Source of the DNA: Pyrinomonadaceae bacterium
GTDB lineage: Bacteria > Acidobacteriota > Blastocatellia > Pyrinomonadales > Pyrinomonadaceae
Assembly (NCBI GenBank): GCA_023717565.1
Contig: JAMQPI010000675.1
Span: forward strand, 658-64,657
Direction of reading: 5' to 3'
Length of the DNA stretch: 64,000 bases
This document shows, piece after piece, positions 1 through 64,000 of the stretch. The notes beneath the pieces are model-generated. The model had not been told where the DNA came from. It did no database searches and saw only the letters and a list, made by a program, of their open reading frames with translations. Position 1 is the first letter of the stretch; the number at the start of each line of letters is the position of its first letter. The position numbers and the translations under genes are program-made.

Positions 1-1
1 A

Positions 2-2038
2 GCGCCGTCATGGCAAACGGCTTCAGCATCTCCCGCGACACCTATCGTGGGAGCAATGGTGACGGTGAATGCTAGTTTCACGGATCCTGGCGCACCAGAC
101 ACTCATCGGGTGGACGTCGATTGGGGTGACGGCACAACCTCCATCAGTTTCACTCTCGGAACGGGTGTTTTTACCTTCCAATCTACTCACCAGTACGCTA
201 CAGGGGGTAGTCGCACGATCACTCTCACAAATACGGACGACGACACCGGTACCGCAACAACCACCACCAGTGTTGTAGTCACCGCGCCTACGCCGACTCC
301 AACTCCGACGCCGACTCCGACACCGAGTCCAACTCCGACACCGAGTCCAACTCCGACTGGTCCGGCGTTTTATGCAGCGCCCAACGGTTCGTCATCAGGT
401 AATGGAAGCATCAATAACCCTTGGGATTTACAGACTGCTCTGAGTCAGCCATCAAGCGTGCAGCCTGGAGCAACAATCTATCTGCGAGGTGGCACCTACA
501 CTGGCAAATTTACGAGCGACCTGACTGGAACCCAATCGGCTCCAGTCACTGTTCGTTCTTATCCAGGCGAGTGGGCTAGGATTGAAGGCTACGTGACTTC
601 CACCTTAGCCAGCAACATCTCATCCACAGCCACTTCGATCCCACTAGCCAACGCGAGTCGGTTCACTACTGGGCAAGTGCTGACCTTTCATGACCAAGCC
701 ACCGAATCTGCCGAGGAACAGATATTCATAACGGGCAGATCCGGAAATACGCTATCGGTTGTCAGACACTGGAACGGTACTCCGGGAATTGGCCACACTG
801 CTGGAGCGTTGGCCGTGCTGGGCGGTAATCAGCTAACCATTCAAGGTCAATACGCAACCTACCAAGGTTTTGAAGTGACCAATAGTGATCCGGTCAGAGC
901 TTGGGATAACGTCAACACGCAAAACAGCCCTCATCTCAGAGGCTGTGTTTTTCTAAGCGGCCCCAATAACAAGTTGATCAATCTTGTCATCCACGATAAC
1001 GACGCTGGGGTTTTCTCTGGGAGCGGCGCCGTTGACACTACAATCTACGGCATAGTCGCCTACAATAATGGCTACGTTCATTCAGGTGGTCCAGCAGGTC
1101 ACGGTCTGTATTTACAAAGCAACGAACCGACCTTCCTTGTCTCCGATTCTATTCTGTTCAATAACTTCCGCATCGGAATCAAGTGCGTCAGCCAGACAGC
1201 GAACTCAATCGGTTTTGATCTTGAGAATAATGTTGCTTTCAACAACGGGTCCGTCATCAGCAGCGGAGGCCGAGAAGCCAATATAGAAGTCGGAGCCAAT
1301 AATGGTCTAGCCGACCAAATAACCGTGAGAGGAAACTACGCTTATCACCCTCCAGGGACAGGAGGCGCCAATGTGAAGTTCGGCTACGAAGGCACTAACG
1401 GCTCCGTGATTTTTTCAAACAACTATGTCATGGGCAATGGAACACCGCTCGAGTTTCTCAGTTGGCAGACGCTTACTGGTTCCGGAAACCAAATGTATGT
1501 CAGTTCAAATGTGCCGGCCTCGTCAAGTAAGATGCTGAACAATATCCTTCCGGTGGCGGGTGGAACAATTTCCTGGAACAATAACCGCTACCACAATGTT
1601 AGCGGTTATGCTCAGCCGCTTTGCTATAACCGGAATTGCTACAACTTCGCCAATTGGAAGACTGTCTCCGGAACGGACGCAAACAGTATTTATTCGACCA
1701 GTCTTCCCGCATCAGAAGTTGTAGTTAAGCCTAACCAGTATGAAGCCGGCCGGGCAAACATTATCGTGATTAACTGGGCGGGAACATCAAGTGTCAGCGT
1801 GAATTTATCAACTATCGGGTTGGTAAACGGTCAACCTTATAAGGTAGTCAACGCTCAGAACTACCACGATTCACTTAACACACCGGTTCTCACAGGCATA
1901 TACGCCACGAGCAGTCCGACAATAACCCTCAACCTGTCTTTGGCTGCCGCTACATCCGTAGCTTTGCCGATCGGATATAGCTCTGCTCCTTCATCAACCA
2001 TGCCTCAATTTGGGGCCTTTGTGGTTGTCCCGCAGTAA
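2..2038 (+). CDS. Secreted PKD-domain / Pro-Thr linker / right-handed parallel beta-helix protein (possible glycan depolymerase or lyase); 5' end probably outside the window
   Basis: ORF 47..2038. The frame stays open back to nt 2, so the GTG at 47 is probably internal. PKD-like motif VDVDWGDGT, then a (TP/SP)n linker, then repeated beta-helix turns (INLVIHDNDAGVF, YGIVAYNNG, ILFNNFRIGIK, NNVAFNNGS). Confidence 0.75.
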   Translation, partial: APSWQTASASPATPIVGAMVTVNASFTDPGAPDTHRVDVDWGDGTTSISFTLGTGVFTFQSTHQYATGGSRTITLTNTDDDTGTATTTTSVVVTAPTPTPTPTPTPTPSPTPTPSPTPTGPAFYAAPNGSSSGNGSINNPWDLQTALSQPSSVQPGATIYLRGGTYTGKFTSDLTGTQSAPVTVRSYPGEWARIEGYVTSTLASNISSTATSIPLANASRFTTGQVLTFHDQATESAEEQIFITGRSGNTLSVVRHWNGTPGIGHTAGALAVLGGNQLTIQGQYATYQGFEVTNSDPVRAWDNVNTQNSPHLRGCVFLSGPNNKLINLVIHDNDAGVFSGSGAVDTTIYGIVAYNNGYVHSGGPAGHGLYLQSNEPTFLVSDSILFNNFRIGIKCVSQTANSIGFDLENNVAFNNGSVISSGGREANIEVGANNGLADQITVRGNYAYHPPGTGGANVKFGYEGTNGSVIFSNNYVMGNGTPLEFLSWQTLTGSGNQMYVSSNVPASSSKMLNNILPVAGGTISWNNNRYHNVSGYAQPLCYNRNCYNFANWKTVSGTDANSIYSTSLPASEVVVKPNQYEAGRANIIVINWAGTSSVSVNLSTIGLVNGQPYKVVNAQNYHDSLNTPVLTGIYATSSPTITLNLSLAAATSVALPIGYSSAPSSTMPQFGAFVVVPQ
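283..360 (+). repeat. Pro-Thr/Pro-Ser linker-coding microrepeat with a perfect 18-nt tandem duplication
   Basis: CTCCGACACCGAGTCCAA occurs at 315..332 and again at 333..350, followed by a partial third copy. The surrounding ACNCCG repeats encode TPTPTPTPTPTPSPTPTPSPTP. Confidence 0.85.
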
Positions 2039-2113
2039 GCGAGGGACGACGGTGATGTAAGCAACACGTTGTGCGTTTCTTCACCCGAAGTATCCGTCCG
2101 CCGTCCCTCGATC

Positions 2114-2150
2114 TTCGAGCTTTCGTCGCATCCGTAGACAAAAGCTCGAA
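2114..2150. terminator. Perfect 10-bp inverted repeat between the convergent genes (weak terminator candidate)
   Basis: TTCGAGCTTT (2114..2123) pairs with AAAGCTCGAA (2141..2150) around a 17-nt loop. No U-tract follows on either strand, so this is not a canonical intrinsic terminator. Confidence 0.3.
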
Positions 2151-2294
2151 TCCCAAATCAGTAAATAGAACACATTGTTATGCAGTTGGCGGTAACCTTG
2201 GTACACAGTGCGAACGGGTCTACTCAATTTACCGCTCTCACCTTCCACAGCTCCTCATGCCAATGTCTAGGACCAAGGACGATAATTCATAGGT

Positions 2295-5200
2295 TCAGGT
2301 CGCCGAAAGACTTTCAACATCGGAGTCACGCCAAGTCAGCAGCACAGATTCTTCAGCATCACCATGACTTCTATAAGGACTGGACGTCATCGCCTCTTCT
2401 TCGTAGAGTCGTTGAGCAACTCTAAGGCATGGCGCTAGCTTTTCAGCCAGTACTTTTGCATATGGATCTACTGTTACGGCACCGTGAAAGCCGGGCACTT
2501 CGTGGATCTCAAGTGAGCCCCGCGCCATTCCGTGCCAGCCAAGACTATTGTCACGTACCACACCAGGTGGCTGACTTGCCGCCCGGAACAGGGTTAGCCT
2601 GCCGCCGTAGGGTTTCGGTTTGTACGATCTCAAAGCCCGGTCAATAGCTTTGTGATTGCGCTGTACGTCTTTCGGTAGTTGGCCGCCGGTTGCTGAGTTG
2701 AACGCGATTGCTATCTCGTTCTTTTTCCACGCAAGCTTGCGCACGAGCTTCTTCTGAAGCTTTCTAGTTTTCGCAACCAGGTAGCTAAGCTTCTCGCGGG
2801 ATGTGAGCAAATCCAAAGTTCGGTGTAGAGACCGAACCCTTTGGATACACCGAGCGAACCATCTCGTGAGTGATGTGGAACCTGGCATCAATTTGGGATA
2901 GCCCGGGCCATAGGTATCGAATAAGACAAGCAAGGCAACTACCTGCCCTTGATTCTCGAGTTGTCGCGCCATCTCAAAGGCGACAAGACCACCGAAGGAA
3001 GATCCCCCAAGATGGTAAGGCCCTTCCGGTTGGAATGCGCGAATCTCATTTAGATAGTACTCAGCCATCTCTTCGACACTGTCGTGAGTGGTCTGGTTTC
3101 GGTCCACGCCTCGAGCTTGTAAACCGTAGAGTGGTTGATCCAAGCCAAGATGTTTCGCTAGATCGCGGTAGAAAAGAACATCTCCGCCAGCCGCATGCAT
3201 GCAGTAGAAGGGCGGACGAGAACCCAAGGGTTGGATAGCCACGAGTGCGGACCACGCCTTCTCTCCGGGAGCATCGCGGAGACGACTAGCCAACTGTCTT
3301 ATAGTGGAAGCGCTGAGAAGAGTAACTAACGGAAGATGTCGCCCAAAACCCCTTTCAATTTCCGAAAAGAGCCTGACAGCCTGGAATGAATCACCTCCGA
3401 GTTCGAAATAGTTGTCATCGACACCTATCGGAGAAACTCCGAGCACGCCTTCCCAGATCGTCTTCAACTGCGCTTCAACTCTGTCCTCCGGCATAACCAT
3501 AGGGCCTGCCGCTTGGCGTAAGAGAGACTTCTCTGCCAGAACAGCGTTAGCAATTTGATCAACTGTGCTTAGTTCCGCAGGAACGCGCGCGAGGAACGAG
3601 GAGATGGTCGAAGCATTCGCAGCCTGTGTGCTCTCATTTCTTTCCAGATTATCCTCAGTAAGACGTGCCTTAATTTGGGTTGAACCGTCTAACCTGATGG
3701 TTACCGCCACCGCTGCCCGAACGCGGAACAGAGTTCCGTTTTCAACGGTCTGTACTTCTTCCGCCTCAATCTGACTAATGAATTCGTATGCGGGCCGATT
3801 CTTCGCAGTCGGCAGATAATTAATTTCAACGTATTCAAGTCCGCGTTCCAGAGCGATCACGCCGAGATGGGCGATCATTCTGTGCTCGACTCCCCGACCC
3901 AAGGCTCGACAACTTAAGAGAACCGTATCGACCGCAAGAGCATTCTCCTTCGCCTGGAAGATCATAGCTCCGACCAGTCCGTAGTCCCCGAAGCGATCGT
4001 TCACGTTAACAACATGACATTCGACCAATCCGGTTTCACAAAACTGTTCTATTTCGGAATCGGTTCGGCGTACCGTCGTGAAGTTGAACTGGTTCGTCCG
4101 TTGAGTAAGTTGCGAAACACGTGGCACCTGAGCGGGAAGCAACGGAGCGATGACAATTTCCAACCCCAAACCAGCTAAGAAATCCTGAAGAGTATCCGAG
4201 TGTGCACGGATCTGCTCTCGCTCAACATTGACCTTATAAAGATTGGTCCGATCCTGATCTTCCTTAGTAAGCCGAGATTGGTCGAAAGCCCAAACATGAC
4301 CGAGAAACGAAACAATCGCATCCGGCTCCTGCGGCAGTTGAAGGGTCAGAACCTCGGGGCAATTCGCCTGCACCTCATAGCAGACTGCTGGGTCGTCGTC
4401 AATAAAGATGAAACTGTCCAGCCCCAGATTCAGCTCAGACGCTAGTGAGCGCAAATTCTCAGATTTGGGTCTCCAATTTATTCTCCATGACACGATGTGG
4501 TCGCGTCTCATAGGCATTTCCGGGCGACGATCGAATACTTCGAAGACGTCCTCCTCGTTGTTCTTGCTACATAGACAGATCAGCATCCCTGCCTTAGATT
4601 GGTTCACCATGAACTCCTGAAGGGCGAGCCGTGACGGATCAATTTCCACTCCCATCGCGCCAACTTCTCCGCATATGCCTTTCCAGAGCGTTTGATCGCA
4701 ATCCAGCGCTATCACTTTGTGTGAAACGTTGGACAAACGATAGACTCTTCGAGCGATCATCGAAGACAGCGCAACGAAGAAGGACTGCGTGTATGGAATG
4801 TGACCCAGCCTGCTTCCTTCAAGGTCATCGTAATCTGCCACGAGGTATGTAGTAAGGAGCTCATCAGGCGTAACTAAGTGCACCGATTTTACGTCTGCAA
4901 GTTCGCTGCTAATCCGCTGCTCCAGCTCTTCTAGACAATCCCGCAACTCAGGTTCTTTTAGGGCAGCGCTGGAAGGCGGACAAATAACAAGCAAGTAAGG
5001 CACTGCGGAAACCTGTGCGGCTGTTCTCAGGGCCGAAATAAACTCACCAACACCCCTCCTGACCTTCTCACAGACGTCCGAGGGAAATTCTATCTTGCTG
5101 CTCTCATTGATATCGAATTTTCCCCAGTCTTCCAGCCTCACGAGGATCACGTTAATTCCGGCAAGATTGGAGCGGCAAACACTCGTCGGGTCCAGTAGCT

Positions 5201-5375
5201 GTTGAAACACCTGATTGTAGGGCGCAAACTCGACCGCCGAGGCATTACGCATCGCTTTCAACAAAAAGCAAAGCGGGTCATTGACTGGCTCGGCAGTAAA
5301 GGTCGCCGTGATTACAATTCTTTGCATCTGCACGTTGCTCACCACTTGCGGGAGGAAATCGGGCACCATCCGCAA
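2295..5375 (-). CDS. FkbH-like HAD phosphatase/acyltransferase + GNAT-like subdomain + carrier protein (PCP/ACP) + thioesterase fusion
   Basis: FkbH-type N-terminus (VITATFTAEP). HAD motifs ALDCDQTLW, CLCSKNNEED, FIFIDDDP. GNAT-like segment NQFNFTT...LLSCRALGRGVE. Phosphopantetheine site FELGGDSFQAVRL. Thioesterase GxSxG LGGSSFGG. Start uncertain (TTG 5375 or ATG 5327). Confidence 0.8.
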   Translation of the reverse strand: MRMVPDFLPQVVSNVQMQRIVITATFTAEPVNDPLCFLLKAMRNASAVEFAPYNQVFQQLLDPTSVCRSNLAGINVILVRLEDWGKFDINESSKIEFPSDVCEKVRRGVGEFISALRTAAQVSAVPYLLVICPPSSAALKEPELRDCLEELEQRISSELADVKSVHLVTPDELLTTYLVADYDDLEGSRLGHIPYTQSFFVALSSMIARRVYRLSNVSHKVIALDCDQTLWKGICGEVGAMGVEIDPSRLALQEFMVNQSKAGMLICLCSKNNEEDVFEVFDRRPEMPMRRDHIVSWRINWRPKSENLRSLASELNLGLDSFIFIDDDPAVCYEVQANCPEVLTLQLPQEPDAIVSFLGHVWAFDQSRLTKEDQDRTNLYKVNVEREQIRAHSDTLQDFLAGLGLEIVIAPLLPAQVPRVSQLTQRTNQFNFTTVRRTDSEIEQFCETGLVECHVVNVNDRFGDYGLVGAMIFQAKENALAVDTVLLSCRALGRGVEHRMIAHLGVIALERGLEYVEINYLPTAKNRPAYEFISQIEAEEVQTVENGTLFRVRAAVAVTIRLDGSTQIKARLTEDNLERNESTQAANASTISSFLARVPAELSTVDQIANAVLAEKSLLRQAAGPMVMPEDRVEAQLKTIWEGVLGVSPIGVDDNYFELGGDSFQAVRLFSEIERGFGRHLPLVTLLSASTIRQLASRLRDAPGEKAWSALVAIQPLGSRPPFYCMHAAGGDVLFYRDLAKHLGLDQPLYGLQARGVDRNQTTHDSVEEMAEYYLNEIRAFQPEGPYHLGGSSFGGLVAFEMARQLENQGQVVALLVLFDTYGPGYPKLMPGSTSLTRWFARCIQRVRSLHRTLDLLTSREKLSYLVAKTRKLQKKLVRKLAWKKNEIAIAFNSATGGQLPKDVQRNHKAIDRALRSYKPKPYGGRLTLFRAASQPPGVVRDNSLGWHGMARGSLEIHEVPGFHGAVTVDPYAKVLAEKLAPCLRVAQRLYEEEAMTSSPYRSHGDAEESVLLTWRDSDVESLSAT

Positions 5376-5471
5376 GTCGACTGAATTTGAAACTGTTTAA
5401 AGCCGATCAAGCTTGGGAATCGGAGCGGGAATTAGCTGTGCGCTTCTGGGTTGAGCGGAACCGGATCTAGG

Positions 5472-7451
5472 TTAGTCGCCACCGGCGGCAACATGAGAAC
5501 GTTCTATGAACGACTGCGGAATCGGTGCAAATTCTTCGCTCGGAATCTCCAATTGAGCCTCAGGCAATAGATCGTTAATTGCCTTGCGCAACTCGCGGTC
5601 CCAACCCTTCTGAGCCAAGATAGATAAACGCTCTAAAGCATGCCGAACTTTCTCTTCCGGGTACGCGGCAATCCTGCCAATGAAGATTTTTGGATGCCAT
5701 GTCTTCAAGACTACCTCATCGGTTGTTTGCAACTCCTCATAGAGTTTCTCGCCGGGACGCACACCGGTGAACACAATGTTGATGTCTTCAAAAGGTCGGA
5801 GTCCAGACAGTGCAATAGTCTCCTTAGCCAAATCCAGGATGCGCACAGGCTCACCCATGTCGAGGATGAATATCTCGCCGCCTCGACCTAAAGCTCCGGC
5901 CTGTAGAACGAGTTGGGAAGCCTCGGGAATAGTCATAAAGTAACGCACCATTTCGGGATGCGTTACTGTCACCGGCCCGCCACTGCGAATCTGATCCTGA
6001 AAGATTGGAATCACAGAACCAGCTGAACCAATAACGTTGCCGAAACGCACCGCCAGAAAACGCGTCTCCGACCGGTGATCTAAGTCCTGTATTACTAACT
6101 CTGCTACTCGTTTTGAAGCGCCCATGACCGAACTCGGGCGCACGGCTTTGTCCGTTGATATCAGTACGAACGCTTCAACGCCGAACTCAGAGGCCATCTC
6201 ACCGAGCAGGCTCGTGGCCAGTACATTGTTCTTAACTGCTTCGGAAGGATTCGTTTCCATCATAGGCACGTGCTTATGTGCCGCCGCATGCAGGATCACC
6301 TGAGGAGCATAGGTTTGGAAGATAGTATGCATCCGCGGCTTGTCACCTATATCGGCCACCAGGGCAATCACCTGAACCTGCGAGTCTTGGTTTCGCATTT
6401 CATGCTCAATTGCGAAAAGACCAAACTCAGCGCGTTCAACCAACAGCAGACAACTTGGTTGGAAGCGTGCCACCTGTCTAACCAGTTCGGACCCGATCGA
6501 ACCACCAGCGCCCGTGATCATGACGATCTTGCCGGCCAGGAAATTCTTCATGCTCTCTTGATCGAGTTGAACCTGTTCGCGGCCCAACAGATCTTCGATT
6601 TGCACGTCGCGAATCCGGCTCACTTTCAAATTGCCCTGCAACAGTTCGTAGATTCCTGGAACGGTGCGCACACGAACTTTGGCTCGTTCACAGATGTCGA
6701 GGATACGGCGGAAGTCTCGCCGAGAGGCCTCAGCAAAAGAGATCACTACGTGATCGATATTCAGCTCAGACACCAGTCGCGGAATATCTTCAGCCGTACC
6801 CATCACTTTGACGCCTTGTATAACGGAGCCCTGCTTTGCCGGGTCATCGTCAATGAATCCCTTCACCTCCATATCCACGTCTCCGCGGAGTCTGATTTCC
6901 CGGGCAATCATTACGCCAGCGCGCCCGGCTCCAATAAGGAGCACCGGCTTTCTTACTAAGCTACCAAGGGACTGACCCTTTCCGTTCTGCCGCTTTGAGC
7001 CTCGCTCGTATACCGCACGACGCAACACCCGCAGACCCAATACTCCACCGAAGGCTATCACCGTATCCATGACGATAATTGACAGCGGTACTCGGGCAGG
7101 TTGCAACTGTTCGGGCAGCCAGGTGCGAAGCGCGATCATTGGTAGTGCTGACCAGAGCGCTGCAGTTAAGAATGCTTTCACCTCCGCCATTCCAACGTAG
7201 CGCCAAACGAAGGCGTATATGCCGGCAAACCAAAGCAGCATTAACTGAAGCAGTAACACGAATGGGAGTTGGTAGAGCATGTGCTGGGTCTCCCGCTCCG
7301 AGATCACAAAATCAAACCGCAGCAGATATGCCAGCATGAACGCTAGTACTAATACGACAGTGTCGAGCGTGAATTGTGCTTGACGGGTAAGCAGTTTTGC
7401 TCGCCATGATCGCGATGAATTGGATCGATTGCGGGGCGTATCGATGACCAT
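5472..7451 (-). CDS. Membrane-anchored NDP-HexNAc 4,6-dehydratase (CapD/WbpM/PglF family)
   Basis: N-terminal TM helices. Rossmann motif VMITGAGGSIGSEL. HAAAHKHVPMME and STDKAVRPSSVMGASKRVAE (Met in place of the catalytic Tyr, as in this family). Confidence 0.9.
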   Translation of the reverse strand: MVIDTPRNRSNSSRSWRAKLLTRQAQFTLDTVVLVLAFMLAYLLRFDFVISERETQHMLYQLPFVLLLQLMLLWFAGIYAFVWRYVGMAEVKAFLTAALWSALPMIALRTWLPEQLQPARVPLSIIVMDTVIAFGGVLGLRVLRRAVYERGSKRQNGKGQSLGSLVRKPVLLIGAGRAGVMIAREIRLRGDVDMEVKGFIDDDPAKQGSVIQGVKVMGTAEDIPRLVSELNIDHVVISFAEASRRDFRRILDICERAKVRVRTVPGIYELLQGNLKVSRIRDVQIEDLLGREQVQLDQESMKNFLAGKIVMITGAGGSIGSELVRQVARFQPSCLLLVERAEFGLFAIEHEMRNQDSQVQVIALVADIGDKPRMHTIFQTYAPQVILHAAAHKHVPMMETNPSEAVKNNVLATSLLGEMASEFGVEAFVLISTDKAVRPSSVMGASKRVAELVIQDLDHRSETRFLAVRFGNVIGSAGSVIPIFQDQIRSGGPVTVTHPEMVRYFMTIPEASQLVLQAGALGRGGEIFILDMGEPVRILDLAKETIALSGLRPFEDINIVFTGVRPGEKLYEELQTTDEVVLKTWHPKIFIGRIAAYPEEKVRHALERLSILAQKGWDRELRKAINDLLPEAQLEIPSEEFAPIPQSFIERSHVAAGGD

Positions 7452-7743
7452 AAGTTGATAGCACTGGCCGTCAGGCTCATTTGCCCTCAGACACCAGTGC
7501 GTCCTCCTGGGAGTAAATTAGAAGTCTGGGTTGTAGTGGGATGCTCCGGATTAACCGTTGGAAAACGAGACGGCGATTCATTCGAGCGGGCGATCAGACA
7601 AAAGCATGACTTCCGCACCGGTTGAGATAACTCAAGCTATTGTGAGGATTCTTGTCTACCTAAGAATTGTGAGTAACAAATCGGCTGAGGGTTGCCACAC
7701 TCGACCTGCAACCTTGGGCCCTTCGGACACGAATGTCGGCAAT

Positions 7744-9081
7744 TCATGCAGTTCCCCCGTCCCGTGTCGTCGAGTCACCTAGATCCCGTCCCCGCGCCCG
7801 CTTTTGAAGTTCCGGAAGGCCGAACTTTCTGATTAACCTGAAGGGCCGGAGGAAATAGTAGAGAAAAGGGAGTGCGGAAGGCACCTGCAACATGGCGTGA
7901 TCGCGCTCATTGGGAACCACCGCAAGGCGCAGATAGCGGCGAAGATAATGCAGGCGCAACCGCACCCGGTCTGATACGCGCTCGCGCATGCGCAAATGAA
8001 TGTCCTGCCAGTAGGAGATTCCCTTGTGGGTTTCATTGTTTATGAAGAGAGATTCTTGCAGTCGCGTAGCCAGTGATTCCGTGGTTGGCTCAACCTGAAT
8101 TGTGCGCCATACCTCTGGCGACAACTCCAAACCCAACAGGTCTCTGGCCATTATCAACCCGAGGGCGAGTGTTCGTCGGCTGCCAAGGTTGCTCGCCTCC
8201 TCGACGATCGCTGGCCAGTCCATCGCAGGATGCGCACGTATCAACTCAACCACATCACAAATCCACAAGAGTCGCTCCCAGCCATGCCTGGAGCCATGCA
8301 TGCAGAGATACAGCAACAATTCCTCTGGCCCCAGCGTTCGCACGACCGAACCAGCTATGGAGACACTTTCGAGGCGCTTCCACATGGAGTTCTGTTCCAA
8401 GGGAAAATCAAAATGCTTACCGGTAAAACGCCAGTGAAGCTCTACCCGCACCCGACCATTAGCGCTGTCAAAGATCAAATCCTTATTGCGAGGCGAAAAG
8501 CGCAGTTCGCTCAGGGATGGACCAGGAGCGCTTATCAGTCGGTAGCCCTGGCCAGTCAATAGACCCTGGGTCCGCAACACATCCTGTGGTCGAACGAGAA
8601 TGTCCAGGTCACCAAAATCTCGGAGGCCCAGGTTGCCGTACGCCAGTGCAGCGAGAACGGGACCTTTAAATGGAAGTGCGTGAATGCCGCTTGCCTCGAA
8701 CAGGCGAAGAAGCTTGATGAGTTCTGCGGTGCGATACAGATTGTAATGAGCGTTAGTACTCGTGTAAGCACGCAGCACCTTCAAAACTTCCGCAGGTACC
8801 AGCGTCGGACAGACTTCATTCAGGTTTTGGCAGAGGAGCGGCGTCACCCGATGCCGCTCCGCTCGTTCAATGACGTAACTCCAGTCAATGCTGCCGCGCA
8901 GAAGAGTTCGAATGCGCTCCGCAGTGGCCTCGTCAATGACCTTGCGAGCGCAGGCGAGAAGGAGCTGCACTTCAGCCGGGTTATTTTCTCGGCCGGTGAG
9001 TGCCGCTGCTGCTGGTTCAACTACAGGCATTTCTTCGCCGCGACGGTAGGCAGAGTCGTCTATCTTAAGCTGCGTTGACAT
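7744..9081 (-). CDS. Nucleotidyltransferase-fold protein (PF14907-like), lasso-peptide tailoring candidate
   Basis: Motif ALPFKGPVLAALAYGNLGLRDFGDLDILV. 17-nt overlap with the upstream ABC exporter gene. Last gene of the lasso module. Confidence 0.75.
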   Translation of the reverse strand: MSTQLKIDDSAYRRGEEMPVVEPAAAALTGRENNPAEVQLLLACARKVIDEATAERIRTLLRGSIDWSYVIERAERHRVTPLLCQNLNEVCPTLVPAEVLKVLRAYTSTNAHYNLYRTAELIKLLRLFEASGIHALPFKGPVLAALAYGNLGLRDFGDLDILVRPQDVLRTQGLLTGQGYRLISAPGPSLSELRFSPRNKDLIFDSANGRVRVELHWRFTGKHFDFPLEQNSMWKRLESVSIAGSVVRTLGPEELLLYLCMHGSRHGWERLLWICDVVELIRAHPAMDWPAIVEEASNLGSRRTLALGLIMARDLLGLELSPEVWRTIQVEPTTESLATRLQESLFINNETHKGISYWQDIHLRMRERVSDRVRLRLHYLRRYLRLAVVPNERDHAMLQVPSALPFLYYFLRPFRLIRKFGLPELQKRARGRDLGDSTTRDGGTA

Positions 9082-11032
9082 CTCTTCTATCTTGACCTTC
9101 GACGTGCTGTAACCTGCGGTTACCGAATTGCGGAAGCGCAGTCAATTCCAGGACATCATCGGTTGAGTCAGATCCGGCTTGCATCTGGGTCAACCAGGAC
9201 TGCGCATAGAGTCCGCCTTGCTCCAGCAACTCTCGATGGCTGCCCGACTCGATAATCTTGCCGGCTTCCATTACGTGAATGATGTCGGCACGCATCGCTA
9301 TGCTGAAACGATGGGTGATCACAACTGCAGTGTGTCCCTGGGCTAACTCACGGAAGCGAGCGAACCAGTCGGCCTCGGTCCAGGAGTCCATCATGCTTGT
9401 AGGCTCATCAAGTAGAATGATTGGTGACTTTCGCAAATACGCTCGGGCGGTGGCAATCCGATGCCACTCACCGCCACTGAGCTCGACACCGTTCGCAAAC
9501 GTCTTACCCAACAACGTATCGTAGCCGTTCGGTAATCTAGTAATGAGTTCGTGCGCTCCGGCACTTCGTGCGGCAGATTCAATCGCTTCTTCACCCGGCT
9601 CCGACGCGAGATCACCCATGGCAATACTTTGACCTGCGGTTGCCTGGTAGTTGAACGGAAACTGGAATAACACCGTCGTCATCCGGCGCAATTCATCAAG
9701 TGAAAGGTCGCGCACGTCGATTCCATCAAGTTCGACCCGCCCGTGCTCAGGGTCATAAAATCGGCAGAGAATTTTCAACAGTGTGGTCTTACCGGCTCCG
9801 TTGGCGCCAACGATGGCGACTAGCTTGCCGGCAGGAATAGACAGGTTGAAGTTCTGCAAAGCTGGTTGCTGACTGCCTGGGTAACGAAATGTGATGTTCT
9901 GGAACTCAATCCCCTTCATCAGCGCTACCGGCGCGGGAACCGGCCGGGTTGGTTCGGTGAGCTGCGGTCGCATGTCTAAGAATGCAAACAGGTTTTCAAG
10001 AAACAAGCTACTACTGTAAATCTGCCCCAGATTTCCCAGGAGCGAACGAAGTAGCCCCTGACCTCTACTAAATGCCTGATAAAAGAGCGCCAGATCTCCG
10101 AGGGTCGCCGCACCACGCAACGCCTTCAAGATAACCAAAGCCAAAGCGATTCCCGAAACCAGCTGTGCGAATGCACTAGCTGCCAACTTTGCCTGACCTT
10201 GCTTTTTGATCTGGGTCATGCGCTCGTTGCGGAGCAACTTACGAATCTTCTGATAACCACCCTGGAAATGGGGAGCTAAGCCAAAAAGGCGCAGTTCGGG
10301 CGCCGTCGCGGTGTGTGTCAACAGCAGATCGTAATATTGGGCCCAACGCCGCTCGCTGGCTCGGTTGTACCACCAGGCATGATGACGACGATCAAGTACG
10401 ACAACGACAACGAACGCCGGAAGCGTGCTCAGAAGCAGGACGAGTGGCAGCCACAGTCCGAAAGGTACCAAAACCAAGGCCATCGCTAGCAACGTGATAC
10501 TGTTCTGCAATAGACTGCCAACGCTTTCAAGCAAGACCAGCGGCCGTGAGCTGGCGTCATTCCGAACGCGTTCCAGACGGTCCTGAAACTCCGGTGATTC
10601 GTGGACGCTCAAGTCCATGGTTGCGGACTGCTGATGGATTAGGCCCCTAATATGGTCCTGAACTAGTTCCGATTGCGCGGTGCGGACCAGTTCGCTCATG
10701 CTCTGCAGAAGTTCACCTATTAGCATCACGCCGACAGTCAGAGCAATCAAGACGATAGCTGGCCGCACACTCACCCAATCGCCTCCGGATTTGGCGGCCA
10801 CTACCAGGCTATCTACCAGGAGCTTGACCAAATAAACTGAGGCTAATGGGTGTACCCCTTGGAGGACTAACAAGGTGGCCCAAGCAACAGTCCAGCGGGG
10901 CGCGGCGGTCCGGATCAATCCAAACGTTCGCGGCCAGTAGGCAGCAAGCGCAGTAACCTGATTCCACGAAGGCAACAATAAATTGCGAGTATTCATCGAT
11001 GTGAACATTTCCACCGAAAGCCGTGGGATCAC
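9065..11032 (-). CDS. ABC exporter, fused TMD-NBD (McjD-like lasso-peptide export/immunity candidate)
   Basis: N-terminal multi-TM domain. Walker A GANGAGKTT, signature LSGGEWHR, Walker B ILLDEPTS. The GTG start overlaps the stop of precursor A2 (GTGA). Confidence 0.9.
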   Translation of the reverse strand: MIPRLSVEMFTSMNTRNLLLPSWNQVTALAAYWPRTFGLIRTAAPRWTVAWATLLVLQGVHPLASVYLVKLLVDSLVVAAKSGGDWVSVRPAIVLIALTVGVMLIGELLQSMSELVRTAQSELVQDHIRGLIHQQSATMDLSVHESPEFQDRLERVRNDASSRPLVLLESVGSLLQNSITLLAMALVLVPFGLWLPLVLLLSTLPAFVVVVVLDRRHHAWWYNRASERRWAQYYDLLLTHTATAPELRLFGLAPHFQGGYQKIRKLLRNERMTQIKKQGQAKLAASAFAQLVSGIALALVILKALRGAATLGDLALFYQAFSRGQGLLRSLLGNLGQIYSSSLFLENLFAFLDMRPQLTEPTRPVPAPVALMKGIEFQNITFRYPGSQQPALQNFNLSIPAGKLVAIVGANGAGKTTLLKILCRFYDPEHGRVELDGIDVRDLSLDELRRMTTVLFQFPFNYQATAGQSIAMGDLASEPGEEAIESAARSAGAHELITRLPNGYDTLLGKTFANGVELSGGEWHRIATARAYLRKSPIILLDEPTSMMDSWTEADWFARFRELAQGHTAVVITHRFSIAMRADIIHVMEAGKIIESGSHRELLEQGGLYAQSWLTQMQAGSDSTDDVLELTALPQFGNRRLQHVEGQDRRDVNAA

Positions 11033-11205
11033 GAAAAGGCGTTTTGCTTGGGCTGCTTTGTTCCTCTCGGATTACTCGAATTGGTAAATGCGGCGTCCAA
11101 GTTTTCCCCTAAGTCGGTGCCCAACGTAATTGTCTCCACATCACCGTGCACAATGAGTTGGGGAGCTTGATAAGGCTTCTTTTCGGCTGGTGTATTTTCT
11201 TCCAT
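11029..11205 (-). CDS. Lasso-peptide precursor A2 (58 aa)
   Basis: MEENTPAEKKPYQAPQLIVHGDVETITLGTDLGENLDAAFTNSSNPRGTKQPKQNAFS. AAGGAAGG lies 4 nt upstream of the ATG at 11205. Thr at -2, Gly1 and Asp9 in the predicted core, C-terminal Ser. Paralog of the peptide at 12194..12355. Confidence 0.75.
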   Translation of the reverse strand: MEENTPAEKKPYQAPQLIVHGDVETITLGTDLGENLDAAFTNSSNPRGTKQPKQNAFS

Positions 11206-11255
11206 GATCCCTTCCTTTGCTTTTCTGTCGATCAATCCAAGTTCCTCATTTGAGT

Positions 11256-12170
11256 CTAGACATGTTGAAAGTGTTCCTCTACCAGCTGGGCAACGCCTGG
11301 CAACGAAGGCAATGAACTGGGCCGCTCAAGGCGGTAGACATCGATGTGCCTGATAAGTTTGGTGCATTGGCGTAGATGAGAGGAGGCTTCCACGCCATGA
11401 AGCAGTTCCCTTCCGAATCGCGACATGTAGGAGTTTGCGATAAGCGTTAGCAGACCAGCCTGCGGTTCGAGAGGTATAAGAGTCGACACGGGACCGCAGC
11501 CCAGCGCATAGATACCTTTAAGCGGCACCGGACGCTGAGCGAATCGTTCCGTTACCGGCCGGCCTCGCTTTTCGTAGCCCGCGGCAAGTTCGGGCAGAGT
11601 TTCGTAATCGTCACCCAACGAAGAGAGAACAGCTTCAGGATAAAGCTTGAATTGCGGAAATCCAGGTACGACGATGGGCAGTCCCTGGTCATCAAACTTT
11701 ATCGCCACCACGTCGTCGGAGATCAAAAGATGACCTCGGCCGTACAGCGTTGCCGCCATGGTTGACTTGCCCCAGCCTTTGTTCCCGAGGAAGATGAGCG
11801 CGCCGCCGTCTATCGCAACCGAACTTGCGTGTAAGACCAGGTAACCCCGTTGATGCAGTAGTACCGCCAGGATCGTCCCCAACAACGGCAACCTCAACAA
11901 GCGCTCCTCGACCTCAGGGATCGGATCAACGACGATCTCAGTTCCCCTCCTGACCCGGAACTTCCCGAGATGTGCCCAGAAGAAATGGGCTTCGCGCGAG
12001 GTGATCTCAAAGCAGAAGTCTTCACCGGCATCCTTTTGAGGTGGGTGCCAATCAAGACAACCAAATCGGATCGAGACGTCTGTAGCCACTTCTGCCGAAG
12101 CTTGCAGCTCCGGCAGAAGTAGCTCAGAGTTAATGCCTAGGCTATAGGCATTGTATGAGTAGATTGACAC
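11256..12170 (-). CDS. HPr-kinase-fold P-loop protein (lasso-peptide Ser kinase candidate)
   Basis: P-loop FLGNKGWGKST. GTG start preceded by GAGGAAG. Sits between the two precursor genes. Confidence 0.8.
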   Translation of the reverse strand: MSIYSYNAYSLGINSELLLPELQASAEVATDVSIRFGCLDWHPPQKDAGEDFCFEITSREAHFFWAHLGKFRVRRGTEIVVDPIPEVEERLLRLPLLGTILAVLLHQRGYLVLHASSVAIDGGALIFLGNKGWGKSTMAATLYGRGHLLISDDVVAIKFDDQGLPIVVPGFPQFKLYPEAVLSSLGDDYETLPELAAGYEKRGRPVTERFAQRPVPLKGIYALGCGPVSTLIPLEPQAGLLTLIANSYMSRFGRELLHGVEASSHLRQCTKLIRHIDVYRLERPSSLPSLPGVAQLVEEHFQHV

Positions 12171-12193
12171 GACCGTTTTCTTCCTCTAGGAAC

Positions 12194-12355
12194 CTACGAC
12201 AGCGTGACGTCCCTAAAAGGAGTGTTGATTGGAAACGACGCATCCAAGTGGTCGCCGTTGCTGAAGCCCTGCGTGATCGCCTCAATGTCACCAAGCACGG
12301 TAACAGTGGGTGATGTATAGGGCTTCTTGTCGGCGCTGTTTGTTGATTGTTGCAT
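12194..12355 (-). CDS. Lasso-peptide precursor A1 (53 aa; absent from the ORF track)
   Basis: Hand translation of the reverse strand gives MQQSTNSADKKPYTSPTVTVLGDIEAITQGFSNGDHLDASFPINTPFRDVTLS, ending in a TAG stop. AAGGAG lies 11 nt upstream of the ATG. It lies in the 251-nt gap between the cyclase and kinase genes. Confidence 0.75.
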   Translation of the reverse strand: MQQSTNSADKKPYTSPTVTVLGDIEAITQGFSNGDHLDASFPINTPFRDVTLS

Positions 12356-12421
12356 TTGAGTGTTGTCTCCTTAACTAGTTGAAGTGGGGAATTTGGAGCA
12401 TTTTGGGCTCCCGTCATTGGA

Positions 12422-14422
12422 TTACATTGGTACCACCTCCTCTCTATAATTAACGTTCGGTGCTGGATCTTTGAAGGAGTGTCGGTGTTGAAGCCACAAA
12501 GCAAGTGACGCAGATTTCCAGATCGCGAATAGGTCTGTTGAATCAGTCTCAGATTCCTGCTCGAGAAATCGCCCATAAGCGCGACGCAACGCGGAAATGT
12601 CAATGTACCCCTCAATAACGCCAGGATTGCGGATGATGATCTCGTCCAGTTGTTCCCGTTCAAACGCTCGAAGGCCATAGACAAGACTCGGCGCAAAATC
12701 CGTCTTAGCAGTTCTCCATTGAACCTGCGGCGGCAGAATTCCGGTCATCGCACGCCGCATGACAACTCGCGTCCACCCGTTATTCAACTTCTGTTGCGAA
12801 GGCAGAGCGAGACAGAACTCAACTAAACGTTTGTCCCAAAATGGGTACCTCTTCTCAATCGAGAATGCGCCTGCGGCACTATCGTGTAATTCAAGGGCGA
12901 AGGCCTGCATTGGATGACCGAGCATCCGGTAGTGGGCTTCACGCTCTGTTCTTGCTGTCTTTGAAGTTGTTTGTCGCCATGCCTGGTAACGCTCTGACAT
13001 ATTGATCTGGGAGGCAAACGCAGGGTTCAGCAATTCTCGCCAACCAGTTCGTTGCGCGGGCTCTGCCGAATCACTAGTCACTCGCCTTCGAGCTCCGCGC
13101 CAGACCCTTCGTGCGAAGCGAAGAGCATGATGATTATTGATTGTTGGGTTGATTCCATATTTCCAGCCAAAAGCCCACAAGGCTTCCCATGAGGAAACGC
13201 CTTGTTGTTTCGCCAGCGGTTTGAGTTCTGCCCTTAGCCTGAGCCAACGTCCCGCTCGGGCCACTTCATGGAGGTACCGTTCACCGTGAGAGACTGTTGT
13301 GTCGCCATCATGTCCATCGAGCAAAACGCGCACGCCTTGCGCTCCAACTGCCTGGTACACGGACCAGATCATTGAGAAGTTGGGCCCGAAAGTGGGTTGG
13401 TCCTGGTGCCAGTGAAGCTGCGCAAGGCATCCGAAAGGTCCTTGTTCGTTGCCAGTGATAAAGTGGGGGTCCACTCCATTCTCCTTGAGCACTGGATTTA
13501 TGAATTCACGTTCGTCGCATTCAGGCACGGCATCAAAGATGGTCGAAAATGTTTTGAGCTGAGAAGCGGGTGCGCCTGTGAGGAGGTTTCTCGCCACGCA
13601 AGTGATTGATGACGAGTCGAGCCCTCCGCTCAGCATCGAGCCCACAGAGTCTGATGTGCGCAAGCGGCAGCGTACTGACTCGGTAAACACTTCACGAAAC
13701 GCCTCGGCGTACTCGTCATTCGACTTCAACTCTACCTTGCGCGTGGGATCGAGCGCCCAGTAACGCTTCGTAATGACTTTACCGTCGCGGACTCTCATGC
13801 TGTGAGCCGGAGGCAGGCGAACGATACCCTGGTAGAATGTGCTTTCGGGGTCAACGAACACATCGGCCAGATGATCTCCCAACCGAACTTCGTTCAATTC
13901 ATAGGGAACCTCATCGACAGTCCAAAGCGCCTTGATTTCAGTCGCAAAGACAAAAGTTCTCTGCGGCGCGAAATAATAATAGAAGGGCTTGACGCCAAAG
14001 TGATCGCGGGCGCAGAAGAGTGTTCTCGCGGGAGCGTCCCAAATGGCGAATGCGAAATCACCCAGCAACCTTTCCGCACAGGCTTCGCCCCACAGGCGAT
14101 AGGCGGCAAGAATCAATTGGCTATCGGTTTCTGCGCCGCAGCTGAGGCCGGCTAATCGCAACTCCCCAATCAATTCCTGGCGATTATCAAGGCGAGCGTC
14201 TGCGGTAATCACATAGTCCCCGTTAATGTCACGAAAGGGTAGACGCTCACTCAGGGACTCCGGCGTGGTATGAAGCATCCGGTGACCCAGACCAACCGAT
14301 CCGGCACACCATGCTGCATAGCCATCTGGTCCACGGTGGGCCAGTACCGTTGCCATTCGCTCTAGCCCAGCGCGCGAAACGGGACGACCATCAAGATAAT
14401 GCCAGCCAAAGATCGCGCTCAT
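12422..14422 (-). CDS. Lasso cyclase (Asn-synthetase-fold, McjC-like)
   Basis: Asn-synthetase architecture with PP-loop SGGLDSSS. Ser replaces the Cys2 nucleophile (MSAIFGW). 4-nt overlap with the B2 gene. Confidence 0.85.
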   Translation of the reverse strand: MSAIFGWHYLDGRPVSRAGLERMATVLAHRGPDGYAAWCAGSVGLGHRMLHTTPESLSERLPFRDINGDYVITADARLDNRQELIGELRLAGLSCGAETDSQLILAAYRLWGEACAERLLGDFAFAIWDAPARTLFCARDHFGVKPFYYYFAPQRTFVFATEIKALWTVDEVPYELNEVRLGDHLADVFVDPESTFYQGIVRLPPAHSMRVRDGKVITKRYWALDPTRKVELKSNDEYAEAFREVFTESVRCRLRTSDSVGSMLSGGLDSSSITCVARNLLTGAPASQLKTFSTIFDAVPECDEREFINPVLKENGVDPHFITGNEQGPFGCLAQLHWHQDQPTFGPNFSMIWSVYQAVGAQGVRVLLDGHDGDTTVSHGERYLHEVARAGRWLRLRAELKPLAKQQGVSSWEALWAFGWKYGINPTINNHHALRFARRVWRGARRRVTSDSAEPAQRTGWRELLNPAFASQINMSERYQAWRQTTSKTARTEREAHYRMLGHPMQAFALELHDSAAGAFSIEKRYPFWDKRLVEFCLALPSQQKLNNGWTRVVMRRAMTGILPPQVQWRTAKTDFAPSLVYGLRAFEREQLDEIIIRNPGVIEGYIDISALRRAYGRFLEQESETDSTDLFAIWKSASLALWLQHRHSFKDPAPNVNYREEVVPM

Positions 14423-14856
14423 GTTCCCTCGACCGCATGCAAAACGGTGAACCGCTGGAGGTCAGCGTGTGTGCCACCGATGATTACTTTGCCCTTGCTC
14501 TCAACCCAGGCATGAGCTTCAAGCTCCCCGGATTTGTCTCTGGCGACGCCAATCCGCAGGCACGCAGGAAATCCAGCGTCTTCCAACAGCTTTACCGTAA
14601 CCAGTGACTGCGCGAGACACGTCGCTGCGGGTACAAAACGACTCATTACTTTGACGCAACGTGCAATCCTCTCGGCTTGCACCGGCACTGACTTGGTCGC
14701 GACAATATTGGCCGACCTAATACTCAGTAGCGTTCTCAACCGTTGAAACGGAAGAATCCATAGACCGATTCTGACTATCCAGAGCAGCGTGACGGCCTTA
14801 ATCAAAATCCTCCGCTCAGCCGCTGGCGAACTTAAGAATCTTAGCGCTGATCTCAT
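14419..14856 (-). CDS. Lasso leader peptidase B2 (transglutaminase-like Cys protease)
   Basis: 145 aa. Cys motif AATCLAQSL and His motif EAHAWVE. 4-nt overlaps on both sides. Confidence 0.85.
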   Translation of the reverse strand: MRSALRFLSSPAAERRILIKAVTLLWIVRIGLWILPFQRLRTLLSIRSANIVATKSVPVQAERIARCVKVMSRFVPAATCLAQSLVTVKLLEDAGFPACLRIGVARDKSGELEAHAWVESKGKVIIGGTHADLQRFTVLHAVEGT

Positions 14857-15203
14857 CGTCTCACCTCGATCAGATTGCGCTCAGCCATGTCCTTGAACAG
14901 AACCTTTAGGTCTGCTAAACAGCGCTCAGGCTCGACTGCGTACTCATCCAGCACAGCGTTGGTGATTTCATCAATTGTCTTGGGCTCTTGAATCAACCCC
15001 CAGATGTACGTACCGACCGCGTCCAGGCCGTAATAGACTCCGGACTTGAGATCGAGGATGACTGCGCCCTCGGAGAGATCACAACACAGCAACTCTTTAT
15101 TCGCAGCGATGATCGAGTTGTCGGTGATAGTCATAGCGTCGTCAAGAATACGTGCTACGAGCGGAGCAGATAAGCTGGCTTCAAGCATAATGTCGTCCTT
15201 CAA
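14853..15203 (-). CDS. PqqD-like RiPP recognition element (lasso B1)
   Basis: 116 aa. PqqD-type pattern AVILDLKSGVYYGLDAVGTYIWGLI...DEITNAVLDEY. First gene of the lasso module. Confidence 0.85.
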   Translation of the reverse strand: MKDDIMLEASLSAPLVARILDDAMTITDNSIIAANKELLCCDLSEGAVILDLKSGVYYGLDAVGTYIWGLIQEPKTIDEITNAVLDEYAVEPERCLADLKVLFKDMAERNLIEVRR

Positions 15204-15302
15204 TGTGAGAATCGGAACTGATCTGGTAGTGCTGGAATTCCGGTCATCCCTGGTCGACTCGCAAGAGTGAGCGAACGCTTGTATTGCCAGCGTAAGGATT
15301 CG

Positions 15303-16337
15303 CTAACGAGAAGTCCGCGGGGTTTGGAAGGTTCTTTCTCGCGCCGTAGTCCAGAAATAGTAGCCAAGGAAAGCGGCCCCGGCCGCTGTCAATACCCCCC
15401 ACCGTGCGCTCGCGTCTGAGGTGCGGACAGCGACAACGGTCAGCGTCGCAAATACCGCTCCCGCACCAGTAACTTTGAGAACAACCCGGTCATGCCGTAA
15501 TCCTGCTTGCACCAACCGCTGATACAAGTGTGAGCGATGCGCTTGCCACACGCGTTGGCCCTCGACCAGGCGACGCAGGATCGTGAACACGCCGTCCGAC
15601 AGGAAGAACCAGAGACACATGGCAACGATCAACACCGCGTCACCTCTTGACGCGGGCGCCGACTGGAAGGGCACAGCAGCTAGCGCGAACCCAAGCGTCC
15701 CAGATCCCACGTCGCCCATGAATACCTTTGCCGGATGCCAGTTGTGCGGGAGAAAGCCAGCGCACGCGCCGGCCACTGCCAGGCCAACCGCAGCAACTTC
15801 CCCCTGCCCCCACAGAGCTATTCCTAATCCGGCAACCACTCCTTGAAGGCCGGCAAACCCATCTATGCCATCTAAAAAGTTATAAAGATTCAGCACGGCC
15901 ACTATCCACAGCAGGGAGAAAGGTACCGCGAAAAATGACAACTCAAAGTTCAGGGGGTCAGGGAGTGGCAGGCGCTCAACGGCACCTCCACCCCAGACGA
16001 TTAGTCCTGCGGCAGCGAACTGCGTTGCAAGGCGAAGCAACACAGGGAGCCCGCCTAAATGATCGTCAATGAACCCCACTGCGGCGATTAGCGCAATGCC
16101 AAGGAAGAGTTCCGCGCCCGGGATTTTAGATCCCACGAGTGCAGCCGCGCCCAAGCCTGCCAGCAGCCCAGCAACTATCCCCACACCTCCGCCTCGCGGT
16201 GTAGGCACAGCATGGGAAGACCTGGCATTCGGAAGGTCGAGCAAACCTCGGTTCCTGAGTACTGGAATCGCAACCCGAGTCACGCACCAAGCCACAACGA
16301 ATGCTACTGCAAAGGTTAATATGGCCTGCACCGGCAT
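15303..16337 (-). CDS. Polyprenyl-phosphate HexNAc-1-phosphate transferase (WbpL/WecA/MraY family, initiating enzyme)
   Basis: Polytopic. Motifs GFIDDHLGG, NLYNFLDGIDG, FMGDVGS. TAATG stop/start overlap with the upstream GT gene. Confidence 0.9.
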   Translation of the reverse strand: MPVQAILTFAVAFVVAWCVTRVAIPVLRNRGLLDLPNARSSHAVPTPRGGGVGIVAGLLAGLGAAALVGSKIPGAELFLGIALIAAVGFIDDHLGGLPVLLRLATQFAAAGLIVWGGGAVERLPLPDPLNFELSFFAVPFSLLWIVAVLNLYNFLDGIDGFAGLQGVVAGLGIALWGQGEVAAVGLAVAGACAGFLPHNWHPAKVFMGDVGSGTLGFALAAVPFQSAPASRGDAVLIVAMCLWFFLSDGVFTILRRLVEGQRVWQAHRSHLYQRLVQAGLRHDRVVLKVTGAGAVFATLTVVAVRTSDASARWGVLTAAGAAFLGYYFWTTARERTFQTPRTSR

Positions 16338-17611
16338 TAAGCTTGCCCTCCATCATTACTCGGCAGTTTTTTAAGTAACATTGGATTTGGAACTTTGAGA
16401 TCAGTTGCTTCACGGTAGGCAGCCGCTAGCAATATTGTCCGCATTTTCTCTGCGAGAATTGACCGGTCAAACTGCTCCCGGGCTACTCGTTGGGCGTTCG
16501 CTGCAAGTCTGGTTCGAAATCCATTTCCATGGGCCAACTGCAGTACGGCACTGGCCATCGCTTCCGGATCGTTGGGTGGCACATTCATTCCACACTGCTC
16601 GCGTTCGAGCAGATCTTTAATCCAACCTTTCGTCGCCTGCACCACTGGAGTGCCAGCTGCGAAAGCATCAAACACTTTGTTTGGGGATGCAGTAGCCAGA
16701 AAAGGAACGTCCTTAACGGTGAACAGCGCGCAACATGACGCCTTAAGCCACCTCATGACATCTTGCTTTGGCAGTGGTCCGAGGAAATGGACGTTGCGCA
16801 ATTCCATAGTGCGCAATTTCTCTTCCAGTTCCTTACGCTCTTTGCCGTCGCCAATCAGAACGTATTCAAGGTCGTCAATGCCCTGTTGCTGCGTCACCGC
16901 AGCGACTTCGAGAATTTGGCCGCAGTCATCAATTAAGCCAAGCGTTCCGGTATATAGCGCAAGTTGTTTACCCTGCGCCCACTCCGGCAGTTCAATGCCG
17001 TCTTTGATACTCTCGACGAGCTCATTATCTGAGGCATTTGGGATTACTTCGATGTTATCAAAACCATATGTCTTGCGAATCCACTCAGCCATGCCTTCGG
17101 ACAGCGCAACGACTGTCGAGGCTAGCCGATAACAATGGCGCTCAAACCGCCTTGCTAACGAAATAACTAGCTTGTTTCGGATTATGCCTAGCTGGATTGC
17201 TCCTTCTGGCCAGAGGTCTCGCACCTCAAAGACAAAAGGCCGTCTTCTTATATAACGGGAGAGCAGACCAGGTAGACCAACTGTCAGTGGTCCTGACGAG
17301 CAAACTACAACGTCAGCCGGAAGAACGAGCGCATACCAGGAAGCCACCAGTGCGTAGGCTGCAAAGCTGAGCAAGCGAAAGACGATGCCATGCTTGTTTG
17401 AGAGGCGGATATTAATCATCCGCACGTCAATGCCATCGATATCAAAACGTGAGATGGGCTTATCAGGAGTGATTCCCGACTTGTCGTACACACTGGTGAC
17501 AATCGTGACTGAATCACCTGCCTTTACCCACCGCCGGGCAAACTCATAAGCCCGCGTACTGTAGGAACCCTGGGGCACAGTAAAGTACTGATAAAAGTAT
17601 AAAACTCGCAT
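16337..17611 (-). CDS. GT-B glycosyltransferase, family 4 (WbuB-like)
   Basis: N-terminus MRVLYFYQYFTVPQGSYSTRAYEFARRW is typical of WbuB-type enzymes, followed by a C-terminal GT-B nucleotide-sugar domain. Confidence 0.85.
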   Translation of the reverse strand: MRVLYFYQYFTVPQGSYSTRAYEFARRWVKAGDSVTIVTSVYDKSGITPDKPISRFDIDGIDVRMINIRLSNKHGIVFRLLSFAAYALVASWYALVLPADVVVCSSGPLTVGLPGLLSRYIRRRPFVFEVRDLWPEGAIQLGIIRNKLVISLARRFERHCYRLASTVVALSEGMAEWIRKTYGFDNIEVIPNASDNELVESIKDGIELPEWAQGKQLALYTGTLGLIDDCGQILEVAAVTQQQGIDDLEYVLIGDGKERKELEEKLRTMELRNVHFLGPLPKQDVMRWLKASCCALFTVKDVPFLATASPNKVFDAFAAGTPVVQATKGWIKDLLEREQCGMNVPPNDPEAMASAVLQLAHGNGFRTRLAANAQRVAREQFDRSILAEKMRTILLAAAYREATDLKVPNPMLLKKLPSNDGGQA

Positions 17612-17750
17612 CGGTGCAGGGAGGACTTTTTCGACGGAACTAGATTACTTGACGATGAGATTGGAGATCTGAGCTTAATTGGCGAGAGGGATTTGAAAAT
17701 ACGTGACGGACGAAACTCTTATATGATACGCGCTAGGTCGCTCTTGGTCC

Positions 17751-19172
17751 CTAGGCAGCAGGTGGCGCCAAAAGAGCCCTTCTGGTGTCTTCAGGTAACT
17801 CCGAAATCACCGCCCTAAACTTTCCGTTGGCAGTGCGTGGAACTTCGTCTACGCGCTCGAGCGTTACGTGTACGTTTCCCAAGTGAGAGCGCAGTCTTGC
17901 AATCAACGACTCCGCGGCTGCGTTCGTAAACTCAGTTGCCGGAACGTATTTGACACGGATGCGATCGAGCGATTCCTGAATAATCTGGGCTTCACGAATC
18001 GGTAAGTCGCTTTTGAACACTGGATCGAGTCGACCAATTCGCCGTCCGTCCTTCGTAAAGATCACGTCATCGAGTCTGCCATCTACTGACGCCAGCACCG
18101 GCAACATTCGGCCACAGGAGCACGGATCCGATTTCGGCGCTAGCGTTACGCGATCGCCAACTCTATATCGGATTAGCGGCATGTCCATATTAAGGAGACC
18201 GGTAGAAACCAACTCGCCTGCATTCCCGTTGGGCTTATGCGGGTCGTCGCTTACGATCTCTGTGTGGCCAACATCGGGCCACAGGTGCAACCGGCCGTTT
18301 TCGCATTCGCTGGCGGCGGCAGTGATCTCTGCCATGCCATAAGTTTCGCGAACAGAACATTGAAACGCTCGCTCGATCGCGGCCCGCTGGTAGCCGAAAA
18401 CTGGTTCCGCATTCGTGAGAGCAACCGTCATCTTTAGATCGTTCCTGCCCTGTCGCAACGCTTCCTGGGCAAGTTCGTAAAGCGAAGACGAGTATCCGTA
18501 CAGATAGGTGATACGATAGCGGCTAAGAGCGTCCAAATAATGCGGCAACAGATCAGGAGCCAGGTGATAAGACGACATGTAAAGCTGATTGAGCGCAGAG
18601 TTCCACACCCAGAACGGCGGTCGCCTCAACCGAACGGATGTAACCAACTGCCCGCCGAGGATCGCCCAACGCTCATGACGTGAGAGTCCATACCACCGTC
18701 GGCACCGGGCTTCAAATAACGCATACCATGCACGCTCAGTGCTTTTGCTCCTCCACAGATCCAACGACGTGCCGGTTGTGCCGCTAGTGTGCAGATGCTT
18801 CATTCGGCGAGGGTCAACGTCTTCGGCGATGAAAGCGCCGGGGTTCTCGCGCAGCGAATCCTTTTCCAAAATCGGCCAGTTCTCCAGCTGTTCCCAGGAT
18901 GACTGATCACCGCGACGTCGCCGTAGAGACCATAGGTCACGATAATAAGGAACTTTCGTCGCCGCCCGATTGAGTAGCAATCCGAGCTGCCGTTCTTGCC
19001 ATGTCTTCCACTGCTGAGCCTCCCAGTAATCGCGGTCGAGGGCCTCGGCGACTAATCCCTCGGTCTCTGGCCCATATCGCCAGGAACGCAGGGTGAGACC
19101 TCGCATGCTCGCGGCAGCAGAACGCACTGATGACGGCAAGCGATGATAAACCTCCATTAGAGCTTCACTCAT
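17751..19172 (-). CDS. Adenylate-forming enzyme, PaaK/CapK/F390-synthetase-like
   Basis: AMP-binding motif HTSGTTG. Length and layout match phenylacetate-CoA-ligase-like CapK proteins of capsule loci. Confidence 0.75.
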   Translation of the reverse strand: MSEALMEVYHRLPSSVRSAAASMRGLTLRSWRYGPETEGLVAEALDRDYWEAQQWKTWQERQLGLLLNRAATKVPYYRDLWSLRRRRGDQSSWEQLENWPILEKDSLRENPGAFIAEDVDPRRMKHLHTSGTTGTSLDLWRSKSTERAWYALFEARCRRWYGLSRHERWAILGGQLVTSVRLRRPPFWVWNSALNQLYMSSYHLAPDLLPHYLDALSRYRITYLYGYSSSLYELAQEALRQGRNDLKMTVALTNAEPVFGYQRAAIERAFQCSVRETYGMAEITAAASECENGRLHLWPDVGHTEIVSDDPHKPNGNAGELVSTGLLNMDMPLIRYRVGDRVTLAPKSDPCSCGRMLPVLASVDGRLDDVIFTKDGRRIGRLDPVFKSDLPIREAQIIQESLDRIRVKYVPATEFTNAAAESLIARLRSHLGNVHVTLERVDEVPRTANGKFRAVISELPEDTRRALLAPPAA

Positions 19173-19181
19173 GGCGTCTAA

Positions 19182-21074
19182 TCAGGCGACCCGACCAAGT
19201 GTGGCGACAGATTGAGATGCCCTTTCAGATGAACCCTGGAAGCACGCTTGATACCAAATTGCGATCAACGCCAACTGCCTAACCAGTTCGCCGTTTCTGT
19301 TGTTCCCAGCGAGAAAACTCTCGATCGCTTTCCTTAACAAGCTTCGCTCAAAGGGACCGTGCCGGATAGGATCGAGATCGGGCAGGTCGTGTACCAGACT
19401 CCGTAACTCCGGAACCTGGCGCAGGTAGAGATTCCAAGGTACGGCAAAACCCCATTTTTGGTGATTGAGAACATTGTCAGGCAACCTGTCGCCGACGGCC
19501 TGTCGTAAGAGGTGTTTGCTCTGGCGACCCGCGAATAGTGTCGATGTCGGTAGCGATGCCAGACCCTCAACCAATCGATAATCAAGGAAGGGTACGCGGC
19601 ACTCGATCGAGGCGCCCATTGTCATGCGATCGTTCCGATCCAGAATCGAGCAAAGAAACGTGTGCTGGTCGTAGTACATTACTTGACGCACGGGATCTCC
19701 AGGATATGTCTCGCGAGCCTCTGAGAATACCTGTTGGCGATAAGGTAAAGACAACGTCGTGTCCATCCCGAGCGCTGCAAGATCGTCAGGCAATACCTCG
19801 CAGGAATTGAATAAGACAAAAAGATCAGTTGATCCAAGATTGAGGAAACGTCCCAGTTTTCCCAATCGTCCGTTAACACCTAACCGTGGAAGCAGACGTG
19901 GCAGAACGGGTCGTGCGGCATCTAGCAGAGCTGGATATCTCAGTGGTCGGTAGCGAACGTAACCACCCAGCGTCTCGTCGCCTCCCTCCCCCGACAGCAG
20001 AACCGTTACCGATGATTTGGCATACTCCGAGATTGCCCAGAGGTGCAGATCGTTGCCGTGTACCAGCGGCTCGTCGTTTAGCCGCGACGCATTTTGCAAA
20101 CGATCGAGCAAATCCCCGGGTGAAACAAAGAGTTCATGATGGTCCATCCGCCATCGATCAGCTACCTCTTGTGCAAGCGAACCTTCATCGTAGCGAGGCT
20201 CACGGAAGCGGACTGTGTAACTTGAGACGCCGGCTCCAGTTTTCAAGGCCAAAGACGCCGCGACACTGCCAGAATCGAGTCCTCCGCTTAACAAGACACC
20301 GACAGGGACGTCGGCAATTCGTCGGGCATTTACAGCGTCATCGAAGGTCTCCCGAAACCAATTAACCGCGTCTTGTGGTGGCTCGATCTCTCGAGCTCGT
20401 TCCCCAAGATTCCACCAACGTCGTGTCTGCGTCAGATTTTCCTTCCACAGTAGATAGCGTCCCGGCAGGACTCTCTTCACACCGGTATAGGGTGTTCGCT
20501 CGCCTGCCACGTATCGGAAGTAGAGCAACTCCTCCCAGGTCTCCGGATCGAATTGCTTCCTGACACCGGCAGCAAATAGTGATTTTGCCTCTGAAGCAAA
20601 GTAGAGCGCGCCGTCTTGTTCAGCGTAATAAAGCGGCTTGACTCCCATGCGGTCTCGCGCCAGGAAAAGGGTTTGTTCCCGGTCATCCCAAATGGCAATA
20701 GCGAACATGCCGTTTAGCCGTTGCAGCATGTCTGGACCATGCTCGACGTACAGCTTGAGAACAACCTCGGTGTCCGAGTCCGAGCGAAAGCAGTGGCCCC
20801 GTGTTTCGAGATCTCGTCTCAATTCCCTGAAGTTATAAACCTCGCCGTTGTACGTGATCGCGTAGCGGCCATCCTCAGTGATCATTGGCATGTGACCACG
20901 CTCTGAAAGATCCAGTATCGAAAGGCGCCTCGAACCGAAGGACATTCCCGGACGTCTGCAATGACCGGAATCGTCTGGCCCGCGATGGGCCTGTAAGTCG
21001 CGCATGACGATTAGTACGGCCTCGTCAATTGGGTAGGTTCCTGGAGCGGAAACTACACCACAAATGCCACACAT
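19182..21074 (-). CDS. Glutamine-dependent amidotransferase of the asparagine synthetase B family
   Basis: MCGICGV (Cys2 nucleophile). PP-loop LSGGLDSGS. Confidence 0.9.
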   Translation of the reverse strand: MCGICGVVSAPGTYPIDEAVLIVMRDLQAHRGPDDSGHCRRPGMSFGSRRLSILDLSERGHMPMITEDGRYAITYNGEVYNFRELRRDLETRGHCFRSDSDTEVVLKLYVEHGPDMLQRLNGMFAIAIWDDREQTLFLARDRMGVKPLYYAEQDGALYFASEAKSLFAAGVRKQFDPETWEELLYFRYVAGERTPYTGVKRVLPGRYLLWKENLTQTRRWWNLGERAREIEPPQDAVNWFRETFDDAVNARRIADVPVGVLLSGGLDSGSVAASLALKTGAGVSSYTVRFREPRYDEGSLAQEVADRWRMDHHELFVSPGDLLDRLQNASRLNDEPLVHGNDLHLWAISEYAKSSVTVLLSGEGGDETLGGYVRYRPLRYPALLDAARPVLPRLLPRLGVNGRLGKLGRFLNLGSTDLFVLFNSCEVLPDDLAALGMDTTLSLPYRQQVFSEARETYPGDPVRQVMYYDQHTFLCSILDRNDRMTMGASIECRVPFLDYRLVEGLASLPTSTLFAGRQSKHLLRQAVGDRLPDNVLNHQKWGFAVPWNLYLRQVPELRSLVHDLPDLDPIRHGPFERSLLRKAIESFLAGNNRNGELVRQLALIAIWYQACFQGSSERASQSVATLGRVA

Positions 21075-22331
21075 TCAGAGAACCTCCGTGCTGGTCTGCC
21101 GCTGGCCGTTGGACAGGTAAGCGTCATTGCTGACAACGCCAGGCGAATGCATAACTCCATTAGTTCGCCGACTCGCCATCAGGTCATCAAACAACTGATC
21201 CCATTGAGGACGTACTTGTTCCCACGAAAATCGCCGCGCAAGTTGCCTTCCGCTTCTGGAAAGTGACTCCGCCAGTTCCGAATGCTTGACCAACTCCTTG
21301 ATCGCTTGAGCCATGGCCCGGTCATCATCGTCCGGCACAAGCAGACCGGTTTTGCAATGAGTTAGCAGATCGGGAACTCCTCCAACGTTAGTGCTAACCA
21401 CCGGCAAACCCATTGCCGATGCTTCGAGCACTGCAATTGGAGTGTTATCAATTCGATTTGTATTGATATAGACATCGGCTGCTTCAAATTCGCGAATCTT
21501 CGCATCCATACATAGAAAGCCAGGGAACCGGACATGTCCTGCCAGTCCCAGGTTTGTCGCGAAGTCCTTTACTTCATTCTCCATACCCTTATCTGGGCCG
21601 GCCATCACCAGCGTGGCGGTCGGAAAATCTTCGAGGACGCGAGCCAACACGCGGACAGCCATGCGCGGATTCCATGTCTCATGAAAACTGCGCATCCAGA
21701 ACAACCTTGGACCGACACCTTTACGATGCCGAAATGGGTACGCCGGCAATTCGATCACGTTAGGAATGACCTGCGAATGAAACCCCAACTTCTTGGTTGA
21801 GCGGCCGAGAAACTCCGTGGGAGTGACGAGGACATCTGCGCGAGAAAGCACACGACGAGCCCACTTGAAGTATCGATCCATGAATTCCGGTAGCGCTCCG
21901 CCATGCAGCCACATCACTAGGGGAATGTTGAAGCGGGAGCTTAGCCAGCTGGCAGCGTCTTCGACAACAAAACTCGGCCCGCCATACACTTCAAGGATCA
22001 CCATATCGATGTGATGACGTTGACGTGCAATAGTCGTCAGGATGTCGACCATTCGGCGATAGCGGTTAAGGTATGCTGATGCCGACGTAACGGAGTAGTG
22101 CTCTCGTTCGAATAAATCGCATAACACCTGTCCCTGTTGTGTAATATGACCGGGGTTCCGACCCACCATTGATCCAACAAAACAAAGACGCGGGCTGGTG
22201 GCAGGCAACTGGACTTCTTGCGACCATTCCGGCTGGCCGACGTTCTGACGGCAGGAGCCAGTGGACTTCGCACCAGTCACACGAGGCCCGTCGTCAGTCA
22301 TGATCTGTCTCGGTTGAATGTTCGAACTCAT
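21075..22331 (-). CDS. GT-B glycosyltransferase (family 4/1 type)
   Basis: C-terminal motif EASAMGLPVVSTNVGGVPDLL. Confidence 0.85.
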   Translation of the reverse strand: MSSNIQPRQIMTDDGPRVTGAKSTGSCRQNVGQPEWSQEVQLPATSPRLCFVGSMVGRNPGHITQQGQVLCDLFEREHYSVTSASAYLNRYRRMVDILTTIARQRHHIDMVILEVYGGPSFVVEDAASWLSSRFNIPLVMWLHGGALPEFMDRYFKWARRVLSRADVLVTPTEFLGRSTKKLGFHSQVIPNVIELPAYPFRHRKGVGPRLFWMRSFHETWNPRMAVRVLARVLEDFPTATLVMAGPDKGMENEVKDFATNLGLAGHVRFPGFLCMDAKIREFEAADVYINTNRIDNTPIAVLEASAMGLPVVSTNVGGVPDLLTHCKTGLLVPDDDDRAMAQAIKELVKHSELAESLSRSGRQLARRFSWEQVRPQWDQLFDDLMASRRTNGVMHSPGVVSNDAYLSNGQRQTSTEVL

Positions 22332-23791
22332 TTGGAAGGTATGCCAAGATCCGAACTGACCACGCCTCGTCGCGCCAATCTCAACATGCTTCGACGGTTA
22401 GTCGTGGTAAGTGCGCGAGGGTTCCCCGCAGATTGAGATCGACTCTCTTGATCAGAAACAACTGTGGCAAAAGATAGTCCGAAGGCAAAGGAAGGCACAG
22501 CTAACCGCATGGCTTTATCGAGCATAAATAACAAACTGAAGCTTGCCATCGAACCAGCTAAAGCCTTGCCTTGGCTTCCGCGAGCGCGTCTTACTGATTG
22601 CACTGCTGAGAACACCAGAATACCAAGCGCTGTTAGACCGAAAATGCCATGCTCCGCAAGAAGTCTGGTGAGTTCCGTGTGCGGCATGCGCCGGTGCAGT
22701 GCAGCCATTGCGGGACCTACACCAAGGATTGGATTCTCCTGCCACAGTAAGAGATCAGACCGAATTATCGTGTCGCGGTTTGCAACATTTACGTTCTTGA
22801 AGCGGGTTGAGAGTGCGCCACCTGTGAAATTCTCCAAATGAGGTAGCACCACAAAGAACGCAACCAAAAGGATTGCACCGACCGCGATGATTACCCGACC
22901 ACGTGACCGGCGATCTCGTAGCAAATAAAAACTAGCCAGGACAGTGGAGCCGGCCGCGTTATACAGACCACCGCGGGAAAAGGTTAGCGCGGCTTGAATA
23001 CTCAAAAATCCAAGCACCGCGAAGATCATGATCCTGTTAATCCAGCCCGCTTTGTTTGTTAGCAGCCAAAGAAACGCAAACACCACTCCCATACCCAGAG
23101 CTCCCGCTACTTGGTTGGGACCAAAGCCGCCGCTAGTGGCGAAGTTCGACTCGTCGGTGAACTTCAGATCGGTCTGGGTGAGAGTAGTTGACAGTGCAAC
23201 TGTGGCCACGCTCAAGGTTGGGCAAAGTAGCGACAAGAATATGCGCTGCAACTGATTTGTTGACAGTTTCAACTGGGCGAAGAAACACCAGGCCGCCGCC
23301 AGAGCCAGGGGGCCAGACAGATAGAAACTCAACGCCTTCTGCAGCTCCGGTGAGTTGCCCAGTGCCAATATAGTCAGCACCGTTGATGGCATCAGCAGCC
23401 CAAAATACACAAGCGGCATCTTGGCTAATCTGCGACGACGACTAAGCAAAAGAAAGAGTATGAAGATTCCGGAGGTAGCGTATTTTCCAAATTCCCAGAA
23501 GACCTGCGATTTCGTCATCCTCCACAAGACTTCAGCACCGACTATGTAGGCGGCAGCATAAGCTACCCGCTGGGGTTGGTTCCGAGCCGCCCAGTAGATA
23601 CCCAATGAAACCAAAATCAGGCCGTGGACTGTCGAGACTACAGGGAGCTTGTGTATGACTAGCGCCAAAGGGATATGGAGCGCCAATAAAGTGAAGGCAA
23701 ACCAGTCCAAGTCTCGGACAGAAGCCCGTCGAGAAATGCGGCCCGCTCGCCTTGGCGCGAGGGTCAATTGAGTCGAAACAACGCTACTCAT
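22328..23791 (-). CDS. O-antigen ligase / Wzy-like polytopic membrane protein
   Basis: Many predicted TM helices. TFSRGG motif as in the Wzy_C/O-antigen-ligase family. 4-nt overlap with the next gene. Confidence 0.7.
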   Translation of the reverse strand: MSSVVSTQLTLAPRRAGRISRRASVRDLDWFAFTLLALHIPLALVIHKLPVVSTVHGLILVSLGIYWAARNQPQRVAYAAAYIVGAEVLWRMTKSQVFWEFGKYATSGIFILFLLLSRRRRLAKMPLVYFGLLMPSTVLTILALGNSPELQKALSFYLSGPLALAAAWCFFAQLKLSTNQLQRIFLSLLCPTLSVATVALSTTLTQTDLKFTDESNFATSGGFGPNQVAGALGMGVVFAFLWLLTNKAGWINRIMIFAVLGFLSIQAALTFSRGGLYNAAGSTVLASFYLLRDRRSRGRVIIAVGAILLVAFFVVLPHLENFTGGALSTRFKNVNVANRDTIIRSDLLLWQENPILGVGPAMAALHRRMPHTELTRLLAEHGIFGLTALGILVFSAVQSVRRARGSQGKALAGSMASFSLLFMLDKAMRLAVPSFAFGLSFATVVSDQESRSQSAGNPRALTTTNRRSMLRLARRGVVSSDLGIPSK

Positions 23792-24914
23792 GCTTGAGAA
23801 ACCGCCCGTAAAGTGCCATCAGCTGTTCCCTCAGTGCTTTGGGAGAATGGAAGCGGGCGACGTACTCTTGTCCTTTGTGGCCCAGCGCGGCTCTGAGACT
23901 GCGGTCATCGATCATCCTAAGGGTGGCTCGTGTCAGACCATCGGCGTCATTAGCTTCGACCATCAGGCCTCTATCTTGTCCAACGATTTCCGGAACTCCG
24001 CCCACGCGAGTAACCACCGCGGGCAGACCGCAGGCCATGGCCTCGAGCAGAACATTTGGCGTTCCCTCCCAGTCCGAGGTGAGCATCAGAAAATCGGACT
24101 TGTAATAGAAAGGCTGGACGTCTTTGAGCTCGCCCAAAAACTCGACATGGTCTCGGCCCAGGCCCAGTTGCGCTGCAAGTCGCTCTAAGTCTTTCCTTAG
24201 GGGACCGTCTCCCGCGATTCTCGCGGTGAGTGTCAGGTCGGGGCGCTCCTTAACAATCATTCGAAGCGTTCGCAGGAAGCGATCCGCTCTCTTTTCTTCT
24301 GTTAAGCGGCCAGCAAAGAGAATCCGCACAGCGCCAGCACCATTCCCGTTGCCATTACCACTGTACCCGTTCTTAGGTGTGTTGAGTTTCTTGCTGACTC
24401 CCTTTAGACTCACGACATTAGGCACAACGTCGATCTGATCAGGATGAATTCCTTTGTCTAGCGCTCTTCGGCGCGCCAGTTTGGAGTTGGTGATTAACAG
24501 TCCTGGCAAGTGAAGTTGGCCCCACCCCATAATTCCGCTGCATTTGAGTTCGCTCGTCAGGTCGCTCCTGATAGCGCCGATGGACCTGATACCAAGCAAC
24601 CGACCCGCAACCGCTGCATACAAGTTTGTGTAGAAGTGAGCACTCTGAACGATGTTCGCGGGTTGATGGCGCAGCTCTTGAAGGATGCGGAAAAGCCTGA
24701 TGGGTCTCCAGCGCGATTCACCGACCCAGACCACCGAAACTCCGATCGCGCGTATCTCTTCCTCTAACGCCTCTCCCTTTGTCAGACAGAGCACGCGAGT
24801 ATTGACTCCCTCACTCTTTAGCGCCGTAAGCATGTAAATCAGCTGCCGCTCGGCGCCACCCCGGGCAAGAGTCCCCGCGATAAAGCAAACCTTCAAATCT
24901 TTGAGATCAACCAT
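23784..24914 (-). CDS. GT-B glycosyltransferase, family 4
   Basis: EAMACGLPAVVTRVGGVPEIV. Start placed at ATG 24914 (MVDLKDLKVCFIAG), which overlaps the upstream stop by 8 nt. The ORF-track start at 25079 would overlap the upstream gene by 173 nt. Confidence 0.85.
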   Translation of the reverse strand: MVDLKDLKVCFIAGTLARGGAERQLIYMLTALKSEGVNTRVLCLTKGEALEEEIRAIGVSVVWVGESRWRPIRLFRILQELRHQPANIVQSAHFYTNLYAAVAGRLLGIRSIGAIRSDLTSELKCSGIMGWGQLHLPGLLITNSKLARRRALDKGIHPDQIDVVPNVVSLKGVSKKLNTPKNGYSGNGNGNGAGAVRILFAGRLTEEKRADRFLRTLRMIVKERPDLTLTARIAGDGPLRKDLERLAAQLGLGRDHVEFLGELKDVQPFYYKSDFLMLTSDWEGTPNVLLEAMACGLPAVVTRVGGVPEIVGQDRGLMVEANDADGLTRATLRMIDDRSLRAALGHKGQEYVARFHSPKALREQLMALYGRFLKHE

Positions 24915-26097
24915 CGGCTCGCAGTAGCTCCCATTCCCTGCGCGCCAACTCACCCCAGGCGGAGCGAAGTTGCTCAGCAATCGTGTCGCGCCAACGTTCG
25001 AGCGAAAACCGCCTGGCAGTTTCCAGAGCCATTGCCGACATAGAGGTGTAGCGATCACTGTTCGAAAGAATTCGGACAATGGATTCAGCTACAGCTTCTG
25101 GAGTAGCCGTGTCGAGTAATTCACCACCGCCGCCTCCGATTAGTTCGGGCAAGACAGACACGCGCGTTGTGATCACCGGAAGACCGCACGCCAAAGCTTC
25201 GAGCACCACCTTAGGGAATCCCTCCGAGGCAGTTGTTGGATAACAGAAAAGGTCAGCCTGTTTAAGCAGGTTGACGACGGCGACATGGTCCAGCTTTCCG
25301 TGAAATTCGACGCGGTCGCTTACGCCAAGGCTTGCCGCCAGACTGCGGAACTCCACCAACGAAGCCCCGTCACCAACAACATCCAAGCTGACCTTAGGAT
25401 GATTCTTCAGAATTAGTGGTAAGGATTGAATAACAACGCCAGTTCCTTTCTCGCGATCCTGACGACAAACGATGATTAGTCTCCCCCGAGGGGAGGAATG
25501 TAATTCGCGAGCCGCGGCGCAAGTTCGTAATTCGTCTTCTGTGAGCGTCGTGGAGAATATCCAGCGTATTGCCGAGTTTTTTCGGGATGGTGGCTGCGGT
25601 GACCCTCCCGTCGCTAGCATCACCTGCTTGCCGCCAGCGAACATTTCCATAAACGCCTTCCAAAAATGTTCTGCTTTGGTAACCGGCTTTAGCCAGTTAC
25701 CGCAGTGGCGCACGAAAAGCCGCTTTCTCAGAACAAAGGCCAACAGCATCCCGATAGTCCCGATATCACCAGGAATCGGGGCATGGACGGCGTCAGCTTT
25801 CCACAGCTCTCTCAAGATGAGCGGGAAGTTTCCTATTAGCCAGAACAATAGTCCGAGCTTTCTTGTCAGGCCTCGTCCCCTGGGCATGCCTAAGCGCGCG
25901 ATCGAAAGATTGTGACCCTCGAGTTGGATTTCTCCGTTTCGCTTCTCTGGATCAGCACAGGGAACCAACAAGGTGGTCGAGTCAAAAAGCTCCGAGAGTG
26001 CGCGCATCTGAAACGGAAACCCGCCGTCCGTGGCATAACCCGAAGGTGAATCTGCCGAGGACCAACACGGCTTATGTGAAATAACTACCAGGCGCAT
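24907..26097 (-). CDS. GT-B glycosyltransferase, family 4
   Basis: EGFPKVVLEALACGLPVITTRVSVLPELI. Confidence 0.85.
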   Translation of the reverse strand: MRLVVISHKPCWSSADSPSGYATDGGFPFQMRALSELFDSTTLLVPCADPEKRNGEIQLEGHNLSIARLGMPRGRGLTRKLGLLFWLIGNFPLILRELWKADAVHAPIPGDIGTIGMLLAFVLRKRLFVRHCGNWLKPVTKAEHFWKAFMEMFAGGKQVMLATGGSPQPPSRKNSAIRWIFSTTLTEDELRTCAAARELHSSPRGRLIIVCRQDREKGTGVVIQSLPLILKNHPKVSLDVVGDGASLVEFRSLAASLGVSDRVEFHGKLDHVAVVNLLKQADLFCYPTTASEGFPKVVLEALACGLPVITTRVSVLPELIGGGGGELLDTATPEAVAESIVRILSNSDRYTSMSAMALETARRFSLERWRDTIAEQLRSAWGELARREWELLRADG

Positions 26098-26104
26098 GGA
26101 GTTG

Positions 26105-27049
26105 CTAAAGGCTAAAGGCTGTACCCCTCATGACGGACCAAAATCCTTCCAATCGTCCTAACAACTCCGAGGCATCGCTCGTCCTGCGCCGACGAATTGC
26201 GGAAGTGCCAACGCGAATAAGTTCAAGACCCTGGTACCGCCAGAAACGCGCTTTATGACTCCACGTCAGTGGGCCTACTATGTCTTGGAATACATAGTAA
26301 TAATTGACCACACACTTGTAGCCAATCTTCCTTCGATCGACGCGACCATTGGGTGAGTTAAGTTCGCTGCAATGAGCGTCCCCACATTGGACGAGTTGCC
26401 ATCTCTTCCCAGCGCGAAGCGAAAGGTGAGCATCCTCAAGCACGCCATAATCACGAAAGAAAGGATCAAATCTGAGTCCAGAATCAAAAACCTCTCGTCG
26501 CCAAACCGCGCAAGCCGTGGTCATGAAGTCAACCTCACGAACACCACTAAAAGGAGGCTGCATGTTGGCATTGATCGGATATCCAGTACGAAAGTCATAT
26601 CGACCCGGCTCAAATGTCGTTAGCATTCGCAGCCGGCGATACCATCGCCATCGTTGAGCGAAGGCTCGATCGAAATGCTGATTAGTACGGTAGCCCACGA
26701 CGCCACCTAGTTTGTGTTCACTGTCTCGCCCAAAGACACTCAGGCTCGCCTCGAAGAAATCGGATTCCAATCTGACATCGTCATCAATCAGGGCGACGAA
26801 AGAACCTCGGGCCCGATCTATGCCTTCGTTCCGTTGAATGGCTGTCCCACCAGAATGCCTCACATAGACACAGTGAAAAGGCAGGTCCCGGGTCATTGAG
26901 CGAACTGTTTCCTCTGTCTCCCGCTCCGACTCAGGGGATCCGTCCACTAAGATGACCTCGGACGGCAGCAATGTCTGCCGAGACAGATTCTCTAGTAGAC
27001 CGGCAACCTCGTGCGACCGGCGAAACGTGGGAGTCACAACTGAAATCAT
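26105..27049 (-). CDS. GT-A glycosyltransferase, family 2
   Basis: ISVVTPTFRRSHEV...VILVDGSP...ALIDDDV (DxD). Confidence 0.85.
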   Translation of the reverse strand: MISVVTPTFRRSHEVAGLLENLSRQTLLPSEVILVDGSPESERETEETVRSMTRDLPFHCVYVRHSGGTAIQRNEGIDRARGSFVALIDDDVRLESDFFEASLSVFGRDSEHKLGGVVGYRTNQHFDRAFAQRWRWYRRLRMLTTFEPGRYDFRTGYPINANMQPPFSGVREVDFMTTACAVWRREVFDSGLRFDPFFRDYGVLEDAHLSLRAGKRWQLVQCGDAHCSELNSPNGRVDRRKIGYKCVVNYYYVFQDIVGPLTWSHKARFWRYQGLELIRVGTSAIRRRRTSDASELLGRLEGFWSVMRGTAFSL

Positions 27050-28566
27050 GCGGTGCTGAATTCCACTTTCTGATTCGGCTGACGTAGTGAGTTACCGATT
27101 GCTGCAAGTCTGATCAGTCGATCGGCAACGCGAAGGCCTGAATACCCATCAAGAGTGTCGCCAAACATGCTCCTAATCAGGCTCTGTCGCTCCAAACGTC
27201 CCGCATCTGGCTCAACCAAAGCACGTCGCAACATCATTTGAAGTTCGGACTCCGAGCGAGCAACACTCACTGCTCCGCTAGCGACCACCTTCCGGTAGTG
27301 ATCGAATTTATAGTAACGACTGTAGTCGAGTTCCTTGATGTCCACGCCAGCAGGGTTGTACCCAACATTAATGACTGGCTTATCGAACATGCAGAGCTCG
27401 AGCGATACCGTAGAGGCGACGTTGATCCCGGCTGCGGCGTGCCTCAACATGTTTGTCAGCAGAGGTGAATCTTCCGGTCGGGGCGTTTGCCAGTTTGGCT
27501 CCCAAGGTATTCTGGGAAAGAGGACATCGGGATTCGACCGCCTAACCTGTTCAAAGCGACCTGTCTGATCTTTTGGATAAACTCGTACCATGAGCTGAGG
27601 CGAACCCAGGTCGGTCATTCCTCTCAGCATCGCAGCAATCGTTTCGACAATCTGGGGCTCACCCGGCATGTGGTTGGCCATACCCGTACTGTAAAGAACA
27701 ATCGGCCGGGTGGCGTCGGCACCCACACGAGCACAGAATTCTTCGCGCGACCATTGAAGCTCGGGCCGAAAATGAAAGTCGAACTGAGGTGTGCCGGTAA
27801 CGAATACCTGGTCGGGCCGAATGGTGTCGTAGATCTCAAGCAGTTGGTCTCTCAGTGCTTCATTCCAGACTAGATAATAATCGTAGGGCGCCATGATCCG
27901 ACCCTGAGAAGTTAGATTGTCCCAGGAGAAAACGAACGCGGCAGTAGGAATCTTGAGCCACTGGGCTGCCTGCACCGCCTGCATCGCTACACGGCTGTGG
28001 ATATGAGACCCATTGAAAACCAGAGAGGGGTTCAACTCACGAAACAGCTTGACGTAAGACTCAGTAGTCCGAAATCGTTGACTGGCTACGCGCTCGCATT
28101 TAGACAACAACCGTAACCCCGAGCGGCTGACAAACGGATAGCACGCCAGTTTTTTTATCAGGCGGCGTGCGCGCCGGCGTTCGACGATTGCCTCAGCGTC
28201 TCGCAGTCGCCAACGCTCTTGCGCAGCCTCGGACCACAGCCAACGCCCGTGGGCTAGATCCAATAACTCGCGCAGGGTGTTGACTATTCGCCGCTCCTCA
28301 ATTTCTGGCAGTGGGAATATGTTGTCTGAGCACTCACGCAATAGATCTTCAAACTCTTCACCCGGCAGGACCGAAAGCACGCTGAGTTCGACGTCGCGGG
28401 ACACCTCCTCGAGAGTTCCCGAATAAACAAAGTTACGGATTGCCTCTCCCCGCGGCAGGATGGTCACTAGATGGGGACCGCTCTCTTTCGTAGCCCTTTT
28501 GGTTCTGGCGCTAGTAGTTCGCGGTAACCCCAAAAACAACTCCAGTTCACGAATTTCTGTTGTCAT
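27046..28566 (-). CDS. Uncharacterised GT-B-like (TagF/KpsS-like) capsule-biosynthesis protein, paralog 2
   Basis: Shares SWDNLTSQGR, VTGTPQFDFHF and STVSLELCMFDKPVINVGYNP with the upstream gene. ATGA start/stop overlap at 28563..28566. Confidence 0.55.
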   Translation of the reverse strand: MTTEIRELELFLGLPRTTSARTKRATKESGPHLVTILPRGEAIRNFVYSGTLEEVSRDVELSVLSVLPGEEFEDLLRECSDNIFPLPEIEERRIVNTLRELLDLAHGRWLWSEAAQERWRLRDAEAIVERRRARRLIKKLACYPFVSRSGLRLLSKCERVASQRFRTTESYVKLFRELNPSLVFNGSHIHSRVAMQAVQAAQWLKIPTAAFVFSWDNLTSQGRIMAPYDYYLVWNEALRDQLLEIYDTIRPDQVFVTGTPQFDFHFRPELQWSREEFCARVGADATRPIVLYSTGMANHMPGEPQIVETIAAMLRGMTDLGSPQLMVRVYPKDQTGRFEQVRRSNPDVLFPRIPWEPNWQTPRPEDSPLLTNMLRHAAAGINVASTVSLELCMFDKPVINVGYNPAGVDIKELDYSRYYKFDHYRKVVASGAVSVARSESELQMMLRRALVEPDAGRLERQSLIRSMFGDTLDGYSGLRVADRLIRLAAIGNSLRQPNQKVEFSTA

Positions 28567-30059
28567 GCGCTCCCCTGGGCCTTTCTCTTCTCTTCTACAA
28601 AAGCCATAACCGCGCGAGCGGCGCGCTCGCCACACGAACCATCCAGGTATCCACACACATACTCAGCGATGGATCGCCTTTTCTCTCTGTGTAGTTCCGG
28701 CTTCACCAGATAAGTCTTTATGGCGTTCACGAGCTCGGCGAAATCATTCACCAGCCACACGCCCCCGGATTCAGCGACCGGTTTGAAGTGGGTCCAAAGA
28801 TGGTTGATCTCTTTGATGAGCGACTGATGCGGTTGTCCCGGCGCGGGGTCAAAGTCGAGGTTTATTACCGGACGATCAAAAATCGCCGCATCTATGGTTA
28901 CCGTGGAAGAGAGATTAACCACCACGTCGGCGTGACGAAAGGTGTTGACCCACTCGACAATCTGATTCTGATCCTGGAAACGCTCCGTAACCGAAGCGCC
29001 CGCGACCCCGGTCTGCTGCACTACCACTCGCGAACCGAATTTGCCAAACAACTCGTGCAGTTCGTGATTGTCATGGATAGGATGGGGGCGAACGAGCAAC
29101 TGAATGTCTTTCAGTTCGCCACGCGCTACCAGGTCCGCGACGTGAAGTGCTCCTGGCGTCTCAACGAGAAAATTGGGCGAACCGAGTGCATACACGACGA
29201 TCGGCAGATCGGGTCGCAGGCCCTGACTCTGACAAAACGCTTCGCGTGATCGGTGAAAGCGCTCCTGAAAGAAGAGGTCAAATTGCGGTGCCCCGACAAC
29301 GTGGACCGGGGCGTTCCGAGTAGCTGGATAAAACTGGTGCAACTCGCGACGAGCCGCCTCAGACCACACTAGGTAGCCGTCATGTTTAAAAAGCATCCGA
29401 TTCTTAGTCGAGAGGTTGTCCCAGGAAGGAATCAGCGCGAGAGTTGAAATTCCTTCTCTCTTCGCAGCTGCTACCACCGCGGGCTCGGTAAACCAGAAAG
29501 GATTGGTGCAAAGCAAAACATCTGGAGCGTTGAGTTTGAATCGCCTCGTCGCTTCCGGGCTGCGCTCATATGCCCGCAGGCGTCGCTCAAGCCAACCCTC
29601 GAAAGCACGCTCAACCCGCAACGCAGCCAGTATCCGGGCTGGTGTCTTTAGAGCACGCACATAAGGATGGGCGTTGCGGTCTCTGATGTGACGCATCATG
29701 CTCAGTCGACTGGGGGGTCTTTGCCTAAAGTCCCAGGCATACTCGTTGAGCCGGCGCAGGTAGTTATGAGGAAACTCGCGAAAAGCCAACACATCGGGAA
29801 ACTCCGAGATCTGCGCGCGCGAGTGTTTCCAGGCTTCATAGAACTTAGGATTGCTTGCAGAGGTGGCCCACACATCGACCGGTCCAGACTCGCTGAGTGC
29901 ATCAATGAATCCGCTATGAAGCAACATGCGGTCGGTAAGCAGTGACGACGACAGCACTAGACACCCTCTCGCCACCTCACGGGCGCCGTCCACCTGGTCC
30001 GGCTCAACCAGACCCCGGGTTTCCAGACAGGCTTCGACTTGTTCGATTTGAGTTACCAA
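28563..30059 (-). CDS. Uncharacterised GT-B-like (TagF/KpsS-like) capsule-biosynthesis protein, paralog 1
   Basis: SWDNLSTKNR, VVGAPQFDLFF, LLVRPHPIHD, STVTIDAAIFDRPVINLDFDP. Confidence 0.55.
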   Translation of the reverse strand: MVTQIEQVEACLETRGLVEPDQVDGAREVARGCLVLSSSLLTDRMLLHSGFIDALSESGPVDVWATSASNPKFYEAWKHSRAQISEFPDVLAFREFPHNYLRRLNEYAWDFRQRPPSRLSMMRHIRDRNAHPYVRALKTPARILAALRVERAFEGWLERRLRAYERSPEATRRFKLNAPDVLLCTNPFWFTEPAVVAAAKREGISTLALIPSWDNLSTKNRMLFKHDGYLVWSEAARRELHQFYPATRNAPVHVVGAPQFDLFFQERFHRSREAFCQSQGLRPDLPIVVYALGSPNFLVETPGALHVADLVARGELKDIQLLVRPHPIHDNHELHELFGKFGSRVVVQQTGVAGASVTERFQDQNQIVEWVNTFRHADVVVNLSSTVTIDAAIFDRPVINLDFDPAPGQPHQSLIKEINHLWTHFKPVAESGGVWLVNDFAELVNAIKTYLVKPELHREKRRSIAEYVCGYLDGSCGERAARAVMAFVEEKRKAQGSA

Positions 30060-30064
30060 TTAAT

Positions 30065-30985
30065 TCATGCCTTGCGTCCGGCTATGGCGAACGCCTGATC
30101 GCTATCCAGCGGTAAGCTGAAGTTAGATCCGCGCAACATGAACTCCTCTGACTGGGAAGCCGGTGACGTGAACATTGCGGTGTACATCACTCGAGCCCGC
30201 TCTCGCGCCAAACCGCCACGGTGATAACCACGCGTGTCCGCGAAGATGAGTGTGCCTTTTGGTCCAATGCCGCTGAACCATGCTTCACGCGGAACCACCT
30301 CGACCATCTGTGCGTCGGTGCTTCGCTTGACGTTGCCCTCCAAGGAGTAGGCAGCTTCGCGTCGCAACTGTCCTTTGGGATGACTGCCCCGTGCATACAT
30401 GAACGGTCCGGCGCCTTCGTCAACGTCCGAGAGGTAGAGAAAGACTTTGACGATCAAGTAGTCCTCCCGATCTCGATGCCAGAGCTGTGATTCACGAGCC
30501 TCGATGCTGGTGGGAAAGGTATGCCACACATTGTAGTAGCGCAGCCGTGAACGCATTCCCAAATAGCCATTTGCGATACCAAGGATGTTCTTCTCCAGCG
30601 CAAAGCGTGCGTAGACACTCGCGGGATCGAACTTTGGATTGCGGCCCAAATATTCGAGAATGAACGTCTTCTTACCAATCGCGTCCGGAGCGTCGACTGC
30701 AGCTTGAGCGCCGGCAATCTTATCGCCGGATGAAGCCTGCCAGCCTTCTACCGTCCCACTCAGTTCGCCAAAGCATGAACTCGATGGGAGCAACGCCGCC
30801 ACAGAAGTCATAGCCACTCCTTCACGGCTGAGCGTGTCCAAAACCCGCGCGGCTTCCCCGGACAACGCGTGACGGTTCAACCGATAAGAGAACGTCGGAC
30901 TAAAATTAAACACATAACGCCAGGTAGGGCCGAAGTGCCGTGCAGCCCGAGCCAGCCTGCTTACAGTTTCGTTTCTTATAGACAC
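30065..30985 (-). CDS. Fe(II)/2-oxoglutarate dioxygenase, PhyH-like
   Basis: Facial-triad pattern WHRDRED ... RGYHRGG. LYLSDVDEGAGPFMYARGSH. Confidence 0.7.
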   Translation of the reverse strand: MSIRNETVSRLARAARHFGPTWRYVFNFSPTFSYRLNRHALSGEAARVLDTLSREGVAMTSVAALLPSSSCFGELSGTVEGWQASSGDKIAGAQAAVDAPDAIGKKTFILEYLGRNPKFDPASVYARFALEKNILGIANGYLGMRSRLRYYNVWHTFPTSIEARESQLWHRDREDYLIVKVFLYLSDVDEGAGPFMYARGSHPKGQLRREAAYSLEGNVKRSTDAQMVEVVPREAWFSGIGPKGTLIFADTRGYHRGGLARERARVMYTAMFTSPASQSEEFMLRGSNFSLPLDSDQAFAIAGRKA

Positions 30986-31195
30986 GTGTTTGGGACGAAA
31001 AGAGGCGGCGCAGAGGTGACGGTTACAAGACCACGATTCAAGTCAGTTAACGGTGTGTTGCTCTGGTAAGGCAAATCTTAATTCCAGAAATGTGAGCTGG
31101 TAGCCACACGACACTTCGGCGGTTCGCCCATGCGAGCAGTACACCGAGACTTCGTAGACATGTCGCTTTTCGCATGAGGATGGATAACTTGAGTA

Positions 31196-32488
31196 TCAGA
31201 TGCCCTCGACAACACGTTTCGTCGAAACGCTCGTAGGCAGCATTGTTTCAAATGACCGTTTCAAGTCGGGAGTCAGGGTCCAGTCAGATGGCGGGTCTAG
31301 ATACGCCTTGCCAATTCCGTTGACACTTCCAGCGACATCCAGCATCGCCCGCTCGGAGATATGACGCTGTTCATGTCCTAAGGAGTCGTGCCCAATAAAC
31401 TTGAACGAGAGAGTGTACATACCCGGCGCGAGCCATAGCGGGGGAATCTCGACTCTCACTAGATAGCGGCCCGCACTTAACTCGCGGTTAACGACATCAC
31501 TGAGCTTCACCCTCTGGTGGAGGACAGTATGTCCCAGGGAGTCGTTCATGATTAAGAATAGATGACCATAGGCGACATCTCTTGCTACATCCAGCAATGA
31601 TTCAATGAGCAGGCTCCCACCGCCGGACTTCTGGGTCGCCATTCCGTTTGCCTGTCCGTTTATGTTCATTCCCAGCCAGCCAGCACCCTTTGTTAAGGAT
31701 TTTGTGGGCACCTCGGAAACGGTTTGACTGTAACGTGAGAGTCCTTCCAGAACTGGACCGTGAAACTTAACCCTACCGTTGTTTAGCACCACGGTGGTCT
31801 GACAAAGTTCTTTTACCGCCCCCAAGTTATGGCTCACCAGCAGTACGGTTCGTCCATGCGAAGCAACCTTGTCCATCTTACCCAAACATTTCTTCTGAAA
31901 CTCGTGATCGCCTACAGCAAGCACCTCGTCAACGAGTAGGATTTCTGGCTCAAGATGCGCGGCCACCGAAAATGCCAGTCTCAGATGCATCCCGCTTGAG
32001 TAGTGCTTGACGGGCGTATCAATGAATCTGTCAACACCTGCAAAACTGACGATTTCATCAAACTTCCTATCGATCTCCTCGTGCTTCATCCCGAGAATAG
32101 CCCCGCTTAGATAGAGATTCTCCCTACCGGTCAGCTCCTGGTGAAAACCCGTGCCAACCTCGAGCAGGGATCCAATTCGTCCTCGGATTTTGACCTCTCC
32201 CTCGGTAGGCTCGGTGATGCGAGAGAGGATCTTGAGGAAGGTGCTTTTACCGGCGCCGTTGCGACCGATGATGCCCACGACTGAGCCGGTCTTGATCTCG
32301 AGCGTGACATCCTTGAGGGCCCACAAGGTGGCCTCCTCAGCGGAAGAAGGCGCGCCACGCGTCGAGCCCCTGAGCGCTGAGCCGATCTTCCTGGACAACA
32401 CATCCCTCAGAGTGTCGTACTTCTCTCGCTGCACTCCAATCCGATACTTCTTGGAGAGTCCCTCAACTATTATCGCTGGCTCTGTCAT
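31196..32488 (-). CDS. wzt: Polysaccharide ABC-transporter ATPase with C-terminal extension (Wzt/TagH-like)
   Basis: Walker A GRNGAGKSTFLK, signature YSSGMHLRLAFS, Walker B LLVDEVLAVGD, plus a C-terminal non-NBD domain of about 180 aa. Confidence 0.9.
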   Translation of the reverse strand: MTEPAIIVEGLSKKYRIGVQREKYDTLRDVLSRKIGSALRGSTRGAPSSAEEATLWALKDVTLEIKTGSVVGIIGRNGAGKSTFLKILSRITEPTEGEVKIRGRIGSLLEVGTGFHQELTGRENLYLSGAILGMKHEEIDRKFDEIVSFAGVDRFIDTPVKHYSSGMHLRLAFSVAAHLEPEILLVDEVLAVGDHEFQKKCLGKMDKVASHGRTVLLVSHNLGAVKELCQTTVVLNNGRVKFHGPVLEGLSRYSQTVSEVPTKSLTKGAGWLGMNINGQANGMATQKSGGGSLLIESLLDVARDVAYGHLFLIMNDSLGHTVLHQRVKLSDVVNRELSAGRYLVRVEIPPLWLAPGMYTLSFKFIGHDSLGHEQRHISERAMLDVAGSVNGIGKAYLDPPSDWTLTPDLKRSFETMLPTSVSTKRVVEGI

Positions 32489-32520
32489 GTTCGAATGGTC
32501 CTCTACTCCCTTTCTTGGGC

Positions 32521-33591
32521 TTAACCCTTAATGTCAGAGGGATCATAAGTAATTCGTTCAGGGCGCCGCCAAAGGTAATGCCGTACGGTCGAATGCTCTT
32601 CCGATTGCCTGACTTTGTGGCGATTCTTCCCACGCGACGACTCTCGCATCACCGCCTGGTGTGCAGCCTCAAGGCCTCCTATGACGCTCAGGTCTCCGCG
32701 ATAAGTCTTGCTCAAGTCGTCGAAGTAGCAATCGGCAACCAGTTGAAAAAACTCGGCCCCGGGCAAGGCACAGAAAACCTCAAAATACCGAGGATCGGGG
32801 GTACTTTCAAACAAATGGGCATTCCAAGCGGCCAAGCCCATCGCAATGTGGTCGTAACGACAAAAGCGATTCTGAGATTGGTAGCATTCCAACAAGCGTC
32901 TCTTCTCTTCCGCCACGGTGGTAATGTCAACGTAGCCATTCACAAATGGCGTGTTGTGAACCTGATACCCCCACACTTCAAAATCTCCAATGCCGCTGCG
33001 TTTATGCGCGAGCCATAGCAAGTGATTTACCAATCGATGTTTCGACGGCCAATCCAATAACCAGGGCGCCATAACAATATCGGGTTTGGTCTCGAGTATG
33101 ATATTCGACAAGCGGTCGACGTCATCAAGCGAAGGTTTGGGAGCCAGATTTGAAATCCCAAGGTTATGTACTTGTGCCCCGAGCTGGGCACACGCCCTCT
33201 CAGCTTCTTGGGCGCGAACGAAGCGCACATTTGCGGGCTGATCGGTCTTCGTTTGAGCCCCATCAGTAATGTATAGAACGTGAATCTTCACACCAGCCTT
33301 GGAGGCTAGGAGAAGCGACCCTCCAGGTCCGATTGATTCGTCATCCTGGTGTGGAGCCAGAACAAGGATTGACTTCAGTTTCTCAACTGGAAGCGGAAGA
33401 GGTTGGACCTCAGATCTAAAGGACTCGACTTCTAGTACGCGCCGCGCCAACTCCATGTCGGAGATTCCCCGCCATTCTCTGACGGCAAAACGGTATGGTC
33501 CACGTTGCGCGCGAAGAGCAAGCAACTCCCTCACAAACGCTCGATGCCGATAGGGGTTGAGCTTCTTGAGCCAGTTAAACATGGATCTCAT
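32521..33591 (-). CDS. PIG-L/LmbE-family de-N-acetylase
   Basis: LVLAPHQDDESIGPGG motif. Confidence 0.85.
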   Translation of the reverse strand: MRSMFNWLKKLNPYRHRAFVRELLALRAQRGPYRFAVREWRGISDMELARRVLEVESFRSEVQPLPLPVEKLKSILVLAPHQDDESIGPGGSLLLASKAGVKIHVLYITDGAQTKTDQPANVRFVRAQEAERACAQLGAQVHNLGISNLAPKPSLDDVDRLSNIILETKPDIVMAPWLLDWPSKHRLVNHLLWLAHKRSGIGDFEVWGYQVHNTPFVNGYVDITTVAEEKRRLLECYQSQNRFCRYDHIAMGLAAWNAHLFESTPDPRYFEVFCALPGAEFFQLVADCYFDDLSKTYRGDLSVIGGLEAAHQAVMRESSRGKNRHKVRQSEEHSTVRHYLWRRPERITYDPSDIKG

Positions 33592-33742
33592 TTCTGAAGA
33601 TTGCGGTTTGGGAGGTTGAATGCAAAGCTTCGTTTCAGGCCTTCAATCTCAGCGCGTCATCGAACCGCTAAGATTAGTCGGAAAGTCCGATTGCAACGAC
33701 GGAAAGACATTCACTCTTATGTCAGAGCAACCTGATAGTAGT

Positions 33743-35095
33743 TTAGAGCGCGCCGACAAGCTGATTGCTGGCAACGGGACTCTCACCAGCCAGGCAAATG
33801 GAAGTGACTGAACCGTCAGGCAGAGTCCACTCGTAGGGAATCATCACCGGAAAAGTTTTCTGTACTAGCCCGTGAACAAATTCTCCTTTGAACCCCAATG
33901 CTTCAAGATCGGCAACCACGCTGAACGCTGCAACTTCCTGGGAGTGAACGATCACATCTTTGCCGTCCTTTGTTCGGATCGCCATTTGGATCGTATATTC
34001 CTGGGGTAGCAAGGGTATTGACTTGAAGCTGCAGCAGAGACGCCCCTTACCTTCGATGACGTTTGGTCGACCTCCGTCGATGAGCATATTTGCCGTGAAG
34101 CAAGTCCCGTGAATGCTCCTGACAACTAATAAGATGTAAGGCTGCTGGATTGGCTTCGGCGCATCGAAACTGATCTCAATGTTCAAATCATCGCCCGGAC
34201 TAAAGCAATTAGTCCGTTCTCCATCAGAGTTCTTCACCGCAACGTCTTCAATAATTAACCCATGCTTCTTACTTTCATGCCGGAAACCAACTTCCGATAA
34301 AGCAGAGAGATACGACTCTACGACTTGATAAACATCCCCGTCGGCAACGACGACACCACCTTCCAGAAGCACTGCTCTTTCGCAGAGACCTCTGACCGCT
34401 CCCATGTTGTGACTGACAAACAGGACTGTGCGCCCGCCCTTGGCGACATCTTCCATCTTGCCGAGGCATTTCTTCTGAAATGATGCGTCACCCACCGCAA
34501 GCACTTCATCAACGAGAAGAACTTCGGTTTCAAGATGAGCCGCCACCGAAAAGGCAAGCCGCATATACATCCCGCTCGAGTAACGCTTTACAGGAGTGTC
34601 CATAAATTTTTCGAGCTCTGCGAAGCTGACTATCTCGTCAAGCTTCTTATCGATCTCCACTCGTTTCATGCCCAGAATTGCACTATTCAGGTATATGTTT
34701 TCACGGCCCGTTAGTTCAGGATGAAAACCGGCTCCAACTTCCAGTAGAGACCCCACGCGGCCGCGGATGTCTGCGCAACCACTCGTTGGCTCGGTGATTC
34801 TCGAAAGGATTTTCAGCAACGTGCTTTTGCCTGCGCCATTCCGTCCGATAACCCCAATCACCTCGCCACGCTTCACATCGAAAGAAACATCTTTAAGGGC
34901 CCAAACTTCATTATCGCCAGTGATCACTTTCCCGTTCTGCTTAGCCGAGTGCCTCAAGCTATTCTTGAAAGCTCTGCTGATGCTTTCCCTCAGCGTTTGA
35001 TATCGAGCACTGCTTCCGTTAAGTCGGTAGAACTTTGTAAGGTTCTCGACCCGAATAACAGTGTCTCGACTCAGCAATGCGTCTCCAGTCTTCAC
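33743..35095 (-). CDS. wzt: Second polysaccharide ABC-transporter ATPase with a different C-terminal extension (Wzt-like)
   Basis: GRNGAGKSTLLK, YSSGMYMRLAFS, LLVDEVLAVGD. The C-terminal 200 aa are not alignable by eye with those of 31196..32488. Confidence 0.9.
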   Translation of the reverse strand: MKTGDALLSRDTVIRVENLTKFYRLNGSSARYQTLRESISRAFKNSLRHSAKQNGKVITGDNEVWALKDVSFDVKRGEVIGVIGRNGAGKSTLLKILSRITEPTSGCADIRGRVGSLLEVGAGFHPELTGRENIYLNSAILGMKRVEIDKKLDEIVSFAELEKFMDTPVKRYSSGMYMRLAFSVAAHLETEVLLVDEVLAVGDASFQKKCLGKMEDVAKGGRTVLFVSHNMGAVRGLCERAVLLEGGVVVADGDVYQVVESYLSALSEVGFRHESKKHGLIIEDVAVKNSDGERTNCFSPGDDLNIEISFDAPKPIQQPYILLVVRSIHGTCFTANMLIDGGRPNVIEGKGRLCCSFKSIPLLPQEYTIQMAIRTKDGKDVIVHSQEVAAFSVVADLEALGFKGEFVHGLVQKTFPVMIPYEWTLPDGSVTSICLAGESPVASNQLVGAL

Positions 35096-35150
35096 AGTTG
35101 ATGTGCTTTGGATCGAACGGCCCGAGGAGCGACCGCAAGTGTCGGGCTAC

Positions 35151-36632
35151 TCAATTTGAATCCGGCTGAGTGCTGTTCATGACTATGGCGCGACCACGGA
35201 AGCTGCTACTTATGTACTCTCCGCAGTCATTGGCCCTTGCTATGTCCACATTGGTGAATCCCTGCACGTCACCAACCGCGCTCAGGAGATTTCGTATTTC
35301 AGTTTCGTTAAAGAACTCGTCCATTTCCGTGTTATGGATCGCTCTCCATTGTCGGAACGACCACTTTGCAGGAAGGCTAAGAAAGTAGCGAAACAGATCC
35401 CCCGATTTGGATTTCAACATCGAGCCCTTTGCTGGCAGTCGATAGAGAAATCTCTTGCATTTATGTTTGTCGGGCACAGTCGATGACGATAGGCTGCTCA
35501 ATATCGCTTCGGCTACCCGCCTGTGAGCGAGGCCATCGATTCGGCCAAACCATTCTCCCACGATGGAGTCGACATTCGCCTTCACTGGTCGGGGCAGTCG
35601 AAACTCGCCGCAAAGGACCGCTTCAAGCGAGCCTTTAAGCTGCTCATAGTTCTCGCACGGTACGCTGACGGATTCCGGCACCGGATAGAAATTGGGAGCA
35701 GGAATCCATTGTGGAGAAAACGCCGGCAATCCGGCCAGGCTGGCCTCAATCGCCGTCGTGCAGCTTCTTTGGATTATTGCTGATGCCGCGAGGATCCATG
35801 GGGCGACATATCGTGAGTTCGATAAATGAATGTTGGGTTCTCTAAGTTTTTCGCGGTATGTGTCTACTCTTTCTTCAGGGTGTGGCCGCAGAATCACGTC
35901 GATGTCTGGAAAGTCTGCCGCCAATTGATTGGCCAGAGCGGACATGCTATCGATGGCTTCGAGCTCGTTGTTATACCAGCGGAGAACTTCTTCTCGGGCA
36001 AAACCATAAGTAGCGACGTAATTGTCGATTACAGTTGGATAAGGAACCCCTTCCAGGTTGGCCGTAGTAAAGTTCGTATTAATCAGGACCGATTTGCGCT
36101 TTGCCCCATTCGATCCATTTGTCGGTTTTCGATAGACTGACGCGAGCGGCTCGGCATAGTAGTCAAACCGCGGACAACCGGTGACGTAAGCTTGCTCTTG
36201 CGTAAAAACTCGGTCATTGACAGTGTGATCGGCCACCTTAGGTCCCCAAAAGCAAATGCAGTTTGCTTTGCTCGTTAACCCTCGATCGCTCCACAGAGTC
36301 TGCTTGTACTCCTCAAGCGAGGACCAGACCACGCCTTCGGTGTCGAGAAGCCCAAACTGAATTCCCGCATCTACAAACTGCCGCGTTTGCCTGGCTTGAA
36401 AGGGGCGCATTACGGGAAGGAGCACGAAGTCGGGTGCCAGCGCCCAGACTTCATTGCGGCCCTCGCGATAAGGAATTAGATAGCAAGTGGCCCCTCGCCT
36501 GCAGAGTTCCCAGGCGGTGAGCACTATGCCGGGAAGATCTCTAGTGTGGTTTGCTACAAAGAGGGCGATCCTGGGCTTGTTCATATGTAAGACGTTGACT
36601 CCTGGTTCTCGTCCGCGCTCTCGATGATTCAT
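35151..36632 (-). CDS. Uncharacterised GT-B-like surface-carbohydrate biosynthesis protein (distantly related to 27046..30059)
   Basis: VTGCPRFDYY, ILRPHPEER, CTTAIEASLAGLPAF. ATGA overlap with the upstream pyruvyl transferase gene. Confidence 0.5.
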   Translation of the reverse strand: MNHRERGREPGVNVLHMNKPRIALFVANHTRDLPGIVLTAWELCRRGATCYLIPYREGRNEVWALAPDFVLLPVMRPFQARQTRQFVDAGIQFGLLDTEGVVWSSLEEYKQTLWSDRGLTSKANCICFWGPKVADHTVNDRVFTQEQAYVTGCPRFDYYAEPLASVYRKPTNGSNGAKRKSVLINTNFTTANLEGVPYPTVIDNYVATYGFAREEVLRWYNNELEAIDSMSALANQLAADFPDIDVILRPHPEERVDTYREKLREPNIHLSNSRYVAPWILAASAIIQRSCTTAIEASLAGLPAFSPQWIPAPNFYPVPESVSVPCENYEQLKGSLEAVLCGEFRLPRPVKANVDSIVGEWFGRIDGLAHRRVAEAILSSLSSSTVPDKHKCKRFLYRLPAKGSMLKSKSGDLFRYFLSLPAKWSFRQWRAIHNTEMDEFFNETEIRNLLSAVGDVQGFTNVDIARANDCGEYISSSFRGRAIVMNSTQPDSN

Positions 36633-37957
36633 GCTGCAGCTTTGTTGTAATCAAAGATTTCAGCGACCCTGAGATACGCAGCGCGCCCAATTTCGATCTG
36701 TTGATGAGCTGCACTCAATAGTGGGACGCGAGCCTCCTCGGCCGAACGCCAGGCCCGTTCAACAGCTTTCACAAACTCGTTTTCAAGCGCCGGTCCGTCC
36801 AGGGATACGATCTCTACACCGGTCCCAAACTGATGGTCTAGGCCCAGGAACTTATCTAAACAGTATTGGGACTTCGTCAGACCCACAACGGGGATTCCCT
36901 GTGAAAGCGCAAAGACAGCTGCGTGATAGGCTGCGGTGACAACTATGCGACAGCGGCCTACCTGATGAATTACTTGCAAGGGTGTGTCAAGATCTCTGCC
37001 GTTATCTTCAAAGCTCTCGATTCCTGAGAGCAGTCGTGCAATATCCCTGGCGTCTTTGAAATCCGGATAACGAGAGATCGGAACAGGCAGCAGTGGCGCG
37101 GCAAACTTAGTGGCTAGCTGCTCGAACAATGGCCGTAGTCGACTGATCACATCCTGACCGATTCCAGTGTGCTCGGCGAGACGCAGGTTGACTCCGATGG
37201 CGCCTCCGACGGATCCAGTCCGCGCCTCGTATGCAAGTTCGATCGCGTCGTCGCCGGTGTTGAGAATTCGATCTGGACCGACCTTCATCTCACGCAGCAA
37301 CACAGGACCGAATTTCCCTTCTCGAACCGCAATCAGATCCGCTCGGCGTAATACATCCGCTGCTTTGTCCATCAGCTCCGCGTTCCCCATCGGTCCAATC
37401 CCCTGGCTGAACAGGGCTGTGTGCTTGCCACTTCTCACTGCCATCTCCACAAATCCAAGTACTTCCAATGCGTGCTTTCTGAACATGTCATTTATGCCCC
37501 CTTGCCCGCAGAGCACTATCAAATCAGCCTCACGCACCGCTCTGAGAAATTCAAGCACGCTCGCATTCGTAACGCCTGACACTCTCACCTTAACTCGAAC
37601 CATTGTCTCGACAATTTCGGGCCACCGACGGCGAAGGGCGCTGGTAACTTTAACGATTTGCCTGGAAGCTGATTCGGGCAGCGAATGTTGTACTCGACCC
37701 AGTAGGTACTGTTCGGCAAACCATAGTTGCATTCCTTCTCGCGGCACAGCTTTGGCCGGCGCGACCTCTTTTTCGAGAGTCTGCGCATTCGATGTAATAA
37801 CTCCGATTGTTGAGTTCGGAAAAAGCCTGCTCAACCTCCCGACAGTAACTTGCAGCATCGCAAGATCACCCATGTTCGAGCAGCGGTAGTCTCCGGAATC
37901 GATCAGAATGCGCATAATCCTGGGAGACTGTGGCGGTTGAGAGTGTGAATCTTTCAA
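36629..37957 (-). CDS. Polysaccharide pyruvyl transferase (CsaB/WcaK family)
   Basis: N-terminal ILIDSGDYRCSNMGDLAML pattern and overall length typical of the PS_pyruv_trans family. The start could be the internal ATG at 37915. Confidence 0.75.
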   Translation of the reverse strand: MKDSHSQPPQSPRIMRILIDSGDYRCSNMGDLAMLQVTVGRLSRLFPNSTIGVITSNAQTLEKEVAPAKAVPREGMQLWFAEQYLLGRVQHSLPESASRQIVKVTSALRRRWPEIVETMVRVKVRVSGVTNASVLEFLRAVREADLIVLCGQGGINDMFRKHALEVLGFVEMAVRSGKHTALFSQGIGPMGNAELMDKAADVLRRADLIAVREGKFGPVLLREMKVGPDRILNTGDDAIELAYEARTGSVGGAIGVNLRLAEHTGIGQDVISRLRPLFEQLATKFAAPLLPVPISRYPDFKDARDIARLLSGIESFEDNGRDLDTPLQVIHQVGRCRIVVTAAYHAAVFALSQGIPVVGLTKSQYCLDKFLGLDHQFGTGVEIVSLDGPALENEFVKAVERAWRSAEEARVPLLSAAHQQIEIGRAAYLRVAEIFDYNKAAA

Positions 37958-38033
37958 TGAGAACCAACGATTGCGGGTTTGACGATGACGCTGTCTGAAA
38001 TGTCGACGGACCGAGACTGATCAGAGACGGTAG

Positions 38034-38933
38034 TCAAAAGCACTTTTCGTATCGGCGAAAATTGATTAGTGCCATCTCACGGGTGTTCCCGTTAGCGAAG
38101 TTACCTCGGCGATGAAATCCCATATTGTTCGCAATCACGAGTGTATTGGCCTTCCCACAAATAGACGTCTCAACTAGAGTGCGGGCGTATTCCTGAGAAA
38201 CGGCGACCCGCTTGTTTGGCCCTCGAACCGCCAGCCAACTCGTGGGCAACGTATCGCCACGATTCAGTCGCGCCGTGCGCACGCTGATCTGATACTCGTG
38301 TGCGATGCGCTTCAAAGAAATGCGGTGTGAGCCTTTCACGTAGACAAAAGCCCCGTTGCTCTCATCAACGTCATTCAAGTAGTAGAAGGCTTTAATGGTT
38401 GGTGTATGCAAGTCAGCATGAAGAACATTTTCCAGATCGTTGTCGGGAGCGGCGTCTGAAATCTTGCGATACGCGTACAGGCTAATCGGCGGAACCGTAT
38501 TAACTTCTCGCCGCATCGCTGATGCAGCAATCTTCAGAATCAGCGCGTTATCGCGGAGATAAGTGGAAATGGCCGGGTTCTCATCGGTCCCGTTCAACGC
38601 AATGCTCGCCACTTGTAGTTTGCCGTCGTCCACACCTCTAAACGCATTGAAGGTCATCTTAGGCTTTATGGAACGATACTCTCCTCGTACCCGCCTAAAC
38701 TCGTCTTCAGAGAGGAAGTCATTGATAACAAGAACACCGTCTTGATCAAGCCTCTTAATGTAATCTCGAACGCCGGAATCAACTAAGCCAGGCCTCATTC
38801 TCCACGCGACGTGTTTTCCGATTATTCTCAAGACTTGTAAGCCGGCACGGTTTTCGATAACCGACCCAGTATGATATGGAGGAACTTCGTGGGCGAATCC
38901 TCGCACTATCGGAATCTTCTTAAGGCTAATCAT
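38034..38933 (-). CDS. Fe(II)/2-oxoglutarate dioxygenase, PhyH-like (second copy)
   Basis: LHADLH ... MGFHRRG triad pattern. YYLNDVDESNGAFVYVKGSH parallels 30065..30985. Confidence 0.7.
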   Translation of the reverse strand: MISLKKIPIVRGFAHEVPPYHTGSVIENRAGLQVLRIIGKHVAWRMRPGLVDSGVRDYIKRLDQDGVLVINDFLSEDEFRRVRGEYRSIKPKMTFNAFRGVDDGKLQVASIALNGTDENPAISTYLRDNALILKIAASAMRREVNTVPPISLYAYRKISDAAPDNDLENVLHADLHTPTIKAFYYLNDVDESNGAFVYVKGSHRISLKRIAHEYQISVRTARLNRGDTLPTSWLAVRGPNKRVAVSQEYARTLVETSICGKANTLVIANNMGFHRRGNFANGNTREMALINFRRYEKCF

Positions 38934-38959
38934 TGTCCGTGTCTGAGCTTACGAGGCTC

Positions 38960-41095
38960 CTAAAACTCAACCAGGTCAGCCTTTCGCAGCTGCTGAACAA
39001 CATCTCTCACGGAATTAAACCCCACACCGCATTCGCGCGCTATCTCCGCAATTGAGAGCGTGCCATCTATCCGGTCAAGAATATTGAAAAGCGAATTGTG
39101 ACCTTCGGGATTCGAGTACCAATCCACGTGAAGACCGTAGCGCGAGCAGAAAGGCTCTCCCTTAAACTTGTTTACCGGCACCCGGTTCGACTCTAGTGTG
39201 TCGATCATCGACAGCACCATATCGCGGGAATCTTCAAGGTGCTTGATCGATACCAGACTCGGATTGTCAAAGCTGGAGTGATACTCGCGATAAGGCCAAT
39301 CGGGCGAACTGGGTGGAAGCACTCGCGACAAAGACAGGAACGGAATCCGCACGCCTGGACCATTAAACTGCCGCTCGTCGTTTCCAATCACGGTACGGAA
39401 GGGACCCGTCCAGCCATGAAAGTCGTGCTCCTTCAGTGCCAGCGTGAAGCAGAGATCAAGATCGGTATTCGCTTGAAAGGAAAGTTGTAGACCGTGCGGG
39501 TAATCAAGCCCAAGCATCTCGAGAAACATTCCGCCTTTTATCTTCGGAATGAGATCGGGATTGTGACTCAGGTAAGCGATTGACCCAATGGTTTCCGGCA
39601 CAATCAAATAACGATAGGTGTACCGCAGGTCCTTTCGCTTAAGCAGCTCTTGGGCAACCTTGATTCCAACGATTACGCCACTAAGGTCGTCATTCGCCTG
39701 ATGAGGATGACAAAGATGGGAACACAACACTATCGACTCATCGCTCTGGCCCGGAATCACAACCTCTCCGACTTTCAGAGTGCTGTAGCTGAAGTCAGTT
39801 TTGATTACAACCCGGTATTGATCTTCCGTTAACGTGTCTCTTAAGTTCTTACTACAACACAAGCCCCAGCTGCGCTCGTAGTACTTGAAAATGAAGGGAA
39901 TCGCCTCGGCGAGTTTTGGGTGTACGTAGAGATGCTTCAGCAACTCATCGCGATTGACGACGCCATCAAACGGCAACGAATAGGAAACCACGTGAAGCGG
40001 ATTATCAGCGTAGGAAAAGAGTCGCCTCCCGTCCATTGTTTCGAGATAAGCTTCATGGCAGGTCCACTTTTCGGGAATTATCCAGCTCCAGCATTCAGTG
40101 CCAGTGGGGTATTCGTGAATCGTCATCGGCACTTGAGTCGCCAGCGCTTCTAAAGCGGCATCGTAGCCATCGGAAATAATGTCACGAGGAAGACTCCACA
40201 GTGCATTCATCAATTCCGACTCAGTCGCAACCGCCGGAAGAGTAACCCGTTGGCTCGAGGCGGATACTCTCTCCTTTTCGAACTCTACCGGATCACCAAT
40301 AGGTCCCCTGGCCGTCAACCAAGGGTCTTGCTCCAACTCGCGCAGCGTAAGATCAAAGTACTCACGGCAGTCGACCGTCTTAACCTGACCGAGGCCGACA
40401 GGCGCGATTGAGCACTTGCCGGCTTCAATGGCCTTCCGTTCCAACCGAATACCATCGGGATACCCATTCTCTGCCATCACGCGAACGTTGTAGACCCAGC
40501 CGGACTTCTGCAAGCCTTTGCCGTTTCGAATGTAACCGGTAAAAAGTTTCTTGAACCGGAAGGGTACCTGCACCAGTTCTTCCACATAGTGACGAAAGGT
40601 CGCCTCATCAAGTCCGACACCAATCATGCAGATCTTGCCGCCTACCCGTAGCAACCGTTCATGCACGCTGCCGGATCCAAAGCAGCTGTTTGGCAGGTCC
40701 GTTAGTAATTCCTGGGCTTTTGGTCCCAGGCCCGCCACGGAATGTATTGGGTCCGCAGAACGAACTACTCCCGGAAGCTGGCGAAAGAATTCCAGAAAGT
40801 CTACTGAGGTGCTCCAGGGTCCGCCCGCTGTGGGCGTGTCATGAAGGTCGAAGACTTCCTGCTTGCAGAGAGAAAACGTATAAGTCGGAACTAAGATTGT
40901 TCCATCAGGGCCCACGACACTTTGAAGCGCATCCAAGATCGATTCACAAATCTGTTCGGAGGTATTGCAGCCTTTCAGATGTCCCAGATTCTCAACACAT
41001 AAGTGAAAGAACACAGTGTCTCCGGCTCCGAGGCCGGTCTTTTGTAACTGAGCGATGAAATCCGCTTGTGTGTAATGCCAATCCGTAAAAGTCAC
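38960..41095 (-). CDS. Fusion of an AAC(3)-type N-acetyltransferase domain with an aminopeptidase-like (COG4310/DUF4910-type) domain and a C-terminal winged-helix
   Basis: N-terminal 270 aa: GDTVFFHLCVENLG, GTILVPTYTF, DPIHSVAGLG. Remainder: HLCHPHQANDDLSGV, IVPETIGSIAYL, and a C-terminal LSIAEIARECGVGFNSVRDVVQQL. Confidence 0.7.
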   Translation of the reverse strand: MTFTDWHYTQADFIAQLQKTGLGAGDTVFFHLCVENLGHLKGCNTSEQICESILDALQSVVGPDGTILVPTYTFSLCKQEVFDLHDTPTAGGPWSTSVDFLEFFRQLPGVVRSADPIHSVAGLGPKAQELLTDLPNSCFGSGSVHERLLRVGGKICMIGVGLDEATFRHYVEELVQVPFRFKKLFTGYIRNGKGLQKSGWVYNVRVMAENGYPDGIRLERKAIEAGKCSIAPVGLGQVKTVDCREYFDLTLRELEQDPWLTARGPIGDPVEFEKERVSASSQRVTLPAVATESELMNALWSLPRDIISDGYDAALEALATQVPMTIHEYPTGTECWSWIIPEKWTCHEAYLETMDGRRLFSYADNPLHVVSYSLPFDGVVNRDELLKHLYVHPKLAEAIPFIFKYYERSWGLCCSKNLRDTLTEDQYRVVIKTDFSYSTLKVGEVVIPGQSDESIVLCSHLCHPHQANDDLSGVIVGIKVAQELLKRKDLRYTYRYLIVPETIGSIAYLSHNPDLIPKIKGGMFLEMLGLDYPHGLQLSFQANTDLDLCFTLALKEHDFHGWTGPFRTVIGNDERQFNGPGVRIPFLSLSRVLPPSSPDWPYREYHSSFDNPSLVSIKHLEDSRDMVLSMIDTLESNRVPVNKFKGEPFCSRYGLHVDWYSNPEGHNSLFNILDRIDGTLSIAEIARECGVGFNSVRDVVQQLRKADLVEF

Positions 41096-41141
41096 TTACT
41101 TACCTCATTCCCGTTTAATAGATTACTGGACTCCAGGCTGT

Positions 41142-42530
41142 TCATTTCCGATCGGAATACCTGTCGAGCACCTGCTCTACGACTTGTGGGGATATCTGAT
41201 CGGGGTACTTCTCAATAATTGTAGATAGGTGCTTGTTATTGAGATTTTGGTACCTGGTGAGCCAATGATTTTGGAGGTATTGGTTGACAACGAAAATGCT
41301 ACCGACGACTAACAGAGCAGCCGCTCCTTGCGCAATGAATCTCCTGCTCGCATGCTCCCGAAGCATCGGTGAAGCGCCAACGAACAGGCAGAAAGCGAGT
41401 AGCGGTATGTATTGGATCCGATAGCGGAAAATTTGGCTGTGAATTCCCGAATTAAGCACCAGAATGATCACGGACAGTTTTTGCGGCAGCGTCAACTTGA
41501 AGCTCAGAACTGAACCCGCCAACAACAAGGTTGGTATCCAAATCATGGGGTGCGATAACTGTAGTCCGCCTGAATTGTTGAAGACGGGCAAGAGAGTGGC
41601 CAAGAAGTTCTTGATGACGTTCTCAACTAGTGCCCAAAGTTGCAGATGCCTTGGCAAGCTTGCCCAGTTATCGTAGGCCCGCACACCGAATATGTAACCG
41701 CTTTCACTAAATGAACCGATCACTGAGTGGAAAATCATGAGTCTGAGAATTAGGTATGCGCTAATCACCATCAAAGAGGCAACTATCGTCTTGTTGCGCG
41801 ATCGGTTGGATGACGGCAAACACAAGACGCTTGCGAATAAGGCGAAGAAGGGCACGATTAATCCGCCCTCTTTACTGAGTAACGCAATCACCGATAAGAG
41901 AACGATATACCAAGGACGAATTTCTGACGCACTTTGGGCATCTTTCAGCAAGTGATCAAGGAATAGAAGAAGCGCTAGACCAACAATCAGTGTCGAGCGG
42001 TCAGAGACCCAAGACGCCGGTGAGGCGGTATAGATCGACACTAATGCAACGGCAGCAGCCAGGAATGCCAACTTTGCATCCCCTCCAACTTTCTGAACGA
42101 TCTTGTAGAGAAGCAAGACATTAAAGAAGTGAAGCAGCAGGCTAAGCAGTTGATTTGGGAACGCCCTGACGCCAAAAATTCGATAGCCCACCCAAATCGA
42201 AAGGGAGTGGAGAGGTCGGTACACGTTTCTGGGCTCGTACTTATCTCCTTGATGGTACAGCCCCATCCCCCAATCGGTTCCGAAATAGCTAAGCGGATTG
42301 GCCGTTCTTGAAACTGAAGACAAGATTCTCAAGTCGTCCGCCTCTCCTGGAACAAACCAAAGAGTTTTCTGAAACACGGCTAGGCCGAGAAACAATAACA
42401 AAGCGGCTGGGATGACTATTGACCGGTCGCTAAGCAGAGAATCGCGACCTTCCAACACCCTTCTATAAAGGACAGCTCTTAAGCCGTGAGCAGCCCTGGT
42501 CGATGGATACGCGTTAAGTGTTCCAGTCAC
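41142..42530 (-). CDS. Polytopic GT-C-like (PMT/ArnT/TMTC-like) membrane glycosyltransferase candidate
   Basis: Twelve or more hydrophobic segments. YRPLHSLSIWVGYRIFG...NQLLSLLLHFFNVLLLY pattern near the N-terminus. Confidence 0.5.
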   Translation of the reverse strand: MTGTLNAYPSTRAAHGLRAVLYRRVLEGRDSLLSDRSIVIPAALLLFLGLAVFQKTLWFVPGEADDLRILSSVSRTANPLSYFGTDWGMGLYHQGDKYEPRNVYRPLHSLSIWVGYRIFGVRAFPNQLLSLLLHFFNVLLLYKIVQKVGGDAKLAFLAAAVALVSIYTASPASWVSDRSTLIVGLALLLFLDHLLKDAQSASEIRPWYIVLLSVIALLSKEGGLIVPFFALFASVLCLPSSNRSRNKTIVASLMVISAYLILRLMIFHSVIGSFSESGYIFGVRAYDNWASLPRHLQLWALVENVIKNFLATLLPVFNNSGGLQLSHPMIWIPTLLLAGSVLSFKLTLPQKLSVIILVLNSGIHSQIFRYRIQYIPLLAFCLFVGASPMLREHASRRFIAQGAAALLVVGSIFVVNQYLQNHWLTRYQNLNNKHLSTIIEKYPDQISPQVVEQVLDRYSDRK

Positions 42531-42533
42531 GTG

Positions 42534-43994
42534 TTAGAAAGTTGCCATCAGCATAAGGATGACAATAATTCCTCCCACTAAATAACTGACTCGGTCCTTA
42601 AACGTAAAAACGATTGGGTCATCCACCATTTCACCGCGATTGGCAAGAATCCAAACTCGAGTAACCCAGTACAGCAAACATAGCCCAACACACCAAAGGA
42701 AGGTGGGATGCCGGTATATGGCAACAACCTCATGACTTTGAATGTAAAGGGTCAGGACCAGTACGGATAAATAGCCACTGACCGGTCCGATGCTTCTAAT
42801 TATGTCAATGTCGCTGACCGCGTAGCCGCGACCGCTGATACTGCTCACGTTATTTTTCTGTGAGGCGCCAAGCTCAACGTACCTTTTTACGAAAGCTAAG
42901 TTAAGGAAAAAGAATATCGAAAATGCTAGCAGCCATGGAGACAGCGTCACATTAACAGCCAAGGCACCCGCTAGGATGCGGAGAGTGTAGAGACCGGATA
43001 GTACTAGGACATCCACAGCAGCAACACGCTTAAAGTAGAACGAATACGCCAGGGTAATCAGAAAATACAGACCAAGCGATAAGCAAAATTGTGGAGGTAA
43101 CAAGAAAGCCGCTAAGGTGAAACTCAAAGACATCAGTAATGGAATGAGTGCCAGGCCAGTCTTTATCTGAAGTGCACCAGAGGCAAATGGGCGACTTTTC
43201 TTGCGTGGGTGTTGCCGGTCGGCTTCCAGATCCAACAAGTCGTTAACGACATATACGCTTGAAGCGCAAAGGCCAAACGCTAAGAAGGCATAAAGTGTCT
43301 GGGCGACCAAAGAAAGGTCCATAATCTTGTGCGCCGTTATCAGGGGAACAAAAAGCAGCAGATTCTTGACCCATTGTTGAATGCGAAGAGCCTTCAAGAG
43401 GGTCCGTAGTCGATTTTCCTCAACTGGGAAAACCCGTCCCACGGACGAAACCATCTGAGCTCGACTCAGTAAACGCGAGGATGGGTGAACTAGCATCGAC
43501 TCGTCGGCCGATTCCCAGATAGGCAGATCAACAGAACTGTTACCGATATAGTCGAACTGCTGATCTCCTACATGCTCTTCCAATGCATGGAGTTTGTGCC
43601 GTCCAGAAAGATTCACTAGTCCATTGCTGGAAATAACGGCTGAGAAGATGCCTAAGTGCACGGCCACTCTCTTTGCTATCTGTTGATCGCAGGCAGTAGC
43701 AAGAATGATCTCCCTGCCCGATTCCCACTCCTGCCTCAAAAACGAAAGCACGTTTTCTCGATAGGGCAACCCAGCAGGATTAAGGTTAACCGATTGAGCA
43801 ACTCGACTCTTGAAGATAGCCTTGCCTTTGAACAACCAGAACGTCAATACCAGTATCTTCCAGGGCTGATCCTTCAGGAGAAGAAGCAAGGACTCCCAGA
43901 GCGTGTCGGTAGCAATAAGGGTTCCATCAAGATCTACGCAGAGAGGCTTTTTATTTGCTGCTGGAACCGCAACGATTGCTATTTGGGGTTGCAT
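42534..43994 (-). CDS. HAD-phosphatase-like domain fused to a UbiA-family polyprenyl-phosphate phosphoribosyltransferase-like domain
   Basis: HAD motif CVDLDGTLI. UbiA Asp-rich motif VNDLLDLEADRQHPRKKSRPFASG plus 8-9 TM helices. Start placed at ATG 43994 (MQPQIAIV), which avoids overlap with the upstream gene. Confidence 0.8.
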   Translation of the reverse strand: MQPQIAIVAVPAANKKPLCVDLDGTLIATDTLWESLLLLLKDQPWKILVLTFWLFKGKAIFKSRVAQSVNLNPAGLPYRENVLSFLRQEWESGREIILATACDQQIAKRVAVHLGIFSAVISSNGLVNLSGRHKLHALEEHVGDQQFDYIGNSSVDLPIWESADESMLVHPSSRLLSRAQMVSSVGRVFPVEENRLRTLLKALRIQQWVKNLLLFVPLITAHKIMDLSLVAQTLYAFLAFGLCASSVYVVNDLLDLEADRQHPRKKSRPFASGALQIKTGLALIPLLMSLSFTLAAFLLPPQFCLSLGLYFLITLAYSFYFKRVAAVDVLVLSGLYTLRILAGALAVNVTLSPWLLAFSIFFFLNLAFVKRYVELGASQKNNVSSISGRGYAVSDIDIIRSIGPVSGYLSVLVLTLYIQSHEVVAIYRHPTFLWCVGLCLLYWVTRVWILANRGEMVDDPIVFTFKDRVSYLVGGIIVILMLMATF

Positions 43995-44038
43995 AGTAGG
44001 TGTTCTTAATTCTGAGTAGGTGCGATAAGTCAGAATTC

Positions 44039-45244
44039 TTACGCAGTGAGCCTTACGGCACGAGGTGCCGACACGGCTGTGATCTGATTTATTACCCGGT
44101 TCTGAGACGACGGTGTAAGACCCACAGAACATGGGAGACTCAACGCGCTCCGATTAAGATGCTCGGCGACGGGACAAACCGCATTCCAGGATCCTTTGTG
44201 AGCGGTCGACAAGTGGAGGGGCTGCCATAGAGGGCGCGCCTGAATCTTGTGCTGGGCCAAAGCCTGCAGGAGTTCTCGCGCACTGAGACCAAATTCGGCT
44301 TTATCTACCAGGATGGTGTACATCCAGTAAGTGCTTCGAGCCCAGGGAGCCTCACACATCGGTATGATCCCGGGTATTCCTCGGAGAGCCTGTTCGTAGT
44401 TGGCAGAGATTTTGCGCTTAGCGGTGACGTAAGATTCAAGCTGCTCCATTTGTGCCACACCCATCGCGGCCTGAATGTTTGTCAATCGGTAGTTGTATCC
44501 AATCTCCGCGTGAACGTATTCCAAGGGATCTTCTTTGGCCTGGGTTGTTAAGTGCTTTGCTCTTCGAGCCCACTCCTCGTTGTCGGTGACGATCATCCCG
44601 CCACCGCCGGTGGTGATAAGCTTGTTCCCGTTGAAACTAAAGCAAGCAATATCGCCGAGTTGGCCAACACTCTGATCTTTGTACTTAGCGCCCAAGCTCT
44701 CGGTGGCGTCCTCGATCACCGTCAATTCATATTTGCGGGCAAGAGCCAGAACCGGATCCATTTCCACTGGATGACCCAGAATGTGGACCGGAAGAATTGC
44801 TCTCACTCGCCTTCCAGTAACGCGGTTGCGCAGTACGCCTTTGCGCCACTGACATCCGCGTTCTAGGAAGTCAGCCAGTTTCGCGGTATCCATCTGCCAG
44901 TAATCTGGCTCGGCGTCCACGAACACCGGCCAGGCTCCCACGTACCTAATTGCATTTGCTGGAGCTATGAACGTGAGGGTGGAGACTAATACCTCATCAT
45001 CTGGCTCGACTCCTGCCACCAGTAGAGCAACATGGAGCGCGGCCGTTCCACTACTCGTTGCAACCGCGCAACTCGAACCAACGGCTTCAGCAATCGAGCG
45101 TTCGAACAGGTCAACGTAGGAACCAACGGTGGAAACCCAGGTCGTATCGAGGCATTCCTTAACGTATTTCCACTCGTTACCGCGGATCTCCGGAGCACAT
45201 AGTGGGACGAAAGCTTCCACAGCTGTTTGAGGCTTATTGGTCAT
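44039..45244 (-). CDS. PLP-dependent NDP-4-keto-sugar aminotransferase (DegT/DnrJ/EryC1 family; LegC/PseC-like)
   Basis: Family-typical layout with FSFNGNKLITTGGGGMIV (Lys Schiff-base region). Confidence 0.9.
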   Translation of the reverse strand: MTNKPQTAVEAFVPLCAPEIRGNEWKYVKECLDTTWVSTVGSYVDLFERSIAEAVGSSCAVATSSGTAALHVALLVAGVEPDDEVLVSTLTFIAPANAIRYVGAWPVFVDAEPDYWQMDTAKLADFLERGCQWRKGVLRNRVTGRRVRAILPVHILGHPVEMDPVLALARKYELTVIEDATESLGAKYKDQSVGQLGDIACFSFNGNKLITTGGGGMIVTDNEEWARRAKHLTTQAKEDPLEYVHAEIGYNYRLTNIQAAMGVAQMEQLESYVTAKRKISANYEQALRGIPGIIPMCEAPWARSTYWMYTILVDKAEFGLSARELLQALAQHKIQARPLWQPLHLSTAHKGSWNAVCPVAEHLNRSALSLPCSVGLTPSSQNRVINQITAVSAPRAVRLTA

Positions 45245-45292
45245 GGAACGATTATTCAGCTTTGTGATCTTGCAGCGCGGATTGTGGGCAGT

Positions 45293-46255
45293 TCAATTTC
45301 GGTAGGCTGGAGCATCGAAGTCGCTGATCACGCCATGCTTGACGAGCCAAGCTACCTCCTCGATGCCGTTGCGCACAGTGAGAGAGACATCAAATCCCAA
45401 CCTATGATTTATCTTAGTGAAGCAGACGCGATAGTCTCTGGGATCTTCTTCGCGGCGCACGAACTCGACCTTCGCATCAGGAGCGTAAGGGCGCATCAGG
45501 TCGACTAGCTGTAGCTTTTGATAGTTCTCGGTGGTGTCACCGACGTTGAAGACCTCGCCCTGAACCGCGTTCTCTGGAGATGCCAGCACCAAGCATATTG
45601 CTCGGGCCACATCTCGGACGTGGATGTAAGGCCGCCAGAACTGTTCACCAAACACAACCAAATGTTTCTTGGTGAGCAGGTCCAGTGTGAATTCATTGAC
45701 AGTTAGGTCGAAACGCATTCGAGGAGACACACCAAACACAGTGGCAAACCGAAGTGGCGTCTTGCACATGGCACCATTTGACTCGAGCATGGCTTGTTCT
45801 ATTGCCACCTTCGTCTCAGCATAAAGCGATACCGGTCTGAGCTCGGATGTTTCATCGACGTAGCTCTCCGGATCGCTCATCTTTCCGTAATTACTGCAAG
45901 TTGAAGCAAACACGAAGCGGGAAACGCCCGCTCGCTTACTGTCTTCCAATAAAGTCAGAGACGCATCAAGGTTGACTTCACGTGCAAGTTCGGGCTGCCG
46001 GGCGCAGGCCGGGTCTCCAACAATCGCCGCCAGATGAACCACTGCATCAATCCCCAGGAGCGCTTTTCGAACAGCGTCGCGATCACGAACATCGCCGAGC
46101 TGAAACTCAAATCCAGGGTTAGCCCACACGCCTAGTAGCGAACCGCCGCCGTGCAGAAGCGAGTCAAGCACTCGGACCCGATTGCCCTCACCAAGCAACA
46201 TGGGAACTAGAGTCGACCCAACGTAACCAGCCCCACCGGTGACAAGAATGTTCAT
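45293..46255 (-). CDS. NAD-dependent NDP-sugar epimerase/dehydratase (SDR; LegB-like candidate)
   Basis: ILVTGGAGYVGS Rossmann motif. 4-nt overlap with the upstream nucleotidyltransferase gene. Confidence 0.85.
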   Translation of the reverse strand: MNILVTGGAGYVGSTLVPMLLGEGNRVRVLDSLLHGGGSLLGVWANPGFEFQLGDVRDRDAVRKALLGIDAVVHLAAIVGDPACARQPELAREVNLDASLTLLEDSKRAGVSRFVFASTCSNYGKMSDPESYVDETSELRPVSLYAETKVAIEQAMLESNGAMCKTPLRFATVFGVSPRMRFDLTVNEFTLDLLTKKHLVVFGEQFWRPYIHVRDVARAICLVLASPENAVQGEVFNVGDTTENYQKLQLVDLMRPYAPDAKVEFVRREEDPRDYRVCFTKINHRLGFDVSLTVRNGIEEVAWLVKHGVISDFDAPAYRN

Positions 46256-47334
46256 GCTTGCAGACCCCCGTTTCTTGCGTACTCTTGGGCTCGCTCGTAA
46301 TCGGCTCGCTGCCCAATGTCCAACCAGTATTCGACGATGGGGAAGCTGACCACGTGCCTGCCTTTCTCGATCAGGCGTCCAATTAGGTCGGTCATGTCAA
46401 AACGAAGTCCGCTAGGTATGTATCGATATACTGTGGGCTCGAGCAGGTAAATGCCCGCATTGACAAGGAAATGAAGGACCGGTTTCTCCTCCACTTTTCG
46501 CACGCGTGAACCGTCACAATCAATCACTCCGTAAGGCACCTGCAACTCGTATTGTCTTACTCCGACAGTGACATCGGCGCCGTGTTCGCGGTGATAAGAG
46601 AGCATGCTCCGGAAATCAACTTCGGTGACGATATCACCGTTGATTACCAACAATGTTTCATTTGATTCCTCGAGCAGCTTTAGCCCGCCCGCCGTGCCCA
46701 AAGGACGATCTTCGTGCACATATCGAATGTCGACGTCAAACGCCTGTCCGTCACCAAAGTGGTCGGAAATCGACTCGGCCAGATAATGGGTGGTTAGATT
46801 CACACGCTTGATGCCGGCATCCTTCAATCGCTCAATGGTCAACTCGAGCAGCGGACGATCACCAACGGTCAGCATGGGCTTTGGCACATCATCTGTTAGC
46901 GGGCGAAGCCTGCTTCCAAATCCACCGGCCATAATGACCGCAGAGAGTCCAAGCTTCTCCTCGGAAACGAAATCACTCCGAAGCACCAAATCAACAACCC
47001 GGCCCAGATCATCCACCACCGGAAGATGATTCAGCAGAAACTCCCGGGCGTGGTCCATTAAGCTCAATGCATCGGCGGCTTCCCTAATACCGATGGCGAC
47101 GATTGGTTCAGGATTGGCAATATCGCTACAGGGTTTGTCGAATGGAATTCCGCGCAAGATGGCGCGCCGAAGATCGCCATCGGTCAGAAGTCCCCGCAGG
47201 ATGCGCTCTTTGTCACAGAGCAAAAGGGCACCGGTGCCCGCTCGCTCCAGCTGCGCGATTGCTTCGGCGATAGAAGCGTGGGATGGAATTATCGTCCTGG
47301 TAAGACGATCAATGGAGGCTGCTGGTCGCACCAT
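46252..47334 (-). CDS. CBS-pair + sugar-1-phosphate nucleotidyltransferase (PtmE-like)
   Basis: N-terminal CBS-like repeats (LLTDGDLRRAIL), then VIMAGGFGSRLRPLT. Confidence 0.85.
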   Translation of the reverse strand: MVRPAASIDRLTRTIIPSHASIAEAIAQLERAGTGALLLCDKERILRGLLTDGDLRRAILRGIPFDKPCSDIANPEPIVAIGIREAADALSLMDHAREFLLNHLPVVDDLGRVVDLVLRSDFVSEEKLGLSAVIMAGGFGSRLRPLTDDVPKPMLTVGDRPLLELTIERLKDAGIKRVNLTTHYLAESISDHFGDGQAFDVDIRYVHEDRPLGTAGGLKLLEESNETLLVINGDIVTEVDFRSMLSYHREHGADVTVGVRQYELQVPYGVIDCDGSRVRKVEEKPVLHFLVNAGIYLLEPTVYRYIPSGLRFDMTDLIGRLIEKGRHVVSFPIVEYWLDIGQRADYERAQEYARNGGLQA

Positions 47335-48307
47335 AACTTTTTGGGTCCGATGAGATTTGGTTTTCCAACTCTTGAACTCTGTTTCGTAGCGAGTGAACCA
47401 AGCTCAGAAGGTTCACACCCAACCGCGCACCAATAGGCCATGTCGGCTTCTCGCAGGGACCGTTTGCTACCTGAACTTCCTTCAATACAATTGTTGAGTT
47501 ACCTGTTTTGACGAACACGCCATCGTCGCAGCGACCAACCACCTGTCCAGGCGTGGCGATGTAGGTAGGCCACCATGGATCGTATGCTGCCTTCCAAACT
47601 ATGACCTCCTTATCGCCCAGCAGAGTGCGCGCTCCGGGACCGGGCCGGCTAATAGCTCGCACTTTGTTGAAGAGGTTCAGGCTTGAATCCGACCAATCAA
47701 GCCATTCATCTCCGTCCGCGCGGCCACAGAAGTAGGTACCGCGGTGGTGACGTTGCGGCTGCGTAACCAGGTTGCCATTCTCAATACTTGAGACTGCGTC
47801 ATTCACCAGGGCTGGAAAGTGCTCGACGATTCGCTGGAGAAGGTCACCGTAAGTGTCGTTCCAATTAATCGGCAGTGTTCGCTGGAGAACGATGTCCCCG
47901 GTGTCGATTCCGGTGTCGACCTTGTGGGCTGTGAGGCCGATCTCCGATTCACCATTGATAAGAGCCCAGTTGATGACGTTGCGCCCCCGATAGTTTGGTA
48001 ACTTCCCAGCATGAAAATTAATAAACCCTCGTCGCGTTGAAGTCAGCAGTGGCTGCCTGAGTATCTGATTGCAGGAAATTGAGATACCAAGGTCGGCAGT
48101 CATTGACTTGATCTCTTCCACGAACGCCGGCGCGTTCACATTTGCTGGTTGCAGAATTCGCACGTTGAGGTTGCGTGCCGCCTGCTCCAAACTTGAATCC
48201 GAAGGAATGTGACGAAGTACAACCGCAGCTATCTCATGTCCTGAATGTGCCAAAGGCAACAGGCTATTCGCGGCCCAGAGGCCGTCGCCAAAGATCACAA
48301 TGCGCAT
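47309..48307 (-). CDS. Formyltransferase-family protein (sugar N-formyltransferase candidate)
   Basis: FHAGKLPNYRGRNVINWALING ... HKVDTGIDTGDI core, plus a C-terminal extension. Confidence 0.8.
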   Translation of the reverse strand: MRIVIFGDGLWAANSLLPLAHSGHEIAAVVLRHIPSDSSLEQAARNLNVRILQPANVNAPAFVEEIKSMTADLGISISCNQILRQPLLTSTRRGFINFHAGKLPNYRGRNVINWALINGESEIGLTAHKVDTGIDTGDIVLQRTLPINWNDTYGDLLQRIVEHFPALVNDAVSSIENGNLVTQPQRHHRGTYFCGRADGDEWLDWSDSSLNLFNKVRAISRPGPGARTLLGDKEVIVWKAAYDPWWPTYIATPGQVVGRCDDGVFVKTGNSTIVLKEVQVANGPCEKPTWPIGARLGVNLLSLVHSLRNRVQELENQISSDPKSYGATSSLH

Positions 48308-48363
48308 TTGATTATTGAAGCGAGTAGGAGTTCGTGTGGTAACTGTGAGGCAATATATGCAAG

Positions 48364-49416
48364 TTATCCAAAGTCAGCCCATTCGATTTCGTCTTCGCTC
48401 TGCAGATCGCGAAGCAATGGCCTGCCAACTACATATTCTAGTTCGTCTGGCCGGATGCCGCTTCCAGGGCGCTTGAAGTCTATGTCGTTCGGAGTGAGGC
48501 TCTCGCCCTTCTTCAGACTCCGGATCGCTACCATGCGCCGTCGAAATACTTTTCGCTTGGCCAACTGCGACTCATTGACTGCTCTTACCGAGCTGCCGAG
48601 AGACGAGAACACGTTTCTACTTTCTTGCACCAGATGGCTCATCTCAAGCGGATCTGCCGACACAGCGTGATCCCAGCCCTCCATTCCCTTGTCCAGGGTG
48701 AAGTGTTTTTCGATGATGCAAGCGCCAAGTGCGACTGCAGCGAGTGGTATGGAGGCGCCAATCGAATGATCGCTATATCCAACCGGCACATCGAATGCGG
48801 ATTGCATTGTCGCCATGTTACGGAGATTCACGATCTCCGGAGCTGACGGATAGATTGAGACACAATGAAGCAATGCCACCTCGCCCGCCCCTCCTTCTCG
48901 TAACACGCTTAAGGCACGCTCAATCTCTCCCAATGTGGCTAGCCCGGTTGAAAGAATGACGGGCTTGCGCGTTTGAGCCACTCGTTCAAGCAAGGGCAAA
49001 TGATTGACGTCCATCGAAGCGATCTTATAAGCAGGGACGTCGAGTGACTCGAGCAACTCAATCTCCGAAGACGAGAAACAGCTAGAGAAGAACGTGATGT
49101 CACGTTTGCGACAATGCTCTGCTACTTCGCGGTGTTGTTCGGGATTTAGTTGATATTTCTCGACTTCGTCTTCCAGGCTCGGAAGTTTCGCGTGGTCTGT
49201 TCCATATTTGGTGTTTCGCGCGTACTCGGCCTTGGAAATTAATGACCACTTTGACCATGACTGAAACTTTGCTGCATCAGCTCCACAGTCCTTGGCTGCA
49301 TCAATGAGCCTCTTGCAGAGGTCCATGTCTCCATTGTGATTGGAGCCGATCTCGGCGACGATGTAAGGCGGCTCGCCTGCCCCCACTAACCGCCCCGCTA
49401 TGTTTAGTTTCTCCAT
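48364..49416 (-). CDS. NeuB-family nonulosonic-acid synthase (LegI/PseI/NeuB-like) with SAF domain
   Basis: IVAEIGSNHNGDMDLCKRLIDAAKDCGADAAKFQ. C-terminal SAF-like KGESLTPNDIDFKRPGSG. Start at ATG 49416 (MEKLNIAG). Confidence 0.9.
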   Translation of the reverse strand: MEKLNIAGRLVGAGEPPYIVAEIGSNHNGDMDLCKRLIDAAKDCGADAAKFQSWSKWSLISKAEYARNTKYGTDHAKLPSLEDEVEKYQLNPEQHREVAEHCRKRDITFFSSCFSSSEIELLESLDVPAYKIASMDVNHLPLLERVAQTRKPVILSTGLATLGEIERALSVLREGGAGEVALLHCVSIYPSAPEIVNLRNMATMQSAFDVPVGYSDHSIGASIPLAAVALGACIIEKHFTLDKGMEGWDHAVSADPLEMSHLVQESRNVFSSLGSSVRAVNESQLAKRKVFRRRMVAIRSLKKGESLTPNDIDFKRPGSGIRPDELEYVVGRPLLRDLQSEDEIEWADFG

Positions 49417-50306
49417 ATGTATTCCAACTCTGGATGCGCAACACACCACCACCACACATATCGGGGAGTCTTTTGATTGAGCGCTGCAACATAACTGTCT
49501 AATACTTCAGGTGACTCGTTAATGCAGTGGTCAAACAAAAGCGCTCGCTCGTTAGCATCGCGAATGGCGGCGCCGCAAGCACCGTTGACTGGCCGCTCGG
49601 ACTCCAGCAGGCACTGATAGTGACCCAACACTCGCTCTGACGCCTTTACCACCTGATCGCAAGAGAATGGAAGCAACACTCTGGCAATATTTCTGGAGTA
49701 TTGCCGGTAGGCCATCTGAGGTTGTTGTTCAAACTTGAGACTCGCACCCCCAGCCCACGCGCGCGTCGCCAGAGTCCAGTCAACCAGATCGCAAGCATCA
49801 CCCAACGGCAGGCAGTCCCGTACTATCTCCGAGCGGTAGGCCGTATTTGACAAACCAAAAACATTGTAACGAGGCAGCAAGGAACTGAATTGTTCTCCGT
49901 CTGTCCCACCGAAAGTTATTCCCAGATCGCAGCCCTCTTCATCGATAATACTCAGCGCACAACCCACCACGTCATAACTCTCCAGCGCTTTTCGAGCGGC
50001 TGCGATTCTGCTTGGGTAAAGCAGGTCATCACTGTCTACGAAGACAATAGCGGGGTATTCATCAACCAGAAACTCGAGGGCGCCCTGCCGGATTTGTGCT
50101 GGGGAGCCTTCATTGCCCGTGATGAAGTTGATGGATTCAGGTTTGGCACCGGTCAGCTCGATAACCTTGGCGGGATGAAGTGAGTCAAGCCCAATCCAGA
50201 GATCAAACTTGTGATCGGTCTGTGCGACTACCGACTGGTACCAAACCGACAAGTACGGTTCGACACCGGGGTAAACGGTAGTATAGAGAGCAAGACCTTC
50301 AGACAT
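49404..50306 (-). CDS. GT-A-like (family-2-like) glycosyltransferase candidate
   Basis: YTTVYPGVEPYL...VFVDSDDLL (DxD). Confidence 0.5.
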   Translation of the reverse strand: MSEGLALYTTVYPGVEPYLSVWYQSVVAQTDHKFDLWIGLDSLHPAKVIELTGAKPESINFITGNEGSPAQIRQGALEFLVDEYPAIVFVDSDDLLYPSRIAAARKALESYDVVGCALSIIDEEGCDLGITFGGTDGEQFSSLLPRYNVFGLSNTAYRSEIVRDCLPLGDACDLVDWTLATRAWAGGASLKFEQQPQMAYRQYSRNIARVLLPFSCDQVVKASERVLGHYQCLLESERPVNGACGAAIRDANERALLFDHCINESPEVLDSYVAALNQKTPRYVWWWCVAHPELEYIWRN

Positions 50307-51030
50307 GAGCCTCTACTTCCCTCCTCGATAGACTCATCAACATCTCTGCCATCGCCCAGTCATCCTCTGTGTCGATGTCCAGCCCACGCTGCCACGGGAT
50401 TTCCCATCCGGTCCGAGTTGGAACGTGATAGGTCTTTTCGCGCCGAAGCACTTCCGCCTTGGCCCACCAGATGACACCCGTGGGACATAACAGCTCAGGC
50501 AAGTCCTGGCTACGTCGTAACACCTGCTGATTGAAGATCGGTCTCAGTTCGTAACTTTGAGTGCGCTCCATCGCCCACCAAGGATTTTGCCAGCCAAAAC
50601 GTGTCACCGATATTTGCGACTCGGCAGCGGTGGAAACGAATTGCTCAAAGCTAGCACAGACATCGTTCGAATCTCGCAGCGGGCAGTTTGCCATCAGCTG
50701 GGCCACGTTTTGATACTCTTCACCATTTGGGTCGAGTCGGTTCAGTGCGTCAACCGTAGCCAACGAAACCGGTGTATCGTCGTCAGCCAGAACCAAGTCT
50801 CGCAGAAAAGGAACCTCTGCGCCGTGGCGCTCCGCAATCTTGGCGATCTCTTCGCTGTCGGTACTGACAACCACTCGCGCAAAAAGCCCGCTAGTTAGAG
50901 CAGCCTCGATCGTATACGCGATCAAGGGCTTGCCGAGCATCGTTCGAATGTTCTTGCCACGGACTCTCTTTGACCCACCTCGAGCCGGGATAACCGCGAT
51001 CTGGTTGCGTTTCTGACCTGGACTAGGCAC
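50299..51030 (-). CDS. CMP-nonulosonate cytidylyltransferase (NeuA/PseF/LegF family)
   Basis: IAVIPARGGSKRVRGKNIR...GKPLIAYTIEAAL. Start placed at GTG 51030, which overlaps the upstream stop by 8 nt. The ORF maximum extends to 51108. Confidence 0.85.
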   Translation of the reverse strand: MPSPGQKRNQIAVIPARGGSKRVRGKNIRTMLGKPLIAYTIEAALTSGLFARVVVSTDSEEIAKIAERHGAEVPFLRDLVLADDDTPVSLATVDALNRLDPNGEEYQNVAQLMANCPLRDSNDVCASFEQFVSTAAESQISVTRFGWQNPWWAMERTQSYELRPIFNQQVLRRSQDLPELLCPTGVIWWAKAEVLRREKTYHVPTRTGWEIPWQRGLDIDTEDDWAMAEMLMSLSRREVEAHV

Positions 51031-52759
51031 CGGCAAACGCCCCCCTGTTGGCCAGTAGTCCAACACCGATCCATTGCCAAATGTAGAAGCTGTTGTCAGC
51101 CTCTCCACTGCAGTAGTTTTTCCATTCCGCGCGCACGGAATGTCGGTCTAACCAGGAATTGCCATATGCCGCCAACGCTTCTTCGATCTGACCGGTGGCC
51201 CACTCGCGTAAGGGTCCGCGCAGCCATTCGCGTTGAGGTGTTTGTAGCGGTCGCTTCGGTGCTTCGACTACACCATCCGGAAGCAGATTCTTTGTTATCT
51301 GTCGTAGCAACCACTTGCCTGTACCGTTGGCAATTTTCCGCTCGGCAGGCTGGCGAAGAGCCAGTTCGAAGAGCCGATGATCCAGGAAGGGCTCTCTCAA
51401 CTCGGTCGAAGCGCGCATCGAGACGCGATCGTTGAAGCGCATTGCTCGCGGAATCTTGGTATAACGAGCGTCACGATATTGGAGGTTGCGCAAAGAGTCG
51501 TGAAAGCAATTTGAAGAGCTAAATTGACTGGCCTGCGCGCGAAATTCCGGTGTCAAGCATTCGGCACGTGTGGGACTTTCGCGGGTTCCCTGTACGACCG
51601 AAGTATCATTTCCATTGGCATTTCGGTAATAGTCATATCCGGCCCACTGCTCGTCCATCCCATTCCCATCCAGCAGAACTATTACTCCCTCCGACCGCGC
51701 TGTCTCAAAGAGACGAGCATAGGCCAGTGTCGGTAGTCCACCGAAGGGTTCGTCTTGTGAAATCTGAACCGACTCGGCAAGTGCAGGCACCTCATGCGCT
51801 TCCAGACGACATTCAACTAACTCATGATGCGTTCGACTGAGCATCTGTCGCACCCAGGGCAGTTCGTCATATTGCGGATCGCCGGTCGTGAAGGTGAAAG
51901 CTTTGACGTCGCTGTCCTTACCCTGCGCAGCGTGTACGAGGCCCAACAATGTGGAGGAATCCAGGCCGCCACTCAAATTGATCCCAACCGGAACGTCAGA
52001 GCGAAATCGGAGTTTTACGCTCTCCTCTAGTAAAGCTACATACTCCTCCTGCACATCCGTGATAGACCGGTCATCAAAACGGTCGCCAGTTCGCGCGGCG
52101 AGGTCATACCAACAGGAGACCGAGAGGCGTCCATCCTGCCAACTTAAGGAGTGCCCCGGAGGCAACGCATGAATGCCTTTCCAGAACGAGCGTTCGCTAT
52201 GGTCCGATAGACCAAGGGCCAGGTATGTTGCCCAGGAAGTTTCGTCCGGTTCCTGAGGAACACCAGCGGCATGCAGCGCCTTTATTTCGCTAGCAAGCAT
52301 TAGAGTACCGTCGACTCCATAATGAAAGTAGACGGGCTTGACACCGAAACGATCTCGCGCAGCAAAGAGTTTTTTTGAACGCTGATCCCAAATGGCGAAG
52401 GCAAACATGCCGATGAGGTGATCCAGACATCGCTCACCCCACTTTTCGAAGGCTGCTAGCAGGACTTCCGTGTCAGTGCGTGTACTGAAGGAATAATTCA
52501 GTTCCTGACGCAGTTCAAGATAGTTATAGATCTCGCCGTTGAAGCTAATGTGGTAGCGACCCGTAGGATCAGACATTGGCTGGCGGCCCGCTTCCGAGAG
52601 ATCGATAATCTTGAGGCGGTTGTGCCCCAATCCAGCGTGAGATTCAGGATCAATGTACTTGCCATCGCCGTCTGGTCCGCGATGACGCTGACTTGCCACC
52701 ATCGCGTTCAATTGCGACTGGTTCCAGTTACTTCCAAAAATGCCGGCGATTCCACACAT
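51023..52759 (-). CDS. Glutamine-dependent amidotransferase of the asparagine synthetase B family (second copy)
   Basis: MCGIAGIFG (Cys2). PP-loop NLSGGLDSSTL. Confidence 0.9.
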   Translation of the reverse strand: MCGIAGIFGSNWNQSQLNAMVASQRHRGPDGDGKYIDPESHAGLGHNRLKIIDLSEAGRQPMSDPTGRYHISFNGEIYNYLELRQELNYSFSTRTDTEVLLAAFEKWGERCLDHLIGMFAFAIWDQRSKKLFAARDRFGVKPVYFHYGVDGTLMLASEIKALHAAGVPQEPDETSWATYLALGLSDHSERSFWKGIHALPPGHSLSWQDGRLSVSCWYDLAARTGDRFDDRSITDVQEEYVALLEESVKLRFRSDVPVGINLSGGLDSSTLLGLVHAAQGKDSDVKAFTFTTGDPQYDELPWVRQMLSRTHHELVECRLEAHEVPALAESVQISQDEPFGGLPTLAYARLFETARSEGVIVLLDGNGMDEQWAGYDYYRNANGNDTSVVQGTRESPTRAECLTPEFRAQASQFSSSNCFHDSLRNLQYRDARYTKIPRAMRFNDRVSMRASTELREPFLDHRLFELALRQPAERKIANGTGKWLLRQITKNLLPDGVVEAPKRPLQTPQREWLRGPLREWATGQIEEALAAYGNSWLDRHSVRAEWKNYCSGEADNSFYIWQWIGVGLLANRGAFAGA

Positions 52760-52789
52760 AAAGAAAAACCTGGTATTAGCCCTTGCTAT

Positions 52790-53581
52790 CTAGCCGACTC
52801 TAATTAACCGCTCTCGCGTTGACGAATGCAAAAGGCTTGCGTTGCGCACCGTTCGGCCGGACTTCTGCGCTGTCGCGACCAAGTGATGCGTGCCCTTGGC
52901 TTGACGCTTTATCGCTTCACCCGACGACTCGATCGTGTTAACCAGATTCGCGAACATACTCAAAGCCGTGACTATAGGCCGCCTGGGGGACCACGATCTA
53001 AGTCCCCAACGCCGGAACGTACCGCCACGTATTGCATACTCCACGGTGACGTTATCGAAGACGGACGAAAGGAGGTCGGTCAATTGCTGACGTGTATAAT
53101 GCCGCTTGTGATCGGGGTTAGTGTTCTTAACGAAGTCACCGTTTGGCGTGGTCATGAGGAACACGCCCTGGCTCTTCAATACTCTGTAGACTTCTCTCAC
53201 AAAGTCGCCGTCCTGCTCCACGTGCTCGAGAACCTCAACTGCGACGACACCATCGAAAGTATCATCTGGGAGTGCTGAGCAAGTCATATCGTCGAAAAGT
53301 ACTTCGCGGACATTCGTTCGCCTGCCAAGGGTTTGACAAATTGTTTGGTCGCTTATCCCAAGGTTAAGTTGCTTCTGAACTTCTGTTTCCCTGGGAAGGT
53401 CGGTGATTGTGACCTGAGCCGGCAAGGCAATTGTGTAGTGTGACTTCCTCCCCCCTACATCAAGGAGGCGCGCGTCCTTCGCGCGAACCTGGGGACTACT
53501 CATGAGTCGCCTGCGCACCAGCTTCATTAGCGGCGGTAGAAACGGCTCTGCGCAGAGGTATGCAAATTCAAAAGGCTTCAT
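52790..53581 (-). CDS. Class I SAM-dependent methyltransferase
   Basis: LLDVGGRKSHYT (motif I) and VVAVEVLEHVEQD...GVFLMTTPN. Confidence 0.8.
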   Translation of the reverse strand: MKPFEFAYLCAEPFLPPLMKLVRRRLMSSPQVRAKDARLLDVGGRKSHYTIALPAQVTITDLPRETEVQKQLNLGISDQTICQTLGRRTNVREVLFDDMTCSALPDDTFDGVVAVEVLEHVEQDGDFVREVYRVLKSQGVFLMTTPNGDFVKNTNPDHKRHYTRQQLTDLLSSVFDNVTVEYAIRGGTFRRWGLRSWSPRRPIVTALSMFANLVNTIESSGEAIKRQAKGTHHLVATAQKSGRTVRNASLLHSSTRERLIRVG

Positions 53582-54273
53582 TGAATAACAGCGAGCAACT
53601 TTTCGGCGCGCGTCCAGTCTTGCAGGCTATCGATGTTCACTGTGGACTCCGCTTCGATCAGGTGGCCCGCAAGTCTCTTACCGTAGAGGCTGTTCGTTTC
53701 CATCAAGACATCACGCCGGGTCACGTACACCGAACCCTCTCTGTGAAAGGCGGGCGGCAAATCCTGGCGGCGTGAGACCGGTGCATCTTCTCCAGTGCTC
53801 AAGCGCAGAAAGTCTGAGCCATTCTGGAAATATACCCAGTGCGGATTGTGCTCTGGCGGCACTGCCTTGATTGTGACAACGGCGTCGGCACCGGTGGTAT
53901 CAAGGAGTTCGATACACGCATCAATGTCTTCTGATCGGCGCAATGGATTGGTAGGTTGCAGAAGGCAAACTGCATCGAAGCGCTCGCCTTGACTCTCTAT
54001 CCAGCGTAAGGCGTGTTGGACCACGGGCAACATTGGAGTGTCATCCTCAGCCAGTTCCAACGGTCTCATGAAAGGTACTTCCAACCCGCAACTTCTACCG
54101 ACGGCCGCAATCTCTTCACTTTCGGTGCTCAAAATCAATCGCGACAGGAGACGAGCATCCAGTGCCGCCTCAGCTGTGTATTGCAAGAGCGGCTTTCCAC
54201 ACAGCATTCGAGTATTCTTGCCGGGTACGCCCTTTGAGCCACTGCGTGCAGGTATAAGTCCGAGAACCTTCAT
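53578..54273 (-). CDS. neuA: Acylneuraminate cytidylyltransferase (CMP-NulO synthetase)
   Basis: MKVLGLIPARSGSKGVPGKN...GKPLLQYTAEAAL. Confidence 0.9.
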   Translation of the reverse strand: MKVLGLIPARSGSKGVPGKNTRMLCGKPLLQYTAEAALDARLLSRLILSTESEEIAAVGRSCGLEVPFMRPLELAEDDTPMLPVVQHALRWIESQGERFDAVCLLQPTNPLRRSEDIDACIELLDTTGADAVVTIKAVPPEHNPHWVYFQNGSDFLRLSTGEDAPVSRRQDLPPAFHREGSVYVTRRDVLMETNSLYGKRLAGHLIEAESTVNIDSLQDWTRAEKLLAVIQ

Positions 54274-55428
54274 TTAGTAAGTCAGTCTCTTGTCAATCTT
54301 CAGAGGCGCTTGGGCAAGTACTTGCGAGATGCGTTTGCCGGCTCGTCCGTCGCCGTAAATCGTGTCATGTGGATAGCGCCCGTTGCCCATGTGATGCCGG
54401 ACAGCGTCAACAATTTCAGAGCGATCATAATGAACATCCAGCAGGTTGGTGCCGCGGTCGCGTCCCGCCTGTCGCGAGCCAATGTTTACCACTGGCACGC
54501 CCAGGAAAGAGCATTCGCGAACGCCCACACTGGAGTTGCCGATCAGGCAGCGGCTGTTGTGAAGCAAACGAAGGAAATCCATTCCCTCCATGTTCTTGAA
54601 GAAGTGGATGTTCTTTGGCTGCAAAGTCTCCCGGAAGCTGCGGATGCCGCCCGACGTGCCGTCAGAGCCGGCGTCAACGTTGGGCCAGAACCAAAGCGTA
54701 GGCAGGCCAATTTCTTGCACGGCGTTGAGTGTTTCGAAAACGTGCTCGCGGGCAAGTCCATACTCGGTTGTCACGGGATGCTGCATCACGACCAGGTAAC
54801 CATTTGAAATGTCGAGAGGCGCGCCGACACCGCCGTATCTCTGCAAGGGATCGAAGTTCAGTTTCGGGGCCTCGAGGATTTGTGCAGCTAGATCAATGGA
54901 TGGGCAACCGGTTACATACACAGAACAGGGATCTTCTCCCATCTTCCTGACCCGCTCAGCAGCATTTTCTGAGGAAACCAAATGGAGATCTGCCAGCTTA
55001 GTCACGGCATGCCGGACCTTTTCATCTATGGAGCCGGTCACCTCACCGCCCTGTACGTGGGCCACTGGAATGTTCATGTACGCGGCGGCCACAGCCGTCG
55101 CCAAAGTTTCGTAGCGATCCGCGACTGTGACCACAACGTCCGGACTGAGATTGTCAAACACAGTTGCCAGCTCGAGGACCCCAAGGCCGGTTGTCTTGGC
55201 CATCGAAGCCAGGTTCTCTCCTTCGAGCACCATGTAAACGCGGGCCGAGATCTTGAAACCGTCCTCTTCGATGTATTTCACCGCACTCCCGTAACGCTCC
55301 AGGAGAGCGGAAGCCGCAACCACGAGTTGCAACTCCAGATCGGGATGTTCCTCAATCGCCCTGAGCGCAGTCTTGATCCGGCTATAACTCGGACGCGCGG
55401 TTACTACTACACAAACTTTGCGCCTCAT
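54274..55428 (-). CDS. neuC: UDP/GDP-HexNAc 2-epimerase, hydrolysing (NeuC/LegG family)
   Basis: VVVTARPSYSRIKT...AHVQGGEVTGSIDEKVRHAVTKLADLHL. Confidence 0.9.
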   Translation of the reverse strand: MRRKVCVVVTARPSYSRIKTALRAIEEHPDLELQLVVAASALLERYGSAVKYIEEDGFKISARVYMVLEGENLASMAKTTGLGVLELATVFDNLSPDVVVTVADRYETLATAVAAAYMNIPVAHVQGGEVTGSIDEKVRHAVTKLADLHLVSSENAAERVRKMGEDPCSVYVTGCPSIDLAAQILEAPKLNFDPLQRYGGVGAPLDISNGYLVVMQHPVTTEYGLAREHVFETLNAVQEIGLPTLWFWPNVDAGSDGTSGGIRSFRETLQPKNIHFFKNMEGMDFLRLLHNSRCLIGNSSVGVRECSFLGVPVVNIGSRQAGRDRGTNLLDVHYDRSEIVDAVRHHMGNGRYPHDTIYGDGRAGKRISQVLAQAPLKIDKRLTY

Positions 55429-56492
55429 CGGCCAATTACCTCGACATCTTCGCGACGAAGGAGTTCATCGGCGTGGAGATTGCGCCGCAAACGCGAGCCA
55501 ACTAACTCTGGCAAACAGCTGGCGGGAATTCCGGTACCAGGCTTCTTCGCAGTTAAGTGCTCTTCGCGTAAGACTGTCCCAGCAGGCAATTCAGTACGTG
55601 TCACCAAGCTCTTGGTGAAAAGATCTCTTAACGGCGCAACTTCGCGGGCGGCAGTGTCTTTGTCAATCGGGTGCGCCAGCATTTTTTCGATGAAGCGCAC
55701 ACCTTCCACCAATTGCTTTAGCTCGCTGGGCGTCAGAGAAACAGGTACATCGGGTCCAAACATGTCGCGACTAAGTGTGACGTGAACCTCCAGGACTTCG
55801 CTGCCCAGCGTGACTGCGGCCAGCCCTGGATAAATCGAACCCGAATGATCAGAAAGACCTACCGGACAGCCATACCGTTCGCGAAAGTAGGAAAGCACGT
55901 TCAAGCCGATTTTTTCCGGCGGGCAAGGATAGGAAGATGTGCATTGCAAGACGGCAATTGGAAGATCGCGCGCCTTTACTCTGGCGACGGCGTCATCGAT
56001 CTCACTAATAGGACTCATACCGGTAGAAAGCAGGAGGGGGAGATTGCTGTCGGCCAAACGCTCAAACATCGAGGCGTTTCCAACCTCGCCGGAAGCTATC
56101 TTCCATGCTGCTACTCCAACGCGCTCAAGTAGTTCGACCGCATCCAGTGAAAACGGAGAACTCAGAAAAAGCAGACCCTTTTCCTGCGCATGTTGTTTCA
56201 AACCACTCCACTGCTCCTCGCTAAACTCCATTCGCTTCCAGTAGTCGTAACGGGAAGCATCTTGAGAACTGAACTTGACGCGCCATGGTTCTTGAGGTGT
56301 GCTTTCCGCTGCGGCGATATGAGTCTGAAACTTGACTGCGTCGGCACCAGTCGCCGCGATGGCGTCGATGAAAGCGTGCGCTATACCAAGGCTTCCATCA
56401 TGCGCTTGGGCCACTTCGCCGATAATCAAGCAGTCTCCTGCTGTCGGGTTCGTGAGGGCGGACTGCCCTTTTAGGACGTCTTTAAATGACAT
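55425..56492 (-). CDS. neuB: NeuB-family nonulosonic-acid synthase with SAF domain (second copy)
   Basis: LIIGEVAQAHDGSLGIAHAFIDAIAATGADAVKFQTH. C-terminal SAF-like ELPAGTVLREEHLTAKKPGTG. Confidence 0.9.
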   Translation of the reverse strand: MSFKDVLKGQSALTNPTAGDCLIIGEVAQAHDGSLGIAHAFIDAIAATGADAVKFQTHIAAAESTPQEPWRVKFSSQDASRYDYWKRMEFSEEQWSGLKQHAQEKGLLFLSSPFSLDAVELLERVGVAAWKIASGEVGNASMFERLADSNLPLLLSTGMSPISEIDDAVARVKARDLPIAVLQCTSSYPCPPEKIGLNVLSYFRERYGCPVGLSDHSGSIYPGLAAVTLGSEVLEVHVTLSRDMFGPDVPVSLTPSELKQLVEGVRFIEKMLAHPIDKDTAAREVAPLRDLFTKSLVTRTELPAGTVLREEHLTAKKPGTGIPASCLPELVGSRLRRNLHADELLRREDVEVIGR

Positions 56493-56505
56493 GTGGAAAT
56501 CTTCA

Positions 56506-56670
56506 GATTGCGAATTTCGACATTTCTATCCCGTGACGAACTGGGATTTCAAAATGATTGTCGAATCGGATTGGAATTTCGTATCGAGAAGACAGGAAGA
56601 AACTTGAGAGAGCGGTATGCTAAATAGTTTGCCAAGCTGGAGACAGGAAATTCGAATTCCGCAATCCGAA
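56506..56670. promoter_or_regulatory. Cluster of GATTG-(N0-2)-CGAATTTC-like motifs plus a 10-bp palindrome in the wzm-neuB intergenic gap
   Basis: GATTGCGAATTTCG at 56506..56519, GATTGTCGAATCGG at 56556..56569, GATTGGAATTTCG at 56569..56581. Inverted copy GAAATTCG at 56647..56654, within the reverse-strand sequence GATTGCGGAATTCGAATTTCC. AATTCGAATT palindrome at 56649..56658. Confidence 0.25.
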
Positions 56671-56674
56671 GTTC

Positions 56675-57547
56675 TTATACGATGTCCGCAAACGTTTTTT
56701 CCATCCTCCGGAAGTAGAACGCGCCACTGACAAGAATCAAAATAGCCACTCCGGCGGAAACGAGAACGATCGGACCGGGAAAGGACTTAGTTCCTAATAA
56801 CGCCCAGCGGAAACCATCGACCACGCCAACCATGGGGTTAAGCCCGTAAAGCGTGCGCCAGGGCTCGGCGAGCAGGCTGCTTGGATAGGCAATGGGTGTC
56901 GCGAATAACCAGAACTGCGTGATGAAGGGCACAATGTAACGGACGTCCCGGTATTTAACGTTCAAACTGGAAAGCCATAATCCGACCCCGAGCGACGTAA
57001 TCAGAGCTAACAAGAGGAACACCGGGAGCCAGAGAATGTTTATTGTCGGCACCATCCGGTAATAGAACATCATCCCAATCAGCACGACTAAGGCCAAAAC
57101 AAAGTCCACGACCCCGGAGAGTACAGTTGCCAGTGGAATCACAAGTCGCGGGAAATAGACCTTGGTGATCAGATTGGAGCTTCCAACCAGACTGTTGGAT
57201 GATTGGGTTAATCCAGATGCGAAAAATGTCCAAGGGACCAGAGCTGCATAGCTAAAAATCGGATATGGAATACCGTCAGACGGCATCTTCGCAAGTTTGC
57301 CGAAAAACAGACTGAACACCACCATTGTGGAGAACGGTTGAATGATGGCCCAGGCCGCTCCCAGAGCAGTTTGCTTGTATCGAACTTTGATATCCCGCCA
57401 GATGAGGAAGTAAAGTAGTTCGCGATAGGCCCACAGCTCGCCCAGTTTAAGCGAAACCCACCCGCGCGACGCCTTGATGTGGAGCACTTGGGTGGCGCTT
57501 TTACTGGTAATTTTCGACTGACTAGATGTTTCAGTTATCGCTGACAT
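56675..57547 (-). CDS. wzm: ABC-2 type polysaccharide export permease (Wzm/KpsM-like)
   Basis: LWAYRELLYFLIWRDIKVRYKQT signature followed by six TM helices. Start at ATG 57547 (MSAITE). Confidence 0.85.
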   Translation of the reverse strand: MSAITETSSQSKITSKSATQVLHIKASRGWVSLKLGELWAYRELLYFLIWRDIKVRYKQTALGAAWAIIQPFSTMVVFSLFFGKLAKMPSDGIPYPIFSYAALVPWTFFASGLTQSSNSLVGSSNLITKVYFPRLVIPLATVLSGVVDFVLALVVLIGMMFYYRMVPTINILWLPVFLLLALITSLGVGLWLSSLNVKYRDVRYIVPFITQFWLFATPIAYPSSLLAEPWRTLYGLNPMVGVVDGFRWALLGTKSFPGPIVLVSAGVAILILVSGAFYFRRMEKTFADIV

Positions 57548-58865
57548 GCTGCTCCTGGGAAACACTGGAATGTGGGGTCTGGTCTTCTGAGATGTGAACC
57601 AGCGCGAAGTCATCAAGCCAGAGGACTCCGAAGATCGGACAGGGCTGCTCCTGGCAACGTTGACGCTGAATGCCTATACGCACTGCCCGGGTGGCGTTGG
57701 TTGTCGTAAAGTCTGCGCGAATGTTTTGCCAATCACTTGTGCCGAGCGGCAGTGTGGACGACTGCGCTAATCTTTGACTATCCGATTGACTGGCGTCGGT
57801 CACTGTGACTACTGGTGCTCCACTGGTCACAAGCTCCTGAGCGCGCGTAACCAGGTTCAATTGATATCGTGTATTCGGCTCGACCAGTACGAGTTGCGAC
57901 ACCACCTCCTCCGAGGTGTCCGGAGTGCCATGCCAGTCGATGCGCAAGCTGCGAGCTCCCTCCCGATGAATGCCCTGGTCCATCGAGAGCTTTGTTCCGC
58001 GAATCTCGTTTACTCTCCATGAGAAGCCGGGTTCGTCTGAAAGGCGTCCCGTCTCAAAGCCACCATCATCAACCGAACCGGCAATTGGGACGCCCGAATC
58101 CCCTTGGCGCATGCCAACCCAGAGCTCGTGAGCTTCGGTAAACTTCTTCGCTTCCAGGAACTCAATGACAAATTGGCGTCGCTCGGGATATCGCAACCTA
58201 TTTACCAGTCGAATGAGACTTAATGCCTCAGTCGCCTTGCCGTTCCGCACGAAGAAGTGAGCCACAGCCAGCGTCTCCTGAGGCGTTCGTGGATCGACTG
58301 CACGTTGGACGGCCTCACAATTCCCGGAGTAGGCTTCCCATGCTATTTCAATCACCTTCGTGAACAGCCTCGGCTCGGTCAAGGTAGCGCTTCGAAACTC
58401 CTTAAACGCTTCATCCCGCTGGCTGAGCTTTTGTAACAATTGCGCAGTGTTCCAATGAGGCTCTGCATAGAAGGGCGCGAGGGTTCGAGCCTCAGCCAAT
58501 GCTGCAAGGGCCACCTTGGTTTCACCCATTCTGTCCAGGCCAGTCCCGAGTTCAGCCCACAATCTGTAATCGAGGGGCCTCAGCGCAATCGAGCGTCGCA
58601 AATCCTCTAAAGCCAGGCCTAACTCCTCACGCTTGGTGAGACTGACGGCACGCGCTGCGTAAGCTTCAGGGTCGTGCGGGCTCAACCGCACCGCTTCAGA
58701 GGCGGCAGCGACCGACCCAGTTGACAGGCTATCGTTCACGAGCGAACGCGCTTGTCCAATACGCAAGGCACTCGAGATCCCGAAGACGCATCCGATTAAT
58801 CCGGCAAACATGAAGGCGAAACGAACCATTCGGCTTGAATCCCGATTACTGAAGCGCTTGTTCAT
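57531..58865 (-). CDS. TPR-repeat protein with C-terminal carbohydrate-binding-module-like domain
   Basis: N-terminal membrane anchor/signal (FAFMFAGLIGCVFGISSA) and TPR-like helical repeats. C-terminal beta-rich segment DDGGFE...SLRIDWHG...VRIGIQR...LWLDDFAL resembling CBM4/9. Start uncertain (ATG 58865 chosen; ORF maximum 58970). Confidence 0.55.
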   Translation of the reverse strand: MNKRFSNRDSSRMVRFAFMFAGLIGCVFGISSALRIGQARSLVNDSLSTGSVAAASEAVRLSPHDPEAYAARAVSLTKREELGLALEDLRRSIALRPLDYRLWAELGTGLDRMGETKVALAALAEARTLAPFYAEPHWNTAQLLQKLSQRDEAFKEFRSATLTEPRLFTKVIEIAWEAYSGNCEAVQRAVDPRTPQETLAVAHFFVRNGKATEALSLIRLVNRLRYPERRQFVIEFLEAKKFTEAHELWVGMRQGDSGVPIAGSVDDGGFETGRLSDEPGFSWRVNEIRGTKLSMDQGIHREGARSLRIDWHGTPDTSEEVVSQLVLVEPNTRYQLNLVTRAQELVTSGAPVVTVTDASQSDSQRLAQSSTLPLGTSDWQNIRADFTTTNATRAVRIGIQRQRCQEQPCPIFGVLWLDDFALVHISEDQTPHSSVSQEQHVSDN

Positions 58866-58899
58866 TATTAATGTGGTCCGAGGAGACCTGGAGAAAGTC

Positions 58900-60339
58900 T
58901 TACGCCGGCTGCTGAATCTGTTCGTGTCTGCCCAGGCTCTGGCCATTACAGACCTTGACCGCCAACACAATAAGTGTGCAACAGACGAGGCTGTTGATTG
59001 TTATGTGCAGGCCAAAGTCGAAGAGACTGTGCACAGCCACGGCAAAAAGGCCTGTAAGTGCCCCACACCTTGCTGCTCGGGAGAAAGGAGACGCTCCTTG
59101 CAGCCGCTCACGTGCAACTCTTAAAAAGGACGCTACGAACCATAGGCCGAACGCTCCACCTATCACTCCACCACTAGCCAGCAGTTCGAGGTAATCATTG
59201 TGGGCTTGTTCCAAGTTCGCCTCACCTGAAGACTGAAGGTATCGCGAAATCGCCACTGAGTATCCCCCAAAGCCCACACCTAGAATCGGGTTATCCTTAA
59301 TCAGTTTCAGCGTTGCCTGCCAGATCTGTGGTCGAAGGACTTTTGGCGGCCCGGTTGTTTGGGTCTGGAATTCAGTGGGTGTCTTCTCGAGTCGGGAAAT
59401 CGTTTCGTCACCACCGATAATAATGACGCTGGCCACGACAGTCGCCAGCAGCAGGCAAACTAAAGCTGCGGTGGCGATCAATTGAGGGTTCCGCAATAAC
59501 CTTTTGGAAGAAAGACGATCCTGGCCAAAATCTCTGGAACGTGACCCGTTGCGCACGGTACTCATTAGAAGGAAGAAGAATGGCACTTCAACAACAAGGC
59601 TAAGCGCCCCGCCGCGCGAGTGAGTTAACAGAATAGACGCCCAGAGTACTACTCCCGTCGAAATATATAGGATAAGTCGTTTCTTGTACTTGCGGTCGCC
59701 AACGCTCAGGCCAAGTAATAAAGCGATGGCCATCTCGATGAGAAAGGCAAAGTGGTTGCGGTTTTCGAATTGGCCGTAGCTTCCGTCGGCTGAGAGCCGG
59801 TGCCTTGCCAAGTCCATCAAGGCTTGGGGCATTTGCGACCTGAAGATACCAAACAATGCGCTTGCCAGAGCAATGCCAACAACAAGGTAAATCATGCATC
59901 GCAATCGTTGCTCAGTTGAGGCATAGCGCAGGAGTAATCCGAGAGTAAGCGTAAGGGCTAAGAGCTTGTAGGCAAAGCGCCAAGTTTCGAAGGGGTCGGC
60001 GCTTATCGTACGGCCCACTTCCGTCCCTCCCAGGGCCACGCTTGCATCGTAGTTCCATATTGCGAGGCTTTGGACAATAGCGAGGATTATCAACGCTAGT
60101 AACGGCAGCAAGAGTCGATGTACTCTCACCCACCAAGTGTCTCGCAAAAACCCCTCGATTATCCACAGGATCGCGAAACCGAAGACCGCTGATTCAAAGA
60201 TCGACTCCCACCAAGGGTCAACCGTGCCAAAAGGCACAGCAGCTAACCCTATTAGGATCAGAACACCGTAAAAGATCGTTCCATCCAGCCAGCACCCGAT
60301 TCGCTGACGAAGGGGAGACTGGATCGTATTTGCCTGCAT
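58900..60339 (-). CDS. O-antigen ligase / Wzy-like polytopic membrane protein (second copy)
   Basis: Ten or more TM helices. THSRGGALS motif and a large loop, as in the Wzy_C family. Confidence 0.75.
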   Translation of the reverse strand: MQANTIQSPLRQRIGCWLDGTIFYGVLILIGLAAVPFGTVDPWWESIFESAVFGFAILWIIEGFLRDTWWVRVHRLLLPLLALIILAIVQSLAIWNYDASVALGGTEVGRTISADPFETWRFAYKLLALTLTLGLLLRYASTEQRLRCMIYLVVGIALASALFGIFRSQMPQALMDLARHRLSADGSYGQFENRNHFAFLIEMAIALLLGLSVGDRKYKKRLILYISTGVVLWASILLTHSRGGALSLVVEVPFFFLLMSTVRNGSRSRDFGQDRLSSKRLLRNPQLIATAALVCLLLATVVASVIIIGGDETISRLEKTPTEFQTQTTGPPKVLRPQIWQATLKLIKDNPILGVGFGGYSVAISRYLQSSGEANLEQAHNDYLELLASGGVIGGAFGLWFVASFLRVARERLQGASPFSRAARCGALTGLFAVAVHSLFDFGLHITINSLVCCTLIVLAVKVCNGQSLGRHEQIQQPA

Positions 60340-60411
60340 TCGACTTGCGAAAACATACGTAATTGTTGCAGCCAGACTTCTTGCCCTGTCCTGGAACAGC
60401 GGGGTCGAAAT

Positions 60412-62868
60412 TTAGCGATAGTAGTTTCGGTAGTATGAATAGTCGTTCGATCGAACATTGACTGCGTTCAGAACCACTCCAAGGATTGGAGCACCCACTC
60501 CGTCCAATGATTGCACCGAATACCGGGCAACCTGACGCGGACTCTTCGGTCCGCGGACAATCATCAAAACACCATCAACGAGCGACGAGATCAATACTGC
60601 ATCTGTAAAAAAGCTTATGGGCGGCGAATCGATAATGATGTGGGAAAAAGTAGACCTGAGCGTATGTACCAGCCGCCGCATGCTTTCCGACGCCAGCAAC
60701 TCAGCAGCGTTGTCCGTTGCCGGCCCAGCCGGGAGAACGTAGAGATTGCTACCATCATACTGCTCGATCATTGATAGGATCTCGGCTTCGGTCACGTCGC
60801 CGGATAGAATGGTGCTAAGACCCTGCGCGTTCTCGATTCCCAAAACCTCATGAATAGTCGGATGACGCAAGTCTCCATCAATCAATAGCACCTTGGCCCC
60901 GGTTTGGGAGATGACGAATCCCGTATTGATGACCACCGTGGTCTTCCCCTCTCCGGGCAAACTCGACGTCACCAGAAGGGTTGCGGGAGCACTGTTGCCA
61001 TTCGAATGCATGACCAAAGTTCGCAGTTTCTTATAAGACTCGGATAACGACGAAGACCCTTCCTCGTAAATCAGTAATCCAACATGCCCACGCGCGTTAC
61101 GCACCGATTTCTTCGGAGACTTTTTGCCAGGCTCAGGATTCGGTGTGGGAGTCTGCTCTCCCAGCAGTAGTCCTGGGCCTCCATGACTTTTCAGCTTTAG
61201 AACTTCCCGAAGTTGGCGCCGGCGTCGACTAGCGATGGGGATAACAGCAAGCGCCGATAGGCCAAACATCCTCTCAACCTTGTCGACGGAGTCAACTGAA
61301 ACGCTATCCTCAAGCGAACCCAGTAGAACAACCAATCCGACAGCAAATGCGAGAGAGAATGCAAATGCGAGGGCAACAAGCCTCGCCCGCTTGGGGCCGA
61401 CAGGCACTGCGGGGAGGGTTGCGTAATCCGTAACCTGCACATTGTTCGGCGTTGCTGCCAAAACTATTTCATTCTCTTTCGAGCGTTGCAGCAGACTATC
61501 AAGTAAACCCCTGTAGGTTGTCGTCTCCTGCTGGATCATTCGGTAGTCAATAGCAGCCGCGTTCTGGGTCATCGCCGAGTTGTGCTGTTGCTCAAACGCT
61601 TTTCGCAAGGATTGCTCCCGAGCCAGCGACTGACGGTAACGCGTTTCGAGGTTCGTGAGCACTACTCCGATGGCACGCTCACTAGTCTGTTTTAGTTGAT
61701 CCTCCAGATCACTGATCTGCTTATTGAGCTCTTTCACCTCTGGCCAGTTTTCTCCGACCTCGAGCAGCATGACAGCGCGTCGCTGCCGGGCGTCCGCCAA
61801 GCGGGCGTCGATTGCGGAAAGTTGCGCGTTGTTATTGCCTTCAACAATAGCGGCGGCGGCCCCAGGGGCGAGAGCGCCCTGGTACTCTGCTTCGGCCGCC
61901 TTACGAAGGTTCTCTGCCTCGAGCAATCCGCGGTCAAGCGCGGCTAGCCGATCTGATTCGATATCTCTTCCCGAATCGAGGGGAAAGATCTGATGGTCCC
62001 TGGCGTATTCAATTAACCGCCTTTCATTTTCCCCGATCTTAGACTGAAGCTCGGCTATACGCTTTTGCAGAAAGTCACTGGTAGATGAGGTTGATGCGGC
62101 GCGCCGCTCCCAATTGGCCTGTACGAAAGTGTCAGCAACAACGTTGGCGGCTCGGGCGGCTGAATTCGGATCGGAATGACTGAAGTTGATATTAATCAGC
62201 CGGCTGGTCTCGGTTAGCTTCACGTCAAGTCCGTTCCGAATAGCTGAAACATGCTTCGCTAATCTCTCAGCCTCGGCCATGTCGCCATCCGCGGATAGGG
62301 GAGCGATCGATCTCACCCTCAGAGGTTTGTTCGCGACCCCTTCTGACTGTGAGCGATCCCCGGCCAGACCTGCCATCCTCATAATATTGCTCCACGCCGA
62401 TTCTCGCCGGGAAGAGTCCCACACGAATGCGTTTGGCGCGGGCTCCATATCAAGGGTCTTGGCAACGCGCCTCAAAAATGCAGGACTCTTTAAGAGCAAT
62501 AACTGGGTGTTGAAATAGGAGGGGTCGTCGCCTGGGTTATTTATTACTACCGATCCGTTCTTAGAAGATCCGAGAGCCGCGTTGTTCTCCAGATTGACCT
62601 GTATCCTCGCTTCAGCTTCGTAAACGTCGACTTGGCGCGCAACATAGACTAGGGCCAGGGCCGTAGTGAGGAAGGTGATCGTCAGTACCAACCAAAGCCG
62701 TTGGCAAACCATGCCCCAGTAATCGCGCAAACCCAATACCTGCTCGTCGTCAAAGTCCGGATCATCATTGGCCGGAAACGATGAAGGAGGTGACTCTCGG
62801 TAGGGCACCAAAGCGCGTATTTCGCGCTCGTCGCTGCTAGCTTTGATCATATCTCCAGAACGCTTCAT
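60412..62868 (-). CDS. wzc: Polysaccharide co-polymerase / BY-tyrosine autokinase (Wzc/GumC/EpsB-like)
   Basis: Two TM segments flank a long coiled-coil periplasmic domain. Walker A SSLPGEGKTT. Tyr-rich tail SNDYSYYRNYYR. Confidence 0.9.
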   Translation of the reverse strand: MKRSGDMIKASSDEREIRALVPYRESPPSSFPANDDPDFDDEQVLGLRDYWGMVCQRLWLVLTITFLTTALALVYVARQVDVYEAEARIQVNLENNAALGSSKNGSVVINNPGDDPSYFNTQLLLLKSPAFLRRVAKTLDMEPAPNAFVWDSSRRESAWSNIMRMAGLAGDRSQSEGVANKPLRVRSIAPLSADGDMAEAERLAKHVSAIRNGLDVKLTETSRLININFSHSDPNSAARAANVVADTFVQANWERRAASTSSTSDFLQKRIAELQSKIGENERRLIEYARDHQIFPLDSGRDIESDRLAALDRGLLEAENLRKAAEAEYQGALAPGAAAAIVEGNNNAQLSAIDARLADARQRRAVMLLEVGENWPEVKELNKQISDLEDQLKQTSERAIGVVLTNLETRYRQSLAREQSLRKAFEQQHNSAMTQNAAAIDYRMIQQETTTYRGLLDSLLQRSKENEIVLAATPNNVQVTDYATLPAVPVGPKRARLVALAFAFSLAFAVGLVVLLGSLEDSVSVDSVDKVERMFGLSALAVIPIASRRRRQLREVLKLKSHGGPGLLLGEQTPTPNPEPGKKSPKKSVRNARGHVGLLIYEEGSSSLSESYKKLRTLVMHSNGNSAPATLLVTSSLPGEGKTTVVINTGFVISQTGAKVLLIDGDLRHPTIHEVLGIENAQGLSTILSGDVTEAEILSMIEQYDGSNLYVLPAGPATDNAAELLASESMRRLVHTLRSTFSHIIIDSPPISFFTDAVLISSLVDGVLMIVRGPKSPRQVARYSVQSLDGVGAPILGVVLNAVNVRSNDYSYYRNYYR

Positions 62869-62905
62869 GGGACCGATTCCTAATTTCTCTTTCGAACAGA
62901 ATGGC

Positions 62906-63979
62906 TTACGGTATGACTATGGGCAATCTTGTAGCCATGGGAATGATGGTCGAGGCCATTCCTCTTAAAATAGCTTGGAGACCAGTTTTGGTAGAGACTT
63001 CGACGATATCACCACCCTGCAGCAGGAAGCCTTCACCCTGGCTCTTGTCAGGCGCCTTCATATCAACCAGAAACTCCGTAGTTGCTGAGCTACCGGAAAT
63101 CTGCCGCGTGACGCGGATTTTGTCTCTTTTCGAGTTAGGAAGTGTTCCACCTACCATCGCTAACGCGCGGGCCAGAGTGATAGGCTCCACAATCGGAACC
63201 ACCGCCGGGCGCGCCACATTTCCGACAATGATTACTTCCTCCGCATCTGGGATGTTGATGATGTCTCCCTGATGCACGTAAAGACTCTTATCGTCACCGC
63301 CTCGTAAAAGTTCTTTCAGGTCATAAGTCAACACGCCATCGTCATCATCTGTTATGGAACTTTTTTTAGCGTTTGCCTTATCAGCACGTCCCTCGCAGGT
63401 GTCAGACGGGGAAGTGGACAGGATCTGAACTATGCGACCCGCTTTAGGAGAGGGGCCGCCAGCATGAAACACGAGCAATTCCAGCAGTCGTACTCGGCGA
63501 CGTAGCTGAAATCGGCCCGGGGAGTTGACGGCGCCCATAACCGCCACGGGCTGTGACTGATAGTCCTTAACGGAGACATAGACCATCGGGTTTTTCAACA
63601 ATTGGCCATCGCGGTAAAGGCGGGCAATCTCTTCTGCCAGTTCTTTCTCAGTTCGGCATGACGCCCGAATTTCACCCTCGATCAAGGGCATCGAGATCAT
63701 GCCCCGCATGTCTACCTGTTCTTCGCGTGAAAGTTGTGTTCTATTAAAAACTTGAACGGTAAGCAAATCCCCAGGTCCGATACGATATTGATCGTCACTC
63801 AACGATGATGTGACATGGACTTGAGGTTTCGTAGCACGAGCCGCAATCGGGGCAGGAATACTCTCGGCCGGTTGCTGAGCAAATGCCACCTGCAAACACC
63901 CGGCCAGCATCCCAGCCAGAATTGCCGGTACAGTAGCCCTACTCAGGAACGCACAACCAATGAAATATTTAGGATTCAT
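62906..63979 (-). CDS. wza: Outer-membrane polysaccharide export lipoprotein (Wza family)
   Basis: Signal peptide with lipobox LAGC. Poly_export motif YRIGPGDLLTVQVF. SLBB-like repeats (GDIINIP, GDIVEV). Confidence 0.9.
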   Translation of the reverse strand: MNPKYFIGCAFLSRATVPAILAGMLAGCLQVAFAQQPAESIPAPIAARATKPQVHVTSSLSDDQYRIGPGDLLTVQVFNRTQLSREEQVDMRGMISMPLIEGEIRASCRTEKELAEEIARLYRDGQLLKNPMVYVSVKDYQSQPVAVMGAVNSPGRFQLRRRVRLLELLVFHAGGPSPKAGRIVQILSTSPSDTCEGRADKANAKKSSITDDDDGVLTYDLKELLRGGDDKSLYVHQGDIINIPDAEEVIIVGNVARPAVVPIVEPITLARALAMVGGTLPNSKRDKIRVTRQISGSSATTEFLVDMKAPDKSQGEGFLLQGGDIVEVSTKTGLQAILRGMASTIIPMATRLPIVIP

Positions 63980-64000
63980 CTTGGCAACGAGATTGGTGAC

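Follow-up and report, generated by a model that had tools for sequence, protein, structure and literature searches.

A stand-alone FkbH-carrier-thioesterase protein in a glycan locus of a Pyrinomonadaceae bacterium, a candidate glyceroyl donor for a nonulosonic acid or amino sugar

The gene and its product

The window analysed here is a stretch of 64,000 nucleotides from a soil acidobacterium of the Pyrinomonadaceae (contig JAMQPI010000675.1, assembly GCA_023717565.1). Its minus strand carries an open reading frame of 1026 codons at 2295..5375, which opens at a TTG codon at 5375. Since the identical protein on record (P0002) has 1010 aa and alignments with homologues start near residue 18, the ATG at 5327 (Met17) was taken as the likely start. 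The 1026-aa frame described in an earlier, sequence-only reading of this DNA is real, and all four motifs named in that reading were found in the translation (ALDCDQTLW at residues 222-230, FIFIDDDP at 322-329, GGDSFQA at 660-666 and GGSSFGG at 790-796). The gene and the domains of its product, ordered from the N to the C terminus as an SGNH-like N-domain, an FkbH HAD phosphatase, a GNAT-like subdomain, a peptidyl-carrier domain (PCP) and a type-I thioesterase (TE), are as follows:

2295..5327, minus strand: FkbH-PCP-TE gene, likely ATG start at 5327, 1010 aa, product identical to P0002
4731..5327, minus strand: SGNH-hydrolase-like N-terminal domain, residues 17-215 (AF2 pLDDT 96; Foldseek)
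4176..4730, minus strand: HAD-IIIC phosphatase core of FkbH (TIGR01686 and TIGR01681; fold match 3SLR)
3696..4175, minus strand: GNAT-like subdomain of FkbH, residues ~401-560 (Foldseek GNAT matches, conservation)
3261..3500, minus strand: peptidyl-carrier domain (PF00550 PP-binding, 55.5 bits, residues 636-698)
2406..3230, minus strand: NRPS-type thioesterase (PF00975, 99.9 bits against a cut-off of 26.4, from residue 722; PDB sequence matches AB3403, EntF and Pks13 PCP-TE)

The family assignments were borne out in Pfam/TIGRFAM searches, in which TIGR01686, PF00550 and PF00975 all matched far above chance. The FkbH model scored 293.3 bits over residues 219-537 (cut-off 146.65, E 2e-87) and 296.9 bits in a search of the genome, where this FkbH copy was the only one. 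The catalytic residues of the protein are all intact and are conserved across 114 homologues. Promoter and terminator scans of the regions flanking the gene gave chance-level results only.

The HAD motifs consist of motif I (D225-C226-D227-x-T229, where x is Q), S270, K304 and D326-D327, each conserved in at least 113 of the 114 homologues. An AlphaFold model of residues 17-560 (pLDDT 90) was compared with PDB 3SLR, the N-terminal part of BF1531, and gave a TM-score of 0.77. The GNAT-like subdomain claimed earlier was recovered in the same model, the C-terminal ~150 residues of which matched dozens of GNAT acetyltransferases. Within this subdomain S488-C489-R490 was invariant among the 114 homologues and was accompanied by an RxxGxG-type motif; the subdomain is presumed to be the site of pantetheine binding and glyceryl transfer. 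An acyl-S-enzyme intermediate exists in the FkbH family (PMC9057759), and the invariant C489 is a candidate for the cysteine that forms it. The chemistry of FkbH is established from OzmB and its relatives, and NRPS modules in which FkbH replaces the A domain have been described (PMC9057759, PMC7489565, PMC8949500, PMC13122637).

The SGNH-hydrolase-like domain at residues 17-215 was absent from the earlier reading. Its best Foldseek match was 3SLR, with lower-ranking matches (TM ~0.5) to PatB, Cj0610c and carbohydrate esterases. The nucleophile position is taken by a threonine (Thr27) and no histidine of the domain is invariant among the homologues, which makes hydrolytic activity improbable; the domain corresponds to the FkbH_N-type domain that long FkbH proteins carry. 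A role as a sugar acyltransferase was considered and rejected on the same two residue findings and because the domain is also present in NRPS-embedded FkbH modules.

The phosphopantetheine serine of the carrier domain is S663 in a GGDS motif (codon 3387-3389), which was kept in 114 of 114 homologues. The TE has a basic lid of ~100 residues and an S793/D820/H964 triad, with position 793 occupied by Ser in 102 and by Cys in 12 of the 114 homologues. An Sfp-type PPTase is encoded co-directionally ~1.2 kb past the right end of the window (255-aa ORF, 68.9 bits; C702:65872-66192), and PPTase genes adjoin the homologous loci L025, G073, G178, L038, L039, L069 and L105.

Gene neighbourhood in the window

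The placing of the gene at the distal end of a glycan locus proved correct: it is the last gene on the minus strand and lies opposite a convergent beta-helix gene. A PglF-type dehydratase gene is located directly upstream, co-directional and separated by 144 nt, an adjacency repeated in locus L142, while the nonulosonic-acid (NulO) genes of the window are 45-50 kb away. The relevant neighbours are as follows:

5472..7451, minus strand: PglF/CapD/WbpM-type membrane 4,6-dehydratase (Polysacc_synt_2, 382 bits, plus CoA_binding_3)
27046..30059, minus strand: two TagB-like proteins of the BFO_1060/TIGR04396 kind, candidate NulO transferases
32521..33591, minus strand: PIG-L/LmbE-type de-N-acetylase (PF02585, 67.9 bits)
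35151-36632: third TagB-like protein (TIGR04396, 269.6 bits against a cut-off of 125)
38960..41095, minus strand: fusion of an AAC(3)-like N-acyltransferase, a DUF4910/DUF2172 (aminopeptidase-like) domain and HTH_47
51023..53581, minus strand: methyltransferase and AsnB-type amidotransferase at the end of a conserved NulO cassette (counterparts in L041, L025 and L016 are 56-63% identical)
53578..56492, minus strand: NeuB-NeuC-NeuA, NulO set A (in relatives, loader-PCP-TE directly follows this NeuA)

The BFO_1060-type TagB-like family functions in NulO transfer (PMC5420450). The fusion protein at 38960..41095 has a domain content like that of Cj1296/7 plus Cj1295, and Cj1295 is required for the di-O-methylglyceroyl-Pse modification in Campylobacter jejuni (PMC3068675). 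Judging from the deacetylase of the G042 and G155 cassettes described below, the PIG-L-type enzyme could expose an amine that is then acylated anew.

All 45 ORFs of at least 150 aa were scanned with Pfam, and the window contained no KS, A or C domain, in agreement with the sequence-only reading. The one protein of adenylating type, at 17751-19172, is PaaK/CapK-like, and its AMP-binding match was sub-threshold. The scan of the ORFs also found no acetyltransferase of the PglD/PseH/LegH type in the window, nor any match to MBOAT or AT3; no free ACP or ketosynthase was present there, the carrier domain being the fused one.

Homologues and their neighbourhoods

A scan of contigs with the single protein as query mostly returned FkbH modules within megasynthases, which are not orthologues; architectures were sorted by domain BLAST before neighbourhoods were counted. 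The stand-alone architecture was found in ~40 of the 150 best representatives of clusters at 50% identity. The survey of neighbourhoods upheld the association with glycan loci, as ~20 of 22 stand-alone loci with usable flanks (window counted) were situated among glycan genes, which included GT2, GT4, AT3-SGNH, AsnB, Wzy and PGT genes. Two cyanobacterial members had no glycan neighbours. In a sample of 151 genomes of the class, all four genomes with FkbH-PCP-TE had NeuB on the same contig, within 3 kb in two of them.

The closest orthologues (L142, L039 and L143) are neighboured by PGT, PglF and CapK-like genes, and over the 10 kb examined they have no NulO gene. In L142 the FkbH-PCP-TE gene follows DegT-PGT-PglF, at the place where PglD would be expected. 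A weak hexapeptide acetyltransferase match adjoins the gene in L042, so a simple reading in which the protein replaces PglD fails in that locus. The expectation of the same position after PglF within the same genus was borne out only partly: in G006 a convergent gene lies between PglF and the F-A-PCP-TE gene, and in G014 a multi-protein NRPS-like set was found.

A cassette of the order NeuB-NeuC-NeuA, loader-PCP-TE, PPTase, methyltransferase and AsnB is shared by relatives from the same family and class; its loader position is held by FkbH, by formyltransferase-A, or by FkbH together with a second A-PCP-TE. FkbH-PCP-TE directly follows NeuB-NeuC-NeuA in L041, G073 and G178, the last two with the extra A-PCP-TE. 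The same slot in L025 is filled by Formyl_trans-A-PCP-TE and a PPTase, and this PCP-TE is 50% identical to that of the window. At least five loader changes were forced by well-supported branches of the PCP-TE tree. The loader is an exchangeable part, with A or formyltransferase-A on a related PCP-TE at the same cassette place. Read by eye from motif positions, the A-domain specificity codes of L020 and L030 are presumably Gly-like and that of L025 possibly Ala-like; these readings were given no weight. The TE lids of L041 and L025 were compared as a possible pointer to a common acceptor, but they differ and give no such pointer.

In G042 and G155 the NulO operon holds a split version in the same slot, with a GNAT-like transferase and a deacetylase beside FkbH and a free ACP. 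Because these cassettes have a transferase of their own, the fused TE appears to hold the place of one.

Proposed function

We consider, with moderate confidence, that the FkbH-PCP-TE protein serves the glycan locus as an NRPS-like acyl donor reduced to a single module, N-glyceroylating its nonulosonic acid or an amino-hexose precursor. Judged by family membership and intact residues, FkbH would convert 1,3-bisphosphoglycerate to a phosphoglyceryl-S-enzyme, from which the phosphate would be removed, and D-glyceryl would then be passed to the phosphopantetheine arm on Ser663 of its own carrier, the arm having presumably been installed by the Sfp-type transferase of the same contig. The fused TE would take the glyceryl group onto Ser793 and release it to a sugar nucleophile and not to water. 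TE domains of the PF00975 NRPS kind normally hydrolyse or cyclise, and the only case of intermolecular TE transfer to a sugar known to us is that of Pks13.

Synteny suggests that the acceptor would be the nonulosonic acid of the locus or its nucleotide-linked amino-hexose precursor, with an amine either freed by the PIG-L-type deacetylase or made as a 4-amino group after the PglF-type dehydratase. A 4-amino-hexose acceptor is equally possible because of the distance of the gene from the NulO genes and its adjacency to the dehydratase gene. This would yield a nonulosonic acid bearing an N-glyceroyl (less likely an O-glyceroyl) group, to be incorporated into the exported polymer by the TagB-like transferases. 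The glyceroyl decoration of the glycan or NulO proposed in the sequence-only reading was strengthened by the intact domains, by the lack of an assembly line in the window and by the comparative-genomic link to glycan and NulO genes; the origin of the glyceroyl group in 1,3-bisphosphoglycerate, its transfer by the TE itself, and the acceptor sugar and atom are what we infer.

Alternative explanations

It is rather unlikely, though the best of the alternatives, that glyceryl-S-PCP is made while the TE hydrolyses mis-primed carrier or gives up the acyl moiety to CoA or to some other protein, transfer to the sugar being left to a separate enzyme. This enzyme could be the AAC(3)-like/DUF4910 fusion at 38960-41095, an N-acyltransferase joined to a Cj1295-like domain (PMC3068675), or AT3(-SGNH) in other subclades. 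AT3 or AT3-SGNH does adjoin the gene in five more distant loci, and the split cassettes have their own GNAT-like transferase. However, AT3 is lacking in the clade of the window, and the fusion is not conserved with the gene, having been found only in L026, beside a free FkbH. None of the 114 homologues has lost the TE triad, and loader swaps have left the TE in place, so a specific release step fits better than a housekeeping one.

An NRPS-like small-molecule pathway unrelated to the glycan, in which the protein acts in trans with synthetases elsewhere or releases a glycerate ester or oligomer, is judged somewhat less probable again. At 42-45% identity, the relatives are the last modules of genuine NRPS lines (L144, and many megasynthases); C-A-PCP-TE or NRPS-PKS genes stand beside FkbH proteins in L010, L020, L043, L069 and G014, and further carrier-domain proteins are encoded on other contigs of the bacterium's own genome. 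Against this, the N-terminal C domain carried by the NRPS-embedded forms is missing from the stand-alone form, the window has none of the C, KS or NRPS A domains of such a pathway, and the neighbourhoods consist mostly of glycan genes and in several genomes lie inside NulO operons.

Tailoring of adjacent lasso peptides, for example by acylation of a phosphorylated C-terminal serine, is very improbable. The window, the P0012 locus and L038, in the last directly upstream, each have a kinase-type lasso cluster within 10 kb of the gene, but most members of the family have no lasso genes nearby, and no cluster was found in L039, in L143 or in L142 (10 kb upstream; the contig ends ~120 nt downstream). 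The position of the cluster with respect to PglF differs between the window and L038, which gives it the look of an insertion.

Equally improbable is glyceryl-S-PCP as primer or chain-end cap, and not side-chain decoration, of an ABC-transporter-exported polymer, a role for which we know of no precedent: the locus has Wzm and a Wzt with a C-terminal cap-binding domain, and glycerate offers two glycosylatable hydroxyls, but the loader can be formyltransferase-A, which leaves no obvious glycosyl acceptor.

Comparison with known systems

Nonulosonic acids of bacterial surfaces have a wide range of N-acyl groups, which shapes immune and phage recognition. Beyond acetyl, acetimidoyl and formyl groups, the enzymes that install them are to our knowledge largely not known. 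N-glyceroyl NulOs have been described in Tannerella and Campylobacter, their enzymes have not (PMC5378307, PMC5420450, PMC6388019, PMC3068675). The FkbH-carrier-thioesterase protein of the NulO cassettes is a concrete single-protein candidate for glyceroyl addition that can be expressed and assayed. We put forward only tentatively, as a broader possibility, that loader-PCP-TE proteins might form an undescribed modular acylating class for NulOs and amino sugars, in which an NRPS-type TE takes the role of the acetyl-CoA-dependent PseH, LegH or PglD. The loaders (FkbH, A, formyltransferase-A, or a tandem pair for two amino groups) might then yield glyceroyl, aminoacyl and N-formyl-aminoacyl diversity of legionaminic and pseudaminic acids, and FkbH loading might supply the genetic basis so far lacking for N-glyceroyl ('Gra') NulOs such as Pse5Am7Gra. 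That loaders are swapped in nature suggests that the mechanism is general and might be exploited to produce NulOs carrying acyl groups of choice.

The same HAD and GNAT-like unit, with a carrier directly downstream, is found in the FkbH/OzmB systems (FK520, oxazolomycin, tetronates, and the vioprolide, cystomanamide and suomilide/aeruginosin loading modules); in NRPS lines the FkbH domain substitutes for the A domain (PMC8949500, PMC13122637, PMC9057759). Unlike these, the window protein has no downstream C or KS partner, has its own TE and is set in polysaccharide/NulO loci. OzmB (366 aa) lacks the SGNH-like N-domain.

The cj1295-cj1304 locus of C. jejuni NCTC 11168 has an FkbH-domain gene (cj1302) in a NulO locus, the product of which is 5-N-(2,3-di-O-methylglyceroyl)-pseudaminic acid, bearing a group of the N-glyceroyl type; none of the enzymes of this route has been characterised (PMC3068675, PMC7099621). 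Compared at the level of domains only, the window likewise has FkbH, NulO genes and a Cj1295-like DUF4910/DUF2172 protein. In C. jejuni the FkbH, the ACPs (acpP2/3) and a KAS III (fabH2) are separate and there is no fused TE, whereas the carrier in the window is fused. In Tannerella forsythia the enzymes that install Gra are likewise not known (PMC5378307, PMC6388019). The NulO of that organism, Pse5Am7Gra, is a 7-N-glyceroyl pseudaminic acid; its TagB-like NulO transferase is Tanf_01245/BFO_1060, and the window has three proteins of that kind.

In the Dlt system (D-alanylation of teichoic acids) and in AlmEFG (glycine on Vibrio lipid A), a small acyl group is carried on a dedicated carrier protein to a surface glycoconjugate. 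The carrier logic is the same as that proposed here; those systems use an adenylating loader and an MBOAT/DltD or LpxM-like acyltransferase, whereas the window has an FkbH loader, a fused NRPS-type TE as the release catalyst and no MBOAT.

The TE of mycobacterial Pks13 transfers its acyl chain to a trehalose hydroxyl and not to water. The sequence of its ACP-TE didomain is like residues 605-993 of the window protein, a generic PCP-TE likeness in which EntF and AB3403 were equal or better. Pks13 differs in its very long mycolyl chain and its PKS context; if the reading proposed here is correct, the FkbH-PCP-TE protein would be a further case of an NRPS-type thioesterase transferring to a sugar.

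The FkbH-PCP-TE protein

Translation of the minus-strand ORF at 2295..5375 gave 1026 residues with no internal stop. The identical database protein (P0002) has 1010 residues and homologue alignments start at about residue 18, so the gene probably begins at the ATG at 5327 (Met17), 144 nt past the stop of the upstream gene. The sequence-only reading had described a fusion of FkbH, GNAT-like, carrier (PCP) and thioesterase (TE) parts. Its four quoted motifs were all found in the translation, and the fusion was confirmed using NCBIfam (TIGR01686 FkbH, 293 bits against a cut-off of 147, residues 219-537), Pfam (PP-binding, residues 636-698; Thioesterase from residue 722) and the predicted fold.

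The AlphaFold model of residues 17-560 (pLDDT 90) was matched to PDB 3SLR, the N-terminal part of Bacteroides fragilis BF1531, which includes a phosphatase domain (TM 0.77 over 372 columns). Since the last ~150 residues of this model align with dozens of GNAT acetyltransferases, the predicted fold bears out the GNAT-like subdomain. A further domain, absent from the earlier description, spans residues 17-215 (pLDDT 96); its nearest folds were 3SLR and then SGNH enzymes, PatB and Cj0610c among them (TM about 0.5). Thr27 occupies the position of the SGNH nucleophilic Ser, no invariant His was found in the domain by homologue conservation, and NRPS-embedded FkbH modules carry the same domain. We take it as a putative non-hydrolytic part of "long" FkbH proteins.

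Conservation was read from 114 aligned homologues, each 940-1050 residues long. Invariant or nearly so were the HAD residues D225, D227, T229, S270, K304 and D326-D327, Cys226 within HAD motif I, the S488-C489-R490 motif of the GNAT-like part, the carrier serine S663 and the TE triad S793 (Ser in 102, Cys in 12), D820 and H964. The FkbH family converts 1,3-bisphosphoglycerate through phosphoglyceryl-S-enzyme and glyceryl-S-enzyme to glyceryl-S-carrier (PMC9057759 on OzmB; PMC7489565), and in NRPS modules an FkbH domain can stand in for the A domain (PMC8949500, PMC13122637).

The glycan locus

All window genes except one are carried on the minus strand and together make up one very large glycan locus. 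Export and assembly genes (Poly_export, Wzz, two Wzy_C proteins, Wzm, Wzt) are accompanied by many GT4 and GT2 genes, a WbpL-like initiating transferase, a PglF-type dehydratase, and nonulosonic acid (NulO) genes comprising two NeuB, one NeuC and two CMP-transferase genes. The locus also holds a PtmE-like CBS-nucleotidyltransferase, a LegB-like dehydratase, a DegT aminotransferase, a formyltransferase, a pyruvyl transferase, two PhyH-like dioxygenases, a PIG-L-type deacetylase, two AsnB-type amidotransferases and a CapK/PaaK-like ligase. KS, C and NRPS A domains are all absent from the window, as first read, and no PglD/PseH/LegH-type acetyltransferase was found there.

Features of the window
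7744-15203: kinase-type lasso-peptide cluster
17751-19172: CapK/PaaK-like adenylating enzyme
27046-28656, 28563-30059 and 35151-36632: three TagB-like paralogues with matches to BFO_1060_trans (NCBIfam) and TIGR04396, the third at 269.6 bits against a cut-off of 125
38960-41095: 711-aa fusion of AAC(3)-like N-acyltransferase, DUF4910/DUF2172 (aminopeptidase-like) and HTH_47
42534-44132 and 41142-42530: HAD-UbiA prenyltransferase fusion and adjoining PMT_2 (GT-C) protein
44039-51108: second NulO gene set (PtmE-like CBS-nucleotidyltransferase, LegB-like dehydratase, DegT, formyltransferase, second NeuB, 300-aa protein of unknown kind, second CMP-transferase)

The TagB-like proteins are candidate NulO transferases because the BFO_1060/Tanf_01245 family is that of the Tannerella NulO (Pse/Leg) transferase (PMC5420450); three paralogues suggest a NulO-rich polymer. 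The second NulO set points to synthesis, from a GDP-sugar, of an N-formyl legionaminic-type acid. The HAD-UbiA and PMT_2 pair recalls synthesis of a polyprenyl-phosphate sugar donor for an extracytoplasmic glycosyltransferase.

The window's genome has one FkbH gene. An Sfp-type phosphopantetheinyl transferase (PPTase; 255-aa ORF, PF01648 68.9 bits, C702:65872-66192 on the window's own contig, locus L126:1453-2220, minus strand) lies ~1.2 kb beyond the right end of the window, co-directional with the glycan locus and at its head, two genes upstream of Poly_export.

Distribution of relatives

Searching by word index gave 120 clusters of ~1000 residues that share this architecture, with identities of 42-66%. 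Among the best 150 representatives in a 50%-identity library, about 40 were stand-alone proteins of 940-1070 residues; the rest were FkbH-PCP(-TE) modules within synthetases of up to 6216 residues, and one C-FkbH-PCP-TE relative terminates a true NRPS line. Judged from these synthetase-embedded relatives, the module type is already known and the stand-alone form is the variant.

Twenty-nine stand-alone loci were sorted by domain BLAST, and their neighbours were labelled with the aid of precomputed Pfam tables. About 20 of the 22 with usable flanks sit among glycan genes, the exceptions being two cyanobacterial members amid housekeeping genes. Recurrent neighbours were GT4 (11 loci), AsnB (7), GT2 (6), AT3 or AT3-SGNH membrane acyltransferases (5) and PPTases (4), and in the close clade Wzy, PglF, initiating transferases and CapK-like ligases. 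A CapK/PaaK-like enzyme lies within a few genes of FkbH-PCP-TE in five of six close-clade loci (window, L039, L142, L143 and the locus of database protein P0012). In a more distant subclade of metagenome loci the gene stands beside AT3 or AT3-SGNH (L069, L075, L089, L093, L095) and, in four loci, beside a ~660-aa protein without Pfam matches (L052, L075, L081, L093). Kinase-type lasso clusters lie <10 kb from the gene in three related loci (window 7744-15203, L038:1428-9016, P0012 locus), at differing positions relative to PglF; this proximity may reflect recurrent insertion or lineage history, not shared function.

No full-length gene was found in 36 other genomes of the same genus, several of which carry ~1380-residue A-PCP-TE proteins instead. 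The gene is therefore accessory and exchangeable, as functions that decorate glycans usually are.

Synteny and loader exchange

Of the evidence linking the gene to NulO, synteny is the strongest. In locus L041 (45% identity, 5.4-Mb genome) the order is Wzm - NeuB - x - NeuC - NeuA - [FkbH-PCP-TE] - AsnB - PhyH - two TagB-like genes - GT2 - MT - GT4 - GT4 - Wzy, and each flanking gene is 46-71% identical to some window gene. Two genomes of the window's own family (G073, G178) have NeuB - NeuC - NeuA - [FkbH-PCP-TE] - [A-PCP-TE, 940 aa] - PPTase - MT - AsnB. The tandem FkbH-type and A-type genes (L145, G073:C6; L146, G178:C161) might supply two acyl donors, one for each amino group of a 5,7-diamino NulO. 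The window's own cassette is NeuB - NeuC - NeuA - MT - AsnB, with a 4-nt overlap of NeuA and MT; by gene order, the loader gene (its FkbH domain is predicted to charge the PCP) and the PPTase have evidently moved to opposite ends of the locus. In 151 genomes evenly drawn from the class, FkbH was present in 23; four of these have FkbH-PCP-TE, each with NeuB on the contig that carries it. The distance is 3 kb in two of the four and ~44-50 kb in the other two, G045 and the window's genome.

Cassettes with a different or split loader
L025:3922-8295 and 8304-9014 (Chloracidobacterium MAG): 1457-residue Formyl_trans-A-PCP-TE protein, then Sfp-type PPTase, between NeuA and MT-AsnB of the same cassette
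L147 (G042:C5:5847-11234) and L148 (G155:C22): split cassette between NeuB and NeuC, with MaoC-SDR, long free FkbH (Pfam FkbH_N match), 80-aa ACP, Acetyltransf_9 and Polysacc_deac_1

The L025 protein places an LgrA-like formylating initiation module inside a sialic-acid-type operon. Its PCP-TE is 50% identical to that of the window, as is that of L041. In a tree built from 101 PCP-TE didomains, members with non-FkbH loaders were scattered among FkbH-fused ones, and well-supported branches require the loader to have changed at least five times. Because L025 and L016 branch just beyond the clade containing the window and L041, the swap is not recent. In locus L010, a 1707-aa FkbH-PCP-TE-plus protein (9839-14962) and a C-A-PCP-TE protein (16213-19950) have nearly identical didomains (branches 0.03-0.05), which points to recent internal duplication.

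The split version, in two other genomes of the class, reads PhyH - NeuB - [MaoC-SDR] - free FkbH - small ORF - ACP - GNAT-like (Acetyltransf_9) - polysaccharide deacetylase - NeuC. As a gene order, it spells out a putative "deacetylate, then re-acylate from carrier protein" logic, and its dedicated transferase occupies the place of the TE in the fused proteins.

Acceptor and release

The gene comes after the initiating part of the locus both in the window and in its closest orthologues, so the acceptor could be the 4-amino group of UDP-4-amino-4,6-dideoxy-HexNAc, later N7 of a legionaminic- or pseudaminic-type acid. The order is DegT - Bac_transf - PglF - [gene] in L142, which has no PglD-like acetyltransferase, and AsnB - [gene] - CapK in L143; in the P0012 locus the gene follows a WecA/WbpL-like transferase. 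Alternatively, the PIG-L-type deacetylase could free an amine that serves as acceptor, or the acceptor could be a hydroxyl. The TE may transfer or hydrolyse; in five distant loci the AT3(-SGNH) acyltransferase beside the gene might be the final catalyst.

The earlier proposal, a glyceryl unit off-loaded by the TE onto a sugar amine or hydroxyl, is reasonable and gains from synteny, natural loader swaps and the locus-linked PPTase; the chemistry is predicted only. We modestly favour FkbH-PCP-TE as a putative glyceroyl donor for the NulO or amino-sugar precursor of the locus, released by its own TE.

Comparison with known systems

In the searchable literature, the few papers mentioning both FkbH and polysaccharide do not treat an FkbH role in a glycan, FkbH with thioesterase and glycerate appears in PKS/NRPS work only, and no description of a stand-alone FkbH-PCP-TE was found. 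Two N-glyceroyl NulOs are known examples. The first is Pse5Am7Gra of Tannerella forsythia; its papers state that a search for the modifying enzyme identified none (PMC5378307, PMC5420450, PMC6388019). With FkbH-PCP-TE, that question can be put to a direct test on a single soluble protein. The second is the 5-N-(2,3-di-O-methylglyceroyl) pseudaminic acid of C. jejuni 11168, which requires Cj1295 (PMC3068675), and the FkbH-domain gene cj1302 lies within that locus (PMC7099621). In a domain-level comparison, the window fusion at 38960-41095 equals C. jejuni Cj1296/7 plus Cj1295.

Follow-up and report, generated by a model that had tools for sequence, protein, structure and literature searches.

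Precursor genes and cluster architecture

Do the two short paralogous open reading frames (ORFs) that flank a kinase gene in this DNA give rise to two different lasso peptides, and could a single set of enzymes mature both of them? The stretch that we analyzed, hereafter the window, is 64 kb long and derives from a Pyrinomonadaceae (Acidobacteriota) metagenome-assembled genome (MAG). An earlier note on it had described the two ORFs as precursors with a common leader, a core with Gly1 and Asp9 and a C-terminal Ser. We found that they lie within a complete split-B lasso operon, B1-B2-C-A1-K-A2-D-N, at positions 7744-15203 of the minus strand (Table 1).

Table 1. Coordinates of the lasso peptide operon and of its sugar-dehydratase neighbor in the window
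Feature	Positions	Strand	Remarks
B1, PqqD-like leader-recognition protein (RRE)	14853..15203	-	116 aa from TTG; Pfam PqqD 65.6 bits (cut-off 23.4)
B2, transglutaminase-like leader peptidase	14419..14856	-	145 aa; NF033537 lasso_biosyn_B2 96.2 bits (cut-off 33)
C, lasso cyclase, asparagine-synthase-like	12422..14422	-	666 aa; NF033535 (lasso peptide isopeptide bond-forming cyclase) 839 bits (cut-off 525)
Shine-Dalgarno AAGGAG of A1	12367..12372	-	11 nt upstream of ATG; direct reading of the sequence
A1 precursor	12194..12355	-	53 aa; leader 12355-12269 (29 aa), predicted core 12268-12197, stop codon 12196-12194
K, HPr-kinase-like peptide kinase	11256..12170	-	304 aa, GTG start; Hpr_kinase_C P-loop region E 1.7e-7
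Shine-Dalgarno AAGGAAGG of A2	11210..11217	-	4 nt upstream of ATG; direct reading of the sequence
A2 precursor	11029..11205	-	58 aa; leader 11205-11122 (28 aa), predicted core 11121-11032, stop codon 11031-11029
D, ABC exporter, permease and ATPase fused	9065..11032	-	655 aa; ABC_tran 101.6 bits, ABC_membrane
N, nucleotidyltransferase, PF14907 (NTP_transf_5)	7744..9081	-	445 aa; PF14907 225 bits
PglF/WbpM-like membrane-anchored sugar-nucleotide 4,6-dehydratase (Polysacc_synt_2)	5472..7451	-	PF02719 381.7 bits

Profile searches placed the PqqD, NF033537 and NF033535 genes within 3 kb and on the same strand as the precursors. Each gene of the cluster could be assigned, and both C and B2 exceed their curated cut-offs. 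B1 reaches 60.4 bits against NCBIfam lasso_PqqD_Bac, below the cut-off of 80, and its true start may be an ATG five codons downstream of the TTG. Cys80 and His115 of B2 are invariant among 50 homologues, the cyclase carries the PP-loop SGGLDS at residue 265 and the exporter D keeps its position in homologous clusters. The single enzyme set that had been claimed agrees with this inventory, in which the full split-B genes are accompanied by a kinase, an exporter and a nucleotidyltransferase, and C is the only lasso cyclase in the window. Two other asparagine synthases were considered as lasso cyclases and rejected as ordinary AsnB-type enzymes; the one that was scored reached 205 bits, where the cyclase model asks for 525.

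A1 (12355->12194) reads MQQSTNSADKKPYTSPTVTVLGDIEAITQGFSNGDHLDASFPINTPFRDVTLS and A2 (11205->11029) reads MEENTPAEKKPYQAPQLIVHGDVETITLGTDLGENLDAAFTNSSNPRGTKQPKQNAFS. They share 49% identity over the first 41 residues (BLASTP E 2e-12) and cannot be aligned beyond core position 12. NCBI lists each of them as a 'lasso RiPP family leader peptide-containing protein' (A1, MCM3874362.1, 53 aa; A2, MCM3874360.1, 68 aa from a TTG at 11235). The Shine-Dalgarno sites claimed for the two ORFs were recovered at the proposed distances. Both proteins exceed the curated cut-off of 19 bits of NCBIfam NF033521 lasso_leader_L3 (23.4 bits for A1 and 24.2 for A2) and stay below that of 33 bits of NF033528 lasso_cyano (25.2 and 31.1 bits, respectively); judged by these profile scores, they are related to the lasso_cyano subfamily and are not members of it by the curated rule. 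A six-frame motif scan of the entire 64 kb matched A1 and A2 alone.

Tyr, Pro, Gly and Thr occupy positions -17, -14, -8 and -2 of both leaders, and position -12 is Val in A1 and Leu in A2. This spacing is that of the YxxPxL...T(-2) motif of lasso precursors, with YxxPxL at -17 to -12 (PMC10368454), and supports the proposed cleavage after ITQ or ITL. The predicted cores are thus GFSNGDHLDASFPINTPFRDVTLS (24 aa) for A1 and GTDLGENLDAAFTNSSNPRGTKQPKQNAFS (30 aa) for A2. Both begin with Gly, and of their positions 7-9 only Asp9 is acidic, which supports the predicted ring between Gly1 and Asp9. In leader, core and gene neighborhood, A1 and A2 agree with lasso precursors of the class II type.

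Conservation of the two precursors

We compared A1 and A2 with 52 related metagenomic precursors, 9 of A1-type and 43 of A2-type. None of them (0/52) departs from Gly1, Asp9, Phe12 or the C-terminal Ser, and the final Ser is always preceded by Phe, Leu or Val. The order A1-type precursor(s)-kinase-A2-type precursor recurs in seven other contigs (L001, L002, L081, L083, L084, L087 and L088), so that conserved ORFs are indeed present at these positions in homologous clusters. Wherever dS is unsaturated, comparison with orthologues returned dN/dS values of 0.15-0.33 for A1 and of approximately 0.15 for A2, and purifying selection extends over the entire length of both, tails included. ORFs of 53 and 58 aa are short enough to raise the suspicion of chance open frames in intergenic DNA. 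The comparative data refute this explanation and leave it next to no probability: both ORFs exceed the cut-off of the lasso leader model, they match each other by BLASTP, they have 52 homologues, their dN/dS is low, and their positions on the two sides of the kinase are conserved.

The tails after position 12 had been described as unrelated to each other. This holds, and in addition each tail type is kept as a family of its own. Cores of the A2-type family are 28-37 aa long and combine an acidic ring, in which Asp or Glu fills as many as four of positions 2, 3, 6 and 7, with a Lys/Arg-rich tail and a Phe-Ser end; the papers that we searched gave no description of this family. A core of at least 30 residues with an extended C-terminal tail is also a feature of pandonodin, a very long-tailed lasso peptide from proteobacteria. 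Its sequence is unrelated to the A2-type cores, and no kinase or C-terminal Ser modification is known for it. Nostoc homologues (L008 and L010) carry A1-like cores (GLGLGLFTDKEFPISTPKDDVTFS), and no counterpart of the A2-type tail was found in the cyanobacterial loci examined.

Since a single enzyme set faces tails of very different charge and length, it is conceivable that only one ORF is a productive substrate, the other being a decaying paralogue or an unmatured leader-bearing decoy or regulator. The occurrence of one type without the other, with an A1-type precursor only in L020 and an A2-type precursor without A1-type in L086, goes in the same direction. We nevertheless consider this very unlikely, because selection acts on both ORFs over their whole length, both tail types are conserved, the pair is present on seven other contigs and each ORF has a Shine-Dalgarno site of its own. 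Moreover, L086 cuts both ways: it hosts orthologues of the window cyclase (71% identity) and kinase (67% identity) with the A2-type precursor only, which suggests that A2-type peptides are substrates in their own right. A1 and A2 therefore very likely encode true precursors, each of a lasso peptide of its own, served by one adjacent enzyme set.

Proposed maturation pathway

As judged from their sequences and from characterized relatives, A1 and A2 are probably functional precursor genes of the split-B operon, and would yield two peptides through the following pathway, each step of which we infer from homology and from those same relatives. The PqqD-like protein B1 would bind the common leader via Tyr-17, Pro-14 and Val/Leu-12. 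The HPr-kinase-like enzyme K would then phosphorylate the C-terminal Ser hydroxyl, perhaps repeatedly, while the precursor is still linear, and the Cys protease B2 would cleave after Thr(-2)-Gln/Leu(-1). The cyclase C would activate the side chain of Asp9 and couple it to the amine of Gly1, forming a 9-residue ring that traps the tail. The nucleotidyltransferase N may decorate the phosphate with a sugar or a similar group, and the ABC transporter D would export the products. Since the two precursors have in common the leader and the ring region G1xxxG5xxxD9-x-x-F12, one enzyme set could handle both. The predicted product of A1 is an acidic peptide of 24 residues ([M+H]+ 2589.24 as unmodified lasso), and that of A2 a peptide of 30 residues whose ring is acidic and whose tail is basic ([M+H]+ 3147.51); each phosphate would add 79.97.

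Threading of these products is not assured, because pseudomycoidin is not a threaded lasso without its tailoring enzymes (PMC6993621). The products may thus be cyclized head to side chain and remain unthreaded, that is branched-cyclic, unless a bulky modification of the C-terminal phosphate locks the tail. The authors of the pseudomycoidin study proposed a phospho-hexose as such a lock (PMC6993621), and both K and N are present in the cluster. However, bulky residues in the two tails, namely Phe12, Phe18 and Arg19 in A1 and Phe12, Arg19 and Lys22 in A2, could act as ordinary plugs, and we regard unthreaded products as rather unlikely compared with the threaded peptides of the pathway above.

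The kinase and its target residue

The kinase gene lies between A1 and A2, and the profile of its product matches the HPrK structures 1jb1 and 1ko7. Its catalytic motif is H114...G129-x2-G132-x-G134-K135-S136...D152-D153; seven of these eight residues never vary across 15 relatives, and the eighth, G129, shows a conservation of at least 90%. The offsets from His equal those of BsfK (H148-G163-G166-G168-K169-S170-D186-D187; PMC10368454). We rejected the assignment of K as a bona fide HprK: the catalytic core is in common, but only the P-loop region (approximately residues 105-165) matches, and the scores are below cut-off. K reaches 31.4 against Pfam PF07475 Hpr_kinase_C, where the gathering score is 33.3, and 30.2 against TIGR00679, where the cut-off is 240, far short of the cut-offs of HprK-related TIGRFAMs.

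PadeK, ThcoK, SyanK and PsmK act on linear lasso precursors, whose C-terminal Ser they phosphorylate (PMC9266682, PMC8498205, PMC6993621), and by analogy we infer the C-terminal Ser of A1 and A2 to be the target of K. BsfK instead phosphorylates Ser3 of the core and also accepts Thr (PMC10368454). Both ORFs could therefore be lasso precursors in which K modifies a ring-region residue, Ser3 in A1 and Thr2 in A2, with the C-terminal Ser kept, for example, for recognition by N or D or as a tail plug. In a wider set of precursor-like ORFs adjoining related kinases, only 28 out of 72 end in Ser, and the remaining 44 do not, which speaks for such a target. Positions 2 and 3 are, however, unconserved: position 3 of the A1-type peptides is S, E, Q, T or N, and positions 2 and 3 of the A2-type peptides are mostly D/D. 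The terminal Ser is instead present in 52/52, after Phe, Leu or Val, and is the residue used by four characterized kinases of the same type (PMC9266682, PMC6993621). A ring-region target is hence unlikely, and the C-terminal Ser remains our preferred site.

Candidate sugar-tailoring genes

PsmN of the pseudomycoidin cluster is needed for the addition of hexose to the phosphate of the C-terminal Ser (PMC6993621). By the same logic, N may be a modifier of phospho-Ser in our operon. In 44 cluster-linked homologues, some of them from Bacillota MAGs, its residues K139, G140, D158 and D160 do not vary, and D158-x-D160 forms the invariant DxD motif; a sequence-based search of the PDB for relatives of N returned none. 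The PglF-like dehydratase that adjoins the lasso cluster of the window has homologues beside the cluster at seven other loci (L001, L002, L019, L081, L083, L086 and L087), in differing outer contexts; we treat it as a possible member of the cluster.

These features leave room for a more speculative reading, to which we assign a low probability. The A2-type peptides may constitute a distinct lasso subclass, with a polyanionic 9-residue ring, a long tail rich in Lys/Arg and a Phe-Ser end that never varies, whose phospho-Ser would bear a derivative of a 6-deoxy-amino-sugar rather than a plain hexose, the sugar being supplied by the PglF-like 4,6-dehydratase. If so, there would be a functional link between the lasso pathway and sugar-nucleotide metabolism, and a pair of peptides of opposite chemistry, the acidic A1 and the zwitterionic A2, would be produced together.

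Comparison with known systems and significance

The cluster belongs to the paeninodin/pseudomycoidin type, which is already established, as are its leader logic and its kinase. As in the paeninodin type (Paenibacillus dendritiformis, PadeA/PadeK; also ThcoK and SyanK), it has split B1/B2, a cyclase, an ABC exporter and an HPr-kinase-like kinase with a His...Lys...Asp-Asp motif, PadeK being compared by its description. Paeninodin also has a Ser-ended precursor and a 9-residue ring closed on Asp9 (PMC9266682, PMC6993621), the same that we predict here. In contrast, our cluster comes from Acidobacteriota, follows the order B1-B2-C-A-K-A-D-N and has two divergent precursors flanking the kinase, and core residue 1 is Gly instead of the Ala of paeninodin and pseudomycoidin. 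The pseudomycoidin cluster (Bacillus pseudomycoides, psmCAKB1B2ND) has a kinase, as ours does, and its 'uncharacterised nucleotidyltransferase' PsmN, which bears a catalytic Asp-x-Asp, may correspond to our N, PsmN again being compared by description; its product ends, as here, in a Ser, which is (poly)phosphorylated and then hexose-bearing (PMC6993621). It differs in having N between B2 and D rather than after D, and ours adds a second precursor and the adjoining PglF-like dehydratase. The bsf cluster (Bradymonas sediminis, BsfA/BsfK/BsfN) has the gene set A, B1, B2, C, D, K and N in common with ours (PMC10368454), with identical YxxPxL leader motif and spacing of the kinase motif. BsfA, however, has Ile(-2), a Gly1-Asp8 ring and a phosphorylated Ser3, whereas A1 and A2 have Thr(-2), a predicted Gly1-Asp9 ring and a conserved C-terminal Ser. 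A likeness to the cyanobacterial type (NF033528/NF033535) is seen in the score of the cyclase (839 bits) and in the alignment of both leaders to NF033528.

The A2-type precursor family and the recurrent PglF-like neighbor are mildly new. In the literature searched, mostly without subscription journals, we found neither a description of a lasso peptide isolated from Acidobacteriota nor the core sequences of A1 and A2. In other respects this is routine genome mining, and both genes were already labeled by the automatic annotation of NCBI. The cluster nonetheless yields two concrete products with predicted masses from an abundant and rarely cultured soil lineage, and it offers a natural test of how far B1, B2, C and K tolerate very different tails. 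The A2-type family and the recurrent sugar-dehydratase neighbor of the cluster offer starting points in the search for new chemistry that tailors the C-terminal phosphate.

Two precursor genes within a complete lasso-peptide operon

The two minus-strand ORFs that the earlier note had described as paralogous lasso precursors, A1 and A2, translate here exactly as it had read them. Their first 41 residues are 49% identical (E 2e-12), in agreement with the common leader proposed for them, and their tails are indeed unrelated, with no alignable similarity between A1 and A2 beyond core position 12. Scanning all six frames of the window for the motif revealed no third precursor. NCBI labels both as 'lasso RiPP family leader peptide-containing protein' (MCM3874362.1 for A1 and MCM3874360.1 for A2). 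In the latter record the protein starts at TTG 11235 and is 68 aa long. We favour ATG 11205 as the start, because it is preceded by a Shine-Dalgarno sequence and agrees in length and N-terminus with the orthologues; the public start of A2 is probably 10 codons too long. The main RODEO heuristics were applied to the precursors by hand. Both A1 and A2 score above the curated cut-off of NF033521, a lasso leader model, and slightly below that of NF033528, the model for cyanobacterial precursors.

All genes around A1 and A2 lie on one strand and compose a complete lasso-peptide operon, comprising a leader-binding protein (B1), a peptidase (B2), a cyclase (C), a kinase (K), an exporter (D) and a nucleotidyltransferase (N). 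The first of two additional asparagine synthases in the window was rejected as a second cyclase, because it reaches 205 bits against the 525-bit cut-off for lasso cyclases and passes asn_synth_AEB. Both are ordinary AsnB or polysaccharide-amidotransferase types, which leaves a single cyclase in the window, as expected if one enzyme set serves both precursors. Rfam at gathering thresholds gave no match in the whole window, a tRNA/tmRNA scan found none, and a promoter and terminator consensus scan of positions 7000-16500 returned 5 and 8 sites, compared with 4.5 and 9.2 expected, that is, no signal.

Features of the window and dehydratase homologues on related contigs
Feature	Contig	Position	Strand	Description
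B1	window	14853-15203	minus	PqqD-like
B2	window	14419-14856	minus	NF033537, 96 bits vs cut-off 33; Cys80 and His115 invariant
C	window	12422-14422	minus	NF033535 lasso cyclase, 839 bits vs 525; PP-loop SGGLDS
A1	window	12194-12355	minus	precursor, 53 codons from ATG 12355; AAGGAG 11 nt upstream
K	window	11256-12170	minus	HPr-kinase-like
A2	window	11029-11205	minus	precursor, 58 codons from ATG 11205; AAGGAAGG 4 nt upstream
D	window	9065-11032	minus	ABC exporter
N	window	7744-9081	minus	PF14907 nucleotidyltransferase, 225 bits
Poly_export	window	62906-63979	minus	polysaccharide locus
Wzc-like protein	window	60412-62868	minus	polysaccharide locus
Asn synthase 2	window	51023-52759	minus	polysaccharide locus; glutamine-dependent; typed by Pfam domains, which are as in Asn synthase 1
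NeuB	window	48364-49455	minus	polysaccharide locus
Wzy	window	22328-23791	minus	polysaccharide locus
Asn synthase 1	window	19182-21074	minus	polysaccharide locus; glutamine-dependent; asn_synth_AEB 439 bits vs 267
Further genes	window		minus	polysaccharide locus: UDP-GlcNAc 2-epimerase, formyltransferase, sugar nucleotidyltransferase, DegT, two Wzt-type ABC ATPases, pyruvyl transferase, at least 7 glycosyltransferases
4,6-dehydratase	window	5472-7451	minus	PglF/WbpM-like, membrane, sugar-nucleotide; Polysacc_synt_2; directly adjoins lasso cluster
Dehydratase homologue	L001	11915-13837
Dehydratase homologue	L002	2162-4147
Dehydratase homologue	L019	12843-14804
Dehydratase homologue	L081	11249-12162		runs off locus end
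Dehydratase homologue	L083	9844-11874
Dehydratase homologue	L086	10634-12604
Dehydratase homologue	L087	9522-11534

Leader cleavage and ring closure

The cuts proposed after ITQ in A1 and ITL in A2 place Tyr at -17, Pro at -14, Val or Leu at -12, Gly at -8 and Thr at -2 in both leaders. In lasso precursors the YxxPxL motif spans exactly -17 to -12, and position -2 holds a residue for recognition (PMC10368454). The cores predicted from this cut are GFSNGDHLDASFPINTPFRDVTLS (24 aa) for A1 and GTDLGENLDAAFTNSSNPRGTKQPKQNAFS (30 aa) for A2. Known lasso rings close at positions 7-9 (PMC10368454), and in both peptides Asp9 is the sole acidic residue in this interval, which fits the Gly1-Asp9 ring suggested earlier. 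We rejected Asp6 in A1, and Asp3 or Glu6 in A2, as ring acceptors, since the ring would be smaller than the known 7-9 residues and these positions vary among relatives.

Conservation of precursors and gene order in relatives

Database searches of metagenomes and MAGs yielded a comparison set of 9 A1-type and 43 A2-type sequences. When these were aligned, as the earlier note had proposed, Gly1, Asp9, Phe12 and the final Ser were invariant (52 out of 52), and Gly5 was so in 51. The core of A1-type precursors has a constant length of 24 residues and a conserved tail, FP-x-(N/D)-TP-(F/R)-x-x-x-T-(L/V/F)-S. Most A2-type cores have 28-37 residues, with a ring rich in Asp and Glu, a tail with 3-8 Lys or Arg in most members and a Phe-Ser end in 42 of the 43. 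The two tails are mutually unrelated, yet each is conserved within its own type. Codon-level comparison with orthologues, restricted to pairs with unsaturated dS, returned dN/dS of 0.15-0.33 for A1 and approximately 0.15 for A2. These low values show that both window ORFs are under purifying selection at the protein level. One of the two A1-type copies on the related contig L087 (5508-5669) ends in TFGS rather than TFS. A family with the acidic ring, basic tail and Phe-Ser end of the A2 type was absent from the papers searched, mostly those outside subscription journals.

We placed the relatives of the kinase on 80 genome contigs, where B1-B2-C-A(n)-K-D-N is a frequent gene arrangement among cyanobacteria, Chloroflexota, Acidobacteriota and further phyla. 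One or more A1-type genes ahead of K, with an A2-type gene following it, are found on contigs L001, L002, L081, L083, L084, L087 and L088, so relatives do retain ORFs at these positions. Contig L086 has two cyclase/kinase pairs, and the pair orthologous to window C (71%) and K (67%) accompanies an A2-type precursor only. It follows that this lineage of enzymes accepts A2-type peptides as substrates and does not carry them as mere passengers.

The gene order of L086 (806-6947) is C-A-K-C-K-A2-D-N, the first precursor being of another type with a Cys-containing core. Its two cyclases share 44% identity. A single B1/B2 pair lies upstream, the only one that gene calling recovered in this locus. 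The cyclase of L087 (3477-5424) is called as two pieces of 450 and 174 aa, a split that points to a frameshift or to faulty assembly.

Phosphorylation site and proposed pathway

K, which is 100% identical to a protein encoded in an NCBI Pyrinomonadaceae MAG (Acidobacteriota), matches HPr kinases around the P-loop only and, judged by the curated cut-offs, is no genuine HprK. Its motif (His114, Gly129, Gly132, Gly134, Lys135, Ser136, Asp152, Asp153) has the same offsets from His as that of BsfK, H148-G163-G166-G168-K169-S170-D186-D187 (PMC10368454). In linear lasso precursors, the C-terminal Ser is the residue that PadeK, ThcoK, SyanK and PsmK (poly)phosphorylate (PMC9266682, PMC8498205, PMC6993621). 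BsfK instead phosphorylates Ser3 and not the C-terminus (PMC10368454), and K might likewise target Ser3 in the core, a residue present in A1; across the 52 precursors, however, core position 3 varies while the terminal Ser does not. BsfK is accelerated by BsfB1. Among 72 precursor-like ORFs adjoining related kinases in the 80 kinase-linked loci, only 28 end in Ser, and in many from cyanobacteria the last residue is Pro, Ala, Gly or Lys. These kinases thus probably do not always act on the C-terminus, and the C-terminal-Ser rule holds for this subclade rather than for the kinase family at large.

Addition of one or two hexoses to the C-terminal Ser phosphate depends on PsmN, an 'uncharacterised nucleotidyltransferase' whose catalytic residues form an Asp-x-Asp (PMC6993621). 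In N, Lys139-Gly140 and Asp158-x-Asp160 are invariant among 44 cluster-linked homologues; a PDB sequence search with N gave no match. From the shared kinase motif, the precedents of PadeK, ThcoK, SyanK, PsmK and PsmN, and the invariant residues of N, we infer, at every step, B1 -> K -> B2 -> C -> N -> D as the most likely pathway. B1 would bind the leader, K would phosphorylate the terminal Ser, B2 would cleave, C would close the Gly1-Asp9 ring, N would possibly decorate the phosphate and D would export the product. The calculated [M+H]+ values are 2589.237 for the A1 lasso, 2669.203 with one phosphate and 2831.256 with phosphate plus hexose; for A2 the corresponding values are 3147.509, 3227.475 and 3389.528. 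Since pseudomycoidin without its modifications is not threaded (PMC6993621), threading of the products is here only putative.

Genomic surroundings of the cluster

Almost the whole window (15303-63979 and 2295-7451) is taken up by a locus for polysaccharide biosynthesis, about 60 kb long and all on the minus strand. The lasso operon lies near its 3' end, between a GT4 initiating transferase and the PglF-like 4,6-dehydratase. In addition to the window, 7 contigs have such a dehydratase adjoining the lasso cluster. On L002 it occupies the other flank of the cluster, and on L087 AraC regulators, not polysaccharide genes, flank dehydratase and cluster. This adjacency hints at a functional link with N, for which the dehydratase may supply the sugar donor, but synteny inherited through shared ancestry of the genomes could account for it equally well. 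Adjoining the locus, a protein of approximately 1025 aa (2295-5375) bears FkbH-like, carrier-protein (PP-binding) and thioesterase domains and might acylate a sugar or the polysaccharide. L002 has a PP-binding/thioesterase protein of similar size in the equivalent place (13599-16673).

Relation to known lasso clusters

A full-text literature search for the A1 and A2 core strings and for 'cyanobacterial lasso' returned no papers, and we found no description of a lasso peptide isolated from Acidobacteriota in a search largely of literature outside subscription journals. The window cluster is a paeninodin/pseudomycoidin/bsf-type lasso cluster. This kind of cluster was already known, and the gene labels come from automatic annotation; the phylum, Acidobacteriota, is new for it, and the cluster has two divergent precursors.
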